Shown here: positions 1-64,000 of the stretch, piece by piece
Layout of the letters: every line of letters begins with the position of its first letter
Position numbering within the stretch: position 1 is the first letter of the stretch
Source of the DNA: a bacterium
GTDB taxonomy: Bacteria > Cyanobacteriota > Vampirovibrionia > Gastranaerophilales > Gastranaerophilaceae
DNA length: 64,000 nucleotides
Assembly (NCBI GenBank): GCA_017941035.1
Contig: JAGAXG010000038.1
Location: 129-64,128, forward strand
Direction of reading: 5' to 3'
Program-made: the position numbers and the translations under genes
Notes under the pieces: model-generated
What the model saw: only the letters and a program-made list of their open reading frames with translations
What the model was told of the DNA's origin: nothing
Databases searched by the model: none

Positions 1-101
1 ATCATATAACCAAGGTTACCACCGCTGCCACCGTCGTTATTCATGTTTGATGCAGCTTTTATAACCGGTTCGCTTCTTCCGATGTTTACATCAAAACTCA
101 T
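1..101 (-). CDS. hypothetical protein, N-terminal fragment (gene runs off the window start)
   Basis: ATG at 99-101 on the minus strand follows a purine-rich AAGGAAAAG stretch. The frame stays open to position 1 (MSFDVNIGRSEPVIKAASNMNNDGGSGGNLGYM...). No family recognised. Confidence 0.35.
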   Translation of the reverse strand, partial: MSFDVNIGRSEPVIKAASNMNNDGGSGGNLGYM

Positions 102-251
102 GATACTTTTCCTTATATTATTCCCTTACTTATATAAACAAATTTTTCCATTAATTTTTGTTACGATTTACATATAATTTTTACAATTCTTTATAATTAT
201 TAAATTTTCGAATAGAATTGCCGTAATAATACATAGGAGTATTTTTTAGGC

Positions 252-1157
252 ATGTCATTAATCATCGAATCTACATTTGAATATTTAAAAACGCGATTGG
301 GGCTTTCGCCTGCCAAAATTGAATTCTACAAGAATAAAAGTATTGATGAGATTCTTGAAGCAGAAGCTTCTGAAGGGAATCAAGAGGCTATACAATTGGC
401 TGCGGATATGTTTACTAATCCCTCTATGCTTATTGAGCTTTTCCAATTGGCTGATCCTGAAAATAAGTTAGTTATACTTAATTCTATGACATCATCTCAA
501 CTGGAAAAACTTATACCTATGCTTGAACAAGATGATTTAGTTCAGGGGTTGAGATTTTTTACGATGGATAATCTTATGACAATGTTGCAAAAAATTCCTA
601 AAGAAGAACTTTTAAAAGTAGTATTTGAACTATTTTCAGAACGTCAAGTAATCGAATACATGTCTGAAGAACAATTGGATAAAGTTCTTACAGGAACAGA
701 CATGGATAAAGAACTTTTATTAAAAAATCTCAAATCAATACCGGAAATATATCTGCAACAGATGCTTGAAAGTGTAACAGGACAAAAAGCAGAAGGAAAT
801 GCTGAAGAATTAGTATTGCAAATTTCACAACTGGGAGATTTAGCTTACAAAAATGCAATCAAGTCTTTAGAACCTGAACAAAAACGCCAATTGACTTTAT
901 TAATAACAAGTACAGACAATAAATATTACAAAAATTTTGATGCTGATGCTTATACTCATATCATCTCAAGAGAACGCGAAAAAGAAGATACTGTAAAAGC
1001 TATGGGCAGTATTAAACCGGAACACTTACATAAAATGATGGAACATTTACCAAAAGATATTTTATCTATTGTAATTACTCAAATAGATACCGAAAAATTT
1101 GCACAAGCTTTAATTACAAAATTCCCTGAATTATTAGCGCAACTTGTTGCAGGATAA
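252..1157 (+). CDS. hypothetical helical-repeat protein
   Basis: 301-aa ORF with an AGGAG upstream. It has repeated leucine-rich helical segments (LIELFQL, LEKLIPML, LLKVVFELF) vaguely like MgtE-N/FliG-type repeats. No catalytic motif seen. Confidence 0.55.
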   Translation: MSLIIESTFEYLKTRLGLSPAKIEFYKNKSIDEILEAEASEGNQEAIQLAADMFTNPSMLIELFQLADPENKLVILNSMTSSQLEKLIPMLEQDDLVQGLRFFTMDNLMTMLQKIPKEELLKVVFELFSERQVIEYMSEEQLDKVLTGTDMDKELLLKNLKSIPEIYLQQMLESVTGQKAEGNAEELVLQISQLGDLAYKNAIKSLEPEQKRQLTLLITSTDNKYYKNFDADAYTHIISREREKEDTVKAMGSIKPEHLHKMMEHLPKDILSIVITQIDTEKFAQALITKFPELLAQLVAG

Positions 1158-1164
1158 ATAAATT

Positions 1165-1653
1165 TTAAGCAATTCTGTTATTTTTTAAAACAGAAATAGC
1201 AAGTTTTAGCGCCTCATCAGAAAATCGTTGTTTCATTTTTATTCTGGAATAATATTGAGGGAGTCTGATTTCTTTAACTGTTATTATTCCTTTGTATTTT
1301 ACAGACGCGAACATTAACCCGACTGGTTTATCAACAGTTCCGCCTGTAGGCCCTGCAATTCCGGTAGTACATATAACAACATCCGCATTTGTAATTTTTG
1401 ACAAACCTTCTGCCATTGCTTGAGAACATTCTTCACTTACAGCGCCATAATTATTTAATATATCCCAATTAACACCAAGAACAGAATTTTTTGCTTCATT
1501 GGCATATGTTACAAAATTCAATTTGATGTAATCAGAGCTGCCGGAAACATCAGTTAACCTTGAGCTGACTAAGCCTCCGGTACAGGATTCAGCTGTTGAA
1601 ATTGTTAAATTATTTTCTTTTAATATTTGTCCAAGTTCTTCTTCTAATATCAT
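1165..1653 (-). CDS. pncC: CinA C-terminal domain family protein (nicotinamide-nucleotide amidohydrolase PncC-like)
   Basis: 162 aa with TAESCTGGLVSSRLTDVSGSS and GIAGPTGG motifs typical of the CinA/PncC domain. Confidence 0.85.
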   Translation of the reverse strand: MILEEELGQILKENNLTISTAESCTGGLVSSRLTDVSGSSDYIKLNFVTYANEAKNSVLGVNWDILNNYGAVSEECSQAMAEGLSKITNADVVICTTGIAGPTGGTVDKPVGLMFASVKYKGIITVKEIRLPQYYSRIKMKQRFSDEALKLAISVLKNNRIA

Positions 1654-1682
1654 ATATACACTTTCAAATACTAATTTTTTAT

Positions 1683-2930
1683 TTAATTGTTAATATAATA
1701 ATCTATTGCCTTTAAAATTTTATCACGTAAAGGAGTTTTTGGATTAGAAGCTATTTTTTTTAAATTTTCTACTGTTTTTAACTGAGCGTTCTTATCGCCT
1801 GAGTGAAGAATTTTTTTATAATACTTAATAACTGTATTATCTGATATCAAATCGGATTTTGTTTTAATACCTCCAAAATCTATAAGCCTATTTTCAACAA
1901 TATTTCCCGGATGATAATCTATATCAACTAAACCCAATTCCGAAAATTTAATCTCACTTTCTACTTTTGGAAGCGAGGAATCAGAAAATTTAGCAATTGA
2001 ATAACCTTTCCCTAAATCAAACATATCAGTCGGAATAATATTACTTTTAGAAATTTTATGCCCTAATAAATGTTTAAGACGTGTATAACTATTTGCTTCT
2101 GCGCAAATACCATGGATATTATCCGAATTTTTAAACATCTTAACAGCCATATTTACTCGTTTGTTTAAATCACCGCGAATATAACTTTTTCGCAAAAATG
2201 GTATCATCTTTTTTATTTCTTTATTACTACTGGTTCTAAACATAGAAGAATCTTTTGCAAAAGGAAAAACCATATCAATAACTTCATCATCCGAATATTT
2301 ATTCATGAGCTTACTCATTTTTTTTAATAACGAAGAAGTAACATCTTTAACAGAATCTTTATCTTTATAAATTTTTATAGCTCTATCATGAATAACTTTG
2401 TTACCTGAATTATCCATACATTCAAGCTTATAAACATAACCAAAAGAACCTTCTCCTACAAAAGATATTTTTACTTTGGATACAGGTAAAATTTTTGATA
2501 AAGATTCTTTTAACTTTTTAGATATACCATTTGGTATTTTATTAAAATCTTCAGGTAATCTCCAATTATGATTTAACATAACAGATGTAATAAATTTTTC
2601 TTCTGCCGATTTCCCTTTTATATTTGCAATAAGATTTGGCTGAGATAGTACCGATTTCTTTAGTTCCAATGCCATTTTACCGAAAGCATCTTGCACATTT
2701 TTTATCAAATCAACCTTCGTTTGCGGATGTTCTTTTACAATAACAGATATAATTTCTTCAGGAATATTACCAATAATCTTATTATTTGCAGAAGCGACCA
2801 TTGAATCATAAGTTTTGTAATTTTGGCTATTTATAAAAAATTTTTTTAATCTGAAAAATTCATTATTAGATGTTATTGATTTATTAAATATGCCATTTGC
2901 AATTTTTATATATGACATCGCAGACACCAT
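1683..2930 (-). CDS. protein-kinase-like fold protein with an unknown N-terminal region
   Basis: Motifs occur in kinase order: Gly-rich loop VGEGSFGYVY, RAIKIYK lysine, catalytic-loop-like DYHPGN (D-x4-N), then IDFGG (DFG-like). No TM segment or PASTA-like repeats seen. Confidence 0.6.
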   Translation of the reverse strand: MVSAMSYIKIANGIFNKSITSNNEFFRLKKFFINSQNYKTYDSMVASANNKIIGNIPEEIISVIVKEHPQTKVDLIKNVQDAFGKMALELKKSVLSQPNLIANIKGKSAEEKFITSVMLNHNWRLPEDFNKIPNGISKKLKESLSKILPVSKVKISFVGEGSFGYVYKLECMDNSGNKVIHDRAIKIYKDKDSVKDVTSSLLKKMSKLMNKYSDDEVIDMVFPFAKDSSMFRTSSNKEIKKMIPFLRKSYIRGDLNKRVNMAVKMFKNSDNIHGICAEANSYTRLKHLLGHKISKSNIIPTDMFDLGKGYSIAKFSDSSLPKVESEIKFSELGLVDIDYHPGNIVENRLIDFGGIKTKSDLISDNTVIKYYKKILHSGDKNAQLKTVENLKKIASNPKTPLRDKILKAIDYYINN

Positions 2931-2998
2931 TTAAACTACTTTCATTTATTTAATTATTTTACCTAATTAATATAAAGTAAAATAATTAAATAAAATTG

Positions 2999-4372
2999 CT
3001 AACTCTGAGGAGAAATACATGCACTTATTGCATCTATTAGGCGTTTTACCGGAACTATTTGGATTTTATTGTGAATTACATCCTTATTTGCATATGGGAC
3101 TATTGCTTTTTTAAATCCTGACATTACAGCTTCATTTAAACGTTTATCAATATTATTTACAGGGTGAATTTCTCCGGATAAACCTATTTCACCAATTATA
3201 ACAGTTTGAGAATCAACGACAACATCTCTTGCACAAGTTGCAATAGCAAGAGCAATACCTAAATCTGCGCTTGGTTCATCTACATCAATTCCACCCATAA
3301 CATTCACATAAACATCTTGTTTTGAAAGATTCAATCCTACCCTTTTTTCTAATACAGCAAGAATTTGAAGTAGACGACCAAAATCTACTCCATTTGCAAC
3401 ACGTCTTGGAGACGGATAAGGTGTTGCACCGACAAGTGCTTGAATTTCAACTAACAATGGCCTTGTGCCTTCATTTGTTACAATAATTGCAGTTCCCGGG
3501 ATCGCTTCTTGAGAACGTTCGTTTAAAAAAAGTTCATTTGGGTTCTTAACCTCTTTTAAACCGTTAGAACCCATTTCAAAAATTCCAACCTCAGAAGTAT
3601 TTCCAAAACGATTTTTCATAGAACGAAGCATTCTGTACGATTTGTATTTATCTCCTTCAAAAGAAACAACAACATCCACCATATGTTCTAAGATTTTTGG
3701 ACCTGCAATATTTCCGTCTTTAGTTACATGCCCGATGATCAGCATAGTAATATTTTTTGTTTTCGCAATTTGCATTAAAATATTACAACATTCACGAATT
3801 TGAGAAACACTGCCTGCTGAACTTGAAACTGTCTGGGAATAAATTGCCTGAATACTGTCTATTACAACCGTATCAGGTTGAAGCTCATCAATTTGAGCTC
3901 TTATGCTTTCAAGATTAGTTTGGGGGTATATATAAATATTATTTTCTTTCACTCCCAATCTGTCTGCGCGAAGTTTTAATTGTCCTGCAGACTCTTCAGC
4001 AGTTACATAAAGAATTTTTTGACCTTGAGCGGCTAGTTGTCCGCTTGTTTGCAAAAGTATAGTCGATTTACCTATTCCTGGATCCCCAGCAATTAAAACA
4101 ATAGAACCTTGAACAAGTCCTCCCCCTAAAATTCTGTCAAATTCAAATATATTTGTACTGACTCGAATTTCTGAACCGATTTTTATATCTGAAATTAATT
4201 CAGGTTTAAAATCATTTACTATTCCTTGAGGAGAAATATTTTGAGGTTTTAAATCAGATTGAACTTCTTCACAAAAACTACCCCAAGAAGAACATTCAGG
4301 ACATTTTCCCAAATAACCGGCACTTTCATACCCGCAATTTTGACAAACCCATTTTGATTTAACTTTTGCCAT
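2999..4372 (-). CDS. radA: DNA repair protein RadA/Sms
   Basis: N-terminal zinc finger CQNCGYES...CPEC, Walker A GDPGIGKST, KNRFG motif and Lon-like C-terminal domain. 457 aa. Confidence 0.95.
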   Translation of the reverse strand: MAKVKSKWVCQNCGYESAGYLGKCPECSSWGSFCEEVQSDLKPQNISPQGIVNDFKPELISDIKIGSEIRVSTNIFEFDRILGGGLVQGSIVLIAGDPGIGKSTILLQTSGQLAAQGQKILYVTAEESAGQLKLRADRLGVKENNIYIYPQTNLESIRAQIDELQPDTVVIDSIQAIYSQTVSSSAGSVSQIRECCNILMQIAKTKNITMLIIGHVTKDGNIAGPKILEHMVDVVVSFEGDKYKSYRMLRSMKNRFGNTSEVGIFEMGSNGLKEVKNPNELFLNERSQEAIPGTAIIVTNEGTRPLLVEIQALVGATPYPSPRRVANGVDFGRLLQILAVLEKRVGLNLSKQDVYVNVMGGIDVDEPSADLGIALAIATCARDVVVDSQTVIIGEIGLSGEIHPVNNIDKRLNEAVMSGFKKAIVPYANKDVIHNKIQIVPVKRLIDAISACISPQS

Positions 4373-4373
4373 A

Positions 4374-4745
4374 TTAATCCCTTACGTTTATATTTTTCCA
4401 AAAACCTTTTAAAAAGCCTTTTAAAGATTTTTCATGGAGAATAGGCGCACTATCATAGTATTTTTTGTAATTATCTATAATATTTTGAGGCAAATCCTCT
4501 CCACGCTCTAAAGTATAGGACAAAAATTCTAAATAATCATCCTGTTCTTCTTTGTATGAATTATCGCGCAAACGAAGTTCTTCATCCGCTTCATAATGAA
4601 TAAGAGCATGATAAGAAGCAATAAGACTTTCATCTTTAATATCTTTAGGATAACTTAACAATGCTTCTCTAACACTCATTTGACCAAGGCGAACGAGCTT
4701 TAAAATATGAGCAACACGGTATCTCTCTTCTAAAGACATAATCAC
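4374..4745 (-). CDS. hypothetical small soluble protein
   Basis: 123-aa ORF with a 4-nt overlap to the upstream BlaI-like gene and a 1-nt gap to radA. No family recognised. Confidence 0.55.
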   Translation of the reverse strand: MIMSLEERYRVAHILKLVRLGQMSVREALLSYPKDIKDESLIASYHALIHYEADEELRLRDNSYKEEQDDYLEFLSYTLERGEDLPQNIIDNYKKYYDSAPILHEKSLKGFLKGFWKNINVRD

Positions 4746-5086
4746 TTGACAAGCATTTCTGCAGTTTCTCTCTCAACGAAACGAACCATCTCTGATATAT
4801 TGCCGTTAAAGAAACTTTCAGTAAATTCTTTCATCATATCAAGAGCCATTTCACGCTTATCCATTGTGACCTTATAAAAAAACTTTTTACCGGATTTATA
4901 TCTTACAAGAATACTTTTTGATACCAAACGATCCATTACTGTTTTAATTGTCGTATACGCTCTTTCAACACCACTTTCATATAATTTATCTACCACATCC
5001 TGAATTGATATATCCATATCTTCATTTTCAGAAGTTATAGTCCAAAAAGTATTTAAAATCTCCATCTCCAGAAAACCGCATGTCAT
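4742..5086 (-). CDS. BlaI/MecI/CopY-family winged-helix transcriptional repressor
   Basis: 114 aa with the pattern EILNTFW...ISIQDVVDKL...YTTIKTVMDRLVSKSILVRYKSGKKFFYKV typical of penicillinase-repressor family proteins. A GGAGA SD lies 7 nt before the ATG. Confidence 0.75.
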   Translation of the reverse strand: MTCGFLEMEILNTFWTITSENEDMDISIQDVVDKLYESGVERAYTTIKTVMDRLVSKSILVRYKSGKKFFYKVTMDKREMALDMMKEFTESFFNGNISEMVRFVERETAEMLVK

Positions 5087-5177
5087 AAGTAATTCTCCTT
5101 TATAATCTTAACTACTATTACTGTAACATAAGATTTTTATTTTTTCAAGTTTTAGTAAATATTTGTTAATTATACCA

Positions 5178-6404
5178 TTATTTTACACAAAACGACATAT
5201 AACCCCAAGCGTAGCGGCCGGTGGAAACTCTGCCAGTTGCCGAATTAGTGAAGTAGCGACCAGATGCATTAGTTGTACCGCTAGACTCTCTGTTACTCCA
5301 AATGCGAGTATAAGAAGAACCTAAACCGGAAAATGTTGTACCTAATTTTGCCGTGTTTAAAGGTGCATCATATTGATCGTTTCCTATTGCATTTTCCGGT
5401 GCATCATATAAATAGGTCGCAATTGCCGCTAAATCTGCTGAAGTAGCAAGATGGCCTCCTGAATCTTTACAATTCATCATCGCGCCTGCCCAATAATCGC
5501 CTTTAGTTAAGCAATTATCGCTCGTACAACATCTTTGTATATTGTATTTTGTCTTATATTCAGATTTCACTTCCCAAGTTCCATTATTATTTGTACAATA
5601 ATCATCTCTATATAATGGAGTCGGGATTTCAGGTTTAGTTATCTTTAAATCCGCAAAATCTATCCAGCCTAAACTCGCTCCGTTAAATCCGATTACATCT
5701 TTCCCAAAGCGATTAGGGCCTTTACTCCCGTTTAAATCTATTATCCCTTTTATACAACTCGTTGTATTTGATCGAGCATTCTCTTTTACTCCGTTATATT
5801 TTACCGCATCAGGATCACTCACAGGACAATTCTTATTCCAGCTAAATATCATTGGTGTTCCATCGCCCAATACTATCCCTGCAACATCTGTATAATCATC
5901 CTTATTTACATGCAAATCCCCGCCATTTTTTATGTTTGATACTAATACATCTTCTTCATCTGTTTTAATTCTACTGTATGGTAAGCAGTCTGTTAAATGA
6001 TCCTTATCGCAAATCGTCACTATCTTTAAATGTTTTGATAATGCCTGCGCAAATTCATAACTCGGATTTGCTCCTTTATAATATGGCCCGATGCCGTATT
6101 CTATATTTAATAAATCTGTTCCTTTAGATAGTTTGCGCTCAAAAACTGCTATTTTGTTTTTGGTTACTGTGTCATTTATTTTTGTTAGTAATAAAGGAAG
6201 AGTTAAAGCAGATACAACTCCTATTATAACTAAGGCAATTAGTGTCTCAGCTAAAGTGAAAGCAACATGCCTTTTACCCTCTCCTGTCACTTCGAGACAT
6301 TCCCCCCATAGGGAGGTAAAATTTTCTTTTATATTTCCTGATTGAAGGAGATTAGCTAAAAATGCCCCCCCCCCGAAATTGGCTCTGCGTCTGCATTTTA
6401 GCAT
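5178..6404 (-). CDS. pilin-like protein (class III signal, FTLAE) fused to a C-terminal lectin-like domain; paralog of 58868-59968
   Basis: It carries the AFTLAETLIALVIIGVVSALTLP prepilin-type motif. It shares long blocks with 58868-59968 (LSKGxDLLNIxxGIGPYY, LKIVTIC, VLGDGTPM, CPVSDPD, DLNGxKGPNxFGKD, GDYWAGAMxxCKDxGGHL). The C-terminus W..A...C...GGHL.T..L ... FCVK resembles the DUF1566/CLec pattern. The ATG at 6404 has a GGAGA SD at 6411-6415, and the leader is an unusual 48 aa. Confidence 0.8.
   Translation of the reverse strand: MLKCRRRANFGGGAFLANLLQSGNIKENFTSLWGECLEVTGEGKRHVAFTLAETLIALVIIGVVSALTLPLLLTKINDTVTKNKIAVFERKLSKGTDLLNIEYGIGPYYKGANPSYEFAQALSKHLKIVTICDKDHLTDCLPYSRIKTDEEDVLVSNIKNGGDLHVNKDDYTDVAGIVLGDGTPMIFSWNKNCPVSDPDAVKYNGVKENARSNTTSCIKGIIDLNGSKGPNRFGKDVIGFNGASLGWIDFADLKITKPEIPTPLYRDDYCTNNNGTWEVKSEYKTKYNIQRCCTSDNCLTKGDYWAGAMMNCKDSGGHLATSADLAAIATYLYDAPENAIGNDQYDAPLNTAKLGTTFSGLGSSYTRIWSNRESSGTTNASGRYFTNSATGRVSTGRYAWGYMSFCVK
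6365..6374 (-). repeat. G10 homopolymer (C10 on the + strand) inside codons 11-14 of the pilin-lectin gene; candidate slipped-strand phase-variation tract
   Basis: Read directly as aatgCCCCCCCCCCgaaatt. It is the only G/C run longer than 6 nt that I could find in the window. Confidence 0.85.
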
Positions 6405-6444
6405 AGTTTATCTCCTTTTATTCCGTTAATTCCTCTGTATTCTT

Positions 6445-6473
6445 ATTATAAACTATGTATTGAATTTTCGCAA
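6445..6473 (-). promoter_or_regulatory. sigma70-type promoter for the pilin-lectin gene (TTGCGA-N17-TATAAT)
   Basis: On the minus strand, TTGCGA lies at 6473-6468 and TATAAT at 6450-6445, with a 17-nt spacer. It sits about 40 nt upstream of the ATG at 6404. Confidence 0.5.
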
Positions 6474-6478
6474 GAGGG

Positions 6479-9076
6479 CTATTTTTTAAAAGACAACTTA
6501 TCATCTTCAAGTTCAATTTTAATATTATCACCCTTTGTAAAATTTCGAGCCAAAATTTCTTTAGAAAGAGGATTTTCCACCATTTGACGAATTACACGCT
6601 TCAACGGTCTTGCGCCATATACAGGATTAAAACCTTGTGTTGCTAAGAATTCTTTAGCATCATTGCTTATTTCAAATGTTAATTCCTGCTCCTTCAAAAG
6701 TTCGCGCAAGTAATCCATTTGAATATCAACAATTTTACTCAACTGCTGTAAACTCAATGCTTTAAAGAATATTGTTTCATCTATTCTATTCAAAAACTCC
6801 GGTTTGAATTTTGAGCGCAAAACTTCCAAAACTTGTTCTTTTGTATCCTTGAACTGTTCTGGTGAAATCATTGAATTAAGAGTGTTTTCCAAAATAATAT
6901 CAGAGCCGATATTACTTGTCATAATTATCAATGTATTCTTAAAATCAATCGTTCTGCCTTTTGAATCTGTCAATCTGCCGTCATCAAAAATTTGAAGCAT
7001 TATATTGAACACATCAGGATGAGCTTTTTCTATTTCATCAAAAAGCACAACTGAATATGGTTTTCTTCTAACGGCTTCCGTTAATTGACCGCCTTCTTCG
7101 TAACCTACATAGCCCGGAGGAGCTCCGACAAGTCGTGCGACATTGTGTTTTTCCATATATTCAGACATATCAATACGAATAAGAGCATCTTCATCATTGA
7201 ACATAAATTCTGCCAATGATTTTGCAAGTTCAGTCTTCCCAACACCGGTTGGCCCTAAGAATAAGAATGTACCTATAGGGCGCTTTGGATCTTTTAACCC
7301 TGATCTTGCACGGCGAATAGCATCAGACACCGTATCTACTGCCTCTTCTTGCCCAACAAGACGCTTGTGCAAAACATCTTCCATATGTAAAAGTTTATCC
7401 ATCTCAGATTCAACAAGCTTTGTAACAGGAATTCCTGTCCATTTTGAAACAACTTCATCTATATCGGAAGCATCAACTTCTTCTTTTAAAAGTTTATTTT
7501 CAACTCGCTCTTTATTTTCATAGGCTTTTAGTTGTTTTTGGAGTTCAAGTAATTCTCCGTACTTTAATTCTGCTGCGCGTTGTAGATCCATATTACGCTC
7601 AGCTTCTTCTATTTGAGTATTTACTTGGTTAATCTTATCCTTAATATCTGTTTCGGAAGTTATTGAAGATTTTTCTTTTTCCCACTGAGCTTGCAAAACA
7701 TCTATTTTTGACTGAAGTTCTAATACTTTTTTATTTATTTCTTCAATTTTTAAGCGAGATTCTTCATTATCTTCTTTTTTTAGAGCTTCACGTTCAATTT
7801 CTAATTGCATTTTTTGACGCGTCATTGCATCAATTTCTTCAGGCATAGAATCAATTTGAATTCTTAAAGAACTTGCTGCTTCATCAATTAAATCAATAGC
7901 TTTATCCGGCAAAAATCTGTCAGTTATGTATCGATCAGATAACTTAGCAGCCTCAACAATCGCAGAATCCAATATTCTTATGCCATGATGGACTTCATAT
8001 TTTTCCTTTAAACCTCTTAAAATACTAATTGTATCTTCTACAGAAGGTTCATCCACCATTACAGGCTGAAATCTTCTTTCTAGCGCAGGATCTTTTTCAA
8101 TGTATTTCCTATATTCATTAATAGTTGTAGCACCAATAGTCCTCAAAACACCTCTTGCAAGCATTGGTTTTAAAAGATTACCTGCATCCATAGAACCTTC
8201 TGTTGCTCCTGCGCCAACAACTGTATGAAGTTCATCAATAAACATTACAATTTCACCGTTAGAAGTTTCAACTTCTTTTAAAACGGCTTTAAGACGTTCT
8301 TCAAATTCACCTCTGAATTTCGCACCTGCAACCAGTGCTCCCAAATCAAGAGAAATCAATTTCACATCTTTCAAACTTTCTGGTACATCCCCTCGAACAA
8401 TTCTTTGAGCCAAACCTTCAATTATAGCCGTTTTCCCAACTCCGGGCTCACCAATTAAAACAGGGTTATTTTTTGTTCTGCGGTTAAGAACCTGCATAAT
8501 TCTTCTGACTTCATCGTCACGCCCGATAACAGGATCTAACTTACCTTTGCGAGCCATTTCCGTTAAATCTGTCGAATATTTTTCTAAAGCTTTCATATTA
8601 TCTTCTGCATTTTTAGTGTTCACTTTTTGATTACCTCTTATTTTTTTCATAGCATTCAAAATTTTGTTAGAATTTATACCAAAACCTTCTATTAAATTTT
8701 TTATTCTTGAATTTTCAAGATTTACCATAGCAAGCAAAATAGACTCAATACTGACAAATTCATCTTTCAATTTTTGACTTTCTTGAATAGATTGTTCCAA
8801 CAATCTACCTGTTTCTGCTGACATATAAATTCCTTGAGGATTGACAGGAGATGATAATTTCGGGAAACCTTCCACAGTTTCAACAATTTTATTAATAAAA
8901 TTCTGGTTTAAGAGTTTTAATTCTTCCAAATAATCCTTGATAATACCTTTGTCTTTAATCATCGCAAGCATAATATGTTCAGGTTCCATTTGAGAATTTT
9001 TGTGAGCCTGCATTAAAGTGTTTGCACTTGATAAAATTTCTTGCGAATAGTTGGTAAATTTGTCAAAATCTAACAT
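6479..9076 (-). CDS. clpB: ATP-dependent chaperone ClpB
   Basis: 865 aa with two AAA+ modules ([10 protein letters not shown] and [12 protein letters not shown]), a long coiled-coil middle domain and a Clp N-domain. Confidence 0.97.
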
Positions 9077-9165
9077 TTAGATCAACTCCATTCTTTATAA
9101 AGTATCAGTTTATTAAACCCGACCTACTCTAAGTTTAACGTTATTTTGACAAAAGTCATAAGAAA

Positions 9166-9618
9166 TTAACTTTTATTTAACAATTTATCAAAAATTTTGT
9201 ATTCCGCTCTAGCTGGAGAAAATAATTTTGAATCATTTAATTCCCCATTTTTATACGCATTATAAAAATAATATTCTCCGCAAATAAAAGTTGAAAATAA
9301 AATAAAAAATACAAAAAGAGAAAATACACTAATTATTTTATCAAATTTATTTTTATTTTTATTTTTTAAATGAAATATAGTAACAGGAATGACAATAAAT
9401 ACAACAAAAAATAAAAGAATTCTATCCAATATTGAAATAAAATAAGAACACGTCAATTTTGCATTTTGATGCATTATTATATCAAGTTTATCAGCCGTAA
9501 GTCCTAAAAATACGGCTGAAGTTACTACAAAAAGAGCAACAAAACCAAATATAACAGTACCTAAATAAATTTTTGATTCCTGACTAATATTATTCCACTT
9601 CATAAAAAAATTATACAA
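9166..9618 (-). CDS. hypothetical integral membrane protein
   Basis: 150-aa ORF with about four hydrophobic segments. No family recognised. Confidence 0.5.
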   Translation of the reverse strand: MYNFFMKWNNISQESKIYLGTVIFGFVALFVVTSAVFLGLTADKLDIIMHQNAKLTCSYFISILDRILLFFVVFIVIPVTIFHLKNKNKNKFDKIISVFSLFVFFILFSTFICGEYYFYNAYKNGELNDSKLFSPARAEYKIFDKLLNKS

Positions 9619-9756
9619 TAAACTTATTTCATATGAAAAGTTATTTTGATACCTAGAATATTTATTCTGTACCTATTACATTGCTTTATAATTGAAAATA
9701 ACCCAAATAAATTAAATTTGTAGTCATATATTCCCAATAATTAAAACAATCATATT

Positions 9757-10578
9757 TCATAATAACAATTCACTAAATATGTATATTATTAAAATTAGCA
9801 CCATAATAAGGAAAGAAATTATAGCGATTATTTTATACTTTTTTAAACTTTTATATATACAATCCCCGTAATCAAAATAATAGTCAACTTTATTTTTATA
9901 TCTGTTATACACCTCTGTTTTTATGAAATTCTGATCAATAGCGCTGTAAAAAATAATGTCATAAAATTTTATTTTTTCTAAAGCTTTATTATTACTTGAC
10001 AACGAACCTAAATGAAAAATGTTTGCACCTTTCAATCTATAAATTTTATAATTATTTTTTAGAGTCATATAACGAATGAAATCATCTCCACACCAAATTT
10101 TGATATTTTCAGGTATTGGTGTATATATTGATTTTCTACCAAAAATTATAATTCCCCAGTTTAGACATCTTTCACCGACATCTTGCTCTACTTGCATATC
10201 AGTATTCATCGGGATTTTTATACTTTTTGTATTTATTACTGAATCACTATAAATTCCCATACATCCAAAATCCTTTAAATCTCTTATTTTGGCTATACAC
10301 ATAGAACAGAAATTTTCGCACACTAATAAATCATCATTAAATAGCGCAAAATACTCTTCTTTGGCATTTTGCACTCCTAAATTCCAACTGGGATTTACAA
10401 ATAAATTTTGATTTGGAGTTATTATTTTTACTTTTTTAATTTCTGTTTTGTAATCAATTGAACTGTTGTTAATTATTATAATTTCTGATACAGAATCATC
10501 AAGATCAAGCACATTTAATAATTTTTTTAAAATCACTGTATTTTTTAACAATGTTGGGATTATTACGGATATTTTCAT
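9757..10578 (-). CDS. glycosyltransferase-like protein with a C-terminal TM anchor
   Basis: N-terminus MKISVIIPT...IIIINNSS resembles a GT2 Rossmann start, and the tail is hydrophobic. It is adjacent to a clear GT2 gene. Confidence 0.65.
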   Translation of the reverse strand: MKISVIIPTLLKNTVILKKLLNVLDLDDSVSEIIIINNSSIDYKTEIKKVKIITPNQNLFVNPSWNLGVQNAKEEYFALFNDDLLVCENFCSMCIAKIRDLKDFGCMGIYSDSVINTKSIKIPMNTDMQVEQDVGERCLNWGIIIFGRKSIYTPIPENIKIWCGDDFIRYMTLKNNYKIYRLKGANIFHLGSLSSNNKALEKIKFYDIIFYSAIDQNFIKTEVYNRYKNKVDYYFDYGDCIYKSLKKYKIIAIISFLIMVLILIIYIFSELLL

Positions 10579-10579
10579 T

Positions 10580-11410
10580 TCAACTCCAAATGATTATTAT
10601 TAGCAAAACAAAAATTATAATTGCTGATATCATAATCGTATAATTAAATAAATTTTTATATTTTTTATATTTTTTGTACAACGAATAATTTGTATTAAAA
10701 ACTTTGTCAATAAAATTTTCGTCACTTAGATATAAATTTAAATGTTCTTTAAGTAAATTCTGTTTTATGTGTACAATATCGTTATCAGCTGTATTAGTTC
10801 GTGTCTTGTCCTTGATTTTCCGATAATTCAAAAGATATTCGTTAATTAAATAAAATTTGAATTCATTTTCATAAAAATTTAACCATAATTCCCAATCTTC
10901 ACAGCCATTTTTCATAAATCCTTTGTATCCGCCAATACTAAGGAAATCCGTCCTTCTAAACATTGAGCATGAACTTATGCAACTTGAATATAATAAATAT
11001 TCTTTTGTAACATTTGGTAAAATAATTTTTCGATTTGATTTGCCAAAATAACGATATTGGCAATAAACAACTCCTATATCAGGTCGGCTATTCAAAATTT
11101 CAGCCGCCTTTTCTACGTAAGAAGGTTCTATTGTATCATCCGCATCTAACGGTAATATATAATCTCCACTTGAAGCCTCTATTGCACAATTGCGAGAATA
11201 TACAACCCCCATGTTATTTTCGTTTTCTATAAGTTTAATTTCATATTTTTTTGAGAATTCTTTTAATATTTCACCACTATCATCTGTTGAAGCATCATTT
11301 ACACAAACAATCTCAATATTTTGATATGTTTGATGTAACGCTGATTCAATGGCATCTTTTACATATTTACCCTTATTATAACAAGGAATTATTATACTGA
11401 CTTTTTTCAT
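10580..11410 (-). CDS. family 2 glycosyltransferase
   Basis: VSIIIPCYNKGKYVKDAIESALHQTY...VNDASTDDS plus a DADD-like PLDADD motif. The C-terminus has a TM segment. Confidence 0.85.
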   Translation of the reverse strand: MKKVSIIIPCYNKGKYVKDAIESALHQTYQNIEIVCVNDASTDDSGEILKEFSKKYEIKLIENENNMGVVYSRNCAIEASSGDYILPLDADDTIEPSYVEKAAEILNSRPDIGVVYCQYRYFGKSNRKIILPNVTKEYLLYSSCISSCSMFRRTDFLSIGGYKGFMKNGCEDWELWLNFYENEFKFYLINEYLLNYRKIKDKTRTNTADNDIVHIKQNLLKEHLNLYLSDENFIDKVFNTNYSLYKKYKKYKNLFNYTIMISAIIIFVLLIIIIWS

Positions 11411-11536
11411 AAATTATACTTAATATATATTCCTACGAATATTATTTTCCATGTAAAACATGTATTGTCAATATAAATTATACAGTTATGCATTGTCTCT
11501 AAAATTTTAGCATTAGAATAATATTATGGAGAAAAA

Positions 11537-11848
11537 ATGGATATTAAAAAGTTATTAGGGAAACGTATTCAAGAATTGCGTAAATCAAAAAATTTTACGC
11601 AAGAATATATGTCTGAACTTATTGGCATTGAAACTAACAGCCTTAGCAATATAGAAAGAGGCATCTACTACCCAACGGCAGAAAATTTAAATAAAATACT
11701 TAAAATACTTAATGTTGAACCAAATGAACTTTTTACAATTGAACATCTTGCCCCGCATAAAGAGTTAATTGAAGAAATGTCGTCTCATTTGAAAAATAAT
11801 GAAAAATTAGCAAGATTAGTTTATAAATTTTTCAAACTTGTTAAATAG
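11537..11848 (+). CDS. XRE-family helix-turn-helix transcriptional regulator
   Basis: LGKRIQELRKSKNFTQEYMSELIGIETNSLSNIERG is a typical HTH_3 motif. Confidence 0.8.
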   Translation: MDIKKLLGKRIQELRKSKNFTQEYMSELIGIETNSLSNIERGIYYPTAENLNKILKILNVEPNELFTIEHLAPHKELIEEMSSHLKNNEKLARLVYKFFKLVK

Positions 11849-11863
11849 TGATATAATTTTTTC

Positions 11864-12688
11864 ATGAAAAAATTCAAAATTATATTAGGATATTTAATTC
11901 TTATAATAATAGCAATTACAATGCTTTATCCATTTTTTGCAATGATTAATCTGTCATTTATTCCAAATGGAGAAATTTTTAATCAAAACGGTAAATTGTT
12001 TTTTTCTCCACTGACATTTGAAAATTATGCAGATGTTTTTCAAAAAATTCCTGTTTGGAAATATTTTACAAACAGTCTTTTTGTAGCTTCTGTTATGACT
12101 GTAGGACAAGTGTTTTTTTCATCATTGGCAGGATATGCTTTCGCAAGACTGAATTTTAAATTCAGAGACGGCTTGTTTCTTATTATATTAATTACAATGC
12201 TTGCGCCACCGCAAGTAAATATTATACCGTTATTTTTTTTAATGCGTCAACTGCATTGGATAAATACATATCAAGCACTAATTATTCCTGGACTTTTTGG
12301 CGGTTTTGGAATTTTTATGATGAGACAATATTTTTTAGGATTACCAAAAGATCTTGAAGAAAGCGCTAAAATTGATGGATGCAATATTTTTCAAGTATTT
12401 TTTAAAATTATTTTTCCTCTCGCAATACCTTCAATTATAACTCTTGCGATTTTTACTTTTGTCTCAAGCTGGAACAGTTTTTTATGGCCTTTAATCGTTA
12501 CTAATTCAGAAAGTATGAGAACTTTGCCTGTCGGACTTGCTATATTTAAAGGAAGTTTTAGAGAAATTACTCAATGGGGGGATTTACTTGCTTGTTCTGT
12601 AATATGTACCATCCCTGTTGTCGGGATTTTTCTTCTGGGTAAAAAATATTTTATCAATGATATTTTACAGGGCGGAGTTAAAGAATAA
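11864..12688 (+). CDS. carbohydrate-type ABC transporter permease (MalG-like), orphan
   Basis: Six TM segments and the EAA-loop-like ESAKIDGCNIFQVFFKIIFPL. No partner permease, ATPase or binding-protein gene is adjacent. Confidence 0.85.
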   Translation: MKKFKIILGYLILIIIAITMLYPFFAMINLSFIPNGEIFNQNGKLFFSPLTFENYADVFQKIPVWKYFTNSLFVASVMTVGQVFFSSLAGYAFARLNFKFRDGLFLIILITMLAPPQVNIIPLFFLMRQLHWINTYQALIIPGLFGGFGIFMMRQYFLGLPKDLEESAKIDGCNIFQVFFKIIFPLAIPSIITLAIFTFVSSWNSFLWPLIVTNSESMRTLPVGLAIFKGSFREITQWGDLLACSVICTIPVVGIFLLGKKYFINDILQGGVKE

Positions 12689-12693
12689 TACCC

Positions 12694-13983
12694 TTAAAGC
12701 ATAACTTGAGTAGCTAAAATTATTTTTGAACTATTACGGGTATTTTGATTATGGCAGAATACATAATTTAATACAACTTTTAGTGCTTGACCTTTGATAA
12801 ACCAATTTAGACCAATTGTATATTCCCGTTTTAAATCATGCGAAATATCTCTGTTTGGATCAAATTGGTCAACTCTTCCTATTAATTGAAATTTAGGAGT
12901 AAACTTCCATCCCGCAGTAAAAGCATAACCTGTTGCTTTATTAGACTTCATCCCTGCACCGCCGTTATACCCGTCAGCTATAGCTGCTTCAAAATTGGTC
13001 CATAGTTTTTTATACTTATAACCTACATAAACACTTCCAACCGTATAATTTCTTCTGTTATGTCCGGTACTTATACCTCCTCCAATTGTCAATTTACCAT
13101 ATTTACCATCTTTACTGCCAAAAGGTTTAAGGTTCAACCAACCTGTAAATTCAGTCCCAGGCATTCCGCTTAACAAAGAACGTCCGGACGAACCATAAGC
13201 GACACTATAATCCGCATAATTATAATTCCCGACGATTTTTAAACCCAAAGAACGAGTATTGCCAAAATTTCTTCCTATTTGAGATCTTGTGACAAACGGT
13301 AAAATGTAAGGACTTACCCCTCCTTCAATTCCTGTTTGCACTCTTGAAAATCCGGCAATAATTTTATGGTTAGGGATTTGAGAATTTACGACATAAATAT
13401 CTCCGAAAAATCGGTCTAAGTAGCTTGTACCTTTTACAGGAACAGGTTTTAAATGAAATTTAAAATTATAATTCGGGTTTTTAAATTTTCCTAATACACC
13501 TATATCAGTATTTAAATTATCATATTCGGTTGAATAATTATGATGTTTAAACAAACTGCTTATAGAACCTTGATAACTTGCATAATATTGAGTTTCTGAG
13601 ACAGGACTTTTTTTATATTTAAAAGTTAAATAGTCTTTTAAAAGATAGCTTGGGATATCAGTTCTTGAAATTTCTGTCTTTAAGATTTTTGAAAAAGGAT
13701 GTTCCTCGCTTACCGATTCATCTTTCCCCATAAGATCGAATACTTTAAATTCTTCTTCAACATTATCATCTAAATCTTCATCACTAGAGGTGTCAGAAAT
13801 ATTTAAAATTTCGCCATCTTGATTTACCCCGTCAATTAAAGTATCGTCATCACCAGACAAAGTAACTTCGTTTTCCTGCGGGGTATTTAAAAGTTCTTCG
13901 GTTATATATTCATTTGCGCAATATGCATTAGAACAAGTAAATAATAGCATTAGCACAAACGCAAATAGAAATATCTTTTTCAT
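12694..13983 (-). CDS. putative outer-membrane beta-barrel porin
   Basis: Signal peptide MKKIFLFAFVLMLLFTCSNAYC, an acidic linker, then alternating aromatic/glycine beta-strand-like segments (GYAFTAGWKFTPKFQLIGRVDQFDPN). It resembles phosphate-selective porin O/P-type barrels. Confidence 0.5.
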   Translation of the reverse strand: MKKIFLFAFVLMLLFTCSNAYCANEYITEELLNTPQENEVTLSGDDDTLIDGVNQDGEILNISDTSSDEDLDDNVEEEFKVFDLMGKDESVSEEHPFSKILKTEISRTDIPSYLLKDYLTFKYKKSPVSETQYYASYQGSISSLFKHHNYSTEYDNLNTDIGVLGKFKNPNYNFKFHLKPVPVKGTSYLDRFFGDIYVVNSQIPNHKIIAGFSRVQTGIEGGVSPYILPFVTRSQIGRNFGNTRSLGLKIVGNYNYADYSVAYGSSGRSLLSGMPGTEFTGWLNLKPFGSKDGKYGKLTIGGGISTGHNRRNYTVGSVYVGYKYKKLWTNFEAAIADGYNGGAGMKSNKATGYAFTAGWKFTPKFQLIGRVDQFDPNRDISHDLKREYTIGLNWFIKGQALKVVLNYVFCHNQNTRNSSKIILATQVML

Positions 13984-14045
13984 CTTTCTTCATTATAACA
14001 TACATTTTTGTAGATTTAATAGTTTTTTTGTTGTATATTTTCGTT

Positions 14046-15470
14046 ATGGCAAAAAAAATTAGAATTCGCGAAAATACAGAAATACATGCCCCGATTGTTA
14101 AAGCCTTAAAAACAGCTTATGACAATCCGACCTACCAGTTTCATATTCCCGGCCATACCAAGGGTCTAGGAACATTAAAGTCTTTTCGTGACTTGGTTGG
14201 AAGAAAAGCTTTAAAAGTTGATACAACAGACGAATTTGATAATTTGGGGACTTTAAATCCTGCGACAGGACCTATTAAAGAAGCTCAAGAACTTGCCTCA
14301 AAAGCATTTGGAGCAAAGAAAACATTTTTTTTACTTAACGGTTCTACTATAGGAAATCTTGCAATTGCAATGGGCTTAACAAAACAAGGTCAAAAAGTTA
14401 TTGTTAACAGAAATTGTCATCGTTCTATTTTAACAGGATTGATTATCTCAGGTGCAGATCCGTTATGGGTAATCCCTGAAAAATTCAGTAATTGGGGGTT
14501 ATGGGGAAATATCAAAGCTGAAGATATTGAAAAACTCTTAAAAGAAAATAAAGATGTTTCTGCTGTTTGGATTACAAACCCAACTTATGAAGGTGTTGTT
14601 TCTGATGTTAAGTCAATCGCTAATGTATGCAGAAAATACAATGTGCCATTAATAGTTGATGAAGCTCATGGATGTTTATGGAATTTCAGTGATAAACTTC
14701 CTGAAACATCATTAAAACTCGGAGCAGACATTGTTGTTCACTCACTGCATAAAACTGGCGGTTCTATGAGCCAATCTTCAATGCTCCATATTAGTAAAGA
14801 GTCAAAAATAAATGTTGAAGATGTTGAACGTTCTTTAATGCTTTTACACACAACAAGTCCTTCGTTAATGCTTTTGGGGAGTTTAGATGCTTCAAGAGCT
14901 CATTTGCAAAGCAAAAAAGGTGAAAAACAACTTGCACGAGCAATTTCGAATGCAAAATATCTGCGTTCTGAAATTGACAAAATGGAAACAATTCATCAAT
15001 TAAAACCTGATTTTGGATATAAAACAGATGTTACAAAGATTTTTATAAAAGCAGATGGTCTTTCTGGTAAAAGACTTGAATCAATACTGGAAATTGATTT
15101 TGGAATAGAAGTTGAAAGTGCATCAGATGAAGGCATTTTGATTCTTAGTAATCTTGGGAACAAGCGTTCAGATTTTGAATATTTGGCGCAATGTTTGCAC
15201 AAAATTGACAAGCATGATTATAAAGATATTTATTATCTTGAAAACAAAAAACACATGCCGATGTTGACACCAATTATCAAAAAGAATTTGAGAGATGCTT
15301 ATTTTTCTCCTAAGGAAATAATTCCAAAAAGCAAAGCGGTCGGACGCCTTTCCGGAGAAGTTGTAGCAGAATGTCCTCCGGGAATATCCATTCTACTTCC
15401 AGGAGAGCTCATTACAGAAGCGCACATGCCATATTTGACAGATTATGATGTTATAGAAGTTATCAAATAA
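14046..15470 (+). CDS. Orn/Lys/Arg decarboxylase family PLP enzyme
   Basis: HIPGHTKG and the PLP-lysine motif HSLHKTGGSMSQSSMLH. The ATG at 14046 is preferred over the upstream TTG used by the ORF track. Confidence 0.85.
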   Translation: MAKKIRIRENTEIHAPIVKALKTAYDNPTYQFHIPGHTKGLGTLKSFRDLVGRKALKVDTTDEFDNLGTLNPATGPIKEAQELASKAFGAKKTFFLLNGSTIGNLAIAMGLTKQGQKVIVNRNCHRSILTGLIISGADPLWVIPEKFSNWGLWGNIKAEDIEKLLKENKDVSAVWITNPTYEGVVSDVKSIANVCRKYNVPLIVDEAHGCLWNFSDKLPETSLKLGADIVVHSLHKTGGSMSQSSMLHISKESKINVEDVERSLMLLHTTSPSLMLLGSLDASRAHLQSKKGEKQLARAISNAKYLRSEIDKMETIHQLKPDFGYKTDVTKIFIKADGLSGKRLESILEIDFGIEVESASDEGILILSNLGNKRSDFEYLAQCLHKIDKHDYKDIYYLENKKHMPMLTPIIKKNLRDAYFSPKEIIPKSKAVGRLSGEVVAECPPGISILLPGELITEAHMPYLTDYDVIEVIK

Positions 15471-15475
15471 TTTTT

Positions 15476-16132
15476 TTAGTCCTGATCCTGAATGCATAAT
15501 ACACTTACCCATGAACGATTTCTACCTCTATTTAATGCATCACCAGTTGGAGCGCATCCATAGTCGGTGAGATTAGTCTCAAATGCTCTATTACAACCTT
15601 CGCCTGAAGTCCAAAATAAAAGAACGGTTGATTGCCCTAGGCCTAGAAAACTTCTAACACTCTTTATTGTCTCTAAATCTAAATTTTTAGATATTCTACT
15701 GGTGGGTTCCGGGAAATTTTCTTTGTATATCATTTCTTGAGTTAATTCCCAAATAGCCTCTTTAGTCCCAATTTTAGTCCTATCACCGCATGCCCTTGCC
15801 GCAGCTGCGTAATAATCATTATCACCTGTACAATGTTACAATTTTAATTTATTTCTACTAGATAAGCACTCTGAATTTGACATAAGTTTATACTCATTAG
15901 GAGGGGATATTAAGCATTTATTTTTACTTGTTTTAAACAAGCATCCATCACCTTTTCCATTAGCTATAACCCCGTTTGCTCCAAATTTTATTATGTCTTT
16001 ATTAACCTTATTAGGGCCTCTAAATCCGTTTAAGTTTACTATACCCTTCATACAATCATAAGTATTACCATCTGTATTATTTGATACCACATCAGGATCA
16101 CCTAAAGGACAATTCTTGTTCCAAGAGAAAAT
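15476..16132 (-). pseudogene. 5'-truncated, stop-interrupted copy of the pilin-lectin family (lacks the pilin N-terminus)
   Basis: The open frame begins at IFSWNKNCPLGDPD, matching MIFSWNKNCPVSDPD in the middle of 5178-6404. A TAA lies immediately upstream at 16133-16135. A single in-frame TAA at 15836-15838 splits the frame, which otherwise stays continuous (ORFs 15836-16090 and 15476-15733 share a frame). The C-terminus ends ...VSVLCIQDQD like the family. Confidence 0.7.
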
Positions 16133-16549
16133 TTAAGTTTTCGCAATATTTGACCTTATAATAATTAGTTAAAAAAACTTCATAAACCAGCATGGCGTGA
16201 ATTCGTTTAATAGAAACTTGTTTAGAATTTAGCAAGTCTTTTTTAATTTTTATTAACAAAATAATTGTAAAATTTTAGTTGTATTTTCAAAATTGCTCTA
16301 ATTATTTTAAAACAGGATAATTCAGCTATTTTTTAAAAAAAAATTGTAAAAAATTCAATTTAAAATTAGTCAAAACATGAAATTTATTCTATTATGAATA
16401 TACAAATCGGGAACGAGATTAGATTAAAGAAAATAATAAGAAGAAAACCTTTTTAAATTTTTCATTTATCCATCCAAAGAACGATTATATTTATAGCAAA
16501 GATAGTTTATTATTAAAAAGAGAAAGTGTATTTTGGAGGTAGTTTTCAA

Positions 16550-17083
16550 GTGTTAGAACATGGTTATATTCAAATCTATACAGGAGACGGCAAAGGGAAA
16601 ACAACAGCAGCATTGGGGTTAGCTTTGAGAGCTTTAGGTCATGGGTGGAATGTACTTGTCATTCAATTTACTAAAGGCGATGAAGCAACTACCTACGGTG
16701 AGGTTATTTCATCTTCTAAATTCCTTCCAAATCTTGATGTAATTCAATTTGGAATGGATAGAGTTTGCTACTCTCACAATATTTGTCTTGACGACTACAA
16801 AGAAGCTAAAAAAGGTTGGGAATATGCAAAAAATGCCATAAACTCAGGTAAGTACCAACTTGTAATTCTTGATGAAATCAATATTTGCACTTCAATGAAT
16901 ATGATTAAAGTAAGTGAAATTAAAGATGTTCTTTTACACAAACCTGAAAATTTGGAAGTGGTTTTAACAGGACGTTACGCACACCCTGAGCTTGTTGCGA
17001 TGGCTCATTTGGTTACTGAAATGAAGCCTATTAAGCATTACTTTGATATGGGTGTTATGGCTCGTCAGGGTATTGAATACTAA
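16550..17083 (+). CDS. cobO: cob(I)yrinic acid a,c-diamide adenosyltransferase (CobO/BtuR type)
   Basis: IQIYTGDGKGKTTAALGLALRALGHG...VIQF.KG motif. The GTG at 16550 lies 9 nt after GGAGGT and is preferred to the GTG at 16526. Confidence 0.85.
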   Translation: MLEHGYIQIYTGDGKGKTTAALGLALRALGHGWNVLVIQFTKGDEATTYGEVISSSKFLPNLDVIQFGMDRVCYSHNICLDDYKEAKKGWEYAKNAINSGKYQLVILDEINICTSMNMIKVSEIKDVLLHKPENLEVVLTGRYAHPELVAMAHLVTEMKPIKHYFDMGVMARQGIEY

Positions 17084-17107
17084 TAACAAAGATACCTGCG
17101 GAAATTT

Positions 17108-18031
17108 TTAAATATTTGAATACAATTCACTGCTGAGATACCTTTCTCCGCAATCAGGTATAATTGCAACAATTAATTTACCTTTATTTTCCGGCCTTTT
17201 GGATAATTCTATTGCACTCCAAACATTTGCCCCTCCGGAAAAACCAGCTAAAATGCCTTCTTCCTTTGATAACTTTTTTGCAATATCTATTGCGTCTTCA
17301 TTCTTAACAGGAATAATTTCATCAATAAATTCTTCAGCATAATTCTCTGGTTTAAAATTTGCTCCGATACCTTGAATTTTATGCGGACCGGCATGCCCGC
17401 CGGCTAAAACCTGAGAACTAAAAGGTTCAACAGCAACAGCTTTCACAGAAGGTTTCTTAGATTTTATTTTTTTTGAAATTCCTGAAATAGTACCGCCTGT
17501 ACCCACTCCGGCAACAATAATATCCACTGCACCGTCAGTATCCTCAAATATTTCTTCTGCGGTGTATAAATAATGAGATTTTGGATTTGAAGGATTACTA
17601 AATTGGAAAGGGACATAAGAATTTTTATACTGTTGAGAAAGTTCTTTAGCTTTTTCAACAGCTCCTTTCATTCCCAATGCTCCGGATGTTAAAACCAGTT
17701 CTGCGCCATATGCTTTCATCAATGATCGTCTTTCTAATGACATTGTTTCAGGCATGGTTATAATTAATCGATAACCTTTTATTGCACAAACCATAGCAAG
17801 TCCTATTCCCATATTTCCGCTTGTTGGTTCAATAATAACAGTTTCTTTGTTTATTTTGCCTTCTTTTTCTGCATCTATAATCATTTGCAAAGCAGGTCGG
17901 TCTTTTATTGAATTAGCCGGATTATAATATTCAATTTTAAGTGCTATATCAGCGCCTCCGCTATTTAATTTATTTAATCTTACTAATGGAGTATTTCCTA
18001 CAAGTTCTGTTAAATCATTTGCTATTTTCAT
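17108..18031 (-). CDS. cysK: cysteine synthase A (O-acetylserine sulfhydrylase)
   Basis: PLP-lysine motif NPANSIKDRPAL plus the GTGGTISG loop. 307 aa. Confidence 0.93.
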   Translation of the reverse strand: MKIANDLTELVGNTPLVRLNKLNSGGADIALKIEYYNPANSIKDRPALQMIIDAEKEGKINKETVIIEPTSGNMGIGLAMVCAIKGYRLIITMPETMSLERRSLMKAYGAELVLTSGALGMKGAVEKAKELSQQYKNSYVPFQFSNPSNPKSHYLYTAEEIFEDTDGAVDIIVAGVGTGGTISGISKKIKSKKPSVKAVAVEPFSSQVLAGGHAGPHKIQGIGANFKPENYAEEFIDEIIPVKNEDAIDIAKKLSKEEGILAGFSGGANVWSAIELSKRPENKGKLIVAIIPDCGERYLSSELYSNI

Positions 18032-18100
18032 ATGAAATAAACCTCTCTTTACTAACCTCTCATAATATGATAATATAAAAATTAATAAAGGGGATTAGTT

Positions 18101-18757
18101 ATGAGAGTTAAAAAATTTATAGCATTTACTCTGGCTGAAGTACTTATTACTATTGGGATATTAGGCGTTGTATCAGCAATGACAATACCTACATTGCGTT
18201 CCAGTCATATAAAAAAAGAACGTGGAGTTAAGCTTCAAAAGTTTTATTCTAAAATGGATAATGCCGTAGAACAGATGAATATTGAATACGGATCTTATAA
18301 AGACATGACTAAACCTGAGACATCAGATGATGCTTTCGATTGGTATATGCAAAGCATTGACCCGTTTATGGGACATGCTGAAATTGATAAAGATAATAAA
18401 ATAATATATTACATAGACGGTTCATCTTTAGGTTTATTCTTTGTTGGAGGATGTCTCGATGTAGAATATGATGTAAACGGAAACAAAAAACCTAACTTGA
18501 CTGGTTATGATAAATTTAGATTTTTATACTGTTTTACAGATACTGACAGACAAAATTGGTTTGGAAATAAAAATATATTCTTCGGAACTTACGGAGCAGG
18601 AATTAACACCTCTGCAATCACTAGAGATGATATGATAAAGAAATGCTCAAATAAAAGGGAAGGCAGAAATCCTGAAGAAGATGAACGAGCATATTGCACA
18701 AGACTATTGCAAAATGATCAGTGGGAATTTAAACAAGATTATCCTTGGAAATTTTAA
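18101..18757 (+). CDS. prepilin-type N-terminal domain protein (pilin/pseudopilin-like)
   Basis: MRVKKFIAFTLAEVLITIGILGVVSAMTIPTL, with the family motif DVNGNKKPNLTGYDKFRF. A GGGGA SD lies upstream. Confidence 0.8.
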   Translation: MRVKKFIAFTLAEVLITIGILGVVSAMTIPTLRSSHIKKERGVKLQKFYSKMDNAVEQMNIEYGSYKDMTKPETSDDAFDWYMQSIDPFMGHAEIDKDNKIIYYIDGSSLGLFFVGGCLDVEYDVNGNKKPNLTGYDKFRFLYCFTDTDRQNWFGNKNIFFGTYGAGINTSAITRDDMIKKCSNKREGRNPEEDERAYCTRLLQNDQWEFKQDYPWKF

Positions 18758-18762
18758 AAAAT

Positions 18763-19338
18763 ATGAAACTATGTGTATTTCAAGGAACGTTTAACCCTAT
18801 TCACAACGCCCATTTGAGAGTTGTTGATTTTGTTCTGGGGAAATATGATTTTGATAAAATACTGATTATTCCGGCTTACCAACCTCCACACAAAAATTTT
18901 AACCCTGAGATGTCTTTTCATAGGCTTGAAATGGTTAAATTAGCCTTTGAGGGAATAAATAAAGTTGAAGTCTCTGACATTGAATACAAAAGAGAAGATA
19001 AATCCTATACATATTTAACAATTTGTGAATTGTACAAAAAATATAATATTGATGGTAAAATAAATTTTATTATAGGAACAGATGCTTTTGATTTTATAGA
19101 AAGCTGGTACAAAGCAGATAAATTAAAAGAACTGGTTAAATTTATTATTTTTAAACGCGAAAATAATTTTCAAGATTTAAAATATGACAAATTAAAACAA
19201 CAAGGTTATAATTTTAAAATTGAAAATCTTACATTTGAAGATATTTCATCAAGTGAAATTCGAAAAAACAAAAATACAGATTACTTACCTGAAAAAATAA
19301 AGGAATATATATTAAAAAATGGATTATATGAAAATTAA
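18763..19338 (+). CDS. nadD: nicotinate-nucleotide adenylyltransferase
   Basis: GTFNPIHNAHL (HxGH-type) motif. The ATG at 18763 (MKLCVFQGTFNP) is preferred to the TTG at 18745. Confidence 0.9.
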   Translation: MKLCVFQGTFNPIHNAHLRVVDFVLGKYDFDKILIIPAYQPPHKNFNPEMSFHRLEMVKLAFEGINKVEVSDIEYKREDKSYTYLTICELYKKYNIDGKINFIIGTDAFDFIESWYKADKLKELVKFIIFKRENNFQDLKYDKLKQQGYNFKIENLTFEDISSSEIRKNKNTDYLPEKIKEYILKNGLYEN

Positions 19339-19897
19339 TAAAAATGAAGCTTTAAATTGGCTTAAAGATAATTTGGATGAAAAAAGATATCAACATTCCA
19401 TCGGAACAGCAGAATGCGCAGAAGAACTCGGAGCGAAATACAAACTTAATAAAGAAAAATGTTATATCGCAGGGCTTTTGCATGATTGCGCAAAATGTTT
19501 TGATAAGGATAAAATGCTTAAAATACTTAAAGAAAATACAGATGCTGATGAAACAGAATTTTTAAATCCCAAAACATGGCATGCTCCTGTAAGTGCGCAT
19601 ATTTGCCAAACAATTTTTGGTGTTACAGACAAAGAAATAATTTCTGCTATCAGATGGCATACATTAGGTAAATTGCAAATGTCTGATTTTGAAAAAGTAA
19701 TTTTTCTCGCAGACAAAATAGAAACAAAAACAAGAAAAAAAGAATATTCTCAAATAATAAGAAATGCTTTATCCAAAGGGATAGATAATGCACTTTTTGT
19801 ATGTTATAAAGAAACAATAAAAAGTCTTGTACAAAGGGAATTGACAATATGTCCCTTAACAATAAAAATTTATAATAAAATGATAAATGTTAACTAA
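19319..19897 (+). CDS. yqeK: HD-domain protein YqeK (bis(5'-nucleosyl)-tetraphosphatase type)
   Basis: RYQHSIGTAE...GLLHDCAK HD motif. It overlaps the nadD stop, which is the conserved nadD-yqeK order. Confidence 0.8.
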   Translation: MDYMKINKNEALNWLKDNLDEKRYQHSIGTAECAEELGAKYKLNKEKCYIAGLLHDCAKCFDKDKMLKILKENTDADETEFLNPKTWHAPVSAHICQTIFGVTDKEIISAIRWHTLGKLQMSDFEKVIFLADKIETKTRKKEYSQIIRNALSKGIDNALFVCYKETIKSLVQRELTICPLTIKIYNKMINVN

Positions 19898-19962
19898 CTT
19901 AATATTTAGATAAGTATAATGCATTTCATGGTACAATTTTTCTATGTTTATTGAGGGCTTGT

Positions 19963-21813
19963 ATGAAATTACTTGAAATTAGGAATAATCTTATTAAATT
20001 ATCATTTACGGAACAGGAAACGCCTATACTTGGCAGATTTATTGCAATTACATCCGGCGGGAAATCTTATGTTGGACAATTTGTTAATATCAAATCAGAC
20101 ATATCAAATGGTTTAGCAGTGGCCAGACTTTTATTTACATTTACCTCAGATGGAATTGTTGATTCATATGATGGTTCAGTTCCTAGTATTAACTCTCAAG
20201 TTACAAATCTCCCTTCAGAAGAATTGCTAAATTTAATCACCGTTGAAAATCCTATTAAGCTTGGACACCTTGCCCAGCAAGATATGATGTTTAGTATTGA
20301 TGCTTCAGTTTTTGAAAATAATTTTACAGTTTTATCAGAACATGATTTCGAAAAAGCTAATTTTATTTCTAATTGTGTAAGACAATTATTCCAAATGAAA
20401 GAAAAATCTGTAATTATTGATACAGACGGTATTTCTGAGGATTTCAAGAAAATTAAACTTGCAATTGATTTTAAACTTCCATTAAATGCTGACATGATTG
20501 ATTATATTTTTGAATATGATTTAAAAGATGTAGATGCAGGGACAAAAGCAGTTATTCAAGATATTTTTAAAGCTGTTCAGGATTACTTGCAAACATTAAA
20601 CGATGATTTTTTGCCAATAGATGATTTTATTAATGTAGTTACTGCACAATACAAAGAATCACAAATGCCTGAATTGGCTTTATTAAAAAATAAATTATTA
20701 AAATATCGAGATGCAAATATTTTTGCGAATTCAAAAGATGAACTGTTAATTCTTGAACAAAAATTATTGGAAAGAAATTCTTGTTTTATAGATTTAAAAA
20801 ACATAAATGATGAACTTCAAAATCGTGTAATATTATATATTCATTCTGAGCTTGAAAAAATAAACAAATATATATATTTATTTGTGTCTTTAACTGATGA
20901 TAATTCTAATAAGAGATTATTAAAGAAATTAATCAACCACAATCATATTTTCACTACAATATTTGCAAGCCATTCATATAAATATGCTGCGGAGCTAAAA
21001 CGACATGCCGAAAATATTTTATTATTCGCACCTATCAGTATGCAAAATGACTTTGCACAATATAGTACATTTTTAAATAAATTGAACAGAAATGAAGCAA
21101 TTATTTATGGGAAATTGACACAAAATATCCCTTTAATAATAGATATTGAAAATCTTGATTTAGATTTAACAAAAGATGACGTATTCGGAGATAGAGAAAA
21201 ATTCTTCCCTGCTTCAGATCCTATTAACAATGAAAAATGGATTAGACCACAAGAGTTTATAGAACAACCGGTTGAAGAAAAAGACAAACCGGCAGAAAAA
21301 AGTAATACACAAACTTCTTCAATCAGCGACAAAGAAACTATAATTCAACCACTTGAAAATATTATGGATGAAGATAATAATGATAACATTAACAATTCTG
21401 AATTCGAAAATAATAATGCTTTAGACGAATCTAATCAAACAGATGAAATATCAGAATCCGAAAATACAGAATTACTTTCTGATGATTATATTGAAGACTT
21501 AACAGAAGATGACTTAGATTATATAGAAAATCAATCGCAGGAAGATGATGTTATGTCAATTAATGAAGAAGATAATATTATAGAAGAAACAGAAGATCGC
21601 CCATCGGTCGTTCCTGTATATCCTGTTGAAGATAATTTTGAAACATCTTTAGAAGAATTCTCTCAAGGAGATAAAGTTACTCATCCTCGATATGGGAACG
21701 GCATAATTGAAAAAATTATTAAATACGGTAATAAAACTCTTTGTTCCATTGAATTTGAAAATGTAGGAAGAAGACTTCTAGATCCTTCTATTTCGGAATT
21801 TCAAAAAATTTAG
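19963..21813 (+). CDS. hypothetical protein with an acidic D/E/N-rich linker and a UvrD/PcrA-like C-terminal Tudor-type motif
   Basis: The ATG at 19963 follows GAGGG. The N-terminus (LGRFIAITSGGKSYVGQFVNI) fits the [AG]x4GK[ST] pattern but its context is ambiguous. The C-terminus GDKVTHPRYGNGIIEKI...IEFENVGRRLLDPS resembles the GDRVxHxxFGxGxV...L tail of UvrD/PcrA. Confidence 0.55.
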   Translation: MKLLEIRNNLIKLSFTEQETPILGRFIAITSGGKSYVGQFVNIKSDISNGLAVARLLFTFTSDGIVDSYDGSVPSINSQVTNLPSEELLNLITVENPIKLGHLAQQDMMFSIDASVFENNFTVLSEHDFEKANFISNCVRQLFQMKEKSVIIDTDGISEDFKKIKLAIDFKLPLNADMIDYIFEYDLKDVDAGTKAVIQDIFKAVQDYLQTLNDDFLPIDDFINVVTAQYKESQMPELALLKNKLLKYRDANIFANSKDELLILEQKLLERNSCFIDLKNINDELQNRVILYIHSELEKINKYIYLFVSLTDDNSNKRLLKKLINHNHIFTTIFASHSYKYAAELKRHAENILLFAPISMQNDFAQYSTFLNKLNRNEAIIYGKLTQNIPLIIDIENLDLDLTKDDVFGDREKFFPASDPINNEKWIRPQEFIEQPVEEKDKPAEKSNTQTSSISDKETIIQPLENIMDEDNNDNINNSEFENNNALDESNQTDEISESENTELLSDDYIEDLTEDDLDYIENQSQEDDVMSINEEDNIIEETEDRPSVVPVYPVEDNFETSLEEFSQGDKVTHPRYGNGIIEKIIKYGNKTLCSIEFENVGRRLLDPSISEFQKI

Positions 21814-21845
21814 CAAAAAAAATATTGTTCTGATTTATAAATAAT

Positions 21846-22409
21846 ATGAACAATATAAGTTTTGGTGCATTAAAAAAAAGTAATGCCTCTGTAAAATATA
21901 ATTATAATAATATATACATACCATATAATACCTCTATTGTTGAGCTAGATAAAAATGACAATAAAGATTTTCAATCTTTATATGATTTGGCGCACCTTTG
22001 GAATGAAAAATATAACGGAAGCTTCGCATATGATATATTACTAGAAGCTTCTAAAAATAAACCTAATTTTGATATGTTTAAAGAGCATTATATAGCACTT
22101 ACAACACAAGAAAATAATTTTGAGAAATTAGACCCTGAACAAATTCTTGGCGTTTCTATGATAACAGAATATGACAATTCGAGTGAAATAAATTGGCTTC
22201 AAGTTAAACCTGATACAAAATGCATTGGGAATAAAAATAGAAAATTCAAAGATATTGGTAAAGCAATTATTGATTATATTAAATCAGAATCTTCAGGCAG
22301 ACATATCTGGCTTACTTCATCAATAGAAGCAGTCGATTTCTACAAAAAGCAACATTTTAAACCTCGAGACGGAAGATTTAGTAAATATATATTTTGCTAT
22401 AATGCTTAA
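21846..22409 (+). CDS. hypothetical protein, possibly GNAT-like acetyltransferase fold
   Basis: The C-terminal pattern INWLQVKP...IGKAIIDYI...IWLTSSIEAVDFYKKQHF weakly resembles the GNAT A/B motifs. Confidence 0.4.
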   Translation: MNNISFGALKKSNASVKYNYNNIYIPYNTSIVELDKNDNKDFQSLYDLAHLWNEKYNGSFAYDILLEASKNKPNFDMFKEHYIALTTQENNFEKLDPEQILGVSMITEYDNSSEINWLQVKPDTKCIGNKNRKFKDIGKAIIDYIKSESSGRHIWLTSSIEAVDFYKKQHFKPRDGRFSKYIFCYNA

Positions 22410-22757
22410 TTATTTCCTAAGTTTTTGTGCACCTTTTAGATAAACAAATTTAGGCTTAAAGTTTTCGTCACAATTATATACCACCATAATTCTAAGACAC
22501 ATTTTTAAAGAATTTGGGACATCAAGTTCATGATAACACATCATAGCAATTTCATCCCAGCCAAAATTTATTCTTGCGAATTTCGCAGGGAAATCAGCAT
22601 TCAAATCAGAAGTTGTAGTAAAAATTATATGAGAAATTTTACTTAATTTTATATTATTTTGTTCAAACATTTCAGACAAAAGCTCTAAAGTTGCTTCTTC
22701 TAAAGCTTGTGAAGTATTTTTTTCTACTGTAATCGCACCTCTTATACCTTTTGTCAT
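22410..22757 (-). CDS. aroH: AroH-type chorismate mutase
   Basis: The N-terminal GIRGAITVEKNT and the ...DFPAKFAR... block closely follow the Bacillus AroH pattern. 115 aa. Confidence 0.85.
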   Translation of the reverse strand: MTKGIRGAITVEKNTSQALEEATLELLSEMFEQNNIKLSKISHIIFTTTSDLNADFPAKFARINFGWDEIAMMCYHELDVPNSLKMCLRIMVVYNCDENFKPKFVYLKGAQKLRK

Positions 22758-23665
22758 TTTTTTACCCCATTATACCAATCACGAGCAAGCATTTCACCTT
22801 TCCCTTCAGGCTTTACCTTTATCAAACGTACCAATCCATCAGAGCAGGCTATGTCAACTCCTTCTTTTGAATAAGCTGTTATTTCTCCTTGAACTCCTTT
22901 CCCGTCTACAGGAGAAGTTTCTATAACTTTTATTATTTTACCATTATGAATAAAATAAGCGCCGGGATTCCTGCAAATTCCCCTTACAAGATTATGAATT
23001 TCATTATTTGATTTTGACCAATCTATAAGACATTCTTCTTTAGTAAGTTTATTTGCCATACAAACTCCATCTTCACATTGCTTTTGAGGAATTAAAGTTC
23101 CTTCTTTCAGAGACACAAGAGTTTCTTCAATCATTTTAGGAGATTTGTCGGAAATTTCATTCCAAAGTTCTTCACAATTCATTGTATCTGGTATTGGGAT
23201 AACAAGTTTTTTACAAATATCACCGCAATCAAGTCCTAACTCAGTAATCATTGTACAAATACCGGTTTCTTTATCGCCATTAATAATTGCACGTTGAATT
23301 GGATTTGCTCCTCTGTATTTTGGAAGTAATGAAGCATGAAGATTTATTGTCTCATACTTTGGAATGTCTAAAACTTCTTGAGATAAAATTTGTCCAAAAG
23401 CAAAAGTAACAAAAAAATCAGGCACAATTTTTTTTAATGCTTCTTGAATATTAGGTTCTTTTCGTATAGATTTAGGCTGAAATACAGGAATATTATGTTC
23501 AATAGCATATTTTTTTATGGGAGACATTTGTAATTTATGTCCACGTCCTGCGGGTTTGTCAGGCTGAGTTACAACAGCTGCAACCTCTATTTTCTCGGAA
23601 TTATAAAGATAATCCAAAGATTTCAAACCAATATCCGGAGTTCCAAAAAATACAACTTTTATCAT
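22754..23665 (-). CDS. fmt: methionyl-tRNA formyltransferase
   Basis: KVVFFGTP..., the INLHASLLPKYRGANPIQ motif and the def-fmt gene order. Confidence 0.95.
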   Translation of the reverse strand: MIKVVFFGTPDIGLKSLDYLYNSEKIEVAAVVTQPDKPAGRGHKLQMSPIKKYAIEHNIPVFQPKSIRKEPNIQEALKKIVPDFFVTFAFGQILSQEVLDIPKYETINLHASLLPKYRGANPIQRAIINGDKETGICTMITELGLDCGDICKKLVIPIPDTMNCEELWNEISDKSPKMIEETLVSLKEGTLIPQKQCEDGVCMANKLTKEECLIDWSKSNNEIHNLVRGICRNPGAYFIHNGKIIKVIETSPVDGKGVQGEITAYSKEGVDIACSDGLVRLIKVKPEGKGEMLARDWYNGVKK

Positions 23666-24216
23666 AATTGTTCCTTAAGCTCCGTTTCATCAAGAAGTTT
23701 ATTTGGATCAATACTTGGGAGGTTATACTTTTTCAAAACTTCTTCAGTTTCAAATCTGTTTAAAGAATGATCTATAAATAAAATGCCGTCAAGATGATCA
23801 TTTTCATGTTGAATAGCACGTGCTAAAAGATTGCCACCTTTAACTTCCATAACAAAAGGTTTTCCATGTTCATTTGTTGCTTTTATCATTACATTTTCAT
23901 AACGGACAACGTCAGCATAAGCTTCAGGAAAACTTAAACAACCTTCGTTACTTTTTATTGCTCCGCTCTTTTTAATTATTTTAGGATTTATAAAAACCAT
24001 AGGTTCAAGCGGTTCTTCTTTTGTCGATGCATCAATAACGAAAACTCTTAAATTAACCCCAATTTGAGGAGCCGCAAGTCCAACACCATTTTGAGCATAC
24101 ATGGTGTCAAACAAATCTCTTACCAAATCATTTATTTTTTTAGAAACTTTATGAACCTCTTTTGACGGTTCTCTTAAAGAAGGTTCTCCATAGTGTAAAA
24201 CTCTTTTTATTGCCAT
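23662..24216 (-). CDS. def: peptide deformylase
   Basis: GLAAPQIG, EGCLS and QHENDHLDG motifs. Confidence 0.95.
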   Translation of the reverse strand: MAIKRVLHYGEPSLREPSKEVHKVSKKINDLVRDLFDTMYAQNGVGLAAPQIGVNLRVFVIDASTKEEPLEPMVFINPKIIKKSGAIKSNEGCLSFPEAYADVVRYENVMIKATNEHGKPFVMEVKGGNLLARAIQHENDHLDGILFIDHSLNRFETEEVLKKYNLPSIDPNKLLDETELKEQL

Positions 24217-24335
24217 AATTCCCTCTAGCTTTCTATAACAAAATAGTACTATAAATTTGAAGGCTTTGCAAGAAAAAACACTTTAAATTCTAAATACAAT
24301 GTGTTATAATAACCATGTTAATAAGGAGACTTTTA

Positions 24336-24827
24336 GTGAAAAAGGTTATTATTTTATGGGTTGTGTTAATGACATTAGGTAATTGTGTTTATGCACAAAA
24401 AAATGTAACAGTTGATAAAGATGCAATTATAACTGAAATTGGAATGCTTGTAAACGATAGAAGTTTTAATATCGCACTCCGAAAATGTAATTCTGCATTA
24501 GAAATATTCCCTGAAGATGCAGCTTTGTATTACTGGAAGGGGACGATTGAAAGTTCTCTAGGGAATAAAAAATCCGCACTTCAGGCTTATAACAAATCAA
24601 TTGAATTAAATCCTGATTATGCAAAAACTTATGTAATGCGTGGAATTTGTAAGCTTGGACTTGGCGACAGAGAAGGAGCTTTGAATGATTATAACAAAGC
24701 GATTGAACTTGATCCAAAAAATAGTTCCGCATATTCAATGCGAGCAATTATGAAACTTGAATTCGGAGATTATGCGGGCGCATCTCAAGATCTTGAAATA
24801 TCTGATAAATTAATTAATGAAAAATAA
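24336..24827 (+). CDS. secreted TPR-repeat protein
   Basis: The GTG at 24336 lies 7 nt after AGGAGA. The signal-like start is (M)KKVIILWVVLMTLGNCVYAQ. There are three to four TPR units (AYNKSIELNPDYAKTY, DYNKAIELDPKNSSAY). Confidence 0.7.
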   Translation: MKKVIILWVVLMTLGNCVYAQKNVTVDKDAIITEIGMLVNDRSFNIALRKCNSALEIFPEDAALYYWKGTIESSLGNKKSALQAYNKSIELNPDYAKTYVMRGICKLGLGDREGALNDYNKAIELDPKNSSAYSMRAIMKLEFGDYAGASQDLEISDKLINEK

Positions 24828-24831
24828 AAAT

Positions 24832-25500
24832 TTATCTTACATTCAAAAACTTATGAACTTGAGGAATTAAGCGCGTGTTTGGATATTTTAAAGTAAATTT
24901 TTCTAATATTTCACTACAAAATTCAGAACTGACACTCATTTTATCTCCAACCATTTTCGGCTGAAGTACAAGTTCCATATTATTTATATTCGCAATTTCA
25001 ATACAATTAGAAATTTCTTCCCGCGAAATATTTTCGTCAAAAACAATTTTTCCGAAAGTATTTTTATTTTTACAATGCGAGAAAAATTCTTTATGCTTTG
25101 CAATACAATCAAAACCAGTAGATGATTTTAATTTTATATCACCGGAAATTATATCGATAAAATTTGAAATTACATCTAATTCCTTTGGTAATGTTGCATT
25201 TGTTTCAAGATAAATTTTTGTTTTCCCTTGTAACATTGGTAAAAATTCTTTTAAAAATTTATATGATAATAATGGTTCTCCTCCAGTTAAAGATACGGAA
25301 TGAAAACTTTTTAAATCATATTCTGAGCATATTTTTTTGAATAGATTTTCAGGAGTATATAATTCTCCTTTTTGAAATTCTGTATCGCAGTAGTTGCAGT
25401 TTAAATTACAACCGCAAAATCTTATAAAAAGCTGTTTGTAGCCAACAACAGGACCTTCTCCTTGAATAGATGAAAATATTTCATTAATTTTAGCTTCCAT
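24832..25500 (-). CDS. queE: 7-carboxy-7-deazaguanine synthase (radical SAM)
   Basis: [13 protein letters not shown]...[16 protein letters not shown] motif. 222 aa. Confidence 0.85.
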
Positions 25501-26548
25501 AACCGAAATTCTTTCTCACATTATCTTTTGACAAATTTTTGAGCTGTTCATATAGCCTGATTTCATCTTCCGACAAATCATGAGAAAATTCAATACTAAC
25601 AGTTACAATTAAATCACCAATTTTACCATTTTTCTTTATACCCTGCTTCGCAATTCTAAATTTTTGTCCTGAACAAGTATTTTTTGGGAGCTTCAATTTT
25701 ATTACGCCATCAAAAGCCGGAATAGAAATTTCTTCTCCTAAAGCGGCTTCAAAAGGAGTAACCGGAACATTATAATAAATATTTAATTTATCAAAATGAA
25801 CTTGAGTTTTAGTTTCTATTTTTACGGTAATCATAACATCACCATTTGGTCCTCCATTTTTGCCTGAAGCGCCCTCGCCACGAAGCCTTAATTTAGCACC
25901 GTGCTTTACACCTTTTGGGATTGTAACCGTAATTCTTTTTGTTTCAGTAACTGTACCTTTACCTTGGCATCTTGAGCATTTATCACCATTTGTAAATCTA
26001 TGCCCGTTACACTTTGGGCATGTTTTTGTTGTTCTTATATTTACAATACGCTTACTACCTGTCATTACCTCATCAGGAGTTATTACAACATCGGTCGTAA
26101 TATTTTCTCCTTTTTGCGGTTTGTTAAAATCATTTTCCAATTTATTTTTCTTAAATTTTGCAAACCAATATTTCAAAATATTTACTTGTTTTTTATTTTT
26201 ACATTCTGCTTTTGAAGTTTTTTGCGATTTTTTAGCTTCTTCATTTTTAGGTTCTTCGTTTTTAGCTTCTTCGTTTTTAGGTTCTTCGCTATTATGCACA
26301 TCAGTAAAAGGCTTGAAAATTCCGTTTATAATATCATATTTTTTACGTTCAGCTTCATTAGACAGAGTTTCATAAGCTATTGTTATTTCTTTAAAAATTA
26401 TAACAGCCTCAGAAGATTTATTTATATCAGGATGATACTTACGAGCCAATTTCCTATAAGCAGATTTTATTTCCGATGTTTGAACATCAGTTTCAACTCC
26501 TAAAATTTCATAATAATTTTTTGTATTATTAAACACCATAACTATCAT
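25490..26548 (-). CDS. DnaJ-like J-domain protein with a reduced zinc finger and a K/E-rich repeat linker
   Basis: J domain YYEILGV...[14 protein letters not shown]. Only two CxxC pairs are present (CPKCNGHR...CSRCQGKG). The C-terminal DnaJ-type beta domain is present. [22 protein letters not shown] linker replaces the G/F region. Confidence 0.8.
26229..26288. repeat. four tandem 15-bp in-frame repeats (tttttagSttcttcN) encoding (K/P)NEEA/(K)NEEP units
   Basis: Read directly: tttttagcttcttca / tttttaggttcttcg / tttttagcttcttcg / tttttaggttcttcg. Confidence 0.9.
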
Positions 26549-26632
26549 TTAATGATAAATTTTTAAATTTCAACACCTACAATATATCAATTTTGAAAAA
26601 TTATTGTATAATATAAAAAAAGGAGTGAATTT

Positions 26633-27322
26633 ATGAAAAAATTAGCATTTACTTTAGCTGAAGTACTAATAACACTTGGTATAATAGGGGTTGTAGCCGG
26701 AATGACAATACCTACTCTTTCTTATAATTATAAAGAAAAACAAAACAGTGTAAAACTACAACACACATATTCAACATTAAAAAATGCAATGGCAACAGCT
26801 ATTGCCGAGAACGTAAATTCAGGGGTTAAGACAGTTAATAACATGACTCAAATGAAAAAATGGTACAATACTTTTATTACTCCTTACTTGAATGTTCTAC
26901 AAACATGTTACGGTGCAGAAACCGGATGTTGGGCAGAAGATACTTTCTATGCTCGCGGAACTAAAATTACTAAAAATCCAACTGGTGCTTGCGGAGGAAA
27001 TACAATATCTTTTGTTTTATCTGACGGAAGCTTTGTATGTATAGATGATTATCAGGGAGACCTTCTTGATTCGACATTCGGAGTCGAAAACGCTGTAAAT
27101 GAATTATCTATAATTTTTCGCATAGATATAAATGGAAATAATAAACCTAACCAATATGGAAAAGATATTTTTATTGCAATATTTAACGGAAATAAAATTG
27201 TTCCCGCCGGTAACAATAGATCTATAAGTGAAGTTAATTCTAATTGCAGTAAAAATGGTGACGGCTATTGGTGTATGCAAAAAGCTATAGATTCAGGGTA
27301 TAAATTCCCGCTTTATAAATAA
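26633..27322 (+). CDS. prepilin-type N-terminal domain protein (pilin/pseudopilin-like)
   Basis: MKKLAFTLAEVLITLGIIGVVAGMTIPTL, with the family motif DINGNNKPNQYGKDIFIAIF. An AGGAG SD lies upstream. Confidence 0.8.
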   Translation: MKKLAFTLAEVLITLGIIGVVAGMTIPTLSYNYKEKQNSVKLQHTYSTLKNAMATAIAENVNSGVKTVNNMTQMKKWYNTFITPYLNVLQTCYGAETGCWAEDTFYARGTKITKNPTGACGGNTISFVLSDGSFVCIDDYQGDLLDSTFGVENAVNELSIIFRIDINGNNKPNQYGKDIFIAIFNGNKIVPAGNNRSISEVNSNCSKNGDGYWCMQKAIDSGYKFPLYK

Positions 27323-28320
27323 TAAAAATCTTCATTTAACAGCATTCTTGCACGTGTAAGAGTAGCTGCGGTTTGAGTATAAAATCTCCCATTTTTATAC
27401 TCTGATATTGATGATAAATTATTTGTATTAATCAATGTGTATTCATCAGAAAATGATCCATTTACACAAGAATTGAAAATTTTTAACAAATCATCATCTA
27501 CTAAATTCAAAACTGCTTCAGCATCACAATCACTAAAAAAAGGGACTATGTTATTTACATAAAACGTATCTTCTCCTGCGACAACTCCTTCAATACCAAT
27601 TATTCCTAAATATGATAGATTATTATTATCAATAGAAGAAAAAATATTTTTTACGATATTACCTACACGTTCAAATATAACTTGTGATATTCTAAAATTC
27701 GGAACAAAACAACCGATATTAGTATAGTTTTGTTCTTTTTTATAATTATGAACAGAAGTTATAGGAAGGACACAACATCCATCTGTTATATAATATATGG
27801 TAAAACTGTTTCCATATACGTATTCTTCTACTAAAAATTCATTTACTCCCCTGTAGCATAAATCGTCAATATAATTTTGAGCGGTTTTAATAGTCGGACA
27901 AACAAGTCTTTCTATAGGACTATCCGAATTATAAATAATTATTGGGAAATCAGAATTTTTTAAATAATCTTGTAAAATTTGAAGTTTGTTGAAAGCTCCA
28001 AATTTTGGAGTTTGAGCATGCAATTTATACAGAAATTTCTTTTGAGTAATTTTATTGAACATGAAATTACATGCCTGTTTTTGCGGTCCAAATATATTTT
28101 GACCATTAACTTGGAAAAAAGATACAATATCTGATTTTAAAGCCTTTTCCGATATTGGAATTGTTAAATCTATATTTTTTTCTAATACAAATTTTAAAAG
28201 TCCTGTAACATCATCATCTCTTATATCTTCTTTTGAAGATACAAAAATTTCAGCATCAATCTTTTTAGATAAAGCTTCTGCTGTTTGTCCGCTGCCAACT
28301 ATCAAAACCTTATAAGACAT
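27313..28320 (-). CDS. PurD-like (ATP-grasp architecture) protein with degenerate catalytic motifs
   Basis: The layout is collinear with phosphoribosylamine-glycine ligase (KVLIVGSGQTAEA vs GSGGREHA; IDLTIPISE...IFGP; VEEYVYGNSFT). The motifs I recall as DHKR, GPNTGGMG and EFNxRFGDPE are replaced by HNYKKE, YTNIGCFV and YVNNIVPFFSDCDAE. Confidence 0.5.
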   Translation of the reverse strand: MSYKVLIVGSGQTAEALSKKIDAEIFVSSKEDIRDDDVTGLLKFVLEKNIDLTIPISEKALKSDIVSFFQVNGQNIFGPQKQACNFMFNKITQKKFLYKLHAQTPKFGAFNKLQILQDYLKNSDFPIIIYNSDSPIERLVCPTIKTAQNYIDDLCYRGVNEFLVEEYVYGNSFTIYYITDGCCVLPITSVHNYKKEQNYTNIGCFVPNFRISQVIFERVGNIVKNIFSSIDNNNLSYLGIIGIEGVVAGEDTFYVNNIVPFFSDCDAEAVLNLVDDDLLKIFNSCVNGSFSDEYTLINTNNLSSISEYKNGRFYTQTAATLTRARMLLNEDFYYL

Positions 28321-28448
28321 AAATAAATTATACTACACAAAACAGAGGATTTTTGTTAAGAAATTTAAAAATTTTTTAACAATATATGCTATAATAATGA
28401 CAAATAGAATTCAATTATTAAAAAACTTCTAAGAAGAGGTATTGTATA

Positions 28449-28682
28449 ATGGCAGGTATAACAAAATTATTATCAAGTGTATTTCAATCTCCAAGCATTA
28501 CAACAGCTGCTCCTGTTGTAAAACAATCTGAAAATTCATACAACGGAAACCCTTTTGTAAACTACAATGGATTTTCTTCAAGATTTTACGCGCAAAATAA
28601 ACCTGTTAAAGGGGGATATTTTGCAGGATATTATAATGGGAAACAAAATATTGTAGGAAGACGCCTTTTTGTAGAAGTTTAA
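28449..28682 (+). CDS. hypothetical small G/Y/N-rich protein
   Basis: 77-aa ORF with a GAAGAGG SD-like stretch and an extended -10 (TGcTATAAT at 28387-28395) upstream. No family recognised. Confidence 0.45.
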   Translation: MAGITKLLSSVFQSPSITTAAPVVKQSENSYNGNPFVNYNGFSSRFYAQNKPVKGGYFAGYYNGKQNIVGRRLFVEV

Positions 28683-28684
28683 GA

Positions 28685-29482
28685 TTAATACGGCATTTCC
28701 CAGCCGTTATCTACTACAGCTTCATAACACCAACCTTCTGATCCTTCGGCTCCTGTTTTACATTTATCTATTTTAAAATTTGAGCCTGCTTCATTTGGAT
28801 CATATTCCGCATTTTCTTCCCCTTCTTTAGGAGTTCTGGTACTTGCCAAGTCTGATGGCCCTACAAGAGTACCCTTATTTGTTATATAGAAGCCAAATAA
28901 ATCACGACCTACTGTATTTGGTTTGTCGTTTCCATTGACATCAAAAAAGAAATATCCGACAACCTTAGTATTATCAGCACTAGTAACTTCATTTTCGACC
29001 GTATGATAAGTTAACATTGCTCCATTTTTCAATTTTATTGTAGGAGATCCCATAACTTCTAGAATATTAAATGCTTCTAATTTATTTCGAATTTTTTTTG
29101 AACTGTCATTCGAATCTGTTTTTAATTTATCAATAGCCTTATAAACATTTACAACTTTTTGAGAATCAGTATCCCAGCCTAAACCCCAACAATCAGATTC
29201 GGCATAATCATCATCACAAGTTTTTACAATTGAAAAATTTTTATCTGTTAAAAGTGTTGTCGGTTCAGAAAAATCTGTATTTTCAAGATATTTTGTTCTG
29301 TGCATTACCATTTGATCATTAGCAAGTTGTTGAATTGTACCTGCCATGTTCTTTAACTGAGTTGTTAAAAGTTTATTATTAACATTTGAAAATAAACTCG
29401 GGACTGTTAATGCCGCAATAGCACCAATAATTGCAAGTGCTATTAATAATTCTGTCAACGTAAAAGCTTTTTTATTTAACAT
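28685..29482 (-). CDS. prepilin-type N-terminal domain protein (pilin/pseudopilin-like)
   Basis: MLNKKAFTLTELLIALAIIGAIAALTVPSL, with the family motif DVNGNDKPNTVGRDLFGF. A GAGGAG SD lies upstream. Confidence 0.8.
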   Translation of the reverse strand: MLNKKAFTLTELLIALAIIGAIAALTVPSLFSNVNNKLLTTQLKNMAGTIQQLANDQMVMHRTKYLENTDFSEPTTLLTDKNFSIVKTCDDDYAESDCWGLGWDTDSQKVVNVYKAIDKLKTDSNDSSKKIRNKLEAFNILEVMGSPTIKLKNGAMLTYHTVENEVTSADNTKVVGYFFFDVNGNDKPNTVGRDLFGFYITNKGTLVGPSDLASTRTPKEGEENAEYDPNEAGSNFKIDKCKTGAEGSEGWCYEAVVDNGWEMPY

Positions 29483-29497
29483 TTAATTATTCTCCTC

Positions 29498-30196
29498 TTA
29501 TTCATCAATTTTATTATCTTTTTTAGAATAATCCTGTGATATATAATCAGGATCAAAACCGGATAATTCAGCTAAACGATAACACGCTAAACCGTTGCCG
29601 TCGTGACAAGGGATTTGAACCCCTGAGAAAGTTTCTTTGTCATTAATATCTACCCAAGCTTCTGAACCTATATCACCGGCATGAATACCTTTATCTAAAT
29701 CATCTTCAGTTATAACTTGCACCTCGAAATAATCAACCCCGACAATGTTAGGTTCTTTTTTACCATTTAAATCAATTGATATAATAACGTCTCCTGTTTT
29801 ATAACAATCACAGCATACAGCTAAACCAACACCGTTTTTTAGTAAAACACTTCCGGAAGTATTTACAGCACCGCTACCGCCTTTGTAATTATAATATGAA
29901 TCAGAAAAACCATCATCATAATCATAAACTTTTCCTGTAGGATCGAAATTTAATAGAAATTTTTTAGAATCAGTACATATATTTGTATTGTTTAAATCAT
30001 TACTTCCGGCTTTAACAAGTTCATTTTGAACTATACTGTTTATATTTGTAACAGTTCCTCTTAATAAAGACATTTTTGATTTATTATTTGCATCTTTTAT
30101 CAATCCGGGAACTACCAAAATTGCTAAAATTCCTACAATTACCAAAGCAACGAGTATTTCACCCAATGTAAATCCTCTTTTTTTATTATTGATCAT
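29498..30196 (-). CDS. prepilin-type N-terminal domain protein (pilin/pseudopilin-like)
   Basis: The ATG at 30196 (MINNKKRGFTLGEILVALVIVGIL) lies 7 nt after GAGGA and is preferred over the ATG at 30250. Family motif DLNGKKEPNIVGVDYFEV. Confidence 0.8.
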   Translation of the reverse strand: MINNKKRGFTLGEILVALVIVGILAILVVPGLIKDANNKSKMSLLRGTVTNINSIVQNELVKAGSNDLNNTNICTDSKKFLLNFDPTGKVYDYDDGFSDSYYNYKGGSGAVNTSGSVLLKNGVGLAVCCDCYKTGDVIISIDLNGKKEPNIVGVDYFEVQVITEDDLDKGIHAGDIGSEAWVDINDKETFSGVQIPCHDGNGLACYRLAELSGFDPDYISQDYSKKDNKIDE

Positions 30197-30255
30197 AAAT
30201 TTATCCTCAATCATATTATTTATTTTAACATTATTTTTCAAAAAGTTCAATCTTC

Positions 30256-30284
30256 TTGACTGTAAATTTTGAGCAAGTTAAAAT
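30256..30284 (+). promoter_or_regulatory. near-consensus sigma70 promoter TTGACT-N17-TAAAAT for the NifU-like/GGGtGRT operon
   Basis: TTGACT lies at 30256-30261, the spacer is 17 nt and TAAAAT lies at 30279-30284. A GAAGGGAG SD at 30302-30309 precedes the ATG at 30317. Confidence 0.5.
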
Positions 30285-30316
30285 TTTAGAGTATATAAGG
30301 TGAAGGGAGTAAAATA

Positions 30317-31018
30317 ATGACTAATATACAAGTTACTCAAGAAATTCAAGAAAAATGTCCTGTAAAACGCGGGGTGAAAGGAAGTCCTGCTCCTATTCCT
30401 CAAGAAGGAGAATGGACTAAATGTAAAGAAATCAAAGATATTTCAGGCTTAACTCATGGTTGTGGCTGCTGTGCACCTCAACAAGGAACATGCAAATTAA
30501 CTTTGAATGTTAAAAATGGCATTATTCAAGAAGCTTTAGTCGAAACTATCGGATGTTCAGGTATGACACATTCTGCTGCAATGGCAGGCGAAATTCTTCC
30601 TGGTAAAACATTACTAGAAGCTTTGAATACGGATCTTGTTTGTGACGCTATTAACGTTGCAATGAGAGAATTATTCTTGCAAATTGTTTATGGTAGAACT
30701 CAATCTGCATTTTCTGAAAACGGATTGCCTGTTGGAGCAGGTCTTGAAGATTTAGGGAAAGGCTTATGCTCTATGTGTGGCACAATTCACTCTACTGCTC
30801 AAAAGGGCGTAAGATATCTTCAATTAACAGAAGGATATATTTTAAAACTTGGTTTAGATAAAAATAATGAAGTTATCGGTTACCAATTTATTAACATGGG
30901 CAAATTCATGGATGCAATCAAAAAAGGTGTAAATCCGCAAGAAGCTTATGATAAAAACATCGGTACTTACGGCAGATTTGCTGATGCAGTTAAATATATC
31001 GATCCAAGAGAAGAATAA
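30317..31018 (+). CDS. Cys-rich NifU/IscU-like protein (partner of the GGGtGRT protein)
   Basis: HGCGCCAPQQGTC and IGCSGMTHSAAMAGE resemble the IscU/NifU N-terminal scaffold Cys motifs. From memory, this type is usually adjacent to GGGtGRT genes. Confidence 0.6.
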   Translation: MTNIQVTQEIQEKCPVKRGVKGSPAPIPQEGEWTKCKEIKDISGLTHGCGCCAPQQGTCKLTLNVKNGIIQEALVETIGCSGMTHSAAMAGEILPGKTLLEALNTDLVCDAINVAMRELFLQIVYGRTQSAFSENGLPVGAGLEDLGKGLCSMCGTIHSTAQKGVRYLQLTEGYILKLGLDKNNEVIGYQFINMGKFMDAIKKGVNPQEAYDKNIGTYGRFADAVKYIDPREE

Positions 31019-31048
31019 GTTAATTAAAATAGTAAAGGAAATAAAAAA

Positions 31049-32053
31049 ATGACAGTAAAATTTGAAGGACAAGATAGACGTGAAGCTACTTTGAAAAAAG
31101 TTTTACCTGAATATGGTTTCAAATCTTTAGAAGAAGCTCGCGAGCTGTGTTTATCAAAAGGCATTGATGTAGATGCTATTGTTAAAGGTATTCAGCCTAT
31201 TGCGTTTGATAACGCATCTTGGGCTTATACATTAGGTGTTGCAATTGCAATTAAAAAAGGAATTACAAACGCTGCTGATGCAGCTGAAGCAATAGGTTTA
31301 GGTTTGCAAGCATTTGCGGTTCCCGGATCAGTTGGCGACAGACGTCAAGTTGGTATTGGTCATGGTAATTTAGGTGCTATGCTTTTAAGAGAAGAAACAA
31401 AATGTTTCTGCTTCTTAGCAGGTCACGAATCATTTGCAGCAGCTGAAGGTGCTATTGGTATAGCCAGAAACGCTGACAAAGTAAGAAAAGAGCCTTTAAG
31501 AGTTATCTTAAACGGTTTAGGTAAAGATGCTGCTTATGTAATTTCAAGAATTAACGGTTTTACTTATGTAGAAACTGAATACGATTACAAAACAGGAGAA
31601 TTAAAAGTTGTTAAAGAAACACCTTTCTCAGATGGAGAAAGAGCAAAAGTTAAATGCTACGGTGCTGATGATGTATCAGAAGGTGTTGCAATAATGATTA
31701 AAGAAGGTGTTGATGTTTCTATTACAGGAAATTCAACTAACCCAACTCGTTTCCAACACCCTGTTGCAGGTACTTACAAAAAATGGGCTATAGAAAATGG
31801 GAGAAAATACTTCTCAGTAGCTTCAGGTGGTGGTACAGGTCGTACATTACACCCTGACAACGTAGCCGCAGGGCCTGCTTCTTATGGTATGACTGATACA
31901 ATGGGAAGAATGCATGGAGATGCTCAATTTGCAGGTTCATCTTCAGTTCCTGCTCACGTAGAAATGATGGGCGTTATTGGTATGGGCAATAACCCTATGG
32001 TAGGAGCGACTGTAGCTTGTGCAGTTGCTGTTGCACAAGCAATGAACAAATAA
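31049..32053 (+). CDS. GGGtGRT family protein (function unknown)
   Basis: Contains the eponymous motif ASGGGTGRTLHPD. At 334 aa it has the typical family length. Confidence 0.85.
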   Translation: MTVKFEGQDRREATLKKVLPEYGFKSLEEARELCLSKGIDVDAIVKGIQPIAFDNASWAYTLGVAIAIKKGITNAADAAEAIGLGLQAFAVPGSVGDRRQVGIGHGNLGAMLLREETKCFCFLAGHESFAAAEGAIGIARNADKVRKEPLRVILNGLGKDAAYVISRINGFTYVETEYDYKTGELKVVKETPFSDGERAKVKCYGADDVSEGVAIMIKEGVDVSITGNSTNPTRFQHPVAGTYKKWAIENGRKYFSVASGGGTGRTLHPDNVAAGPASYGMTDTMGRMHGDAQFAGSSSVPAHVEMMGVIGMGNNPMVGATVACAVAVAQAMNK

Positions 32054-32071
32054 TTTTATGTAATAAAAAAA

Positions 32072-32107
32072 AACAGACTGAATTCAACATTCAGTCTGTT
32101 TTTTTTA
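32072..32107 (+). terminator. rho-independent terminator after the GGGtGRT gene
   Basis: Perfect 12-bp stem AACAGACTGAAT/ATTCAGTCTGTT, a 5-nt loop and a T-run. An A-run upstream makes it potentially bidirectional. Confidence 0.8.
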
Positions 32108-32122
32108 TACTAAAATGTATTT

Positions 32123-32926
32123 ATGAAAAAAATTTACGTAATTACAGGTTCTACTTCAGGAATAGGAAAAGATCTCGTAAAAAGATTTTCAAAAAAAGGA
32201 ATAGTTTTTGCAGGATATCGCAATAAAAATAAAATCGAACAGATGCAAAATGTTATTTATTTCTTTATAGACATGAATAGTAGAGATTCAATTATTAAAG
32301 CAGCTGAATTTATTAAATCTAAAACAAATAAAATCGATACATTGATTAATGTTGCAGGAAGTGTTGAAGCTGGACCTATTGAAGAAATTGATACAAACAG
32401 ATTGAGAAAACAATTTGATGTAAATGTCTTTTCTCACATTGAATTTACTCAAAATCTTATAGAATTGCTTGAAGGCTGTAAAATTATCAATATAAGTTCA
32501 ATGTCAAGTTTTGGTCATTTCCCGTTTATCAGCCCGTATTGTGCATCAAAACGATCATTAGACATATTTTTCAATGCACTCGCAATTGAAAATCATAGTA
32601 ATATTAAAGTTGTATCTGTAAAACCGGGAGTTATCGCTACTCCTATATGGGAAAAATCCGTTTATTCAAATTTAAAATATTTTGAAAATTGCAAAAAATA
32701 TAAAAAAGAACTTGAATTCATAAAAAATAATGCGTTAAAAAATGATAAAAAAGGTTTACCTGTATCAAGAGTTACACAATTAATAGAAAAAATTGACAAT
32801 TCAAAATATCCAAAAGCATCATATACCATAGGTAAAGATGCAAAATTCGCACAAATTCTTTCATTTCTCCCTCAACAATATATAAATGCTATTGTTAAAT
32901 ATGGTTTAAAATGCAGAATGAAATAA
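32123..32926 (+). CDS. short-chain dehydrogenase/reductase (SDR)
   Basis: ITGSTSGIGKDL cofactor motif and YCASKRSL (YxxxK) catalytic motif. Confidence 0.85.
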   Translation: MKKIYVITGSTSGIGKDLVKRFSKKGIVFAGYRNKNKIEQMQNVIYFFIDMNSRDSIIKAAEFIKSKTNKIDTLINVAGSVEAGPIEEIDTNRLRKQFDVNVFSHIEFTQNLIELLEGCKIINISSMSSFGHFPFISPYCASKRSLDIFFNALAIENHSNIKVVSVKPGVIATPIWEKSVYSNLKYFENCKKYKKELEFIKNNALKNDKKGLPVSRVTQLIEKIDNSKYPKASYTIGKDAKFAQILSFLPQQYINAIVKYGLKCRMK

Positions 32927-32949
32927 ATTCGTGATATAATATTTTTGTT

Positions 32950-34713
32950 ATGAAAAATAAAAAGATAGACGAAATTTATAATTTAATTGATAAAGCAGAA
33001 TATGAAAAAGCAAAAGAACTAATATCAAAAGAGGATATTAATGATATTGAAGTCCAAAAACTATTGGCTCTTTGCGATGTAAATCTTGAAAATTACAAAA
33101 ATGCACGTAAAATTCTTGAAGATATCATTAAATTTAAGCAGGATGATGCAATTTGCTGGTATTATTTAGGTTGCTGTTATGACAATTTGGAAGAATTTTC
33201 GGAAGCAAAATATGCATATAATAAAGTTATTGAACTAAGACCTGAATATATTGATGCATACAAAAGCCTTGCTATTTCATATATAAAAGCTCAAGACCCA
33301 CGAAATGCTTTAGACACATTAAAAAAAGCTGAAAAATATATCTCAGAAGATGATTATGCTTTCTACTATATTGCAGGTACTGCATATATGGCTTTACAGG
33401 ATTTTGAAAATAGCATAATTTATATAAAAAAAGCTATTGAACTTAACCCTGAAAATGTTCAACTGCAAAATAATATAGGAACAGCGTATTTAACGCTGGG
33501 CAATTTTGATGAAGCTTTAGAAGCATACAAAAAATCTATTCAATTAGAACCTAATGATTCTTTAGCATATTTCAATATTGCATCCATATACCAAATTAAA
33601 GGAGAACACAATAAAGCTTGTGAATATTTTTCAAAAGCACACGATTTAGAACCTGAAGATGATAATTATATTGTAGCGTGGGCTATTTCTGAATTAAAAG
33701 CCGGCAAAATCCCTGAAGCGACAAATCATTATAAATATCTTTCAGCTTCATATCCGCAAAAAACAACTTATAAGTATAATTTGGCATGCTGTTTGCAACT
33801 TTTAGGACAATATGAACCTGCCATTTCAATATTAATTCAGTTATCGATTATGAAGCCTAAAGCTGTTCATATACTAAAAAAACTTGCCGGTTTATATATT
33901 TTAACAGGTCAACTGCGATTAGCCAAAGAAATGTATGAAAAAATTATCCGTCAAGGGAATACATCTTATGAAATTTATTACGAACTTGCAATGCTTTGTT
34001 TTAAAACAGATGATATTGATAGAGCAGAACAAATTTTGAAAAAAGTTTGCGGGCTAAAACCTAATTTTGCACTTGCACACAAGGATTTGGGTGTAATCTA
34101 TTTAAGTAAAAGACTTTTTGATTATGCGAAGTCAGAATTTGAAGAAGCTTATAAATATGCTCCTGATAATTACTCAGTAGTAATAGAATGTGCTAATTAT
34201 TATCATGCGGTTTCTGATTTTGAAAAAGCTGATGAATTTTATGAGAAAGCAATTGAATTAAATTCTGAAGATACATCCGCATTGGCTTTTTGTGCATTAA
34301 ATAAAACTCATCTTAAACAAATTGACCAAGCTTTATCTTTAATAAAAAAAGCATTAAGTAAATCTATAGCGAGTGCTTTTTTATTCTACATTACAGGAAG
34401 AATTTATTTCCTAGCAAAAGATTACGAACAAGCAAAAGATTATTTAGTTAAAGCATTTGAAATGGAAAAAATTCCTGATGTTCAGAATCTTTTAGGACTC
34501 TGCTACTATAAACTCGGGGATTTTAAACAAGCAAAAATAATATTTAAAAATATGCTAGAAAAAGCTCCTTTAAATGTAAATATCTTATTAAATATTGCTA
34601 AATCGTGCAAAGAACTTGAAGAAAAAGAAGAAGCTCTTCATTATTTAAATACAATAGTTGAAACATTCTCCGATTGTGAAGAAGCTCACGAACTTATAAG
34701 AGAAATCTCATAA
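32950..34713 (+). CDS. large TPR-repeat protein
   Basis: 587 aa of consecutive TPR units (AYNKVIELRPEYIDAY, IKKAIELNPENVQ, YKKSIQLEPNDSLAY and others). Confidence 0.8.
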   Translation: MKNKKIDEIYNLIDKAEYEKAKELISKEDINDIEVQKLLALCDVNLENYKNARKILEDIIKFKQDDAICWYYLGCCYDNLEEFSEAKYAYNKVIELRPEYIDAYKSLAISYIKAQDPRNALDTLKKAEKYISEDDYAFYYIAGTAYMALQDFENSIIYIKKAIELNPENVQLQNNIGTAYLTLGNFDEALEAYKKSIQLEPNDSLAYFNIASIYQIKGEHNKACEYFSKAHDLEPEDDNYIVAWAISELKAGKIPEATNHYKYLSASYPQKTTYKYNLACCLQLLGQYEPAISILIQLSIMKPKAVHILKKLAGLYILTGQLRLAKEMYEKIIRQGNTSYEIYYELAMLCFKTDDIDRAEQILKKVCGLKPNFALAHKDLGVIYLSKRLFDYAKSEFEEAYKYAPDNYSVVIECANYYHAVSDFEKADEFYEKAIELNSEDTSALAFCALNKTHLKQIDQALSLIKKALSKSIASAFLFYITGRIYFLAKDYEQAKDYLVKAFEMEKIPDVQNLLGLCYYKLGDFKQAKIIFKNMLEKAPLNVNILLNIAKSCKELEEKEEALHYLNTIVETFSDCEEAHELIREIS

Positions 34714-34744
34714 TAAAATAAAATTTTTCTGTTATAATTATATT

Positions 34745-35554
34745 ATGGCAACATTTGTTCAATATTTAAAAAAATCTACAACATATAAAATTTATAAAAC
34801 CTTGTCACAAGAATTTGTAAACTTAACTTCTTTTTTGGGACAAATTATACAAATTGCATTACATATGTTGAAGTGTATTTTTAAAAACGGAATCCAGATA
34901 AAAGAATTAATTGTACAAAGCGAAAGATTTGGAATTAGTTCTCTACCTATAACGCTTTCTATTGTAGGAATGACATCTATTATTGTATCTTCTCAAGTAG
35001 CAAATGAAATGGTAAAACAGGGAGGAGCAGATTTTATAGGGCTTTTAATGACTATTTTAATAGTTAGAGAAGTAGGGTCTGTAATGTCAGGATTTGCACT
35101 AACTTCTATGATAGGATCTTCTTTAGCGTCTGAAATTGCAACAATGAGGGTGACTGAACAAGTAGATGCAATTGATGTTTTGGGAGTAGACAGCGTTGGG
35201 CACTTGTTTGTACCAAGAGTTTTATCAGGAATAATAATGATGCCGGCAGTTGTTTTAATTGCATCTTTTATAGGAGTTATTTTAGGTGGAATAACCTCTA
35301 ATGCATTCTCCGGACTTAGTTACAGAGCATATTTCACATCTGTCTGGCGCGGTTTATATATGAAAGATTTATTTATAAGTGTACTGAAAGGAGCTGTTTT
35401 TGGAGGTTCAATTGCACTTATAAGTTGTACATGTGGATATTTTGCCAAAGGTGGTGCTAAAGGGGTAGGTCTTGCTACAACAAGAGCAGTTGTTTGGTCA
35501 TTTATTTCAATTGTTATATGGGACATGATTTTTGCAGTTCTATTTTTCTTTTAA
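34745..35554 (+). CDS. mlaE: MlaE-type ABC transporter permease
   Basis: MlaE/TGD1-like pattern (ISSLPITL...REVGSVMSGFAL...ATMRVTEQVDA) followed by an MlaF-type ATPase. Confidence 0.85.
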   Translation: MATFVQYLKKSTTYKIYKTLSQEFVNLTSFLGQIIQIALHMLKCIFKNGIQIKELIVQSERFGISSLPITLSIVGMTSIIVSSQVANEMVKQGGADFIGLLMTILIVREVGSVMSGFALTSMIGSSLASEIATMRVTEQVDAIDVLGVDSVGHLFVPRVLSGIIMMPAVVLIASFIGVILGGITSNAFSGLSYRAYFTSVWRGLYMKDLFISVLKGAVFGGSIALISCTCGYFAKGGAKGVGLATTRAVVWSFISIVIWDMIFAVLFFF

Positions 35555-35578
35555 GCATGTTTGTGTAAGGATAAAGTT

Positions 35579-36298
35579 ATGAGTATTGAAGTTCGAAATC
35601 TTGTAAAAAAATTTGGCGATAAATCTATAATAGATAATATCTCATTCAAAGTAAATGACGGAGAAGTACTTGCAATTGTAGGATTTTCAGGGTCAGGTAA
35701 AAGTACTGTTTTAAAACTTATTTGTGGTCTTATACCTCATGATGAAGGTCAAATCTTGACTTCAAGCGGAGATATAGCCATGGTATTTCAATATTCTGCG
35801 CTATTTGATTCTTTGAATGTTTTTGACAATATATCATTTGCACTACACGAAAGAAAAGATTTGAGAAAAAAATATTCTGAAGAAAATATAAAAGATATTG
35901 TAGCAAAAAAGCTTGATTTAGTAGGATTGAAAGGTATAGAAAACAAATTCCCTTCTGAATTATCAGGTGGGATGCAAAAAAGAGTAAGTTTTGCCAGAGC
36001 TATAGTTACAAATCCAAATACAATATTATATGATGAACCGACAGCAGGGTTAGATCCTATGTCGTCAACGTTGATTGAAGATTATATTGTTCGTTTAAAA
36101 AATGAAATTAATGCAGCATCTATTGTTGTAACTCACCAAATGTCAACCATTTTAAGAACTGCTGATAGAGTTATTATGCTTTATGACGGAAAAATCGTTT
36201 TTGAAGGTACTCCAACAGATTTACTAAAGCAAGATACCCCATATACCAAACAGTTTGTTACAGCTTCGCTGGAAGGCCCAATGCAGATGAAAGCTTAG
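35579..36298 (+). CDS. mlaF: MlaF-type ABC transporter ATP-binding protein
   Basis: Walker A GFSGSGKST, signature LSGGMQKRV and Walker B ILYDEPTAGLDP. The ATG at 35579 follows AAGGA. Confidence 0.85.
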   Translation: MSIEVRNLVKKFGDKSIIDNISFKVNDGEVLAIVGFSGSGKSTVLKLICGLIPHDEGQILTSSGDIAMVFQYSALFDSLNVFDNISFALHERKDLRKKYSEENIKDIVAKKLDLVGLKGIENKFPSELSGGMQKRVSFARAIVTNPNTILYDEPTAGLDPMSSTLIEDYIVRLKNEINAASIVVTHQMSTILRTADRVIMLYDGKIVFEGTPTDLLKQDTPYTKQFVTASLEGPMQMKA

Positions 36299-36366
36299 TA
36301 AAAATATACATTAAATTAAAGAAGAGTTCATCACACTGCGATTTATAAATAAGGAAATAGCAAAAT

Positions 36367-37608
36367 ATGAAAATGGAAAATTTATTCAATGAAAATATTA
36401 TGGAGCTTGATACATATATTATGGTCAAGTTAAAAGAAAAAACTGCACTTTTAAAAGACAAATTAGTCAATAAAAACAGAGAACCTATTATGCTTTCTAT
36501 GGGTGCACCTACTTCTGCACCTCCTACCATACTTATAGACAAATTGAAAGAATTTTTGACAGAGGATAACATTCACTCTTATTCAGTTACAAGAGGAGAA
36601 ACATATTTTAGAGAAGCTATCGTTCAAAGAATGAAAAACAGATTCGGAGTGAAATTGGATTCTAATAAAGAAGTATGTTCTATTCTCGGTTCTAAAGACG
36701 GGCTTGCAAATTTGATAAGATTTATTATCACCCCGCGACACAACGATAAAGAAAAAGATATTATAATTATTCCTGATCCCGGGTATGCTTCATATTCTCA
36801 AATGATACAAACCTCGGGCGGAATAGCTTTCAGTGCACCATTAACATTTGAAAATAATTACCGGCCTGATATGGAAAAAGTTTTAGAAGATTTAAAAAAT
36901 CAAGGCTATGATGAAAATAGAATTAAAGCAGTTGTAATAAATTATCCAAATAATCCGCTTGGAGTCGATATGACACGTGAATACGCAAAAAGTGTTCTTG
37001 ATTTTTGCAAAAAACATGATATCTTACTTATATCTGATGCTGCATACTGCGATATGTATTACAACGAAGATAAAAAACCTTTCAGCATTTTAGAATTTAA
37101 TGGGGCAAAAGATATTGCTGTAGAGATATTTACCCTTTCAAAATCTTATGCTGTTACAGGTTGGAGATTAGGCTGGATTTGCGGAAATGAAGAAGTCGTT
37201 TCACGTTTTGCTAAAGGCAAATCCACAATTGACAACGGAATTTTTAAAGCATTACAAAAGGCTTGCGCATACATTATGACCTCTGACGAAGGAGATGAAT
37301 ACATTGAAGAAGCAAACCGCGCATACAAACGTAAACAATCAATACTTGTAAAAGGGTTAAGAGAACTCGGCTGGGAAATTGAAAATATCCCTGAAACTAC
37401 TTTCTATTTGTGGCTTCCTATTCCAAGAAAATACAATTCATGCGTAAAATTCTGCGAAGATATGCTTGAAAAATCAGGAATTGTTGTTGTTCCGGGAAAT
37501 GCCTTCGGATCAAGAGGAGAAGGATATTTTAGAATATCTTATGTCTGTTCCGATGAACAATTGCAGGAAGTTATAAATCGTATGAAAACTGACGGGTTTA
37601 AATATTAG
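36367..37608 (+). CDS. class I/II PLP-dependent aminotransferase (possibly LL-diaminopimelate aminotransferase type)
   Basis: NYPNNPLG and LSKSYAVTGWRLGW (PLP lysine) motifs. The specific substrate cannot be told from the sequence alone. Confidence 0.8.
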   Translation: MKMENLFNENIMELDTYIMVKLKEKTALLKDKLVNKNREPIMLSMGAPTSAPPTILIDKLKEFLTEDNIHSYSVTRGETYFREAIVQRMKNRFGVKLDSNKEVCSILGSKDGLANLIRFIITPRHNDKEKDIIIIPDPGYASYSQMIQTSGGIAFSAPLTFENNYRPDMEKVLEDLKNQGYDENRIKAVVINYPNNPLGVDMTREYAKSVLDFCKKHDILLISDAAYCDMYYNEDKKPFSILEFNGAKDIAVEIFTLSKSYAVTGWRLGWICGNEEVVSRFAKGKSTIDNGIFKALQKACAYIMTSDEGDEYIEEANRAYKRKQSILVKGLRELGWEIENIPETTFYLWLPIPRKYNSCVKFCEDMLEKSGIVVVPGNAFGSRGEGYFRISYVCSDEQLQEVINRMKTDGFKY

Positions 37609-37709
37609 ATTATTACTCAATCTATATAAACCCATTATAAGAAATAATTGTAAATACGATTTTGCAGTTTATGCAAATATTTTAAAGTTAGTATTTATGA
37701 ATTGTTTGA

Positions 37710-38489
37710 CTAGATAATATTTGCAAAGCTCAAAAAATATTGTTCAATAACATTCATCAGCATAGGTAAAATCCAAACCATAATTGCAGCTCCCAATACT
37801 GGCTTAAAAAGGAAACTTAATTGGAAAACATTTACCTGAGGAGCAGTTCTCGAAATTACGCCCAAAATAATATCCTGAGCCAGAGTAGCAAGCAAAATTG
37901 GAGATGCTATTTGCAAACCCATATACAAAGTATTTGAAGATAATTTAATTAATAAATCCATATTCGCGAGTTGAGCAAGCGGAATATGAACAGCATAAAT
38001 AGGGAATATTTCAAAGCTTCTCATCAATGCCTTAAAAAGCCAATAAATACCTCCCAGATTAATAAATATTAATAATCCCATCAAAGAAATTATATTACTC
38101 AAAATTGAAACTTGCCCTGAAGATGAAGGATCAAGTGTTGTAGCAGAAGTAAGCCCCATTTGCATATTAATCATTTCCGCTCCGCAATCTACAGCAATAA
38201 CTATAAGACGAGCCATATAACCAATTATTGCACCGACAACAATATTTAAAAATATTGATAATCCAAAAGAATCACATTGGCTTAAAACTTTTTCCGGCGA
38301 AAGCAAAGGTAGTATTGCACCAGTTATCAAAAGAGCGATAGGAATTTTTACAAGAGTTGGAATTTCTTTTCTCGAAAATACAGGAGCGAATCTGAAAAAT
38401 CCAAGCATTCTGGCAAGGATTAATGCTCCTGCCATAACGTAAGAATTAGCCATAGGAAATAATTTCATTAATTCTGCTGAAAAGTCCAT
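37710..38489 (-). CDS. fliR: flagellar/T3SS export-gate protein FliR
   Basis: 259-aa polytopic protein in the fliPQR position. The LARMLGFFRFAPVFS start is typical of FliR/SctT. Confidence 0.85.
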   Translation of the reverse strand: MDFSAELMKLFPMANSYVMAGALILARMLGFFRFAPVFSRKEIPTLVKIPIALLITGAILPLLSPEKVLSQCDSFGLSIFLNIVVGAIIGYMARLIVIAVDCGAEMINMQMGLTSATTLDPSSSGQVSILSNIISLMGLLIFINLGGIYWLFKALMRSFEIFPIYAVHIPLAQLANMDLLIKLSSNTLYMGLQIASPILLATLAQDIILGVISRTAPQVNVFQLSFLFKPVLGAAIMVWILPMLMNVIEQYFLSFANII

Positions 38490-38490
38490 T

Positions 38491-38979
38491 TTATCGTCCT
38501 ATAATCTTTTTAGTCTCTACAAAATCAGGTTTTGGCATCGGATTTTTTGAAGCTCTTGTGTATTTTTGTTTAGAATTTTTATCTACATAAGGAACTTTTC
38601 CAGGATGTTTCATAATATAATCTATATCATTGATATTTTTAAATTTATCTTTCATTTCTCCCGCAAAAGGTGTTGTATATTTATGATAACTTGCATCCAA
38701 GACAAAACTTTCACTTTGAGGAACAGTATTGAAAGCAAGCACTACACCTTCCTGAAATAAATTTGTTAAAAGTCTTATAAATCCCACTCCTCCAATTATA
38801 ATAACAAGAAAAACTCCCAAAATTTTCGGAGCAGCAGCAATTGTCTGCTCTTGAACTTGAGTAACAGCTTGCAAAATACCAACTACCAAACCTATACCAG
38901 CAGCTACTAATACGCAAGGCATTGAAATAGCCAACATTATTAAAAATCCTTTTGCCATATATTCTAGAAGTATTTCCAT
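38491..38979 (-). CDS. fliQ: export-gate protein FliQ with a C-terminal extension of about 73 aa
   Basis: The first ~89 aa match FliQ (GLVVGILQAVTQVQEQTIAAAPKILGVF). The frame then continues 73 further codons, hydrophilic and K-rich, to a stop 1 nt before the fliR ATG. Confidence 0.8.
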   Translation of the reverse strand: MEILLEYMAKGFLIMLAISMPCVLVAAGIGLVVGILQAVTQVQEQTIAAAPKILGVFLVIIIGGVGFIRLLTNLFQEGVVLAFNTVPQSESFVLDASYHKYTTPFAGEMKDKFKNINDIDYIMKHPGKVPYVDKNSKQKYTRASKNPMPKPDFVETKKIIGR

Positions 38980-39008
38980 AATTTAAGACCTCATAAAATT
39001 GTAAAACA

Positions 39009-39641
39009 TCAGTTGTAACTCGATACCAAACCCTGAACAATCAAAGCCCATCCGTCAACGGCTATAAATATCAATAATTTAAACGGCATAGATATAATTG
39101 TCGGGGACAGCATAAACATACCTAAGGCAAGTAAAATATTTGCAACGACCAAATCCAATATAATAAATGGTACAAATATTATAAAACTTATTTCAAAAGA
39201 AGTTTTTAATTCACTTATAATATATGCAGGAGCGACCTCCCAAACAGAAATATCATCCGGAGATTTAGGTTTTGTTTTATGCGTCATTTCTACAAAAAAT
39301 TCCAAATCCCCTTCACGGGTCTGTTTTAACATAAATTCTTTTAATGGTTTTGAGCCTTCATTTATAGCTTGAACAATATCATGATTTTTTTGATAAGGAA
39401 TAGAGCCCATTTCGTACATTTTTTGGAATGTACTACCCATTGTATAAAAAGTCAAAATCATTGAAAGACCTATAATTACCATTGCCGGAGGCACCTGCTG
39501 AGTTCCCATTGCAGTTTTTAGCATTGAAAACACAATAACAAAGCGCAAAAAACTTGTCATTGAACAAAAAACGAACGGTAACAGCGAAAATACCGACATC
39601 ATTACTAATATTTGTAATACAGGGTTAAGAGTTTGATCCAT
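39009..39641 (-). CDS. fliP: export-gate protein FliP
   Basis: FVIVFSMLKTAMGTQQVPPAMVIIGLSMILTFYTM matches the FliP signature region. Confidence 0.9.
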   Translation of the reverse strand: MDQTLNPVLQILVMMSVFSLLPFVFCSMTSFLRFVIVFSMLKTAMGTQQVPPAMVIIGLSMILTFYTMGSTFQKMYEMGSIPYQKNHDIVQAINEGSKPLKEFMLKQTREGDLEFFVEMTHKTKPKSPDDISVWEVAPAYIISELKTSFEISFIIFVPFIILDLVVANILLALGMFMLSPTIISMPFKLLIFIAVDGWALIVQGLVSSYN

Positions 39642-39650
39642 TATACTTCC

Positions 39651-40157
39651 TTACATACGATTTATTTTATTTGCCATTTCTCTCATTGTAGAAAATTCAT
39701 ATTCTTCTTTTTGCTGCTTTTGTTTTTCATAATTTTTGGAATTATAAGAACTTTTTCTTTTAAAACCTAAATTATTTTGATTTGATATAACTTCAAAATG
39801 AATTTTATCATCTTTAGTTTTTGATAATTCTTCAGCTGAACTATACTGTGGAATTTCAGTTATTACAGTATCAAAATCTTTTATATTCTTCTCTTTTTGA
39901 ATTGATTTTTCTTCTAATTTAGATATAAGAGTTGTTTTATCGACATCAGAAGCAATTAAAAATCTTTCACTTCCTGCCCTAATAATCATAAGCGATTTTC
40001 GTGGATTTATGCTCAATGTTTCTTCTACAAATAAATTTTGAGAATTTTTTATCCCTAAAGTTCCATTCATAACTTTTTTATAAACAAAAAGAGCACAAAA
40101 TATTAATCCTGACATCGCAAGTGTATAAACAGTAAAATTTATAATATAACCACCCAT
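39651..40157 (-). CDS. fliO: FliO-like single-pass membrane protein
   Basis: An N-terminal TM segment, the block SLMIIRAGSERFLIASDVDKTTLISKL, and the position immediately upstream of fliP. Confidence 0.5.
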   Translation of the reverse strand: MGGYIINFTVYTLAMSGLIFCALFVYKKVMNGTLGIKNSQNLFVEETLSINPRKSLMIIRAGSERFLIASDVDKTTLISKLEEKSIQKEKNIKDFDTVITEIPQYSSAEELSKTKDDKIHFEVISNQNNLGFKRKSSYNSKNYEKQKQQKEEYEFSTMREMANKINRM

Positions 40158-40168
40158 TATTAACCTCT

Positions 40169-41383
40169 TTATAAATTCTCATCTTCTAGTTCAAAATCAC
40201 TGTAATCAAAGTCTTCTTCGCCTTCTTCTGATTCTTTACCTTCATTGTATACTTCTTCCGAATCATTGTACTCTTCTTCATTTGCTTGCTCAGATTCATA
40301 AGATTCGTCTTCGTTCACGTTTTCATCTGATATGTCAGAGGATTGATCGCTGGAAATATTATCATTCCCAGCTATTATTTCAGTAATTTTAACGCCATAG
40401 CGATCATTTACAATTACCAACGAACCTTCCGCAATAGGCTTGCCCTCGACTTTTAATGTAACATTATTATTATATAATGATGCAATATCCACTACCAAAC
40501 CTTTTTCAATACTCTTTAAATCACCCAAACTGATTTTTACAGAATCAAGTTCCCCAATCATGTCCACTTCTATACTGTCCCATAAATTTTTACTTTCGGG
40601 CATAATATCATTTCCTCCAAAATTATTTTCATTATCAGGTACTAATAAATCCATATTCGGATTTACATTTATAGTCATTTCTTCTCCTAAAATATTTAGA
40701 GAAAGACTTTCCAAATCGCTATCTTCAAAAACAACAACATCCTCTTTTTCAAGATTTTTTAAATCATACATAGAAAAACGAGTTTTCCCTATTGTAATCT
40801 TTCCGCTAACTTCACTTTGGGTGAAATCATCTTTTGTAAATTTATCATCAGCAGACTCTATCATTTCCGGACTCAAAAGAGCAAACGGTAAGGTTACAAT
40901 AAATTTACCTGTATCTTTTACATTTTCATCAAGATCTTTTAAAATAAAAGTCAGATGTATCATGTCAAAATTTGTTCTTTTTATTTGAGTAGAATCAGGC
41001 TGATTTATATACTGTTTTAGTATATCGTACATTTCTCCGTTAAATGTCGTTATAATTTTTGCTTCCAATTCTGAAATATTATTTATATTGAATTTCTTAT
41101 TAGATTTACCTAAAATTTTACTAAGAATAATGTCCAAAACTTTTTCAGTTAACCGGAAAAACATATCATATTCTTGATCTATTTTTATTTTTGTAACAAA
41201 ACAGTATTCATCCTTTAAAAGACAATTTATATTTTTACTCAAACCAATAAACTCTAATTTAAAATTCTCAGAAAAAAAATTATCATAAGCATTCTGAACA
41301 ACAGGCGGAAATTTTTCTGAAAACCAGTTATACTGTTTATACAATTCTTTTGTAGATATTGAATCTTCAATATTTGCACTCAT
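40169..41383 (-). CDS. FliM/FliN-type switch/sorting-platform protein with a SpoA domain and an acidic C-terminal tail
   Basis: C-terminal SpoA/FliN motif SVKISLGDLKSIEKGLVVDIASLYNNNVTLKVEGKPIAEGSLVIVNDRYGVKITEI. An earlier SpoA-like segment is present (KITIGKTRFSMYDLKNLEKEDVVVFED). The last ~70 aa are D/E/S-rich. Confidence 0.7.
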   Translation of the reverse strand: MSANIEDSISTKELYKQYNWFSEKFPPVVQNAYDNFFSENFKLEFIGLSKNINCLLKDEYCFVTKIKIDQEYDMFFRLTEKVLDIILSKILGKSNKKFNINNISELEAKIITTFNGEMYDILKQYINQPDSTQIKRTNFDMIHLTFILKDLDENVKDTGKFIVTLPFALLSPEMIESADDKFTKDDFTQSEVSGKITIGKTRFSMYDLKNLEKEDVVVFEDSDLESLSLNILGEEMTINVNPNMDLLVPDNENNFGGNDIMPESKNLWDSIEVDMIGELDSVKISLGDLKSIEKGLVVDIASLYNNNVTLKVEGKPIAEGSLVIVNDRYGVKITEIIAGNDNISSDQSSDISDENVNEDESYESEQANEEEYNDSEEVYNEGKESEEGEEDFDYSDFELEDENL

Positions 41384-41632
41384 ACTACTTAATTAGAACT
41401 TTCACCATTACTTAAAACATTTAATGTTTTTAATCAGAAAGTCATATTCTCCCACTTAAAGTTTAGCAGATTTTTTTTGTTTTGGAAAATTTGTAATATA
41501 TATTAACTAAAATATGCTCAACATCTTTACTTATACTCATTGAATATACCCTACAAATAAAACTTCCTTTTCTAACGGCTTTTTTAAATCTCTTGAAATT
41601 CGCATACTAAATTATTCTGATTTTGATAAAGC

Positions 41633-41662
41633 AAAAAAAAGTTGCCATTGAATAACGGCAAC
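41633..41662 (-). terminator. candidate rho-independent terminator after pilC
   Basis: Minus strand reads GTTGCC-N10-GGCAAC followed by T8. It has a 6-bp GC-rich stem and a large loop. Confidence 0.45.
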
Positions 41663-41948
41663 ATTAAATAAACACGAGGATATTAAGAGAGAGAGTATAA
41701 AAAAAACTTGTTTTACTTAAATCCTGAATCAAAAATTTAGATTTATTTTTAATTAAATATCTTTATTTTCCCTGTTTTGAAATTTGCATTTCCCTTACAT
41801 TTATATAAACGATTTTCATGTTCAAGAATTGCCTTTTGCATTCTAATGTTGTTAACAATTCTTAAACTATTAAAGATTTTATATATTAAATATATAATGC
41901 ATATATCCTTAGGATGTAAGAAGAGGTTTTTTATCTTTACAATTCTGA

Positions 41949-43184
41949 TTACATTCCCATATAAGATGCAAATAATGGTAAATATAATGCAGAAGCAAGA
42001 GTCAATACAATCGCACCAATTACAATCAACATGACCGGTTCAATCATTTTTGTCATTACGTCTATAATTGTATCTAATGCTTTATCAATATAGCTGACTG
42101 CTTGTCCTAGCATGTCACCTAAACGACCTGATTGTTCACCCGTTGCAATCATAAACAATATCATTTTTGGAATAGTTCTTGTAGCTCTTAAAGCAGCTGA
42201 TAAATGTTGTCCCTGTTGAATCCTGACAGTTGCTTCTTCCACTTTTGTCTCTAACGTATGGTTAGTTAATGTCAAAGTCGCAAGATATAAGCATTCTAAA
42301 ATAGGGACTCCTGCATCATAGGCAACTTCCATAACCGCCATGAAATTCGCGAAATTCGAAAATTGTATCAATTTAGATACTAATGGAATTTTTAATGATA
42401 ATTCATCTATTTTCCACTTTGTTGGGCGCCACTTAAATAAAAAGGTTACTACTGAAGTTACTACTATAAAACCTAAAGGTATAGAATACCAATTCTTTTT
42501 AAGAAATATACCCATGTCCATTAACTTTTGAGTAATCCATGGCAATTGCATACCCATTGAATCAAACATTTCCTTGAACACAGGGAATACAAACACAAGC
42601 ATGACTATTACAATAAATATCGCAAGTAAAATTACAAATACTGGATACATTAAAGTACCTATAACTTTACTTCTTATAGCTGATTGTTTATTCAAAAGTT
42701 CTAACAAACGATCCAAAGTTTTTTCAAGTTCACCTGAATCTTCACCCGTTTTCACAAGTCCAATATAAACCTGCCCAAATTGATCAGGATATTTTGCAAT
42801 AGTTCCGCCTAAAGTACCACCATTCATAATCTGACGACGTAATTCAGCAGCCACTTGTCTAATTTTTAACTTCGCAGCATCATTTTCAATAAACAATAAC
42901 GACTCAATTATAGGAATACCGGCAGCAGCCAATATTTGAAGAGTTGAAGTAAAATCTATTTGTTCTCCTAAACCCAATTTCGGCATTTTTCCATCTGCAA
43001 TACCCTTTGTATTTGATTTAGATTTTTGATTTACAGCGTAATTATTTTCTTCAACTATATTAGTAACAATAAACCCGAGTTTTTTTACTTCACTTCGGGC
43101 AGAACGCATGTCAGAAGCTTCTACTTTTCCTTTTACTATTTCATTTGTTCCGTTTTTGTAAGCCGTATAATTATATATCGCCAT
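41949..43184 (-). CDS. pilC: type IV pilus/T2SS platform protein (PilC/GspF family)
   Basis: 411 aa with two GspF-type repeats (GEDSGELEKTLDRL and ATGEQSGRLGDMLGQ) and three TM regions. Confidence 0.9.
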   Translation of the reverse strand: MAIYNYTAYKNGTNEIVKGKVEASDMRSARSEVKKLGFIVTNIVEENNYAVNQKSKSNTKGIADGKMPKLGLGEQIDFTSTLQILAAAGIPIIESLLFIENDAAKLKIRQVAAELRRQIMNGGTLGGTIAKYPDQFGQVYIGLVKTGEDSGELEKTLDRLLELLNKQSAIRSKVIGTLMYPVFVILLAIFIVIVMLVFVFPVFKEMFDSMGMQLPWITQKLMDMGIFLKKNWYSIPLGFIVVTSVVTFLFKWRPTKWKIDELSLKIPLVSKLIQFSNFANFMAVMEVAYDAGVPILECLYLATLTLTNHTLETKVEEATVRIQQGQHLSAALRATRTIPKMILFMIATGEQSGRLGDMLGQAVSYIDKALDTIIDVMTKMIEPVMLIVIGAIVLTLASALYLPLFASYMGM

Positions 43185-43191
43185 AAACTAC

Positions 43192-45225
43192 CTACTCACC
43201 CGCTAAACCCAATACTCTAACAAATTCATCTATTGATGTTGAACCTTCTATTATATGCTTATAGCATGATAAATTTAAAGTCGTCATGCCATTTTTTACT
43301 GCACTTTCTTCTATTTCCAAATCATGCGCACCTTGAGCGATTAATTTCTTTATTTCCCTTGTTATAGGCATGATTTCATATACACCCATACGACCTTTAT
43401 AACCTTGGAATCCGCATCTGCTGCATCCAACAGGTTTATAAATTGTCGTATTCATCAATTTTTTTATATATTCTTCATTTTGAGTAATTTTCATTGCCTC
43501 TTCTCTTGTAGGATTATAACCCTCTTTACAATGAGGACATAGTTTTCTTACAAGACGTTGTGCAATTACACCTGACAAAGTAGAAGAAACTAAATAATCT
43601 TTTGCTCCCATTTCAATCAAACGAGTAACTGTAGCTGCAGCTGAATTCGTGTGAACTGTACTCAAAACTAAGTGACCGGTTAATGCCGCTGATATTGCGG
43701 TTTCTAATGTTTCATAATCACGGATTTCACCGACTAATATAATATCAGGGTCCTGACGCAGTATTGCTCTCATACAAGACGCAAAAGTAATACCTGCTTT
43801 TACGTTTACTTGAGATTGATTGATACCGTCCAACTTAATTTCAATAGGGTCTTCAATAGTAGTTATATTTACAGATTCATCATTTAGACTCTTTAAAATA
43901 GAATAAAGAGTCGTTGTTTTACCTGAACCGGTAGGACCTGAGGTAAGTATAATTCCATTTGGACATGATATCATTTGAGAAATTTTTTTTATATCCTCTT
44001 TGTGAGCACCATTTAATACTATCTCTTTATCTCCTGATTCTAAACTCACAGCAGGGGCTAAAATACGAATTACAACCTTTTCTTTCCCTGAAACAGGCAG
44101 CGTATTTATACGAAAATCATATGTATAATCATTATACGTTAGTGAAAAAGTTCCATCCTGCGGTCTTCTTTGTTCAGCAATATTCATTCTTGACATTACC
44201 TTAAAACGCGTAATGACAGATATCTCTGACTTCTGGGGGATATCAAGAACTTTTTGAAGCATACCGTCTTTTCTGTAACGTACAATGTAACCTTTTAAAC
44301 GTGGTTCTATATGAATATCAGAAATTTTACTATCAATAGCATTGGTTATTATCTGATTTACAAACTTTGCAACTGATCCTGTTGAATCTTGTAATTCTGC
44401 ATCAACCTGTTCCCAAAGAGTAGTTGTTTCATCAGCATCAACGTTTTCTTCTTTTATTTGTTCTATAAGTTCTTCTGTTTCTTTTTTAGCTTTTGAAAAG
44501 AATGCTTCAATCGATGACCTAAACTCATAATGAGTCATTAAAATCTGTTTAGGATTCAAACCTGTTAAATAAATTATTTGCTTTAATACATCGGCTTTTA
44601 CAGGTTTTACAGCACCTATAAGCAATGTTTTACCATCTGAAGATATAGGAATTACCGAATTCGCCTTTATAAAATCTTCAGGTAAAATTTTTATAAATTC
44701 TCTCTGAGATGACAATTGTTCTTTTGTTACAAGATCAAAACCTGTCTGATCATGAAGTGCCTCTTTCAACTCATCTAAAGAAATTAAACCCATCTCAAAA
44801 AGCATTGAACCAATAGGAACATGTTTTTTCTTTGACTCAGCCAAAGCATTTAACAATTGTACTTCTGTAATCTTGCCTTTAGCAATTAATATATCGCCTA
44901 AACGTTTATCTTTGTTAGCTTTTCTTGATTCTTCATCTACATGAGCTAATGGTGAATTTTCTAAATCTTCTTCAGAAATAAAACCTTTCATTAAATCTAA
45001 CAAATCATCAGAACCTACTAACATAAATTTAATAGGATTTTGATAATAAACTTTTAAAACCTTATTTACTTCATCTTTATTTGAATTTTTTGATACCGCA
45101 ACAAATAAAAAATTCTGCTTAATATTAATGGGGACAAATTGGTACTTCCCCATTAAACTTGAATCAATATCATCTATAATTTTTTTATCTATACTATTTT
45201 TTAGTCTTAATATTAATGCATTCAT
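43192..45225 (-). CDS. pilB: type IV pilus/T2SS assembly ATPase (PilB/GspE family) with two N-terminal T2SSE_N-type domains
   Basis: Walker A GPTGSGKTTT, Asp/His boxes, and the tetracysteine CPHC...CSRC motif. Confidence 0.92.
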   Translation of the reverse strand: MNALILRLKNSIDKKIIDDIDSSLMGKYQFVPINIKQNFLFVAVSKNSNKDEVNKVLKVYYQNPIKFMLVGSDDLLDLMKGFISEEDLENSPLAHVDEESRKANKDKRLGDILIAKGKITEVQLLNALAESKKKHVPIGSMLFEMGLISLDELKEALHDQTGFDLVTKEQLSSQREFIKILPEDFIKANSVIPISSDGKTLLIGAVKPVKADVLKQIIYLTGLNPKQILMTHYEFRSSIEAFFSKAKKETEELIEQIKEENVDADETTTLWEQVDAELQDSTGSVAKFVNQIITNAIDSKISDIHIEPRLKGYIVRYRKDGMLQKVLDIPQKSEISVITRFKVMSRMNIAEQRRPQDGTFSLTYNDYTYDFRINTLPVSGKEKVVIRILAPAVSLESGDKEIVLNGAHKEDIKKISQMISCPNGIILTSGPTGSGKTTTLYSILKSLNDESVNITTIEDPIEIKLDGINQSQVNVKAGITFASCMRAILRQDPDIILVGEIRDYETLETAISAALTGHLVLSTVHTNSAAATVTRLIEMGAKDYLVSSTLSGVIAQRLVRKLCPHCKEGYNPTREEAMKITQNEEYIKKLMNTTIYKPVGCSRCGFQGYKGRMGVYEIMPITREIKKLIAQGAHDLEIEESAVKNGMTTLNLSCYKHIIEGSTSIDEFVRVLGLAGE

Positions 45226-45235
45226 TTTTATTATC

Positions 45236-47134
45236 TTAAAGGGCTATCTCATTATCCACAGCATCTTCAGTATCTACTAATATCTGAGGAGTTAACATAA
45301 TAACCATTTCTTCTTTTGCTTTAGAAGTAGATGTACTTCTAAAGAACATACCCACTACCGGTAAATCACCTAGTAAAGGTATTTTTGAAACAGACTTAGT
45401 TTCAGATTCCTGAATCAAACCACCTATAACAAGCGTTTCACCATCCTTTATTCTAACGCCTTTTAAACTCAAACTACGTCTTGCCAACAATGTAGCTTGA
45501 ATATCACCGTTTATATCTTCTAATTTTTCACTAATAGTATTATATTCAGGTTCTATATCAAGAACAATATATCCGTCAGGACTGATAAACGGAGTTATTG
45601 TGACATTAATACCGTTATCACTTTCAATATCATAATCACGCTGAACCTGAGAAGATCCGCCACCTGTTGAATCAAGATATTGAGAAGTAACTTTTGACAC
45701 ATAATCAGAAGACAAATCAATTGTAGATTCTTGACCGCTTGTCAAAAGAACTCTTGGATTAGCAAGAACACGGCCTTTACGATTAGTTAAAATATAATTC
45801 ATTGCATAGGTTAACTGACTTGAAGAACCCCATCTTGAATATGTGTTACTATCCTTTGAGGAATCCATTGTATAACCGCTTCCGGAGAAAAATATCGGGT
45901 GTTCCGCGTATGTTCCCGTATTACCGTTTGCAGCATTGAATGAAAAATTCTTACTCAAATAAGTCCAAGTATTACTAAACGATTTCATACCATCTTCATT
46001 TAAAGAAATTATTTGAACTTCTAAATATGCTTGCGGAGATTTTTTATCATTTTGGGCAATATAATCTCTAATCATTTCGATTTGAGAACTTGAACCGCCA
46101 ATAATTTGAATAGTACCCAAAGTAGGGAAATACACTACGCTCATATTTTTAAAAGGTAAAGCTGAAATTTCTCCACCGGACATATTTTGATCAATAGAAC
46201 AAGCTAATGTACCTCCTCCAACAGCTATACCATCTCCACCGCCTGAAGAAGAACCTCCAGAAGAACTTGAACTACTTGAAGATGAATTCCTGCTTGATGA
46301 AGATGAACTTCTGCTTGAAGAACTTGAACTGCTTGATGAGGAAGCAAAACCGGTCGGTGCACCTTTTATACTTGCGGCTCCGCCAGTTGTATTACCGCTT
46401 TTTTTATTTCCATTAACGGATGGTAAAAAAGTAGAACAAACTAAATCCGCCATTTCTGCAGGTGTAACATGATTAACTTTGAATGTTGTAATTGAAGGTT
46501 TTTTATCAAATTGTTCTACTATTCTTTGAGCCAAAAGAGCGTCTGATTTAGTACCCATAATAATTAACTCATTTGTTGCCGGATTCACAGACACAACAGG
46601 TTTTGAAGAAACCCCGGGAGTTATACCTGAACCTTTCTTAAAGAAATTTGAATTCAAAAAAGTTGCAAGAGAACTTGCACTAACATATTTTACAGGGATT
46701 AAAATAAGATTTTTAGCCCCGGAAGATGAAATCTCCTCATCACCTGAGCCTATAATTAAAGTATTGGCTTGAATATCATAAGAAAGCTTCGTAGTTGAAA
46801 TTACAAGGTTTAGAGCTTTTTCTAATGTAATATTTACAAGATCCATAGTTACAGTACCACTGACCGAAGGAGAAAATATAATATTCATTCCTGCTTGATC
46901 AGCAAACATTCTCAATACTTGTTTAACATCTGCTTCTCTAAGGCTTAAATTTACGACAGAATTCGCATTGCCAATTTGCACATCAGAACCAACATCTAAT
47001 GATGTTATGCTTTGTTCTGACCTGAGCATAGGGCTATAATCAAGCCCCATAGCTAAAACTGCTGACGTATTCATAAAAAAGAACGATGTCAACATCAAAC
47101 TTGCAACTATTTTTTCTCTAATCTTATTTTTCAT
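45236..47134 (-). CDS. pilQ: secretin (PilQ/GspD family) with a Ser-rich insert
   Basis: C-terminal secretin motif VSKIPLLGDLPVVGMFFRS. The ATG at 47134 (MKNKIREKIVASLMLTSFFFMNTSAVLA signal) is preferred to the ATG at 47182. Confidence 0.85.
   Translation of the reverse strand: MKNKIREKIVASLMLTSFFFMNTSAVLAMGLDYSPMLRSEQSITSLDVGSDVQIGNANSVVNLSLREADVKQVLRMFADQAGMNIIFSPSVSGTVTMDLVNITLEKALNLVISTTKLSYDIQANTLIIGSGDEEISSSGAKNLILIPVKYVSASSLATFLNSNFFKKGSGITPGVSSKPVVSVNPATNELIIMGTKSDALLAQRIVEQFDKKPSITTFKVNHVTPAEMADLVCSTFLPSVNGNKKSGNTTGGAASIKGAPTGFASSSSSSSSSSRSSSSSSRNSSSSSSSSSGGSSSGGGDGIAVGGGTLACSIDQNMSGGEISALPFKNMSVVYFPTLGTIQIIGGSSSQIEMIRDYIAQNDKKSPQAYLEVQIISLNEDGMKSFSNTWTYLSKNFSFNAANGNTGTYAEHPIFFSGSGYTMDSSKDSNTYSRWGSSSQLTYAMNYILTNRKGRVLANPRVLLTSGQESTIDLSSDYVSKVTSQYLDSTGGGSSQVQRDYDIESDNGINVTITPFISPDGYIVLDIEPEYNTISEKLEDINGDIQATLLARRSLSLKGVRIKDGETLVIGGLIQESETKSVSKIPLLGDLPVVGMFFRSTSTSKAKEEMVIMLTPQILVDTEDAVDNEIAL
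46232..46345 (-). repeat. low-complexity Ser/Gly-coding region inside the secretin gene
   Basis: It encodes ASSSSSSSSSSRSSSSSSRNSSSSSSSSSGGSSSGGGDG using mixed AGY/TCN codons, with imperfect repeats of roughly 27 nt. Confidence 0.85.
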
Positions 47135-47162
47135 ATCTACACCCATATTACTTAGTTTAATA

Positions 47163-47927
47163 CTATCCTCGTCGTCCACCAAACCTATTTTTCAAATTGT
47201 AAATATCATTCTGGTTTTTAGAGAGTTCATCTTTGGAAAATAACTCTCCAACAGCAGCAGAATAAACATTTGACCCCATACTTACAGTAATCCAAGTAGG
47301 GTTGATTTTAACAACTTTATATTCTTGACCAATAATCTTATCCCCTATGCGAACAAGATAATCTTTTTGATCAACATTAATAATTGCCGAAGGACTTTGA
47401 GCATTATACATTATACCAACGACCTTAGTTTTGGTAATTTTTGAAGCATAAGAATTTTCACCGCCCAACTTCGTAGGAGGTACAGGCAAATTAAAACTGT
47501 AAGGACTTATATCATCAGGTTCTCTAATTGCTACATTTTGAAGTTTTTTTATCTTGGCAATTTCTGAATTGTAAGCATTAGCCTCAGCTATTGCTGAATT
47601 TCTTGCTTCATCATATGCTTGAATTTCATCAAACGGCATGAACGGATCAGCACGACCTACTGTCAAAACATCATATGATACCATTCTTCCTGAGCCTTGA
47701 GCTTCATCTTCAACATCTAATTCGACAGTTCTGGTATTCTCCGATGGAACATTAACAACTTCTCTTGAATGTCTGACAGGAGATTTTTTAGAATTTTTAT
47801 TAATCTTCTGCTCTCCACAACCGGATAACATAAAACCTGCAAGCAAAACTGATACAAGAAAGATAGAAAATTTCTTTAAATGTTTAAATTTATAAGTATT
47901 ATTCATATGATTTGTATATTTTTTCAA
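47163..47927 (-). CDS. PilP-like lipoprotein, first gene of the pilus operon
   Basis: Lipobox FMLSGC. The C-terminal block VVGIMYNAQSPSAIINVDQKDYLVRIGDKI...YKVVKINPTWITV resembles the PilP beta-domain. Confidence 0.5.
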   Translation of the reverse strand: MKKYTNHMNNTYKFKHLKKFSIFLVSVLLAGFMLSGCGEQKINKNSKKSPVRHSREVVNVPSENTRTVELDVEDEAQGSGRMVSYDVLTVGRADPFMPFDEIQAYDEARNSAIAEANAYNSEIAKIKKLQNVAIREPDDISPYSFNLPVPPTKLGGENSYASKITKTKVVGIMYNAQSPSAIINVDQKDYLVRIGDKIIGQEYKVVKINPTWITVSMGSNVYSAAVGELFSKDELSKNQNDIYNLKNRFGGRRG

Positions 47928-48154
47928 TTTTCCTACCCGTTATAAGCCCGCATTATAGTAATGTTTAACAAAATGTTAATATTCACCTTAATGTTATCAT
48001 ACCATAATCTTCATATTGTGGCAAAAAAAGCAATAATAATACTCCATTTGTAGGATAATACGCTGAAATGCTTATAATAATTGCTTTTTAAATATTTATA
48101 TTTTGTAACAGAAATAATATAAAAGAAAATTTCAATCTAATGATTGATAAAAAT

Positions 48155-48634
48155 TTATTTTTTTATAAAGAGCCGTTCTAATTTACGTACAAATCGTACT
48201 AATTTTGACTCTGAATCTGCAGTTATAGAATCTACCAAAATAGTTTTACATCCGAGTCTTTTTCCGCATAAAATATCTGTTAATGGTCTGTCACCGACAA
48301 GAACACAATCTTTCGGATTTACATTATGCTTTGCAAGAAATTGCAAAACAATACCGGTTTTTGGTTTACAAGCGTGAAACAGAACGGGAAAATGTGATAT
48401 TTCACTGACTTTTTTGATATATTCAGGGTTTTTGTTATTTGAAACAACCGCCATGAAAAATTTTTCTTTAACATTTTTTATAAATGAATATGTTTTATCT
48501 GTATAAGTCCCTGATTTAGATGCCATTAAAGTACTGTCTAAATCAAATAATATCCCTTTAATACCATCTTGATAAAGTTTATTTAAATCTATTTCATAAA
48601 TACTTTTTAAATTATAATCAGGTTTAATAAACAT
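48155..48634 (-). CDS. YqeG-family HAD-IIIA phosphatase
   Basis: DLDSTL (DxDxT) and VGDRPLTDI motifs. The ATG at 48634 (MFIKPDYNL) is preferred. Confidence 0.75.
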   Translation of the reverse strand: MFIKPDYNLKSIYEIDLNKLYQDGIKGILFDLDSTLMASKSGTYTDKTYSFIKNVKEKFFMAVVSNNKNPEYIKKVSEISHFPVLFHACKPKTGIVLQFLAKHNVNPKDCVLVGDRPLTDILCGKRLGCKTILVDSITADSESKLVRFVRKLERLFIKK

Positions 48635-49871
48635 AATCTTTAACCCCGATAGTTCTTGCAATTGCATATGTTGAATCTTGTACTTGTTTATCAAATTTTA
48701 AATAAATTTCAGCATTCGTATTTCCAATATCAACAATTGTTCCGTCAGAATTAAAAATCCCTTCTATCCTTGCTGTAAATTTTTCAGAAGGAGAAATTAT
48801 TTCAACTTCATCACCTATATGAATTTTATTTTTTACTTTGACAAAATATAATTCTTCATCGTTAATTTTTTCTTTCCCATGAAATTCAAATAAGAAATCA
48901 GCCCCGGCAAGACCTTTTGACAGGTTATAACTATATTCTCCTGCTCCGTTTCCTAAAGCAAAACCTGTTGTATAACCTCTATTGCCGACTTTTTTAAGTT
49001 CTTCAAAATATTTTGCCATATCTGCTTTCGGATTTTGATAAATTTCATCTATAGCTTCTCTATATGTTTTTGCTACCGCAGAGACATAATAAAGACTTTT
49101 AGTTCTACCTTCAACCTTGAATGAATCTACACCAGCATCTATCATGTCTTTTAAATAATATATTAAACACAAATCTTTCGGGCTCAAAATATGAGTGCCG
49201 TGAACTCCTTCATGAATTTCATAATACTCATTTGGTCTTGTTTCTTCTACAAGTTTATAACTCCAACGGCATGGCTGGCAGCAATTCCCTTGATTAGATA
49301 TTCTTTCACCTTGAGTAAAATAATCACTCAAAAGACATCTCCCAGAAAATGATACGCATTGTGCACCATGAATAAAACATTCAACTTCCATATCAGGAAC
49401 TTTATTTTTAATTTCTGCAATTTCAGGAATAGACAATTCACGAGCCAAAACAACACGAGTCGCACCCATATCCTGCCAAAATTTTACACATTCGTAATTT
49501 AATATATTTGTTTGAGTAGAAACATGAATATCGGTATTTGGCATATACTTTTTCAACAATCTTATGAATCCGAAATCACTGACCAATATTGCATCAGGAT
49601 TGGCATCCTTAATTATTTCAATACATTCTTCAAGATGCTTGATATCTTTGTTAAATGCAAATATATTCAATGTTAAATAAGCTTTTTTCCCGAAAGAATG
49701 AGCTAACTCTATTGCAGTTTTAAGATTTTCAAAAGTAATAAGTTCACCTTTTCTCATCGCCCTTAAACTGAAATCTACAACTCCTAAATAAACAGCATCA
49801 GCCCCATATTTTATTGCATATTCTAATTTTTCCAAATTGCCGGCAGGCAATAATAACTCAACTTTTTTCAT
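48624..49871 (-). CDS. U32-family peptidase-like protein
   Basis: ELLLPAGNLEKLEYAIKYGADAVYLG and the E-x-F-x-HG-type block CFIHGAQCVSFSGRC are typical of peptidase U32. Confidence 0.9.
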   Translation of the reverse strand: MKKVELLLPAGNLEKLEYAIKYGADAVYLGVVDFSLRAMRKGELITFENLKTAIELAHSFGKKAYLTLNIFAFNKDIKHLEECIEIIKDANPDAILVSDFGFIRLLKKYMPNTDIHVSTQTNILNYECVKFWQDMGATRVVLARELSIPEIAEIKNKVPDMEVECFIHGAQCVSFSGRCLLSDYFTQGERISNQGNCCQPCRWSYKLVEETRPNEYYEIHEGVHGTHILSPKDLCLIYYLKDMIDAGVDSFKVEGRTKSLYYVSAVAKTYREAIDEIYQNPKADMAKYFEELKKVGNRGYTTGFALGNGAGEYSYNLSKGLAGADFLFEFHGKEKINDEELYFVKVKNKIHIGDEVEIISPSEKFTARIEGIFNSDGTIVDIGNTNAEIYLKFDKQVQDSTYAIARTIGVKDYVY

Positions 49872-49939
49872 AACAAATTAATCATAATAAAAAATTATCT
49901 AAGAATCAACTAAATGGGTGATGTAGTTTTTAAAAAAAA

Positions 49940-49961
49940 ATAGAAAATAGAAATATAGAAA
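49940..49961 (+). repeat. three direct ATAGAAA repeats upstream of a small ORF
   Basis: Read directly: ATAGAAA ATAGAAA t ATAGAAA. Confidence 0.6.
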
Positions 49962-49976
49962 CGAAAGAGAGAGAGA

Positions 49977-50111
49977 ATGAAAACAATTTCAAACGCCGCA
50001 ACAACAATTAAAGAAGTTTGGGAATACCAAAATCCTGTAATGCACACTTGGTTTTTATTTAGCGCTGCAACAATAGGATGCATGTTCACGATATTGTTTT
50101 TAGCATTTTAA
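49977..50111 (+). CDS. candidate 44-aa small membrane protein (below the ORF-track cutoff)
   Basis: Hand translation gives MKTISNAATTIKEVWEYQNPVMHTWFLFSAATIGCMFTILFLAF-stop. A purine-rich GAGAGAGAGA precedes the ATG. The C-terminal half is hydrophobic, and a stem-loop with a T-run follows. Confidence 0.35.
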   Translation: MKTISNAATTIKEVWEYQNPVMHTWFLFSAATIGCMFTILFLAF

Positions 50112-50141
50112 TATAAGGTTTTATTCGCAACCCCCAAATCT

Positions 50142-50185
50142 AAACAAGACCTATGGAGATAATATTAAGGTCTTGTTTTATTTTT
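50142..50185 (+). terminator. candidate terminator after the small ORF
   Basis: 10-bp stem AAACAAGACC/GGTCTTGTTT, a 17-nt loop, then TATTTTT. Confidence 0.45.
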
Positions 50186-50285
50186 AATTAAAAAATATTT
50201 TTATTTTTGTTTAAATGATATATAATTTTCACTTGAGCAGATAAAATATATATGTTATAATTTATAAAATAAAGGAATTTTAATT

Positions 50286-51014
50286 ATGAAAAAGAAAGCA
50301 TTTACATTACCAGAAGTATTACTAACAATCGGAGTAATCGGAGTAATATCAGCTATTACAATACCTCAATTAGTAATGAGTCAGCAAGCTTCTCAAGCAA
50401 AAGCAAGATTTAATACTGCATACTCAATGATTGCAAAAGCTGTTGCAGATATGGAAACAGATGAAGTTTCTACCGATCCTAATGACTATAAAACTGCCGG
50501 ATCTTTTTATAATGTATTCAAAAACTATTTCAAAGTTACCATAGATTGCGGAATTTATTCAGGAACTAAAAATTCTGATACTTGTGTAGTATCAACTACT
50601 GACGATACTGGTCATATTACAACTAATGAACAAGAATCAAATAATTATTTAACAAAAAAAGGAAATACGAAAGTAGATCATACATTACTTGATGATGGAG
50701 CTTTTGTTACTAATAATGGAATGCTTTTTATTATAGAGAACACAACTGATAATTCATTCGGGCTTTTAGTTTCTGTAGATATTAACGGTAAAAACAAACG
50801 TCCAAACAGATGGGGTTGGGACTTATTTACTTTTGAAATTAAAGATGGTGAAGTAATACCTGTAGGCGAGTCTGAAACAAGTTACAGTTCATGGAAAAAT
50901 AACCCTGCAAACTACTGTAATAATTCAACAGATAGCCCACACAATGGAGTAACATGCGCTTCTTTTGCTACGACAGAAAAAGATTATTTCAAAAAAACAT
51001 ATGGCGGTAAATAA
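50286..51014 (+). CDS. prepilin-type N-terminal domain protein (pilin/pseudopilin-like)
   Basis: MKKKAFTLPEVLLTIGVIGVISAITIPQL, with the family motif DINGKNKRPNRWGWDLFTF. An AAGGA SD lies upstream. Confidence 0.8.
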   Translation: MKKKAFTLPEVLLTIGVIGVISAITIPQLVMSQQASQAKARFNTAYSMIAKAVADMETDEVSTDPNDYKTAGSFYNVFKNYFKVTIDCGIYSGTKNSDTCVVSTTDDTGHITTNEQESNNYLTKKGNTKVDHTLLDDGAFVTNNGMLFIIENTTDNSFGLLVSVDINGKNKRPNRWGWDLFTFEIKDGEVIPVGESETSYSSWKNNPANYCNNSTDSPHNGVTCASFATTEKDYFKKTYGGK

Positions 51015-51031
51015 ATACTAATAATATAAAT

Positions 51032-51066
51032 AAAAAGCGAACCAAAAATTGGTTCGCTTTTTATTT
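51032..51066. terminator. bidirectional rho-independent terminator between the pilin-like gene and rplT
   Basis: AAAAAGCGAACC-aaaaatt-GGTTCGCTTTTT, flanked by A-runs and T-runs on both sides. Confidence 0.75.
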
Positions 51067-51082
51067 TAAAAACTCTAAAAAC

Positions 51083-51427
51083 TTACTTAGAGATTGTTTC
51101 AAAAATTACATCAAAAGCTTCTGAATCTTTAACTGCTAAATCCGCAAGCATTTTTCTGTTAATAACAATGTTCGCTTTTTTGCAAGCATTAACAAATTTG
51201 GAATAGCTCATACCGCGTTGTCTTACAGCTGCATTGATACGAACAATCCATAATCTTCTCATATTACGTTTTGTAGTACGTCTATCTCTGTATGCATACT
51301 TTAAAGCTTTCATAACAGCAATATTCGCAACTTTAAAAATACGGCTTCTTGCGCCTACAAAACCTTTAGCAAGTTTTAATATTTTTTTGTGTCTTTTGAC
51401 ACCGGCATTTCCACGTCTAATTCTCAT
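51083..51427 (-). CDS. rplT: 50S ribosomal protein L20
   Basis: [22 protein letters not shown]...RDRR matches the L20 pattern. 114 aa. Confidence 0.95.
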
Positions 51428-51438
51428 TTTTTATGCTC

Positions 51439-51648
51439 CTATCTTGAATACTTCTTGTATGGTAACTCTTTAGATACCAGATCTACGTGTGACTCAGATA
51501 CACCAACCATCTTGAAAATTCTGCGTTTTCTTGATGATGATTTGTGTTGGAGCAAGTGGCCGATGCCTGCTTGTCTTTTCATAATTTTACCGCTTGCAGT
51601 AACTTTGTAGCGTTTTGCAGCGGATCTGTGAGTTTTTAATTTTGGCAT
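51439..51648 (-). CDS. rpmI: 50S ribosomal protein L35
   Basis: MPKLKTHRSAAKRYKVTASGKI is the classic L35 start. The ATG at 51648 follows AAGGAGAA. Confidence 0.9.
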   Translation of the reverse strand: MPKLKTHRSAAKRYKVTASGKIMKRQAGIGHLLQHKSSSRKRRIFKMVGVSESHVDLVSKELPYKKYSR

Positions 51649-51723
51649 TTTGTTCTCCTTTTGCTTAAAGTAGTAACATAATAGCTTCATAGGCATACCA
51701 AAGCCTATTTCGGCTATAGAACT

Positions 51724-51752
51724 ATAATAATACAGAAAAATTTTATTTGCAA
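51724..51752 (-). promoter_or_regulatory. candidate sigma70 promoter TTGCAA-N17-TATTAT for rpmI-rplT
   Basis: On the minus strand, TTGCAA lies at 51752-51747 and TATTAT at 51729-51724, with a 17-nt spacer. The leader to the rpmI ATG is about 70 nt and contains the small hairpin ATAGGC-N8-GCCTAT. Confidence 0.4.
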
Positions 51753-51768
51753 TAGCTAAATATCAAAA

Positions 51769-52404
51769 TTATTTACCAATACAAACAACCGCTCTAGCTG
51801 TTGTTATAGTACCTGTATTCACCTTAGATTCAGGTCCTCCAACATACCATGCTCTGTTTGCATTTAAAGCACCACTAGCCCAAAAAACTCTATCAAATAT
51901 ACCAAAATCTTTCAGTTTATTAGTAACCTCTATATTTGAGGATTTTATATTCGGATAGTTAGATGAACAACCACCACCTACATTCCCTCCACTAAATAAT
52001 ATGGATGGACCATTTGCCTGGCAATAAAATTGTATAAGTTCACCTCGCGTGGGTAAATGCATATTTATTTCCTCACATTTTTTTATTGCAGCATACCATT
52101 TGTTATCTGAACAAACTGTCTCATCACCCATTCCTTTTTCAGTACTATTACAAGTATTTATACCTGATTCGGTTTCACACGACTGATTTAAATCTTTTCC
52201 ACAATAATCAAATCCAATAATTTTAAATTTTGTATATTCACCTATTGCCGGGTTTAAGTATCCATTGGGATTTGCAACTATGTAATCATTAAGTTTAGTT
52301 ACCCCTCCTATAAATTCTATATCTGTTGGAACTGTTTTTTGAAGTTTTGATAAAAGAATTCTTTTTTCAATACTAATAAACTTAAATTTTAATATTAAAT
52401 AATT
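51769..52404 (-). pseudogene. 5'-truncated lectin-like domain copy of the pilin-lectin family (no pilin N-terminus; first ATG at 52131)
   Basis: The frame is open from 52404, overlapping the folC stop, with no ATG, GTG or TTG before 52131. The product has NKWYAAIKKCEEINMHLPTRGELIQF ... ARAVVCIGK. This is the same W..A...C....HLPT..EL ... C[IV] pattern as the C-termini of 5178-6404 and 58868-59968. Confidence 0.55.
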
Positions 52405-53551
52405 CTACCAATTCTGCGATCATATAAAATGATCCGCAAATTATATTTAATTTCCCATCAAGAAAATTAATTTGTTCAGCATTTTTAAGTTCTTTTGATT
52501 TTATTGGACAATTAATTTTCAATTGATCAATTTCAGCTGAATTTTTATGTTGGAAATGATAAAAATAAACCTCATCTCCTTCATTAAAAAGTATTGAAAG
52601 CATTTTTTTGTAGTCTTTATTTTTTAAGCAACCAAAAATAAATCTCCTTTTTTCATACGGATAAATATTATCCAGACTATCTTTTAGTGAAACTATACCG
52701 TTAGGATTATGAGCTCCATCTATTATTAAATTTTTATCTTTTATATATTGAAATCTGCAAGAATGTTTTACATTTTTCAACCCATTTTCTATTTGCTCTT
52801 TGCTAATTTCAGGGAAACACTGATTAATAACAGCAAGAGCAAGTGCAAGATTTTCCTGTTGATAAGAACCTTTTAGCGCTAACGAAGAAGTATCACAAAA
52901 AGGAGCAATTATTTCTAATGGAGCACCGGCTTTCATCGTCATGTCATAATAAACTTCTTTACCCTCAATAACAAAACATGGACAATTTGGTTTAATTATT
53001 CCCGCCTTTTCAAAAGCTATTTTATCTAAAGTATCCCCAAGGCGCTCAGTGTGATCATAATCAACATGAGTAATTACAGAACAAATGTTCTTTTTAATAA
53101 CATTTGTAGCATCAAACCTGCCCCCAAGCCCTGTTTCCAATACAACAACATCCACATTATTATCCGCAAAATATTTAAACATTACTGCAGTCAAAATTTC
53201 AAACTCAGTCAAATCTATTTCGTTATCATCTGCAAGTTTAGTAATTTCGAAAATATATTGCGCAAAATCTTGTTCAGATATTTTAATACCATTAATTTGT
53301 ATACGTTCTGTATACTTAAAAATATGCGGGCTTGCATAAAGACCGACTTTTTTACCGGCATAACTAAGAATAGAAGCCAATATAGCACAAACAGAACCCT
53401 TCCCGTTTGTACCTGCAACATGAATACAATTCAATCTATCTTGAGGATTTCCTAAAATTTCTAAAATAGCAAAAATACGCTCTAAACCTAGAGAAATTCT
53501 AAATTTTGCTGAAGAAGTCAAAAGATTAACAGCATCACTATATGTTTTCAA
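52382..53551 (-). CDS. folC: folylpolyglutamate synthase/dihydrofolate synthase
   Basis: HVAGTNGKGS P-loop and Mur-ligase-like layout. 389 aa. Confidence 0.9.
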   Translation of the reverse strand: MKTYSDAVNLLTSSAKFRISLGLERIFAILEILGNPQDRLNCIHVAGTNGKGSVCAILASILSYAGKKVGLYASPHIFKYTERIQINGIKISEQDFAQYIFEITKLADDNEIDLTEFEILTAVMFKYFADNNVDVVVLETGLGGRFDATNVIKKNICSVITHVDYDHTERLGDTLDKIAFEKAGIIKPNCPCFVIEGKEVYYDMTMKAGAPLEIIAPFCDTSSLALKGSYQQENLALALAVINQCFPEISKEQIENGLKNVKHSCRFQYIKDKNLIIDGAHNPNGIVSLKDSLDNIYPYEKRRFIFGCLKNKDYKKMLSILFNEGDEVYFYHFQHKNSAEIDQLKINCPIKSKELKNAEQINFLDGKLNIICGSFYMIAELVELFNIKI

Positions 53552-53552
53552 A

Positions 53553-54905
53553 CTATTTCAATCCTTTACGTTTATAAAAATCTTCAATAAACCCAGTATT
53601 AAAGTTACCACTTATAAAAATTTCATCTTCAATAATTTCTTGATGAAAAGGGATTGTAGTTTCTACACCGGTTACAACGTATTCTTTTAACGCACGGTAC
53701 ATTCTTCTGCGAGCTTCGTTTCTATCTCTGCCCCAGCAGATTAATTTCCCAATCATTGAATCATAATAAGGAGGAATTGAATAATCTTGATAAACATGAG
53801 AGTCAACCCTGACTCCATATCCTCCAGGGGCTAAATATCCGCTAATAGTACCAGGATTTGGCATAAAATCTTTCATTGGATCTTCAGCATTTATACGACA
53901 TTCAATAGCATGACCGTTCAAATGAATATCGTCTTGCGTATAACTAAGTTTTTCACCGGAAGCAACAAGTATTTGCTCTCTTACGATATCGACACCTGAA
54001 ATCATTTCAGTGACACAATGTTCTACCTGAACACGAGTATTCATTTCCATAAAATACCACTTGCCATCATGATCAAGTAAAAATTCACAAGTTCCGGCGC
54101 CTTCGTAATCTATTGCTTTAGCTGCGCGAACTGCCGCTGCACCCATTTGTTGTCTTGTTTCTTCATCAATAGCCGGAGAAGGAGCTTCTTCCAATAATTT
54201 TTGATGACGTCTTTGAATTGAACAATCTCTTTCACCCAAATGAACAACGTTTCCGAAACTGTCACCTAAAATTTGCACTTCAATATGACGAGGATTTTCA
54301 AGGAATTTCTCGCAATATACATCAGGATTTCCAAAGAAATTTTTTGCTTCTGACTGACATAATTCAAGATTTAAAACAACATCTTCATCGTTACGACAAA
54401 TTCTCATTCCTTTACCGCCACCGCCTGCAGTAGCTTTTAATATAATTGGATAACCAACTCTGTGAGCGAAATTTTGAACTTCTTGAGCCGTTTTAACAAT
54501 ACCAGTTCCGGGAGTAACAGGAACATCATTTTCTATCATTGTTCTTCGAGCAGTAGCTTTATCACCCATTTTACGCATAGCATCACTGCTTGGTCCGATA
54601 AATTTTATTCCTTGTTTTTCGCAAATTTCAGCAAAATCTGCACGCTCTGACATAAATCCATACCCCGGATGTATAGCATCAGCTCCTGAAACCATAGCTG
54701 CAGACATAATTGCCGGAATACTTAAATAACTATCAGCACTTTTTGCAGGTCCAATACAATAAGCCTCCGTCGCAAGTCTTACATGCAAAGAATTTGCATC
54801 TGCTTGTGAGTATATTGCAACAGTAGGAATTCCTATTTCTCTGCACGCTCTTATTATTCTTACAGCTATTTCACCTCTATTTGCGATTAAAACTTTTCTA
54901 AACAT
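53553..54905 (-). CDS. accC: acetyl-CoA carboxylase biotin carboxylase subunit
   Basis: KVLIANRGEIAVRIIRA start and ATP-grasp motifs (GGGGKGMR, EMNTRVQVEH). 450 aa. Confidence 0.97.
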   Translation of the reverse strand: MFRKVLIANRGEIAVRIIRACREIGIPTVAIYSQADANSLHVRLATEAYCIGPAKSADSYLSIPAIMSAAMVSGADAIHPGYGFMSERADFAEICEKQGIKFIGPSSDAMRKMGDKATARRTMIENDVPVTPGTGIVKTAQEVQNFAHRVGYPIILKATAGGGGKGMRICRNDEDVVLNLELCQSEAKNFFGNPDVYCEKFLENPRHIEVQILGDSFGNVVHLGERDCSIQRRHQKLLEEAPSPAIDEETRQQMGAAAVRAAKAIDYEGAGTCEFLLDHDGKWYFMEMNTRVQVEHCVTEMISGVDIVREQILVASGEKLSYTQDDIHLNGHAIECRINAEDPMKDFMPNPGTISGYLAPGGYGVRVDSHVYQDYSIPPYYDSMIGKLICWGRDRNEARRRMYRALKEYVVTGVETTIPFHQEIIEDEIFISGNFNTGFIEDFYKRKGLK

Positions 54906-54978
54906 AAATATCCTTTCAAAAGATACTAAGATATTAAAATATCTTAGCGTCTTACTGCTTCAGCATCTTAGTATCCTT

Positions 54979-55443
54979 CTATTCAACATACATCAAGACT
55001 TGCCCAAACTCAACAGGTTGACCGTCTTCCACACAGATTTCAGTAATTTTGCCTGTTGTTTCAGCCTTAATTTCGTTCATCATTTTCATTGCTTCAATTA
55101 TGCAAACAACATCTCCCTGATTAACAGTTTTTCCGACAGTGACGAACGGTTCGGCATCAGGAGATGGAGCCATGTAAAACGTTCCTACCATTGGTGAAGT
55201 TACCGGTGTCCCTGATTTTTTAGCTTCTTCTTTTGCAGGAGCATTTACTGCTTGTTCATGTGCTGCGACAGCCTGAACAGCAGGAGCTTGTGCAGGGGCA
55301 CTTACAATTGCCGGAGCAGTTTGAACTATTACATCTTTTCTAATTGTAATAGCCTGTTCTCCATCTTCTAAAGATATTTCCGATAAATCATTTTCTGATA
55401 TTATTTGAGCTAGTTTTTCTATATATTCTGATTCAAATTTCAT
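54979..55443 (-). CDS. accB: biotin carboxyl carrier protein
   Basis: Ala/Pro-rich linker and the biotinylation motif IIEAMKMMNEI. Confidence 0.92.
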   Translation of the reverse strand: MKFESEYIEKLAQIISENDLSEISLEDGEQAITIRKDVIVQTAPAIVSAPAQAPAVQAVAAHEQAVNAPAKEEAKKSGTPVTSPMVGTFYMAPSPDAEPFVTVGKTVNQGDVVCIIEAMKMMNEIKAETTGKITEICVEDGQPVEFGQVLMYVE

Positions 55444-55459
55444 TTTATACTGTCCTTAA

Positions 55460-56017
55460 TTAAATTCTATCTAAATATTCGTTAGATCTAGTATCTACAC
55501 GAATAATATCGCCATTAGCTATAAAGAACGGAACGTTAACGACCGCACCTGTTTCTAAAGTCGCAGGTTTTGTACCTCCTTGAGAAGTATTCCCCTTTTC
55601 TGAAGGAGGAGTATCAACAACTTCTAACTCAACATGAGCAGGGATATCAACACCGATAACTTTCCCTTCGTGAAGAAGAATCATAACATTCATATTTTCT
55701 TTTAAGTATTTTTTACCATCTCCAACTTGAACTTCAGATACATGCAACTGATCATAAGTTTCATTATCCATCATTACATAATCTGAGCCTTCTTTATATA
55801 AATACTGCATTTCACGTCTGTCTAAAGTAGCTTTTGCAACCTTTTCACCTGCACGAAAAGTTTTTTCAACTACTTGACCTGTCATAACATTTTTTAATTT
55901 TGATCTTACGAATGCAGATCCCTTACCCGGTTTAACATGCAAAAATTCAACAACGGACCAAAGCCCATTGTCTAATTCGATTGTTAAACCTGTTTTAAAA
56001 TCATTTACTGAAATCAT
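55460..56017 (-). CDS. efp: elongation factor P
   Basis: [21 protein letters not shown] motif. 185 aa. Confidence 0.95.
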
Positions 56018-56151
56018 ATTTTTCCCCTTTTTAAAAGTTCAAACTATTATGCGAACACATACTATCACAAATAAACTTTTTTTTCAAAAACAAGGAAATA
56101 TTGTTACAAATAAAAAAACAAAATAGTATTTTTCATGATAAAATAATTTAT

Positions 56152-57444
56152 ATGATAGACAGATATTCAAGAGAAGAAATGGCTAAAATTTGGGATTTAA
56201 ATTCCAAATTTGATTATTATTTAAAAGTTGAACTTGCTGTTTGCGACGCATATGCACAATTGGGAGTTATCCCAAAAGAAACAGCTTGTAAAATCAGGGA
56301 AAAAGCACGCTTTAGTGTTGAACGAATTGACGAAATAGAACGCGAAGTTCGTCATGATGTTATTGCGTTTTTAACCTGTGTAAATGAAAGCTTAGGGGAT
56401 TTAGGGCGTTATGTTCATGTGGGGATGACAAGTTCTGATGTTATTGACACTGCTTTTGCACTTCAAATTCAAGATAGCGGGAAAATTATTCTAAAAGATT
56501 TGGATATAGCAATTGAAACACTTAAAAAACTCGCAAATGCGAATCGTGAAACTTTATGTATAGGGCGTTCGCACGGAATACACGCTGAAGTAATGACTTT
56601 TGGGATAAAAATGTGCAGCTGGATTGACATTTTAACACGCCAAAAAGGAAATTTTATACACGCTCTTGAACAAATACGAGTAGGACAAATCTCAGGTCCG
56701 GTGGGAACATATAGTAATATTTCTCCGCAAATTGAAAAAATTACATGTAATAACCTTGGATTGAAACCCGCACCTATATCAACTCAAATTATTGCAAGAG
56801 ATTATCATGCACATTTTATGCAATCTTTGGCATTGATTGCAAGTGTAATTGAACAATTCGCAACAGAAATCCGCCATTTGCAAAGAACAGAAGTTTTAGA
56901 ACTTGAAGAAGGCTTTGGTAAAGGGCAAAAAGGTTCTTCCGCTATGCCACATAAAAAAAATCCCGTTTTAAGCGAAAATTTATGTGGTTTGGCACGCGTT
57001 GTAAAAGCTAATTCTATTACTGCATTAGAGAATATTCCTTTATGGCATGAAAGGGATATTTCGCATTCTTCCGCAGAAAGGATTATATTCCCTGACAGTT
57101 TAACATTAGTTGATTTTATGCTCAACAGATTTAATAGTATTATGGAAAATATTGTTATTCACAAAGACAATATGCTGAAACATACCGAAGAATTCGGAGG
57201 AATTGTATATTCTCAAAAAGTTCTTCTTTCTCTTATCTCAAAAGGTTTATCAAGAGAAGAAGCCTATGTAATTGTCCAAAGAAACGCACTCAATGCATTT
57301 CAAAATAACGGGAATTTTAAAACGAATTTATTAAATGACGATGAAGTAACCTCGCGTTTAAACAATGAAGAAATTAACGCAATTTTTGATCCTCAAGCAT
57401 TTTTGGGCAATATTAATACAATTTATAAAAGAATTTTAGGCTAA
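56152..57444 (+). CDS. purB: adenylosuccinate lyase
   Basis: The MIDRYSREEM start is typical of PurB, and the signature GSSAMPHKKNP is present. The ATG at 56152 is preferred to the TTG at 56101. Confidence 0.93.
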   Translation: MIDRYSREEMAKIWDLNSKFDYYLKVELAVCDAYAQLGVIPKETACKIREKARFSVERIDEIEREVRHDVIAFLTCVNESLGDLGRYVHVGMTSSDVIDTAFALQIQDSGKIILKDLDIAIETLKKLANANRETLCIGRSHGIHAEVMTFGIKMCSWIDILTRQKGNFIHALEQIRVGQISGPVGTYSNISPQIEKITCNNLGLKPAPISTQIIARDYHAHFMQSLALIASVIEQFATEIRHLQRTEVLELEEGFGKGQKGSSAMPHKKNPVLSENLCGLARVVKANSITALENIPLWHERDISHSSAERIIFPDSLTLVDFMLNRFNSIMENIVIHKDNMLKHTEEFGGIVYSQKVLLSLISKGLSREEAYVIVQRNALNAFQNNGNFKTNLLNDDEVTSRLNNEEINAIFDPQAFLGNINTIYKRILG

Positions 57445-58521
57445 AAATTCAGCTAGAATTGTGTTGCTGATTAACGCACCTTTAGGAGTAAATGCATAAC
57501 CTTGCGGAGTTTTTCTCAAAAATTGTGAATACTTCAAAAGAATATTTTTATATTTATTTTCAAAATCTATTGAATATTTTGAATTAATTTTGTCAACATT
57601 TACGCCCTCGATAATTTTACGAAAGCCAAGAAATATTTCTTCTTCAAGTTTATCCTGCAAAGTTTCACATTTTGTGACATTATGCTCAATAGGATTATCT
57701 ATATAATCTTTGATAGTTTCTTTATTTCCATAACGAATACCGTTTTTATATCCATGCGCAGAAACACCAAAACCATAATATTCTTCATTATTCCAATAAT
57801 TCAAATTATGTTTGGAATTGTAATTAGCTTGAGAAAAATTACTTATTTCATAGTGTTCAAAACCTTTAGAAGTTAAAAATTCGACTGCCTCAAGATACAT
57901 ATCTGCTTGTTTGTCATCATCCGGAAGATTTTTGGGAATATGAGAAGAAAAATAACAACCGCTCTCTATAGATAAACCATATAATGATATATGCTGAATT
58001 CCAAGCTCAACAGCTTTTTTTAAATCATAAATAAACATTTCGATCGTCTGATCAGGAAGCCCATAAATAAAATCCAGACTTATATTTTTAAATCCTATAT
58101 CTTGAGCTGCTTTTACTGCCTGAATCACTTGAGAACTATTATGCCTGCGATTAATTAACTTCAGAATTTTATCATCAAAAGTCTGACATCCAAGACTTAT
58201 CCGATTAATACCAATCTCGTAAAGTTTTCTTATATATTCATAATTAACACTCTCAGGATTTAGTTCGGTTGTAATTTCGGTTTTATTATTTATATTAAAA
58301 TGATTAATTATTTTTTCAAATTCATCAGAAGTCAATAATGAAGGTGTTCCTCCTCCAAAGTATAAAGTGCTTAATAGCTCATTTTCATAATTATAATTAA
58401 TTTCTTTTTCAAGAGCCTTGATATAATCTTTTTTGAGTTCTAATGCAGGAAATGAAACAAATGAACAATAATGACATTTAGACTTGCAAAATGGAATATG
58501 AATATAAACACTTTTTACCAT
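57436..58521 (-). CDS. hemW: radical SAM heme chaperone HemW (coproporphyrinogen III oxidase-like)
   Basis: YIHIPFCKSKCHYCSF radical SAM cluster motif and GGGTPS. 361 aa. Confidence 0.88.
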   Translation of the reverse strand: MVKSVYIHIPFCKSKCHYCSFVSFPALELKKDYIKALEKEINYNYENELLSTLYFGGGTPSLLTSDEFEKIINHFNINNKTEITTELNPESVNYEYIRKLYEIGINRISLGCQTFDDKILKLINRRHNSSQVIQAVKAAQDIGFKNISLDFIYGLPDQTIEMFIYDLKKAVELGIQHISLYGLSIESGCYFSSHIPKNLPDDDKQADMYLEAVEFLTSKGFEHYEISNFSQANYNSKHNLNYWNNEEYYGFGVSAHGYKNGIRYGNKETIKDYIDNPIEHNVTKCETLQDKLEEEIFLGFRKIIEGVNVDKINSKYSIDFENKYKNILLKYSQFLRKTPQGYAFTPKGALISNTILAEFLA

Positions 58522-58540
58522 AAAATAGATTTTAACAGAA

Positions 58541-58762
58541 TCATAGTTTAAAATCCAGCATTGAGAATATTGTTATGTTAAATGCTCCTGAGATTTGAAG
58601 TAAATTTGTATACCTTATATCAGTAAAACCACGTTCTATATCACTTATTGTCCTGATCGAAACATTAGCAAGTTCAGCAAGCTTTTCTTGCGACATATCC
58701 CTTTTTATTCGTTCAAGACGTATTTTATTTCCCAATTCCAATAATCTGATATCTTTTTTCAT
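58541..58762 (-). CDS. XRE-family HTH regulator, divergent from the pilin-lectin gene
   Basis: LGNKIRLERIKRDMSQEKLAELANVSIRTISDIERG HTH_3 motif. 73 aa. Confidence 0.75.
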   Translation of the reverse strand: MKKDIRLLELGNKIRLERIKRDMSQEKLAELANVSIRTISDIERGFTDIRYTNLLQISGAFNITIFSMLDFKL

Positions 58763-58779
58763 ACATCAATTTTAAGGGA

Positions 58780-58807
58780 TTGAAAATTTTATTAAATGTG
58801 TTATAAT
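58780..58807 (+). promoter_or_regulatory. strong sigma70 promoter with extended -10 (TTGAAA-N16-TGtTATAAT) for the pilin-lectin gene
   Basis: TTGAAA lies at 58780-58785, TG at 58799-58800 and TATAAT at 58802-58807. Confidence 0.55.
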
Positions 58808-58815
58808 ACAAGAAT

Positions 58816-58831
58816 ATGTGATATATCACAT
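58816..58831. promoter_or_regulatory. perfect 16-bp palindrome ATGTGATATATCACAT at the predicted transcription start; candidate XRE operator
   Basis: Read directly. The half-site motif CACATTTA/TAAATGTG recurs at 58793-58800 (inverted), 58827-58834 and 58847-58854. Confidence 0.5.
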
Positions 58832-58867
58832 TTAAAAACATTTATTCACATTTAGGAGGCTCGGGAC

Positions 58868-59968
58868 ATGAAATTAAGAGGATTCACTCTCGCAGAAACA
58901 TTAATCGCACTGGGGATTATCGGAATAATTGCAGCATTGACTTTGCCGACACTGATTACGACAATTTCAAATGTTGTAACAGAAAATCAAAAAGCGGTAT
59001 TCCAAAGAAAACTGTCTAAGGGTGCTGATTTATTGAATATAGATAACGGCATCGGACCATATTATTCTGATACTGAATCATTTGTAAAACGTTTATCTGA
59101 ACATTTAAAGATTGTTACAATTTGTGGTAAAGATAATCTTAAAAATTGTTTGACATATGATACAATTCAACAGAATGGAACAGAACCGTTCAATGTAGAG
59201 GACATTACAACAGATACTTTTACAGGATTAGCTGAAAATAAAGAGTATCTGGATGCTGCAGGATTTGTATTAGGGGATGGTACACCAATGATACTTACAT
59301 ACCAAAAAGATTGTCCTGTATCAGACCCTGATGAAGTAAAGTATTCAGGGAGTAAGAAAAATGCCATATCTAACCATACAAGCTGTATCGCAGGCTTTTA
59401 TGATTTAAACGGAGTTAAAGGACCGAACAAATTTGGTAAAGATATTGTCCCTTTTAATGGCGTCTCAGGTCTAAAAAATACTTGGATATCTTTTGCAGGA
59501 TTTAAGGTCACTACTCCTAAAGTTCCTAATCCTATAAAAACAGCAGATTATTGCGAACAAAACGGTAATAATTGGACATTAAAATCTGATTATAGAACAA
59601 ATTATAATATAAACAGTTGTTGTACTAATTCTGGGTGCAAAACTACAGGTGATTATTGGGCAGGAGCAATGATTGAATGTAAAGATATAGGTGGGCATTT
59701 ACCAACTGAGTCTCAATTAACAACTATTGCATCATATTTATATGATGACGGAAACTTAGCTTCTTATTCTATTAGGATAAATAAATCAAAATTAGGCCCT
59801 CTCGCTGGTTTTGATTTAGAATCCGGCGGAAGTATATATTTGTGGGGTACTAGAGATTCTGGTACTGATTATTACCGTCGCCATTTTGCTCGTAATTATA
59901 CTGATGATGATTATATGGATGTTCGTAAACAGTCATATTTAATGGCGCTTTGTATAAAAGGGGATTAA
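58868..59968 (+). CDS. pilin-like protein (class III signal, GFTLAE) fused to a C-terminal lectin-like domain; paralog of 5178-6404
   Basis: MKLRGFTLAETLIALGIIGIIAALTLPTL with a GGAGG SD upstream. It shares long blocks with 5178-6404. The C-terminal pattern is GDYWAGAMIECKDIGGHLPTESQL ... LMALCIKGD. Confidence 0.82.
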   Translation: MKLRGFTLAETLIALGIIGIIAALTLPTLITTISNVVTENQKAVFQRKLSKGADLLNIDNGIGPYYSDTESFVKRLSEHLKIVTICGKDNLKNCLTYDTIQQNGTEPFNVEDITTDTFTGLAENKEYLDAAGFVLGDGTPMILTYQKDCPVSDPDEVKYSGSKKNAISNHTSCIAGFYDLNGVKGPNKFGKDIVPFNGVSGLKNTWISFAGFKVTTPKVPNPIKTADYCEQNGNNWTLKSDYRTNYNINSCCTNSGCKTTGDYWAGAMIECKDIGGHLPTESQLTTIASYLYDDGNLASYSIRINKSKLGPLAGFDLESGGSIYLWGTRDSGTDYYRRHFARNYTDDDYMDVRKQSYLMALCIKGD

Positions 59969-60024
59969 TTACCACAACGTATTATGAATTTATATCATAA
60001 ATCCTTTATGATATAATCTAAAGT

Positions 60025-62394
60025 ATGGATATCACTTATAAAACAAATAATTCACTTGAATTCGACAAAGTAAAAGAAGAACTTTCAAAATTCGCAAAAT
60101 TTGAGCAGTCCCGAAATCTTTGTCTACGTCTTGTACCTTCAGATAACAAAGAAAAAATAAAACGTCAAATTGAATTTACACGCGAAGCTAAAAAAATTCT
60201 TGATTTGGCAAAAGAAACTCCCGTTGAATTCATTGCAGATGTTGCTAAAATTCAAACTCATTGTGCTATTTCATATCTTGACGAGCAAGAACTCATTGAT
60301 TTAGCTAAAACTATGCGTTCTTCAAGATTGTTAAAAAGATTCATCTCTGATAACAGCGAAGATGATTTTATTATTAAAGAATTAGCTCTAAAACTTTTCT
60401 CTGAGCGCGAAACCGAAGAAAAAATTTTTGAAGTTTTTGACGAGAATTTAAAAATAAAGCAAAATGCCACTCCTGAACTCAAAGGACTTTATTCCTCCCT
60501 TCGCGATACACAGCAAAATTTGAGAGATACGGTTAATTCATTATTAAATAATCCGAATTTTTCGAAATATCTGCAGGATAATATTTACACAGAACGAGAT
60601 GAACGGATTGTTTTTCAAGTTATTGCTTCAAATAAAAACAAAATCCCCGGAATTATTCACGATGTTTCGGCTTCTGCAAAAACTTTTTACATTGAACCTG
60701 CTCAAATTGTTCCTTTAAATAATAAAATTCGAGAAATTAAAGCAAGAATTCATCAGGAATGTATAAAAATTCTTGTCAGCCTGACAGATTTAATAAAAAC
60801 TCACATAAATGAACTTGCTCAAAGCGAAAAAATAATGGCTGAAATAGATTTTCATTTCGTAAAAGCACGCTACGCAGTGAAATTGCAGGCCGTTGAGCCG
60901 GAAATAATTAATGAAAAAGAAATTTATTTTGAAAATATGAAACACCCTTTACTAATTTCTCAAGGATGTAATGTTGTATCAAACGATTTTGAAATAGGGA
61001 AAACATACAATTCTGTAATAATTACGGGCTCAAACACAGGAGGGAAAACCGTAACTTTAAAAACAATAGGACTTTTTATACTTATGGCAAAATCAGGGAT
61101 GTTTCTTCCTTGTACTTATGCAAAACTTTATCCGTTTAAAAAAGTTTTTGCTGACATCGGGGATTCTCAAAGTATTCAAGAAAGTTTGTCCACTTTTTCG
61201 GCACACATGACAAATATTATTGAAATTCTGCATCAAAGTGATGAAGATTCTTTTGTGTTGCTTGATGAAATTTGTGCAGGAACAGACCCTGTTGAAGGCG
61301 CAGTTCTTGCTCAAGGTATTCTCGAAAAATTGGCTCAGAAAAAAGTTACAAATGTCGTTACCACTCATTATGGAGAATTAAAGGCTCTTGAGTATTCTAA
61401 TTCATATTTTAAAAATGCATCAGTTGAGTTTAATACCGAAACACTACAGCCGACATACAAACTTTTAATAGGTATTCCGGGATTGAGCAACGCAATATCA
61501 ATAGCTTCAAATTTAGGTTTGGATAAAGATATAGTTGACAAAGTGAAAACAACAATTATTACACAAAAAGATCCATCTTCTGCTGTTGTAGAAAAACTTC
61601 AGGAAACTCACCAAAAATTGTCAAAAAATCTCGAAAAAGCAGAAGAACTCAAAGAAACTTCTTTATCCATAAAAAAAGAATACGAAGAAAATCTTAATCA
61701 GGTGAAAAAAGACAAGAAAAAAACATTAAAAAATATCAAAAACAAATTTGACACCGAAATGATGACAGCTAGAGCTGAAATCAAAGACATCCTTGATGAA
61801 CTCAGACGCGAAAAATCTGAAAAAATTGCGCGCAGAGCCTATTCCCGTCTCGCAAAACTTGAACAAAATTTCAGACAGGATATTGATGAAGTTTCAGACA
61901 AACATAAATATCTTGAAATTGATTGGGATAAAGTTGTAATAGGCGATTCAGTAATGCTAAAAAATCTTAATCAAAAAGTTACGATTTTATCACTTCCTGA
62001 CAAACATAAACGTTTGACCGTAGATATGGGAAGCATGAAAATGAAAGTCAAAACAGATGAACTAGCCGTCATTGATGAAAATTACAAAGAATCTCCAAAA
62101 ATAAAAATCCCAGGGACTTCCTTTAACAAATTTGAGCTAAAAAAATATTCAATATCGCAAACTCTCGATTTGCGAGGATTTAGAGTTGAAGAAGCTCTTG
62201 ATGAAGTTGAAAACTACCTTGACAAAGCTAGTCTTGCAAATCTGACACCAGTTTATATAATTCACGGTCACGGGACAGGGGCACTTAAACAAGCAGTTAG
62301 AGATTTTTTAAAAACTTCTCCATATGTTGCGAAATACCGTCCCGGAGGAGAAAGTGAAGGCGGGGATGGTATATGTGTTGTAGATTTGAAATAA
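60025..62394 (+). CDS. mutS2: endonuclease MutS2 (MutS domain plus Smr)
   Basis: Walker A GSNTGGKTVTLKT, a coiled-coil region and a C-terminal Smr domain (LDLRGFRVEEAL...IIHGHGTGALK). Confidence 0.93.
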   Translation: MDITYKTNNSLEFDKVKEELSKFAKFEQSRNLCLRLVPSDNKEKIKRQIEFTREAKKILDLAKETPVEFIADVAKIQTHCAISYLDEQELIDLAKTMRSSRLLKRFISDNSEDDFIIKELALKLFSERETEEKIFEVFDENLKIKQNATPELKGLYSSLRDTQQNLRDTVNSLLNNPNFSKYLQDNIYTERDERIVFQVIASNKNKIPGIIHDVSASAKTFYIEPAQIVPLNNKIREIKARIHQECIKILVSLTDLIKTHINELAQSEKIMAEIDFHFVKARYAVKLQAVEPEIINEKEIYFENMKHPLLISQGCNVVSNDFEIGKTYNSVIITGSNTGGKTVTLKTIGLFILMAKSGMFLPCTYAKLYPFKKVFADIGDSQSIQESLSTFSAHMTNIIEILHQSDEDSFVLLDEICAGTDPVEGAVLAQGILEKLAQKKVTNVVTTHYGELKALEYSNSYFKNASVEFNTETLQPTYKLLIGIPGLSNAISIASNLGLDKDIVDKVKTTIITQKDPSSAVVEKLQETHQKLSKNLEKAEELKETSLSIKKEYEENLNQVKKDKKKTLKNIKNKFDTEMMTARAEIKDILDELRREKSEKIARRAYSRLAKLEQNFRQDIDEVSDKHKYLEIDWDKVVIGDSVMLKNLNQKVTILSLPDKHKRLTVDMGSMKMKVKTDELAVIDENYKESPKIKIPGTSFNKFELKKYSISQTLDLRGFRVEEALDEVENYLDKASLANLTPVYIIHGHGTGALKQAVRDFLKTSPYVAKYRPGGESEGGDGICVVDLK

Positions 62395-62444
62395 TAAAAT
62401 AAATATGATATGATGTTAAAAATTAAAAATAATTGGAGAATATA

Positions 62445-63605
62445 ATGAATATAAAAGAATTAAGAGAAAAAAATGAACTTATAAATTTATTTTGTAACAT
62501 AGCAGAAATACCTTCACCTTCAAGAAGAGAGGAACGAGTTTTAGATTGGATTTGCGATTATTGTGAAAACAATAATTTAAAATGCGAACAAGATGATTAC
62601 AAAAATATTTATATTACAGTACCAGCCACTGATGAAACTAAAGAACCAATATTATTATCATCTCACGTCGATGTCATAGGTGATGATTCCCCAATTGAAA
62701 CTTATCTTGAAGGAGATTTGATCAGAGCAAAAGGAAGAACTCTTGGAGCAGATGACAAAGCAGGTGTTGCTAATGCGCTTTATTTCGCAAAATACTTAGC
62801 AAATTCAGATATCAAACATGGCGGACTTGAAATACATTTTACCAGAGATGAAGAAGACGGAATGACAGGTATTAAAAATACCGATTTTAGTAAAATAAAT
62901 TCAAAATACGTTCTTGTATTAGATAGTGATGCATTAGGTCAATGTTTGGTAGCGGGAGCAAGCTATGTAATGGTAGATTTAAAACTAAAAGCTCCAAAAG
63001 GAGGGCACTCTGGAAATGATATCGGTGATAACACAAGAGAAAATTCCGCGAAACTTATTGCCGATTTAGTTTCTGATATGCCTCAAGGTGTTTATTACTC
63101 CGAAGACGGCAAAGTAATAACTTCATGCAACATCGGAGGCATCAAAGCCGGAGATTTGAAAGTTACAAACGTTATTAATACTGATGCGGAAGCAACATAT
63201 TCCATTAGAAGCTCAAATAAGAAGAAAGAAGATGAACTTATTGAAGTGATGAAAGACATTGTTGATGATTTTAACAATGAGTATGAAGGTATCGCTCATG
63301 CTGATATAAATTTCACTGTAAAAATGCCTATGTTTGAAAAAAATGAAGATGAATATTTACCTATATTATTTGAAACAGTTTGTAAAAAAATTGGAATAAC
63401 ACCTGAAATTTCATCATTTCATGCCGGTGCTGAAACTCATATATATGCAAATAAACAAAATGCAAAAGGAGAAACTTTTTCTCCATATTTAATTGGGTTA
63501 GCAACTGTTTGTAATATGCATTCATCTAACGAATACGTTGATTATAAGACTATGATTAAAGGTCAGGAACTTTTACAGGAATTTTTTAAAGCATATAATA
63601 GCTAA
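62445..63605 (+). CDS. M20-family metallopeptidase (peptidase T-like)
   Basis: [16 protein letters not shown] and [11 protein letters not shown] metal-ligand motifs. The ATG at 62445 lies 5 nt after GGAGA. Confidence 0.8.
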
Positions 63606-64000
63606 ATATCCAAACCTGTGAACATTTCTAATGAAGTCACTGTCATTAATACAGGAAAATCTTCAACATTATAGCTTTTTACAAAATCAATGGCTTCGTT
63701 TCTGGCCATTTCAAGAATTTTTGCATCTCTCACTATATCAGAGATAATCAAATCAGGCAGACCGCTCTGTCTGGTGCCTAAAAATTCTCCAGGGCCACGG
63801 AGTTGTAAATCCTTTTCAGCAATTACAAATCCGTCGTTTGTTTGGGTCATAATGCCCAAACGATCAGCTGTTTCAGGCTTCCTTGAAGATGTTAACAGAA
63901 CACAATACGACTGCAAATCACTTCTGCCAACACGTCCTCTTAACTGATGTAACTGAGAAAGACCAAATCTTTCTGCATTTTCAATAATCATAACCGTAGC
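63602..64000 (-). CDS. recG: ATP-dependent DNA helicase RecG, C-terminal part (gene continues past the window end)
   Basis: Helicase motif [14 protein letters not shown] and the RecG C-terminal block [14 protein letters not shown]. The frame is open to position 64000. Confidence 0.85.

Follow-up and report, generated by a model that had tools for sequence, protein, structure and literature searches.

The pilin-like gene, its poly-G tract and the pilus machinery

The window, by which we mean the whole 64,000-nucleotide (64 kb) stretch of DNA that was analysed, belongs to a Gastranaerophilaceae (Melainabacteria) MAG with the locus-tag prefix J6G99 and has a G+C content of 31.4%. The features that concern us are the following, all on the minus strand.

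5178–6404, minus strand: type IV pilin-like gene, 408 aa, product identical to NCBI MBP3821311.1 ('type II secretion system protein')
5841–5927, minus strand: gene-conversion-like mosaic patch, 87 nt, to which all 15 substitutions relative to contig L001 are confined
6261–6404, minus strand: 48 codons encoding the leader (class III signal peptide), the last five of them KRHVA, followed by F49 of FTLAE
6279–6344, minus strand: 66-nt in-frame leader insertion (QSGNIKENFTSLWGECLEVTGE...), common among the paralogs to locus B only
6288–6290, minus strand: in-frame GTG, proposed in the earlier note as an alternative start; not conserved
6365–6374, minus strand (C10 on the plus strand): G10 homopolymer, probably hypermutable, codons 11–14, GGG GGG GGG G of GCA
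6377–6379, minus strand: ATT, the sole start-like codon of the third frame from which reading into the tract is open (G11 state)
6394–6396, minus strand: ATG2, second frame, in the pilin frame at G9 and G12; 15 nt from the SD core GGAG
6402–6404, minus strand: ATG1, taken as the genuine start codon, in the pilin frame at G7, G10 and G13
6411–6415, minus strand: Shine–Dalgarno (SD) sequence GGAGA, 6 nt 5' of ATG1
6445–6473, minus strand: sigma-70-like promoter, TTGCGA (6468–6473), 17-nt spacer, TATAAT (6445–6450), 10 of 12 consensus matches
41949–47182, minus strand: type IV pilus/T2SS-type machinery, comprising a GspF/PilC-like protein, a PilB-like ATPase with an MshEN domain and a secretin

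The tract begins 31 nt inside the ORF, as the earlier note had placed it, and the translation runs from MLKCRRRANFGGGAF... to ...GKRHVA/FTLAE. The promoter and SD sequence described there upstream of 6404 are likewise both found. A run count confirms that no other G/C run in the 64 kb exceeds 6 nt; those of at least 6 nt are C6 at 6302–6307, in the same leader, and G6 at 12576–12581. The number of G/C runs of 10 nt or longer expected in the window is about 0.001–0.003 (independent-base and first-order Markov estimates).

The pilin motif ...HVA/FTLAETLIALVIIGVVSALTLP is present in the window protein, the predicted mature N-terminus of which is FTLAETLIALVIIGVV.... Alanine at position −1, which had been considered atypical, is indeed there, but it is normal in the pilin-like genes of this organism. 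A profile of the family matches the N-termini of solved pilins (E = 1e-4), and the window protein scores 14.0 bits with Pfam N_methyl and 13.7 with TIGR02532 (NCBIfam), under the respective cut-offs of 21.2 and 16.3. An AlphaFold2 model (mean pLDDT 81) predicts a helix at residues 51–103 followed by alpha/beta domains. Sequence and model together point to a type IV pilin-like product in which a pilin helix at the N-terminus precedes a large globular C-terminal part.

The C-terminal domain is modelled with a pLDDT of 94. Its best Foldseek match is the C-terminal domain of Bdellovibrio Bd2740 (probability 0.95, E = 0.02), with CTLD, Link and FGE-type entries at probabilities of 0.2 or less and E above 0.3. 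A Pfam search gave no domain match in this part of the protein, and Foldseek with the full-length model gave nothing significant. We do not endorse the earlier description of the protein as a lectin, since the comparison of the C-terminal fold yields only a weak CTLD-like signal.

The pilus machinery is assigned from Pfam matches to T2SSF (4e-43), T2SSE (5e-125) and Secretin (5e-39). A scan of 20 ORFs of the window found no prepilin peptidase (PilD, Peptidase_A24). In a related Gastranaerophilus genome, pilD and other pilus genes have been reported (PMC5877343). Judged by its sequence, the product would be exported and cleaved by a prepilin peptidase.

Leader cassette, start codons and reading frames

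Promoter, 5'UTR, SD sequence and leader form a cassette that is common to at least eight paralogous pilin-like loci (the window and at least seven others) and carries the signature CATAGTTTATAAT ... AAAGGAGAT ... TTTC-Gn. Across eight paralogous loci the −10 hexamer does not vary and the −35 hexamer hardly does, and it is at the −35 hexamer that the similarity between loci abruptly starts. AAAGGAG(A/G)T is kept in all of the eight cassettes except the partial L018, which reads AAAGGAAAT. Three of the cassette loci for which DNA was compared, namely A (the clpB-adjacent locus of the window), B and C, have long tracts (G10–G12). More distant pilin-like proteins retain a M[LSP]KRS[HR]RA[TS]F prefix; a scan of GTDB genomes with the family profile returned only two distant loci, both in 'cyanobacterium' MAGs.

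The paralogs conserve the leader as MLKxRRRxNFGG..FLANLL..KKKxA/FTLAE, 25–26 residues in length and of the same type as the 48-residue leader of the window, and in-frame copies differ from each other by 3, 6, 9 or 66 nt. Since this long leader is conserved and the indels are multiples of 3 nt, we take it on comparative grounds that ATG 6404, upstream of the tract, is the real start and that the repeat is translated. In L004 and L023 ATG1 is the only possible in-frame start. The conserved leader together with these two starts makes it very unlikely that translation begins only downstream of the tract.

Translation of simulated tract lengths gives the full-length ORF at G7, G10 and G13. At G11 the product is MLKCRRRANFGGGGIFS, of 17 aa, at G9 it has 15 aa and at G12 it is MLKCRRRANFGGGGHF. 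The hand translations in the earlier note, by which a change of one nucleotide either way abolishes the full-length product, are borne out, G9 and G11 both terminating early. For loci A, B and C together the out-of-frame (OFF) products are 15–21 aa and the in-frame (ON) products 393–409 aa.

Each of the three frames contains a start-like codon upstream of the tract, namely ATG1, which is well served by the SD sequence, ATG2 and ATT. Tract length might therefore set strong, weak or very weak expression with different, cleaved-off leaders, instead of turning the gene on and off. Gene callers provide some encouragement for this idea. ATG2 was used in the G12 contig (P0001, MQTQSQFRGGGAF...) and called at another locus (P0324), in both cases opening a full-length ORF, and the NCBI entries for paralogs P0054, P0192 and P0193 begin MSGGG(G)..., which implies that ATT was annotated as the start. 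Such calls are choices made by software, not data, and these entries are annotation rather than evidence that ATT is used; ATT is a very weak initiator. ATG2 arises from a TGC codon that is CGC in most paralogs, and it is missing from loci B, C, D, E and G, while in locus F its frame runs into a stop. It is also poorly spaced from the SD sequence, and ribosomes started at ATG1 would traverse it. We regard graded control as improbable in place of an ON/OFF switch. The OFF state itself may nevertheless be leaky, since ATG2 opens the full ORF at G9 and G12 and ATT is open at G11, and RNA polymerase slippage on long homopolymers may add to this.

The tract might instead touch only an upstream leader or mini-ORF, the pilin always being made from GTG 6290 with the conventional leader MTGEGKRHVA. 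This codon is in frame, has GGGGGGA 10 nt upstream and is the start selected by the gene caller (Prodigal) in a G11-state contig (P0312, 370 aa). In locus B (L005), however, the sole paralog that shares the 66-nt insertion, the codon is GCG, and the paralogs that lack the insertion have no internal in-frame start, so that ATG1 must serve as the start there. Initiation at GTG 6290, which we consider very unlikely, is also hard to reconcile with a leader that is conserved at the peptide level and whose indels keep to multiples of 3 nt. The GCG in L005 makes a conserved switch between leader isoforms, or upstream-ORF coupling, unlikely as well; both had been put forward in the earlier note.

The 66-nt insertion holds a CCTCCC-TAT-GGGGGG hairpin and the G6 run at 6302–6307, as seen in the alignment and the RNA fold, and the SD sequence is complementary to the N-L-L codons. 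A structured regulatory RNA in the leader mRNA is unsupported (fold z = −1.15), and an Rfam scan of the window found no RNA family. A G-quadruplex role for the tract was dropped because four closely spaced G runs are absent.

Variation in tract length

At locus A the tract is G10 in the window and in L016, G11 in L015 and G12 in L001 (the same contig as L017). It is the sole difference over 3,498 aligned nt across assemblies. Over 8,362 nt the window differs from L001 by the 2-nt tract indel and 15 substitutions and by nothing else, the substitutions all lying within the 87-nt patch; an exact donor for this patch was not found among the paralogous loci compared. Two A8 runs in the same stretch are invariant. 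Locus C was compared in three assemblies, with G12 in L006 and G11 in L007 and L008, and again the tract is the sole difference, over 2.7 kb and 1.8 kb. The comparison of related loci, which the earlier note had named beforehand as a test capable of refuting the switch, thus found a tract that is not invariant but G10, G11 or G12 with identical flanks. Short tracts do not vary between assemblies at the two loci where this can be compared (GGAG5 in L011/L012 and G6 in L013/L014).

Locus B has G11 and is out of frame. Here and at locus C (G11/G12) an intact ORF stands behind a long out-of-frame tract. Members of clusters at 90% identity or above contribute further ON and OFF N-termini from these and other loci (P0312, P0316, P0317, P0318 and P0322–P0324). 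In a related species whose ClpB is 93% identical the pilin gene is absent after clpB. A scan of JGI metagenomes with the cassette flanks and a variable gap gave two chance matches only (L009 and L010), and neither the window protein nor P0010 or P0007 had an exact match among known proteins in the look-ups made.

Could the out-of-frame copies be pseudogenes of a decaying family, of which the window G10 merely happens to be the intact one? Locus E, whose tract is interrupted (GGAGGGGG) and out of frame in each of the two samples, and locus F, where the position of ATG1 is ATA, would fit this description, and on account of these features some members of the family do look locked. This is not the situation at the long tracts. 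There the OFF copies are free of any second lesion, the proteins they encode are the same from sample to sample, and the same locus is in and out of frame among strains that are otherwise identical. Any OFF copy set back to G10 regains an ORF of 393–409 aa, from which we conclude that these copies are not decayed, and we give the pseudogene reading very little credence.

The source samples are SAMN15830098, SAMN15830127, SAMN15830136, SAMN15830141 and SAMN15830142, together with SRR12529206 and the runs from which ERZ27256933 and ERZ27256935 derive; a search for a paper on the sample accessions turned up none directly, and the label 'XIEF21' would fit the ruminant gut catalogue of Xie et al. 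(2021). All the assemblies compared are metagenome consensus sequences, some of which may share reads with the source MAG of the window, and homopolymers are prone to error; but for the length differences to be meaningless sequencing or assembly errors, which we find scarcely credible, errors would have to strike only G tracts of at least 10, at two loci in six assemblies, leave the rest of 1.8–8.4 kb unchanged, including A8 and T8 runs, spare the stable G5 and G6 versions of the cassette and recur in independent NCBI and ENA annotations, which show the same spread of states.

A probable slipped-strand switch and its precedents

We consider it very probable that the G10 tract is a slipped-strand contingency locus that acts as an ON/OFF switch of the pilin-like gene, as the earlier note had suggested. 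The length differences between identical flanks, the out-of-frame paralogs and the translated leader all favour this reading. Slipped-strand mispairing at replication would add or remove G residues. With G10 (or G7 or G13), translation from ATG 6404 would pass through the 48-residue leader into the pilin, whereas with G11 or G12 it would end after 16–17 codons. Switching would occur within a clone and be reversible. The tract would travel in the portable promoter/5'UTR/SD/leader cassette that heads at least eight paralogous pilin-like genes, with each long-tract locus switching independently, and a population would consequently show a shifting mixture of pilin-like surface proteins. Selection could come from host immunity, from phage or from adhesion specificity.

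Slipped-strand contingency loci are textbook knowledge for a few cultured pathogens, in Neisseria, Haemophilus, Campylobacter, Helicobacter and Bordetella, and G/C tracts of 8 nt or more are a standard device for phase variation in Neisseria. A literature search found no report of such loci in Melainabacteria/Vampirovibrionia. The switch is thus of a known type, closest to Neisseria pilC and opa and to the poly-G genes of Campylobacter, in a new lineage and in a whole gene family.

The pilC1 and pilC2 genes of N. gonorrhoeae and N. meningitidis resemble the window gene in that they encode a type IV pilus-associated protein and have a poly-G in the 5' part of the coding sequence, with ON/OFF control by frameshift. 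Among strains the tract varies in length from G9 to G15 (PMC5320596), and that paper cites Jonsson et al. (1991) for translational phase variation through this poly-G. PilC of Neisseria is a pilus tip/assembly adhesin with a Sec-type signal, whereas the window product is pilin-like with a class III leader. There are two pilC copies in Neisseria, a proteobacterial pathogen rather than a gut Melainabacterium, compared with the family of at least eight members sharing a promoter–leader cassette here.

The opa genes of Neisseria, 11–12 paralogs with CTTCT repeats (PMC5320596), offer a parallel at the level of the family. Here too there are many surface-protein paralogs, each with its own 5' repeat and independent switching. 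The opa repeat sits in the leader-coding part of the gene. The variable parts of opa are made mosaic by recombination, to which the 87-nt conversion-like patch may be compared. The repeat unit of opa is, however, a pentamer rather than a homopolymer, and its products are outer-membrane beta-barrels rather than pilin-like proteins.

In AT-rich Campylobacter, too, G/C tracts of at least 8 nt are the usual means of phase variation (PMC8355987), and poly-G/C contingency genes are described for C. jejuni and Helicobacter (PMC8355987, PMC2823697). As in the window, long G/C runs are otherwise absent from these AT-rich genomes (about 30% G+C) and mark phase-variable genes for surface structures, with tracts typically of G8–G13. 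They are mostly scattered single loci (glycosyltransferases, flagellar or capsule modification, restriction–modification), in contrast to a family of pilin genes that share one cassette. Haemophilus influenzae lic1 and lic2 have CAAT repeats with several ATGs in different frames, and graded expression by repeat length has been proposed for lic1. The likeness lies in start codons that precede the repeat in two or more frames, such that more than one phase can yield a product; the differences are that the lic repeat is a tetranucleotide and that ATG2 is found in some of our paralogs only, poorly placed with respect to the SD sequence.

A broader possibility, which we put forward tentatively, is that the promoter/UTR/leader/poly-G unit is a portable module moved and homogenised by recombination among a dozen-odd pilin-like genes. 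In combination with paralog-templated conversion, of which the 87-nt patch would be an example, this could produce Neisseria-style ON/OFF and antigenic variation of type IV pilus proteins, and loci with both ATG2 and ATT might have three levels of expression.

If the switch operates as proposed, an uncultured, non-photosynthetic relative of the cyanobacteria from the animal gut would be diversifying its pilus proteins stochastically. Diversification of this kind would imply strong fluctuating selection, by host antibody, by phage that use the pilus as a receptor or by changing glycan targets. It would also mean that phase variation can be detected purely by comparing public metagenome assemblies, an approach that could be made systematic. 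The tract would account for the many family members that gene callers and NCBI annotate as truncated, as 'partial' or with odd start codons, and the presence of the cassette in many copies explains why contigs break at the pilin-like genes.

A long G tract of variable length

The pilin-like gene adjacent to clpB (locus A) carries the following features.

5178-6404 (-), pilin-like ORF of 408 codons, beginning MLKCRRRANFGGGAFLANLL and running to ...GKRHVA/FTLAETLIALVIIGVV
6365-6374 (-), G10 tract, starting 31 nt into the ORF
6411-6415 (-), Shine-Dalgarno (SD) sequence GGAGA
6473-6445 (-), promoter TTGCGA-N17-TATAAT

What the earlier note says of the tract, its start codon, SD sequence and promoter, and of the rarity of such a run, holds throughout in the window sequence. 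The G+C content is 31.4%, about 0.001-0.003 G/C runs of ten or more would be expected in the window, and the only others of at least six are C6 at 6302-6307, within the same leader, and G6 at 12576-12581. The early stops that had been read by hand for G9 and G11 were reproduced on re-translation.

The same locus was fetched from other assemblies by exact-protein look-ups, and further samples were reached with ClpB as the anchor. Contig L001 (ENA ERZ28655215) is syntenic with the window (clpB, pilin, blaI-like, radA). Over an aligned length of 8,362 nt the two differ by a 2-nt tract indel (G10 versus G12) and 15 substitutions, and by nothing else. All 15 are confined to an 87-nt patch inside the pilin gene (5841-5927, -), the variant residues of which are found in the paralogs P0002 and P0006. 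The patch looks like paralog-templated gene conversion; its exact donor was not found among the loci compared.

Comparison of related loci, which the earlier note had proposed as a check, revealed a tract that is not invariant. It is G10 in L016, G11 in L015 and G12 in L017 (the contig of L001), with otherwise identical flanks: the tract is the sole difference over 3,498 nt, and two A8 runs within the compared sequence keep their length. Among essentially identical strains only the tract length varies; of the three lengths seen, one keeps the frame and two break it.

A common cassette in a paralog family

Promoter, 5'UTR, SD sequence and leader form a cassette common to loci A-G and to a partial locus in L018; similarity between loci begins abruptly at the -35 hexamer. 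Homologs with caller-assigned internal Met starts are out-of-frame copies.

Tract length and frame at the paralogous loci (ON or OFF, the start ATG1 at 6402-6404 or its counterpart in or out of frame with the pilin)
Locus A: window and L016, G10, ON; L015, G11, OFF; L001, G12, OFF
Locus B: L005, same genome as locus A at a distance of about 6 kb, G11, OFF, ending as MLKRRHRANFGGGGIFS*
Locus C: three samples, L006, G12, and L007 and L008, G11, all OFF; tract the sole difference
Locus D: L004, G5, ON
Locus E: L011 and L012, interrupted tract GGAGGGGG, one base out of frame in both samples
Locus F: L013 and L014, G6, in frame, with ATA in place of ATG1
Locus G: L023, G5, ON

When reset to G10, loci B and C give ORFs of 409 and 393 codons, respectively. 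Short tracts are invariant between assemblies at the two comparable loci, E and F. Among members of the 90% clusters, P0316 is the locus C protein in frame (FGGGGLLANLL) and P0318 is a locus D-type protein with FGGGRLLANLL, while a further locus is represented by MQSQSQFRGGGG... (P0324), MSGGGG... (P0054) and internal-start calls (P0322, P0323). In the MAG with locus-tag prefix J6G99, to which the NCBI protein identical to the locus A ORF belongs, locus A is ON and several paralogs are annotated in OFF-type forms; P0317, a locus D-type protein, is called there from an internal Met.

Two assemblies (L018, 3026-3147, and L019) end inside the cassette directly after clpB, and the L018 variant has GGAAAT as its SD sequence and ATT ATA replacing ATG CTA. 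As a repeat present in several copies, the cassette breaks up assemblies, and loci may exchange it. In a related species (L020-L022, ClpB 93% identical) clpB is followed by an unrelated 892-amino-acid ORF on the opposite strand, so conservation of the pilin locus next to clpB does not extend past the species.

The SD region AAGGAGAT (6410-6417, -) is a perfect 8-nt complement of ATCTCCTT (6345-6352, -), a motif within the N-L-L codons directly past the tract that is present in most cassettes. The predicted hairpin would enclose the start codon and the tract; the fold z-score of the leader mRNA is only -1.15. Distant family members with unusual N-termini (P0020, P0191, P0278; P0006, P0033, P0034) show either a duplicated AFTLAE motif, with 14-40 residues between copies, or an N-terminus much extended by what looks like translated REP-type repeats (PCHPEERSDVGI, SLRGAKRRSNL). 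Both forms suggest that small insertions lie upstream of pilin genes or that gene callers have read through there.

Start codon and proposed mechanism of switching

The leader is retained widely. Homologs from the same or related MAGs begin with MLKRSRRATFGGGAFLANLLGKKKKA/FTLAE (P0010), MLKRSRRTNFGGLLANLLDKKKNA/FTLAE (P0008, P0016) or MLKGRHRASFWGTFLADLLDKQKSG/FTLAE (P0023), further homologs have long leaders of these types, and the prefix M[LSP]KRS[HR]RA[TS]F persists in more distant pilin-like proteins. No second in-frame start lies between ATG1 and FTLAE in L004 or L023, and leader lengths of in-frame copies differ by 3, 6, 9 or 66 nt across loci. The ATG at 6404 is therefore the genuine start: the leader is translated from it, and the tract sits inside the coding sequence. 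The window leader has 48 residues, compared with about 26 in paralogs, because of one insertion.

~6279-6344 (-) (L005, ~3903-3968), 66-nt in-frame leader insertion common to loci A and B only

The insertion holds a CCTCCC-TAT-GGGGGG hairpin, a G6 run and an SD-like AGGAGAGGG; differences within it between loci A and B are mostly non-synonymous.

Classical slipped-strand phase variation is the best explanation, and the ON/OFF switch put forward in the earlier note was the right reading, given tract-only length variation among near-identical strains and intact ORFs; clonal switching and reversibility we infer. Replication slippage would alter the number of Gs, and one tract length in three would take ATG1-initiated ribosomes through to the pilin. 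At other lengths they would stop at TAG/TAA two to three codons past the tract (locus A) or up to six (locus C). Several paralogs each carry a long tract downstream of this shared promoter, so the set of pilin-like proteins displayed by a population would keep changing. A prepilin peptidase is presumed to process them, and a selective agent is likewise presumed.

Expression might instead be graded, with other starts giving product at other tract lengths. In the window the full ORF can be read from a second-frame ATG (6394-6396) at G9 and G12 and from an ATT (6377-6379) at G11, and gene callers and NCBI use such starts (P0001, P0324, P0054, P0192, P0193). However, the second ATG has no counterpart in most paralogs and its distance from the SD core (GGAG) is 15 nt; we therefore regard this as a minority possibility. 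The OFF state could also be leaky through transcriptional slippage on a G10-12 template. Sequencing error is unlikely to account for the length differences: they occur only in tracts of at least ten Gs, at two loci across six assemblies, and all else, A8/T8 runs and G5/G6 cassettes included, is unchanged. Loci E and F do seem locked, but simple pseudogene decay of out-of-frame copies does not fit: the ORFs behind long OFF tracts are free of lesions, and in-frame and out-of-frame alleles coexist at one locus. An internal GTG start (6288-6290), suggested previously as a source of leader isoforms or upstream-ORF coupling, fails because this codon, inside the 66-nt insertion, reads GCG at locus B.

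Among known systems the closest are Neisseria pilC1/pilC2, where the 5' coding region of a pilus protein holds a poly-G tract that runs from G9 to G15 depending on the strain (PMC5320596). Also close are the Neisseria opa family, whose 11-12 paralogs switch independently and each bear a repeat in their 5' part (PMC5320596), and AT-rich Campylobacter and Helicobacter with their poly-G/C contingency genes (PMC8355987, PMC2823697). Locus A is set apart by its host lineage, a pilin-like protein with a class III leader and a family-wide cassette. Of the features that define a translational contingency locus, all those open to a test by sequence are present. Our searches of the literature turned up no description of SSR phase variation from Melainabacteria. 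This is a known mechanism in a further setting, not a new one; it adds an uncultured commensal phylum to those with contingency loci and explains widespread mis-annotation and contig breaks across the family. Taken with the clustered gene-conversion-like patch, it raises the possibility that pili in the animal gut vary by a Neisseria-like system.

Gene product and host

The ORF is identical to NCBI MBP3821311.1, 'type II secretion system protein [bacterium]' (locus-tag prefix J6G99). In single-protein Pfam and NCBIfam scans the pilin N-methylation motif matched only below threshold. The 'pilin' of the earlier label 'pilin-lectin' is nevertheless supported by a family profile that matches N-termini of solved type IV pilins (E = 1e-4), by an AlphaFold2 model (pLDDT 81) predicting a long pilin-typical N-terminal helix (residues 51-103), and by a PilC/GspF-like platform protein, a PilB-like ATPase and a secretin encoded at 41949-47182. 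'Lectin' is still a guess: the C-terminal 160 residues are modelled confidently (pLDDT 94), with the Bdellovibrio Bd2740 C-terminal domain as top predicted structural match (probability 0.95) and only faint matches to C-type-lectin-like folds. Ala at -1, noted as an oddity, is normal here, since further pilin-like ORFs of the window have short leaders ending in Ala or Gly.

Pilin-like ORFs with short conventional leaders, without cassette or G tract
18101-18757 (+)
26633-27322 (+)
29498-30250 (-)
50286-51014 (+)
58868-59968 (+), exactly P0011, 50% identical to the studied protein

ClpB, whose gene lies directly upstream, shares 86-87% identity with the ClpB proteins from 'Candidatus Gastranaerophilaceae' and 'Cyanobacteriota' MAGs, which makes the host a gut Melainabacterium. 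Type IV pilus genes have been noted in this group (PMC5877343). Flagellar export genes (FliN-like, FliO, FliP, FliQ-type, FliR-type; 37710-41383, -) adjoin the pilus/T2SS-type genes (41949-47182, -).

The presence of MutS1/MutL affects tract stability; the protein encoded at 60025-62394 (+) is MutS2/Smr, not the mismatch-repair MutS1. A 15-nt tandem repeat in four copies (TTTTTAGCTTCTTCG, 91% matches; 26229-26288), inside the ORF 25490-26548 (-), could be another length-variable coding repeat.

Follow-up and report, generated by a model that had tools for sequence, protein, structure and literature searches.

Two paralogous prepilin genes with a C-terminal module

The window, i.e. the whole 64,000-nucleotide stretch of DNA that was analysed, carries two related genes, hereafter paralog 1 and paralog 2. 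Paralog 1 displays the following features:

58868-59968, + strand: paralog 1, complete modular prepilin gene, 366 aa (ORF; TIGR02532 above cutoff)
59513-59965, + strand: lectin-like (DUF1566/Lcl_C-related) C-terminal module (AF2 domain model, hhalign, invariant Cys)
59783-59965, + strand: most variable segment, aa 306-366 (identity to paralog 2, column entropy)
58780-58807, + strand: promoter-like site, TTGAAA-16-TATAAT with a TG extension (consensus scan, 11/12 matches; pattern match only)

The features of paralog 2 are the following:

5178-6404, - strand: paralog 2, 408-aa ORF (BLASTP to paralog 1)
5181-5633, - strand: lectin-like module (alignment)
6445-6473, - strand: promoter-like site, TTGCGA-17-TATAAT (consensus scan)
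6402-6417, - strand: Shine-Dalgarno sequence AAGGAG (6417-6412), 7-nt spacer and ATG (6404-6402) (sequence read)
6365-6374, - strand: G10 tract (C10 on the + strand), putative slipped-strand ON/OFF switch (homopolymer scan, locus comparison)
6288-6290, - strand: internal in-frame GTG, 10 codons ahead of Phe+1 (sequence read)

A preliminary description of this DNA had presented the two genes as paralogs, and both ORFs exist and share 50% identity over 376 columns (BLASTP, E 2e-116). Paralog 1 has a 5-aa leader (MKLRG|F) and Glu5; its pilin module covers about aa 1-215 and is followed by the lectin-like module, aa 216-366. Paralog 2 begins with a 47-aa N-terminal extension. Then come A|FTLAE, starting at residue 48, the pilin body and, last, the lectin-like module. 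The motif said to open both genes is found in both translations (paralog 1, GFTLAETLIAL; paralog 2, AFTLAETLIAL), but in paralog 2 it lies at residue 48 and not at the start of the ORF. Other motifs can be read directly in the translations of the paralogs (DLNGVKGPNKFGKD and DLNGSKGPNRFGKD), and the Cys-rich C-terminal region with a GDYWAGAM-type pattern, also pointed out previously, is present in both of them; it spans 150 aa in each paralog and corresponds to the common motif CC..(S/D)..C.T.GDYWAGAM..CKD.GGHL.T, ending with ...C[IV]K.

The leader of paralog 1 (MKLRG|FTLAE) is of the fully canonical class III type. Its N-terminus reaches 20.9 bits with TIGR02532 (cutoff 16.3) and 21.1 bits with the Pfam family N_methyl (PF07963), i.e. 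just under the cutoff of 21.2, whereas paralog 2, in which the same motif is present, falls below both cutoffs (13.7 and 14.0 bits, respectively). The profile of the family matches solved pilins (E 6e-7), and Glu5, a residue tied to the assembly of type IV filaments, is found in 49/49 homologs. The residue at position -1 of these 49 homologs is Ala in 40 cases and Gly in 9, paralog 2 having Ala, and the leaders called in homologs range from 4 to 121 aa. To our knowledge, the prepilin leaders described so far are much shorter than the 47 aa of paralog 2. The AF2 model of paralog 1 (pLDDT 84.7) shows a long N-terminal helix (residues 8-58) followed by a beta-sheet; a Foldseek search of the PDB with this full-length model gave no significant match. 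The class III prepilin N-terminus proposed earlier is thus supported by the TIGR02532 score of paralog 1, the invariance of Glu5 and the match with solved pilins. In both proteins, this class III (prepilin) N-terminus with its Glu5 is followed by a pilin body and by a compact C-terminal module, each of which contains Cys.

Relationship of the C-terminal module to DUF1566/Lcl_C

The C-terminal module had been related to DUF1566 and to C-type-lectin folds. None of the Pfam families Lcl_C (PF07603), Lectin_C and FGE has any match in either window protein, even at E<=10, and the Pfam and NCBIfam scans of both proteins recovered the pilin N-terminus alone. Among homologs, PF07603 matches were obtained for 5 out of 25 homologous domains, all below threshold (best E 1.1e-4), and the full-length relatives scanned reach at most 19.8 bits, versus a gathering cutoff of 34.9. 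The head domain of one homolog matches in tblastn a Bacteroides phage gene noted as DUF1566 (E 6e-5); the phage proteins that provide this bridge are themselves under Pfam's own PF07603 cutoff (30.1 and 26.1 bits versus 34.9). When profiles are compared with hhalign, the alignment of the heads matches this single phage protein with 87.5% probability (P 3.6e-6) and the PF07603-annotated family, represented by 20 proteins of which most have a precomputed PF07603 match, with 93.9% probability (E 1.5e-7, 73 columns). The core shared in this alignment is W..A...C...LPT..EL ... (Y/L)WSS.E..A(W/Y). On the strength of these comparisons, the C-terminal module and DUF1566/Lcl_C are remotely homologous, at the profile level only; the proposed affiliation therefore stands for the family taken as a profile but does not extend to Pfam matches on the window proteins. 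An indexed search with the head profile retrieved only members of the family, none of them with a Pfam label, and ten proteins harbouring the head domain in other architectures have no Pfam match.

The AF2 model of the paralog 1 head is of high confidence (pLDDT 90.8, pTM 0.86). Foldseek yielded no match with E<0.09, whether the PDB was searched with the full-length and head models or BFVD with the head model, so that the structural comparison anticipated in the preliminary description provides no significant match. The matches of highest probability are C-type-lectin folds in both libraries: the Link module of TSG-6 (0.20) and the CTLD of CD72 (0.15) (E>0.3, not significant), and the C-type lectins of Ranid herpesvirus (0.60; TM 0.40, rmsd 3.4 A over 98 columns, E>0.3) and pigeonpox (0.44, E>0.3). 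The head aligns with the TSG-6 Link module with only 10.6% probability in hhalign (P 0.003), and when the full-length and head profiles were run against the sequences of the PDB, they retrieved pilin N-termini, chance matches and a non-significant mannose-receptor match (E ~2). The heads do not have the marks of a canonical Ca2+-dependent C-type lectin: PF00059 has no Pfam match and the EPN/QPD and WND motifs are absent from both C-terminal sequences.

DUF1566 was reported to have a C-type-lectin-like fold, and Lcl's C-terminal domain, which is C-type-lectin-like, binds glycosaminoglycans/sulphated glycans; DUF1566 has no clear general role, although trimerisation may be part of it (PMC11162425). 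The heads of the window family resemble the domain at the C-terminus of Lcl, the Legionella collagen-like adhesin, and DUF1566 (PF07603) by their remote homology and by the shared core motif. They differ from the Lcl domain by two invariant cysteines (Cys271 and Cys362 in paralog 1, conserved in all of the 51 homologs), by extra N-terminal Cys and by a pilin as carrier, and from PF07603 members by scores below the Pfam cutoff.

A variable C-terminal end

The two paralogs share only 20% identity over the last ~60 aa. Elsewhere the identity is higher, with 70% for the N-terminal helix, 54% for the pilin body and 51% for the first part of the C-terminal domain. In an alignment of 51 homologs, this end also has the highest column entropy (2.29 bits versus 1.2-1.9 elsewhere). 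Both measures agree with the divergence that had been noticed at this end. In paralog 1, the segment (aa 306-366) corresponds to the predicted last four beta-strands with their loops. When paralog 2 was compared with a close paralog in windows of 40 codons, dN/dS was below 1 throughout (maximum 0.36); since dS is saturated, these windows are uninformative about positive selection at the variable end.

A poly-G tract in the leader of paralog 2

The G10 tract of paralog 2 is the sole G/C homopolymer of at least 7 nt in the 64 kb of the window, whose GC content is 31%. The tract, the long leader that contains it and the size of the gene family were all missed by the preliminary description. The tract lies 10 codons past the ATG at 6404, inside the 47-aa extension, the promoter-like site and this start codon being both located upstream of it; another ATG, in a different frame, is found at 6396-6394. 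Unlike paralog 2, paralog 1 is devoid of any such tract. At the syntenic locus in other samples, the tract reads G11, G12, G12 or G8TGG and is bordered by identical flanks. Beside this varying tract, the end of the gene has 0 substitutions over its last 417-660 nt in 8 of the 10 other contigs, and the two remaining ones show 1 and 3 substitutions, all located more than 590 nt from the gene end.

The length of the tract determines which start codon is in frame with the pilin. With G10, as in the window, the frame is open from the ATG that follows the Shine-Dalgarno sequence (SD-ATG) into the pilin; with G11, both upstream ATGs lead to stops; with G12, only the second, poorly placed ATG is in frame. 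The gene caller picked the internal GTG in the G11 variant (product of 370 aa), and the protein P0008 was called from the second ATG in the G12 variant. If used as an alternative start, the GTG (6290-6288) would provide paralog 2 with a canonical 10-aa leader, MTGEGKRHVA|F.

Such tracts recur ahead of pilin genes throughout the order Gastranaerophilales. Among 80 related loci, 21 tracts of at least 8 nt were observed versus 0.7 expected, and 15 of them are located at most 250 nt upstream of the pilin N-terminus, a zone which accounts for 4.6% of the bases (P 3e-16). Many independent metagenome-assembled genomes (MAGs) from different studies have tracts of 9-15 nt, always in the same relative position. 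The frame of the SD-ATG relative to the pilin is 0, 1 or 2 depending on the assembly, and within a given assembly most of the paralogs are out of frame. From the tract to the pilin, the frame is open in 18 out of 20 cases versus 4.1 expected, which indicates that the leader is translated through. At one locus (L070), the tract and the pilin codons are a mere 17 nt apart; no other start fits into this interval, and the upstream ATG must therefore be the start codon.

Tract variants of +1 and +2 were also detected inside single sequencing runs when Logan contigs were aligned with the locus. The cassette made of the promoter and leader of paralog 2 recurs at another paralog (L082) and is multi-copy in metagenomes, its depth in Logan being 10-50 times that of the flanks and contigs breaking there, so that these within-run variants are not assignable to the paralog 2 locus. 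A DNA pattern combining leader and tract had no match in the JGI metagenome contigs, and no prior description of phase variation, homopolymers or pilins in Melainabacteria/Gastranaerophilales was found in the literature.

Other copies of the family and filament machinery

The window also harbours the following features:

15479-16132, - strand: degraded third copy (HMM 5e-10; BLASTP E 1.2e-17; translation)
51772-52404, - strand: lectin-like domain ORF without pilin N-terminus (HMM 3.7e-8; BLASTP to paralog 1 E 5e-5)
41949-47182, - strand: type IV filament machinery set, a candidate for the assembly of these subunits (Pfam matches), composed of the next three genes
41949-43184, - strand: PilC/GspF-like gene (Pfam T2SSF 4e-43)
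43192-45225, - strand: PilB/GspE-like ATPase gene, with an MshEN domain (Pfam T2SSE 5e-125)
45236-47182, - strand: secretin gene (Pfam Secretin 5e-39)

Paralogs 1 and 2, described initially as a pair, are a real pair but not the only copies. The degraded copy matches residues 186-373 of paralog 2, contains in-frame stops and lacks the N-terminal half, and hundreds of relatives are found outside the window: 618 matches were obtained, and 563 stretches were confirmed in genomes of Gastranaerophilales species. For the head domain, an exhaustive search of representatives gave 794 clusters (50% identity), and the 150 of these 794 that were listed are all members of the family; more than 25 copies of the domain are found in a single MAG. 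Five more prepilin-like ORFs of the window lack the lectin-like domain. No prepilin peptidase (Peptidase_A24) was found among the window ORFs scanned; pilD was reported in another Gastranaerophilales genome (PMC5877343).

Alternative explanations

The location of the variability could recall diversity-generating retroelements (DGRs), the last ~60 aa being then a variable region whose sequence a reverse transcriptase would renew by means of a template repeat, as in Mtd and TvpA. DUF1566 is reported to be the commonest Pfam domain among DGR targets, in which the variable region is C-terminal within a C-type-lectin fold (PMC6642488); moreover, at the ends of close homologs the scaffold is fixed and the positions that vary are rich in N, S, Y, D, G and T, and the Bacteroides phage DUF1566 gene mentioned above is near a gene with a reverse-transcriptase note. 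However, no repeat of either 3' end is found anywhere in the window, no reverse-transcriptase domain was detected among the window ORFs scanned, and synonymous sites are saturated in the variable end too. The 3' ends of about 45 related genes match only the same region of paralogs at other loci, and hence there is no template repeat within their 3-kb flanks. The variable region of paralog 2 shows 0 differences across ten samples and is thus not hypermutating; this invariance and the lack of a template repeat in the window and in these flanks largely refute such an origin at the paralog 2 locus and leave it without support, so that we regard it as highly improbable. A weak shared match at 22061-22093 is an AT-rich chance similarity. 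The class III N-terminus could also be a mere membrane anchor or a pseudopilin-type export signal, in which case the proteins would not be pilus subunits but an expanded prepilin-like family, envelope-anchored or periplasmic, with heads devoted to a non-adhesive role such as nutrient capture or oligomerisation. The seven prepilin-like ORFs and the degraded copy are scattered over the 64 kb among housekeeping genes, outside pilus operons; this dispersal, the high copy number of the head domain in one MAG, the prevalence of Ala(-1), the very long called leaders and the possible trimerisation role of DUF1566 would all be in keeping with an anchor. Glu5 is nevertheless invariant, a PilB/PilC/secretin set is encoded within the window, and molecules exposed at the surface are typically those that undergo phase variation. 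We consider this reading as a whole, anchored proteins with non-adhesive heads, to be unlikely.

As for the tract, its different lengths might be non-regulatory, i.e. result from assembly or sequencing errors or from fixed differences between strains, the pilin being translated from the GTG at 6290-6288 regardless. Short-read assemblies are indeed prone to error in homopolymers, all the evidence on the tract is at the contig level, and this GTG, with its canonical 10-aa basic leader, is the start that the gene caller chose in the G11 variant. Such a view hardly accounts for the recurrence of tracts of 9-15 nt in independent MAGs (P 3e-16), the excess of open frames between tract and pilin (18/20 versus 4.1 expected), the 17-nt distance in L070, which imposes the upstream ATG as start, or the fact that the tract alone varies, within flanks and a gene that are otherwise identical. 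We regard length differences devoid of any regulatory role as quite improbable.

A proposed model for the display and switching of the heads

The two genes probably encode phase-variable modular type IV pilin-like adhesins of a Gastranaerophilales (Melainabacteria) gut bacterium, a subset of such genes being switched by poly-G tracts. We infer that these proteins are displayed on pili and act as adhesins, and the process can be pictured as follows. The hydrophobic helix would insert the protein into the inner membrane, where prepilin peptidase would cleave after Gly/Ala(-1), and the PilB/PilC/secretin machine encoded by the window would then build the protein into a filament. Given its bulky head, the subunit is probably located at the filament tip or rare. 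The head may bind a glycan or another ligand of gut surfaces, with a specificity set by the variable last ~60 aa and thus differing between the paralogs. In a subset of the many genomic paralogs, including paralog 2 but not paralog 1, the poly-G tract would act as a switch: preceded by a strong SD-ATG and followed by the pilin N-terminus, within a translated leader of unusual length, it would be ON as G10 and OFF as G11. Through slipped-strand changes of the tracts, each cell would display a different set of heads.

More tentatively, and with slightly more doubt than confidence, the whole family could be viewed as a large contingency repertoire, in which each genome would carry dozens of prepilin genes, each head having its own specificity, with a subset stochastically switched by poly-G/poly-C tracts in long Ala(-1) leaders. 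If so, the prepilin peptidase would have to accept an Ala where it cleaves as well as leader lengths of 30-100 aa, and an antigenic/adhesive variation similar to that of Neisseria would exist in a commensal lineage in which no case has been described.

Comparison with known systems and significance

The InterPro entry of PF07603 (DUF1566) is IPR011460. Modular type IV pilins with adhesive heads are established and were the subject of a global survey; in Streptococcus sanguinis, PilB carries a vWA module and PilC a ConA-like lectin module (PMC8179133). In the supplement of this survey, 7 proteins have the architecture IPR012902-IPR011460 and 2 more have it with two copies, and the association of a pilin N-terminus with IPR011460 is therefore already catalogued among 'modular pilins' (PMC8179133). 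As in these pilins, a class III signal peptide and a pilin module are followed in the window family by a grafted module, here a putative binding one. Unlike them, its head is too diverged to be recognized by Pfam, it has expanded within a single order to dozens of copies in each genome, and it usually displays Ala(-1), long leaders and, in a subset, a poly-G tract.

Neisseria pilC harbours a poly-G tract in the region coding for its signal peptide. More generally, contingency loci based on simple sequence repeats are known in Neisseria and Campylobacter (PMC5084427, PMC3025981). Paralog 2 and its relatives share with such loci a long G tract in the 5' coding region of a gene for a surface structure, whose length shifts the frame, and a multiplicity of paralogs, most of them out of frame in any single assembly. 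As putative contingency genes, they differ from the Neisseria and Campylobacter loci by the location of the tract in an extended prepilin leader, by two overlapping start codons in different frames and by their hosts, which are uncultured, non-photosynthetic gut commensals related to cyanobacteria. With DGR proteins (Mtd, TvpA and DUF1566 targets; PMC6642488), the family shares the variability of the C-terminal end and, presumably, the fold class, but neither a template repeat nor a reverse transcriptase was found in the window, and the variable end of paralog 2 does not differ between samples.

If the proposed switching of pilin-borne adhesins holds, this head family, part of it hypermutable in an on/off manner, would be the main candidate surface-recognition system of Gastranaerophilales. 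These bacteria are widespread in the guts of humans and animals; as far as we know, none of them has been cultured, and their interaction with the host is almost entirely uncharacterized. Recombinant heads would be concrete targets for binding studies, and the long tract-bearing leaders and Ala(-1) bear on what prepilin peptidases can process. With respect to annotation, the head family (~800 clusters at 50% identity), which is missed by Pfam, belongs with DUF1566, and many 'partial' or N-terminally truncated calls in Gastranaerophilales MAGs correspond to tract-induced frame changes or to assembly breaks in the shared leader cassette.

Domain anatomy and divergence of the two paralogs

Two genes of the window encode a prepilin that ends in a Cys-rich lectin-like domain (hereafter the head).

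58868-59968, + strand: paralog 1, ORF of 366 aa
5178-6404, - strand: paralog 2, ORF of 408 aa

Both ORFs were found as located in a preliminary description, which is a real finding with a largely correct interpretation, and they are paralogous (50% identity on 376 columns, E 2e-116). All the motifs that it quoted are present: (G/A)FTLAETLIAL, DLNG.KGPN.FGKD, the Cys-rich GDYWAGAM..CKD.GGHL.T and a terminal C[IV]K. Its statement that both proteins begin with the pilin motif holds for paralog 1, which has a canonical 5-aa leader without any poly-G tract; paralog 2 also carries the motif, but at residue 48, behind a 47-aa extension. The proposed variable C-terminal end was confirmed: the paralogs share 70% of residues in the N-terminal helix, 54% in the pilin body and 51% in the first portion of the C-terminal domain, as against only 20% in the last 61 residues, where column entropy among 51 homologs also reaches its maximum (2.29 bits). 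These proteins are best read as a new, strongly diverged and much expanded kind of modular pilin. A small XRE-type HTH gene (58541-58762, - strand) is divergent from paralog 1.

The class III N-terminus of paralog 1 exceeds the TIGR02532 cutoff (20.9 versus 16.3 bits) and falls 0.1 bit short of that of Pfam N_methyl; paralog 2 is under both cutoffs, yet has the same motif. The family profile matches solved pilins along the N-terminal helix (E 6e-7 to 1e-3). The fifth mature residue is Glu in 49/49 homologs; directly before the cleavage site (-1), 40 of them have Ala and nine have Gly. The AlphaFold model of paralog 1 (pLDDT 84.7) is pilin-like, with a helix (8-58) followed by a beta-sheet; Foldseek found no significant match to the full-length model. 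Four Cys of the pilin body are invariant among homologs.

The lectin-like head

The head had been likened to DUF1566 (now Lcl_C, PF07603), which presumably corresponds to IPR011460, and to related C-type-lectin folds. With the tests proposed in the preliminary description, this relation is not seen for the window proteins alone: neither matches Lcl_C, Lectin_C or FGE in Pfam, even at E<=10, and Foldseek found nothing significant for a confident head-only model (pLDDT 90.8, pTM 0.86). It emerges at the family level. PF07603 is matched by five of 25 homologous domains scanned (best E 1.1e-4) and is the only family matched by more than two of them; full-length relatives score 13-19.8 bits against it (cutoff 34.9). 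In a tblastn search of phage genomes, the domain of one homolog matched a DUF1566-noted gene of Dulem virus 29 (E 6e-5) and a Bacteroides phage 'DUF1566 domain-containing protein' (E 1). With hhalign, the domain alignment matched the Dulem virus 29 protein (87.5% probability) and an alignment of 20 relatives of the latter, nearly all with a precomputed PF07603 match (93.9% probability, E 1.5e-7, 73 columns, from DYWAGA..C via LPT..EL to LWS.E..AY.R.F). The top-probability Foldseek matches in two independent libraries, none of them significant, all have a C-type-lectin fold: the TSG-6 Link module, CD72 CTLD, rhodocetin, a pigeonpox virus C-type lectin and a ranid herpesvirus C-type lectin (probability 0.60, rmsd 3.4 Å, 98 columns). 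Crystallography showed that Lcl's C-terminal domain, which contains DUF1566, resembles C-type-lectin-like domains, and this domain binds sulphated glycosaminoglycans (PMC11162425). On the strength of these comparisons, we regard the head as distantly related to DUF1566, though below Pfam's own threshold for membership.

The head differs from the Lcl domain by two invariant Cys (271 and 362) and an N-terminal Cys-rich hairpin. From a reading of the secondary structure, these two Cys are predicted to sit at the position of the C-type-lectin alpha1-beta5 disulfide. The EPN/QPD and WND motifs are absent from the head, which is therefore no canonical Ca2+-type lectin.

Size and distribution of the family

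The window has a GC content of 31%. A search with paralog 1 retrieved 618 proteins, all from metagenome-assembled genomes (MAGs) labelled uncultured 'bacterium'. When one genome per species was scanned, 563 stretches were confirmed, from which 80 loci were kept. Nearly all of these either bear the label Gastranaerophilales, Melainabacteria or gut 'Cyanobacteria' or come from obviously mislabelled gut MAGs; their hosts are ruminants, humans, rabbits and chickens, and several loci occur per MAG. A single MAG encodes more than 25 partial proteins with the head. An exhaustive profile search with the head gave 794 clusters at 50% identity, 433 of them at E<=1e-10. It also found the head outside pilins: a 6345-aa protein has four copies and a 693-aa protein two, while several proteins of 320-380 aa carry it at the N-terminus (non-pilin set: P0173, P0155, P0182, P0259 and P0265). 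Pfam recognised nothing in the scanned non-pilin proteins, P0173 being left out.

Two other ORFs of the window are related to the paralogs.

15479-16132, - strand: degraded third pilin-lectin copy, matching residues 186-373 of paralog 2 (BLASTP E 1.2e-17)
51772-52404, - strand: head-only ORF (HMM E 3.7e-8)

In-frame stops interrupt the third copy, and its N-terminal half is gone. The head-only ORF, which has neither a pilin N-terminus nor an obvious signal peptide and whose upstream end overlaps the end of a Mur-ligase-like ORF, may represent either a copy that was truncated or another architecture.

Filament genes of the window

The window also carries genes of a type IV filament machine and prepilin-like ORFs without the head.

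41949-47182, - strand: PilC-like gene, PilB-like ATPase and secretin
18101-18757, + strand: prepilin-like ORF, AFTL(A/T)E (motif scan)
26633-27322, + strand: prepilin-like ORF, AFTL(A/T)E (motif scan)
28685-29482, - strand: prepilin-like ORF, AFTL(A/T)E (motif scan)
29498-30250, - strand: prepilin-like ORF, GFTLGE
50286-51014, + strand: prepilin-like ORF, found by Pfam only

The five headless ORFs are dispersed amid housekeeping genes, and the four that were read in translation, all except 50286-51014, share D.NG..(K/E)PN..G.D.F with both paralogs. The PilB-like ATPase bears an MshEN domain. None of the window's scanned ORFs encodes a prepilin peptidase; pilD was reported in another Gastranaerophilales genome (PMC5877343). 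Flagellar export genes (37710-41383, - strand), encoding a FliN-domain protein, FliO, FliP and FliQ-like (Bac_export_3) and FliR-like (Bac_export_1) proteins, adjoin the PilC/PilB/secretin genes. A full-length GGGtGRT protein is encoded at 31049-32053 (+ strand; PF14057, E 6e-194).

Poly-G tracts in pilin leaders

The leader of paralog 2 holds a poly-G tract, which formed no part of the preliminary description.

6473-6445, - strand: promoter-like site, TTGCGA-17-TATAAT
6417-6412, - strand: strong Shine-Dalgarno site (SD), AAGGAG
6404, - strand: ATG start
6374-6365, - strand (gene strand): G10 tract, ten codons past the ATG

This G10, the sole G or C run of at least 7 nt in the 64-kb window, is followed by 33 open codons and then A|FTLAE. 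At the syntenic locus of other samples, the 75 nt 5' of the tract are identical and the tract itself is G11 (L085), G12 (L081, L087) or G8TGG (L086). With G10, the SD-ATG and the pilin share a frame. With G11, both upstream ATGs hit stops and the gene caller resorts to an internal GTG (370 aa); likewise, the G11-bearing close paralog in L082 is called from a TTG within the helix (P0005). With G12, the ATG in frame is a second one, which lies 8 nt further downstream and is poorly spaced from the SD (P0008, 406 aa). Tract variants of +1 and +2 also occur among contigs of single sequencing runs; they are not assignable to one locus because the promoter-leader cassette, whose depth in metagenomes is 10-50 times that of its flanks (single-copy genes), is common to many paralogs. 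The near-identical cassette comprises promoter, SD, leader and N-terminal coding sequence (6405-6478 and 6000-6400, - strand; 1260-1500 in L082). Contigs of many assemblies break at it, which would account for the numerous genes called as 'partial' in these MAGs. Along the gene, dS varies unevenly between 0.35 and 2.0, an indication of gene conversion.

The association of tracts with pilin genes extends across the order. The 80 related loci (454 kb) contain 21 G/C tracts of 9-15 nt, as compared with 0.7 expected from composition (runs of at least 8 nt), and 15 of the 21 are situated no more than 250 nt upstream of a pilin N-terminus, in a stretch holding 4.6% of all bases (binomial P 3e-16). 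The same order of SD-ATG, 8-13 codons, tract, open frame and pilin is found repeatedly, with the SD-ATG in frame 0, 1 or 2 depending on the assembly. The pilin frame is open from tract to pilin in 18/20 cases (4.1 expected), which argues that the leader is read through in translation and is no separate upstream element. In L070, the tract-pilin gap is only 17 nt, which leaves the upstream ATG as the sole possible start. In L057, L062 and L065, poly-C (C10) replaces poly-G on the coding strand within the same layout. The long called leaders of P0042, P0055, P0063, P0076, P0099 and P0120 contain recurring peptides, for instance PCHPEERSDVGIASS and RFAPQDDMILNDSSL, which look like a translated GC-rich palindromic repeat element between tract and pilin codons; this element is absent from the window's two genes. 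The closest analogue known to us is Neisseria pilC, whose signal peptide is encoded by a region containing a poly-G tract.

Proposed mode of action and origin of the variable end

The following model can be proposed. A prepilin peptidase would cut after Gly/Ala(-1), and the protein would enter the filament, probably at its tip, as argued for modular pilins (PMC8179133); the paralogs would work like PilB and PilC of S. sanguinis. The architectures listed in the supplement of this 2021 survey include pilin N-termini with IPR011460 (PMC8179133). The head would bind a ligand, probably a glycan, with a specificity set by the variable end. Slipped-strand mispairing at the tract would open or close the frame stochastically (ON/OFF), as at the classical contingency loci known from Neisseria and Campylobacter (PMC5084427, PMC3025981). 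Together, these steps would generate a variable display repertoire. It is rather unlikely that the prepilin N-terminus is merely an anchor and that the proteins never reach the filament; the conserved Glu5 and the filament machine genes speak against this reading. That the tract has no effect on expression, the internal GTG being used, or that its length differences are artefactual, is less probable still, given the open leader frames. For Melainabacteria, no account of this pilin family, of homopolymeric tracts or of phase variation turned up in the literature searched. Long leaders with poly-G tracts, Ala at -1 and the sheer size of the family together make for a novel variant that merits experimental follow-up.

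Since DUF1566 is the commonest reported domain of the targets of diversity-generating retroelements (DGRs), with a C-terminal variable region (PMC6642488), the action of a DGR on the variable end was tested; it was not supported and is very improbable. Among ten other contigs of the paralog 2 locus, defined by an identical downstream BlaI-like gene, eight show no difference over the final 417-660 nt of the gene; the remaining two carry 1 and 3 differences, each located more than 590 nt from the gene end. No repeat of the 3' end of either paralog exists anywhere in the window. The 3' ends of about 45 related genes match solely the corresponding region of paralogs at other loci, hence no template repeat lies in their 3-kb flanks. 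Between paralog 2 and a close paralog, dN/dS is maximal in the last 40 codons at 0.36, thus below 1, with dS saturated. Accordingly, the variability of the end is divergence between paralogs, with no ongoing hypermutation.

The gene following paralog 2 encodes a BlaI/MecI-type repressor (4742-5086, - strand), an arrangement kept in 10/10 other contigs of the locus. In Bacteroides phage BS-TP1 (L083; PQ571274.1, 77864-80613), a 'DUF1566 domain-containing protein' is encoded three genes away from a 'tail protein', in the note of which a reverse-transcriptase PHROG is named; the pair probably belongs to a DGR that has a DUF1566 target.
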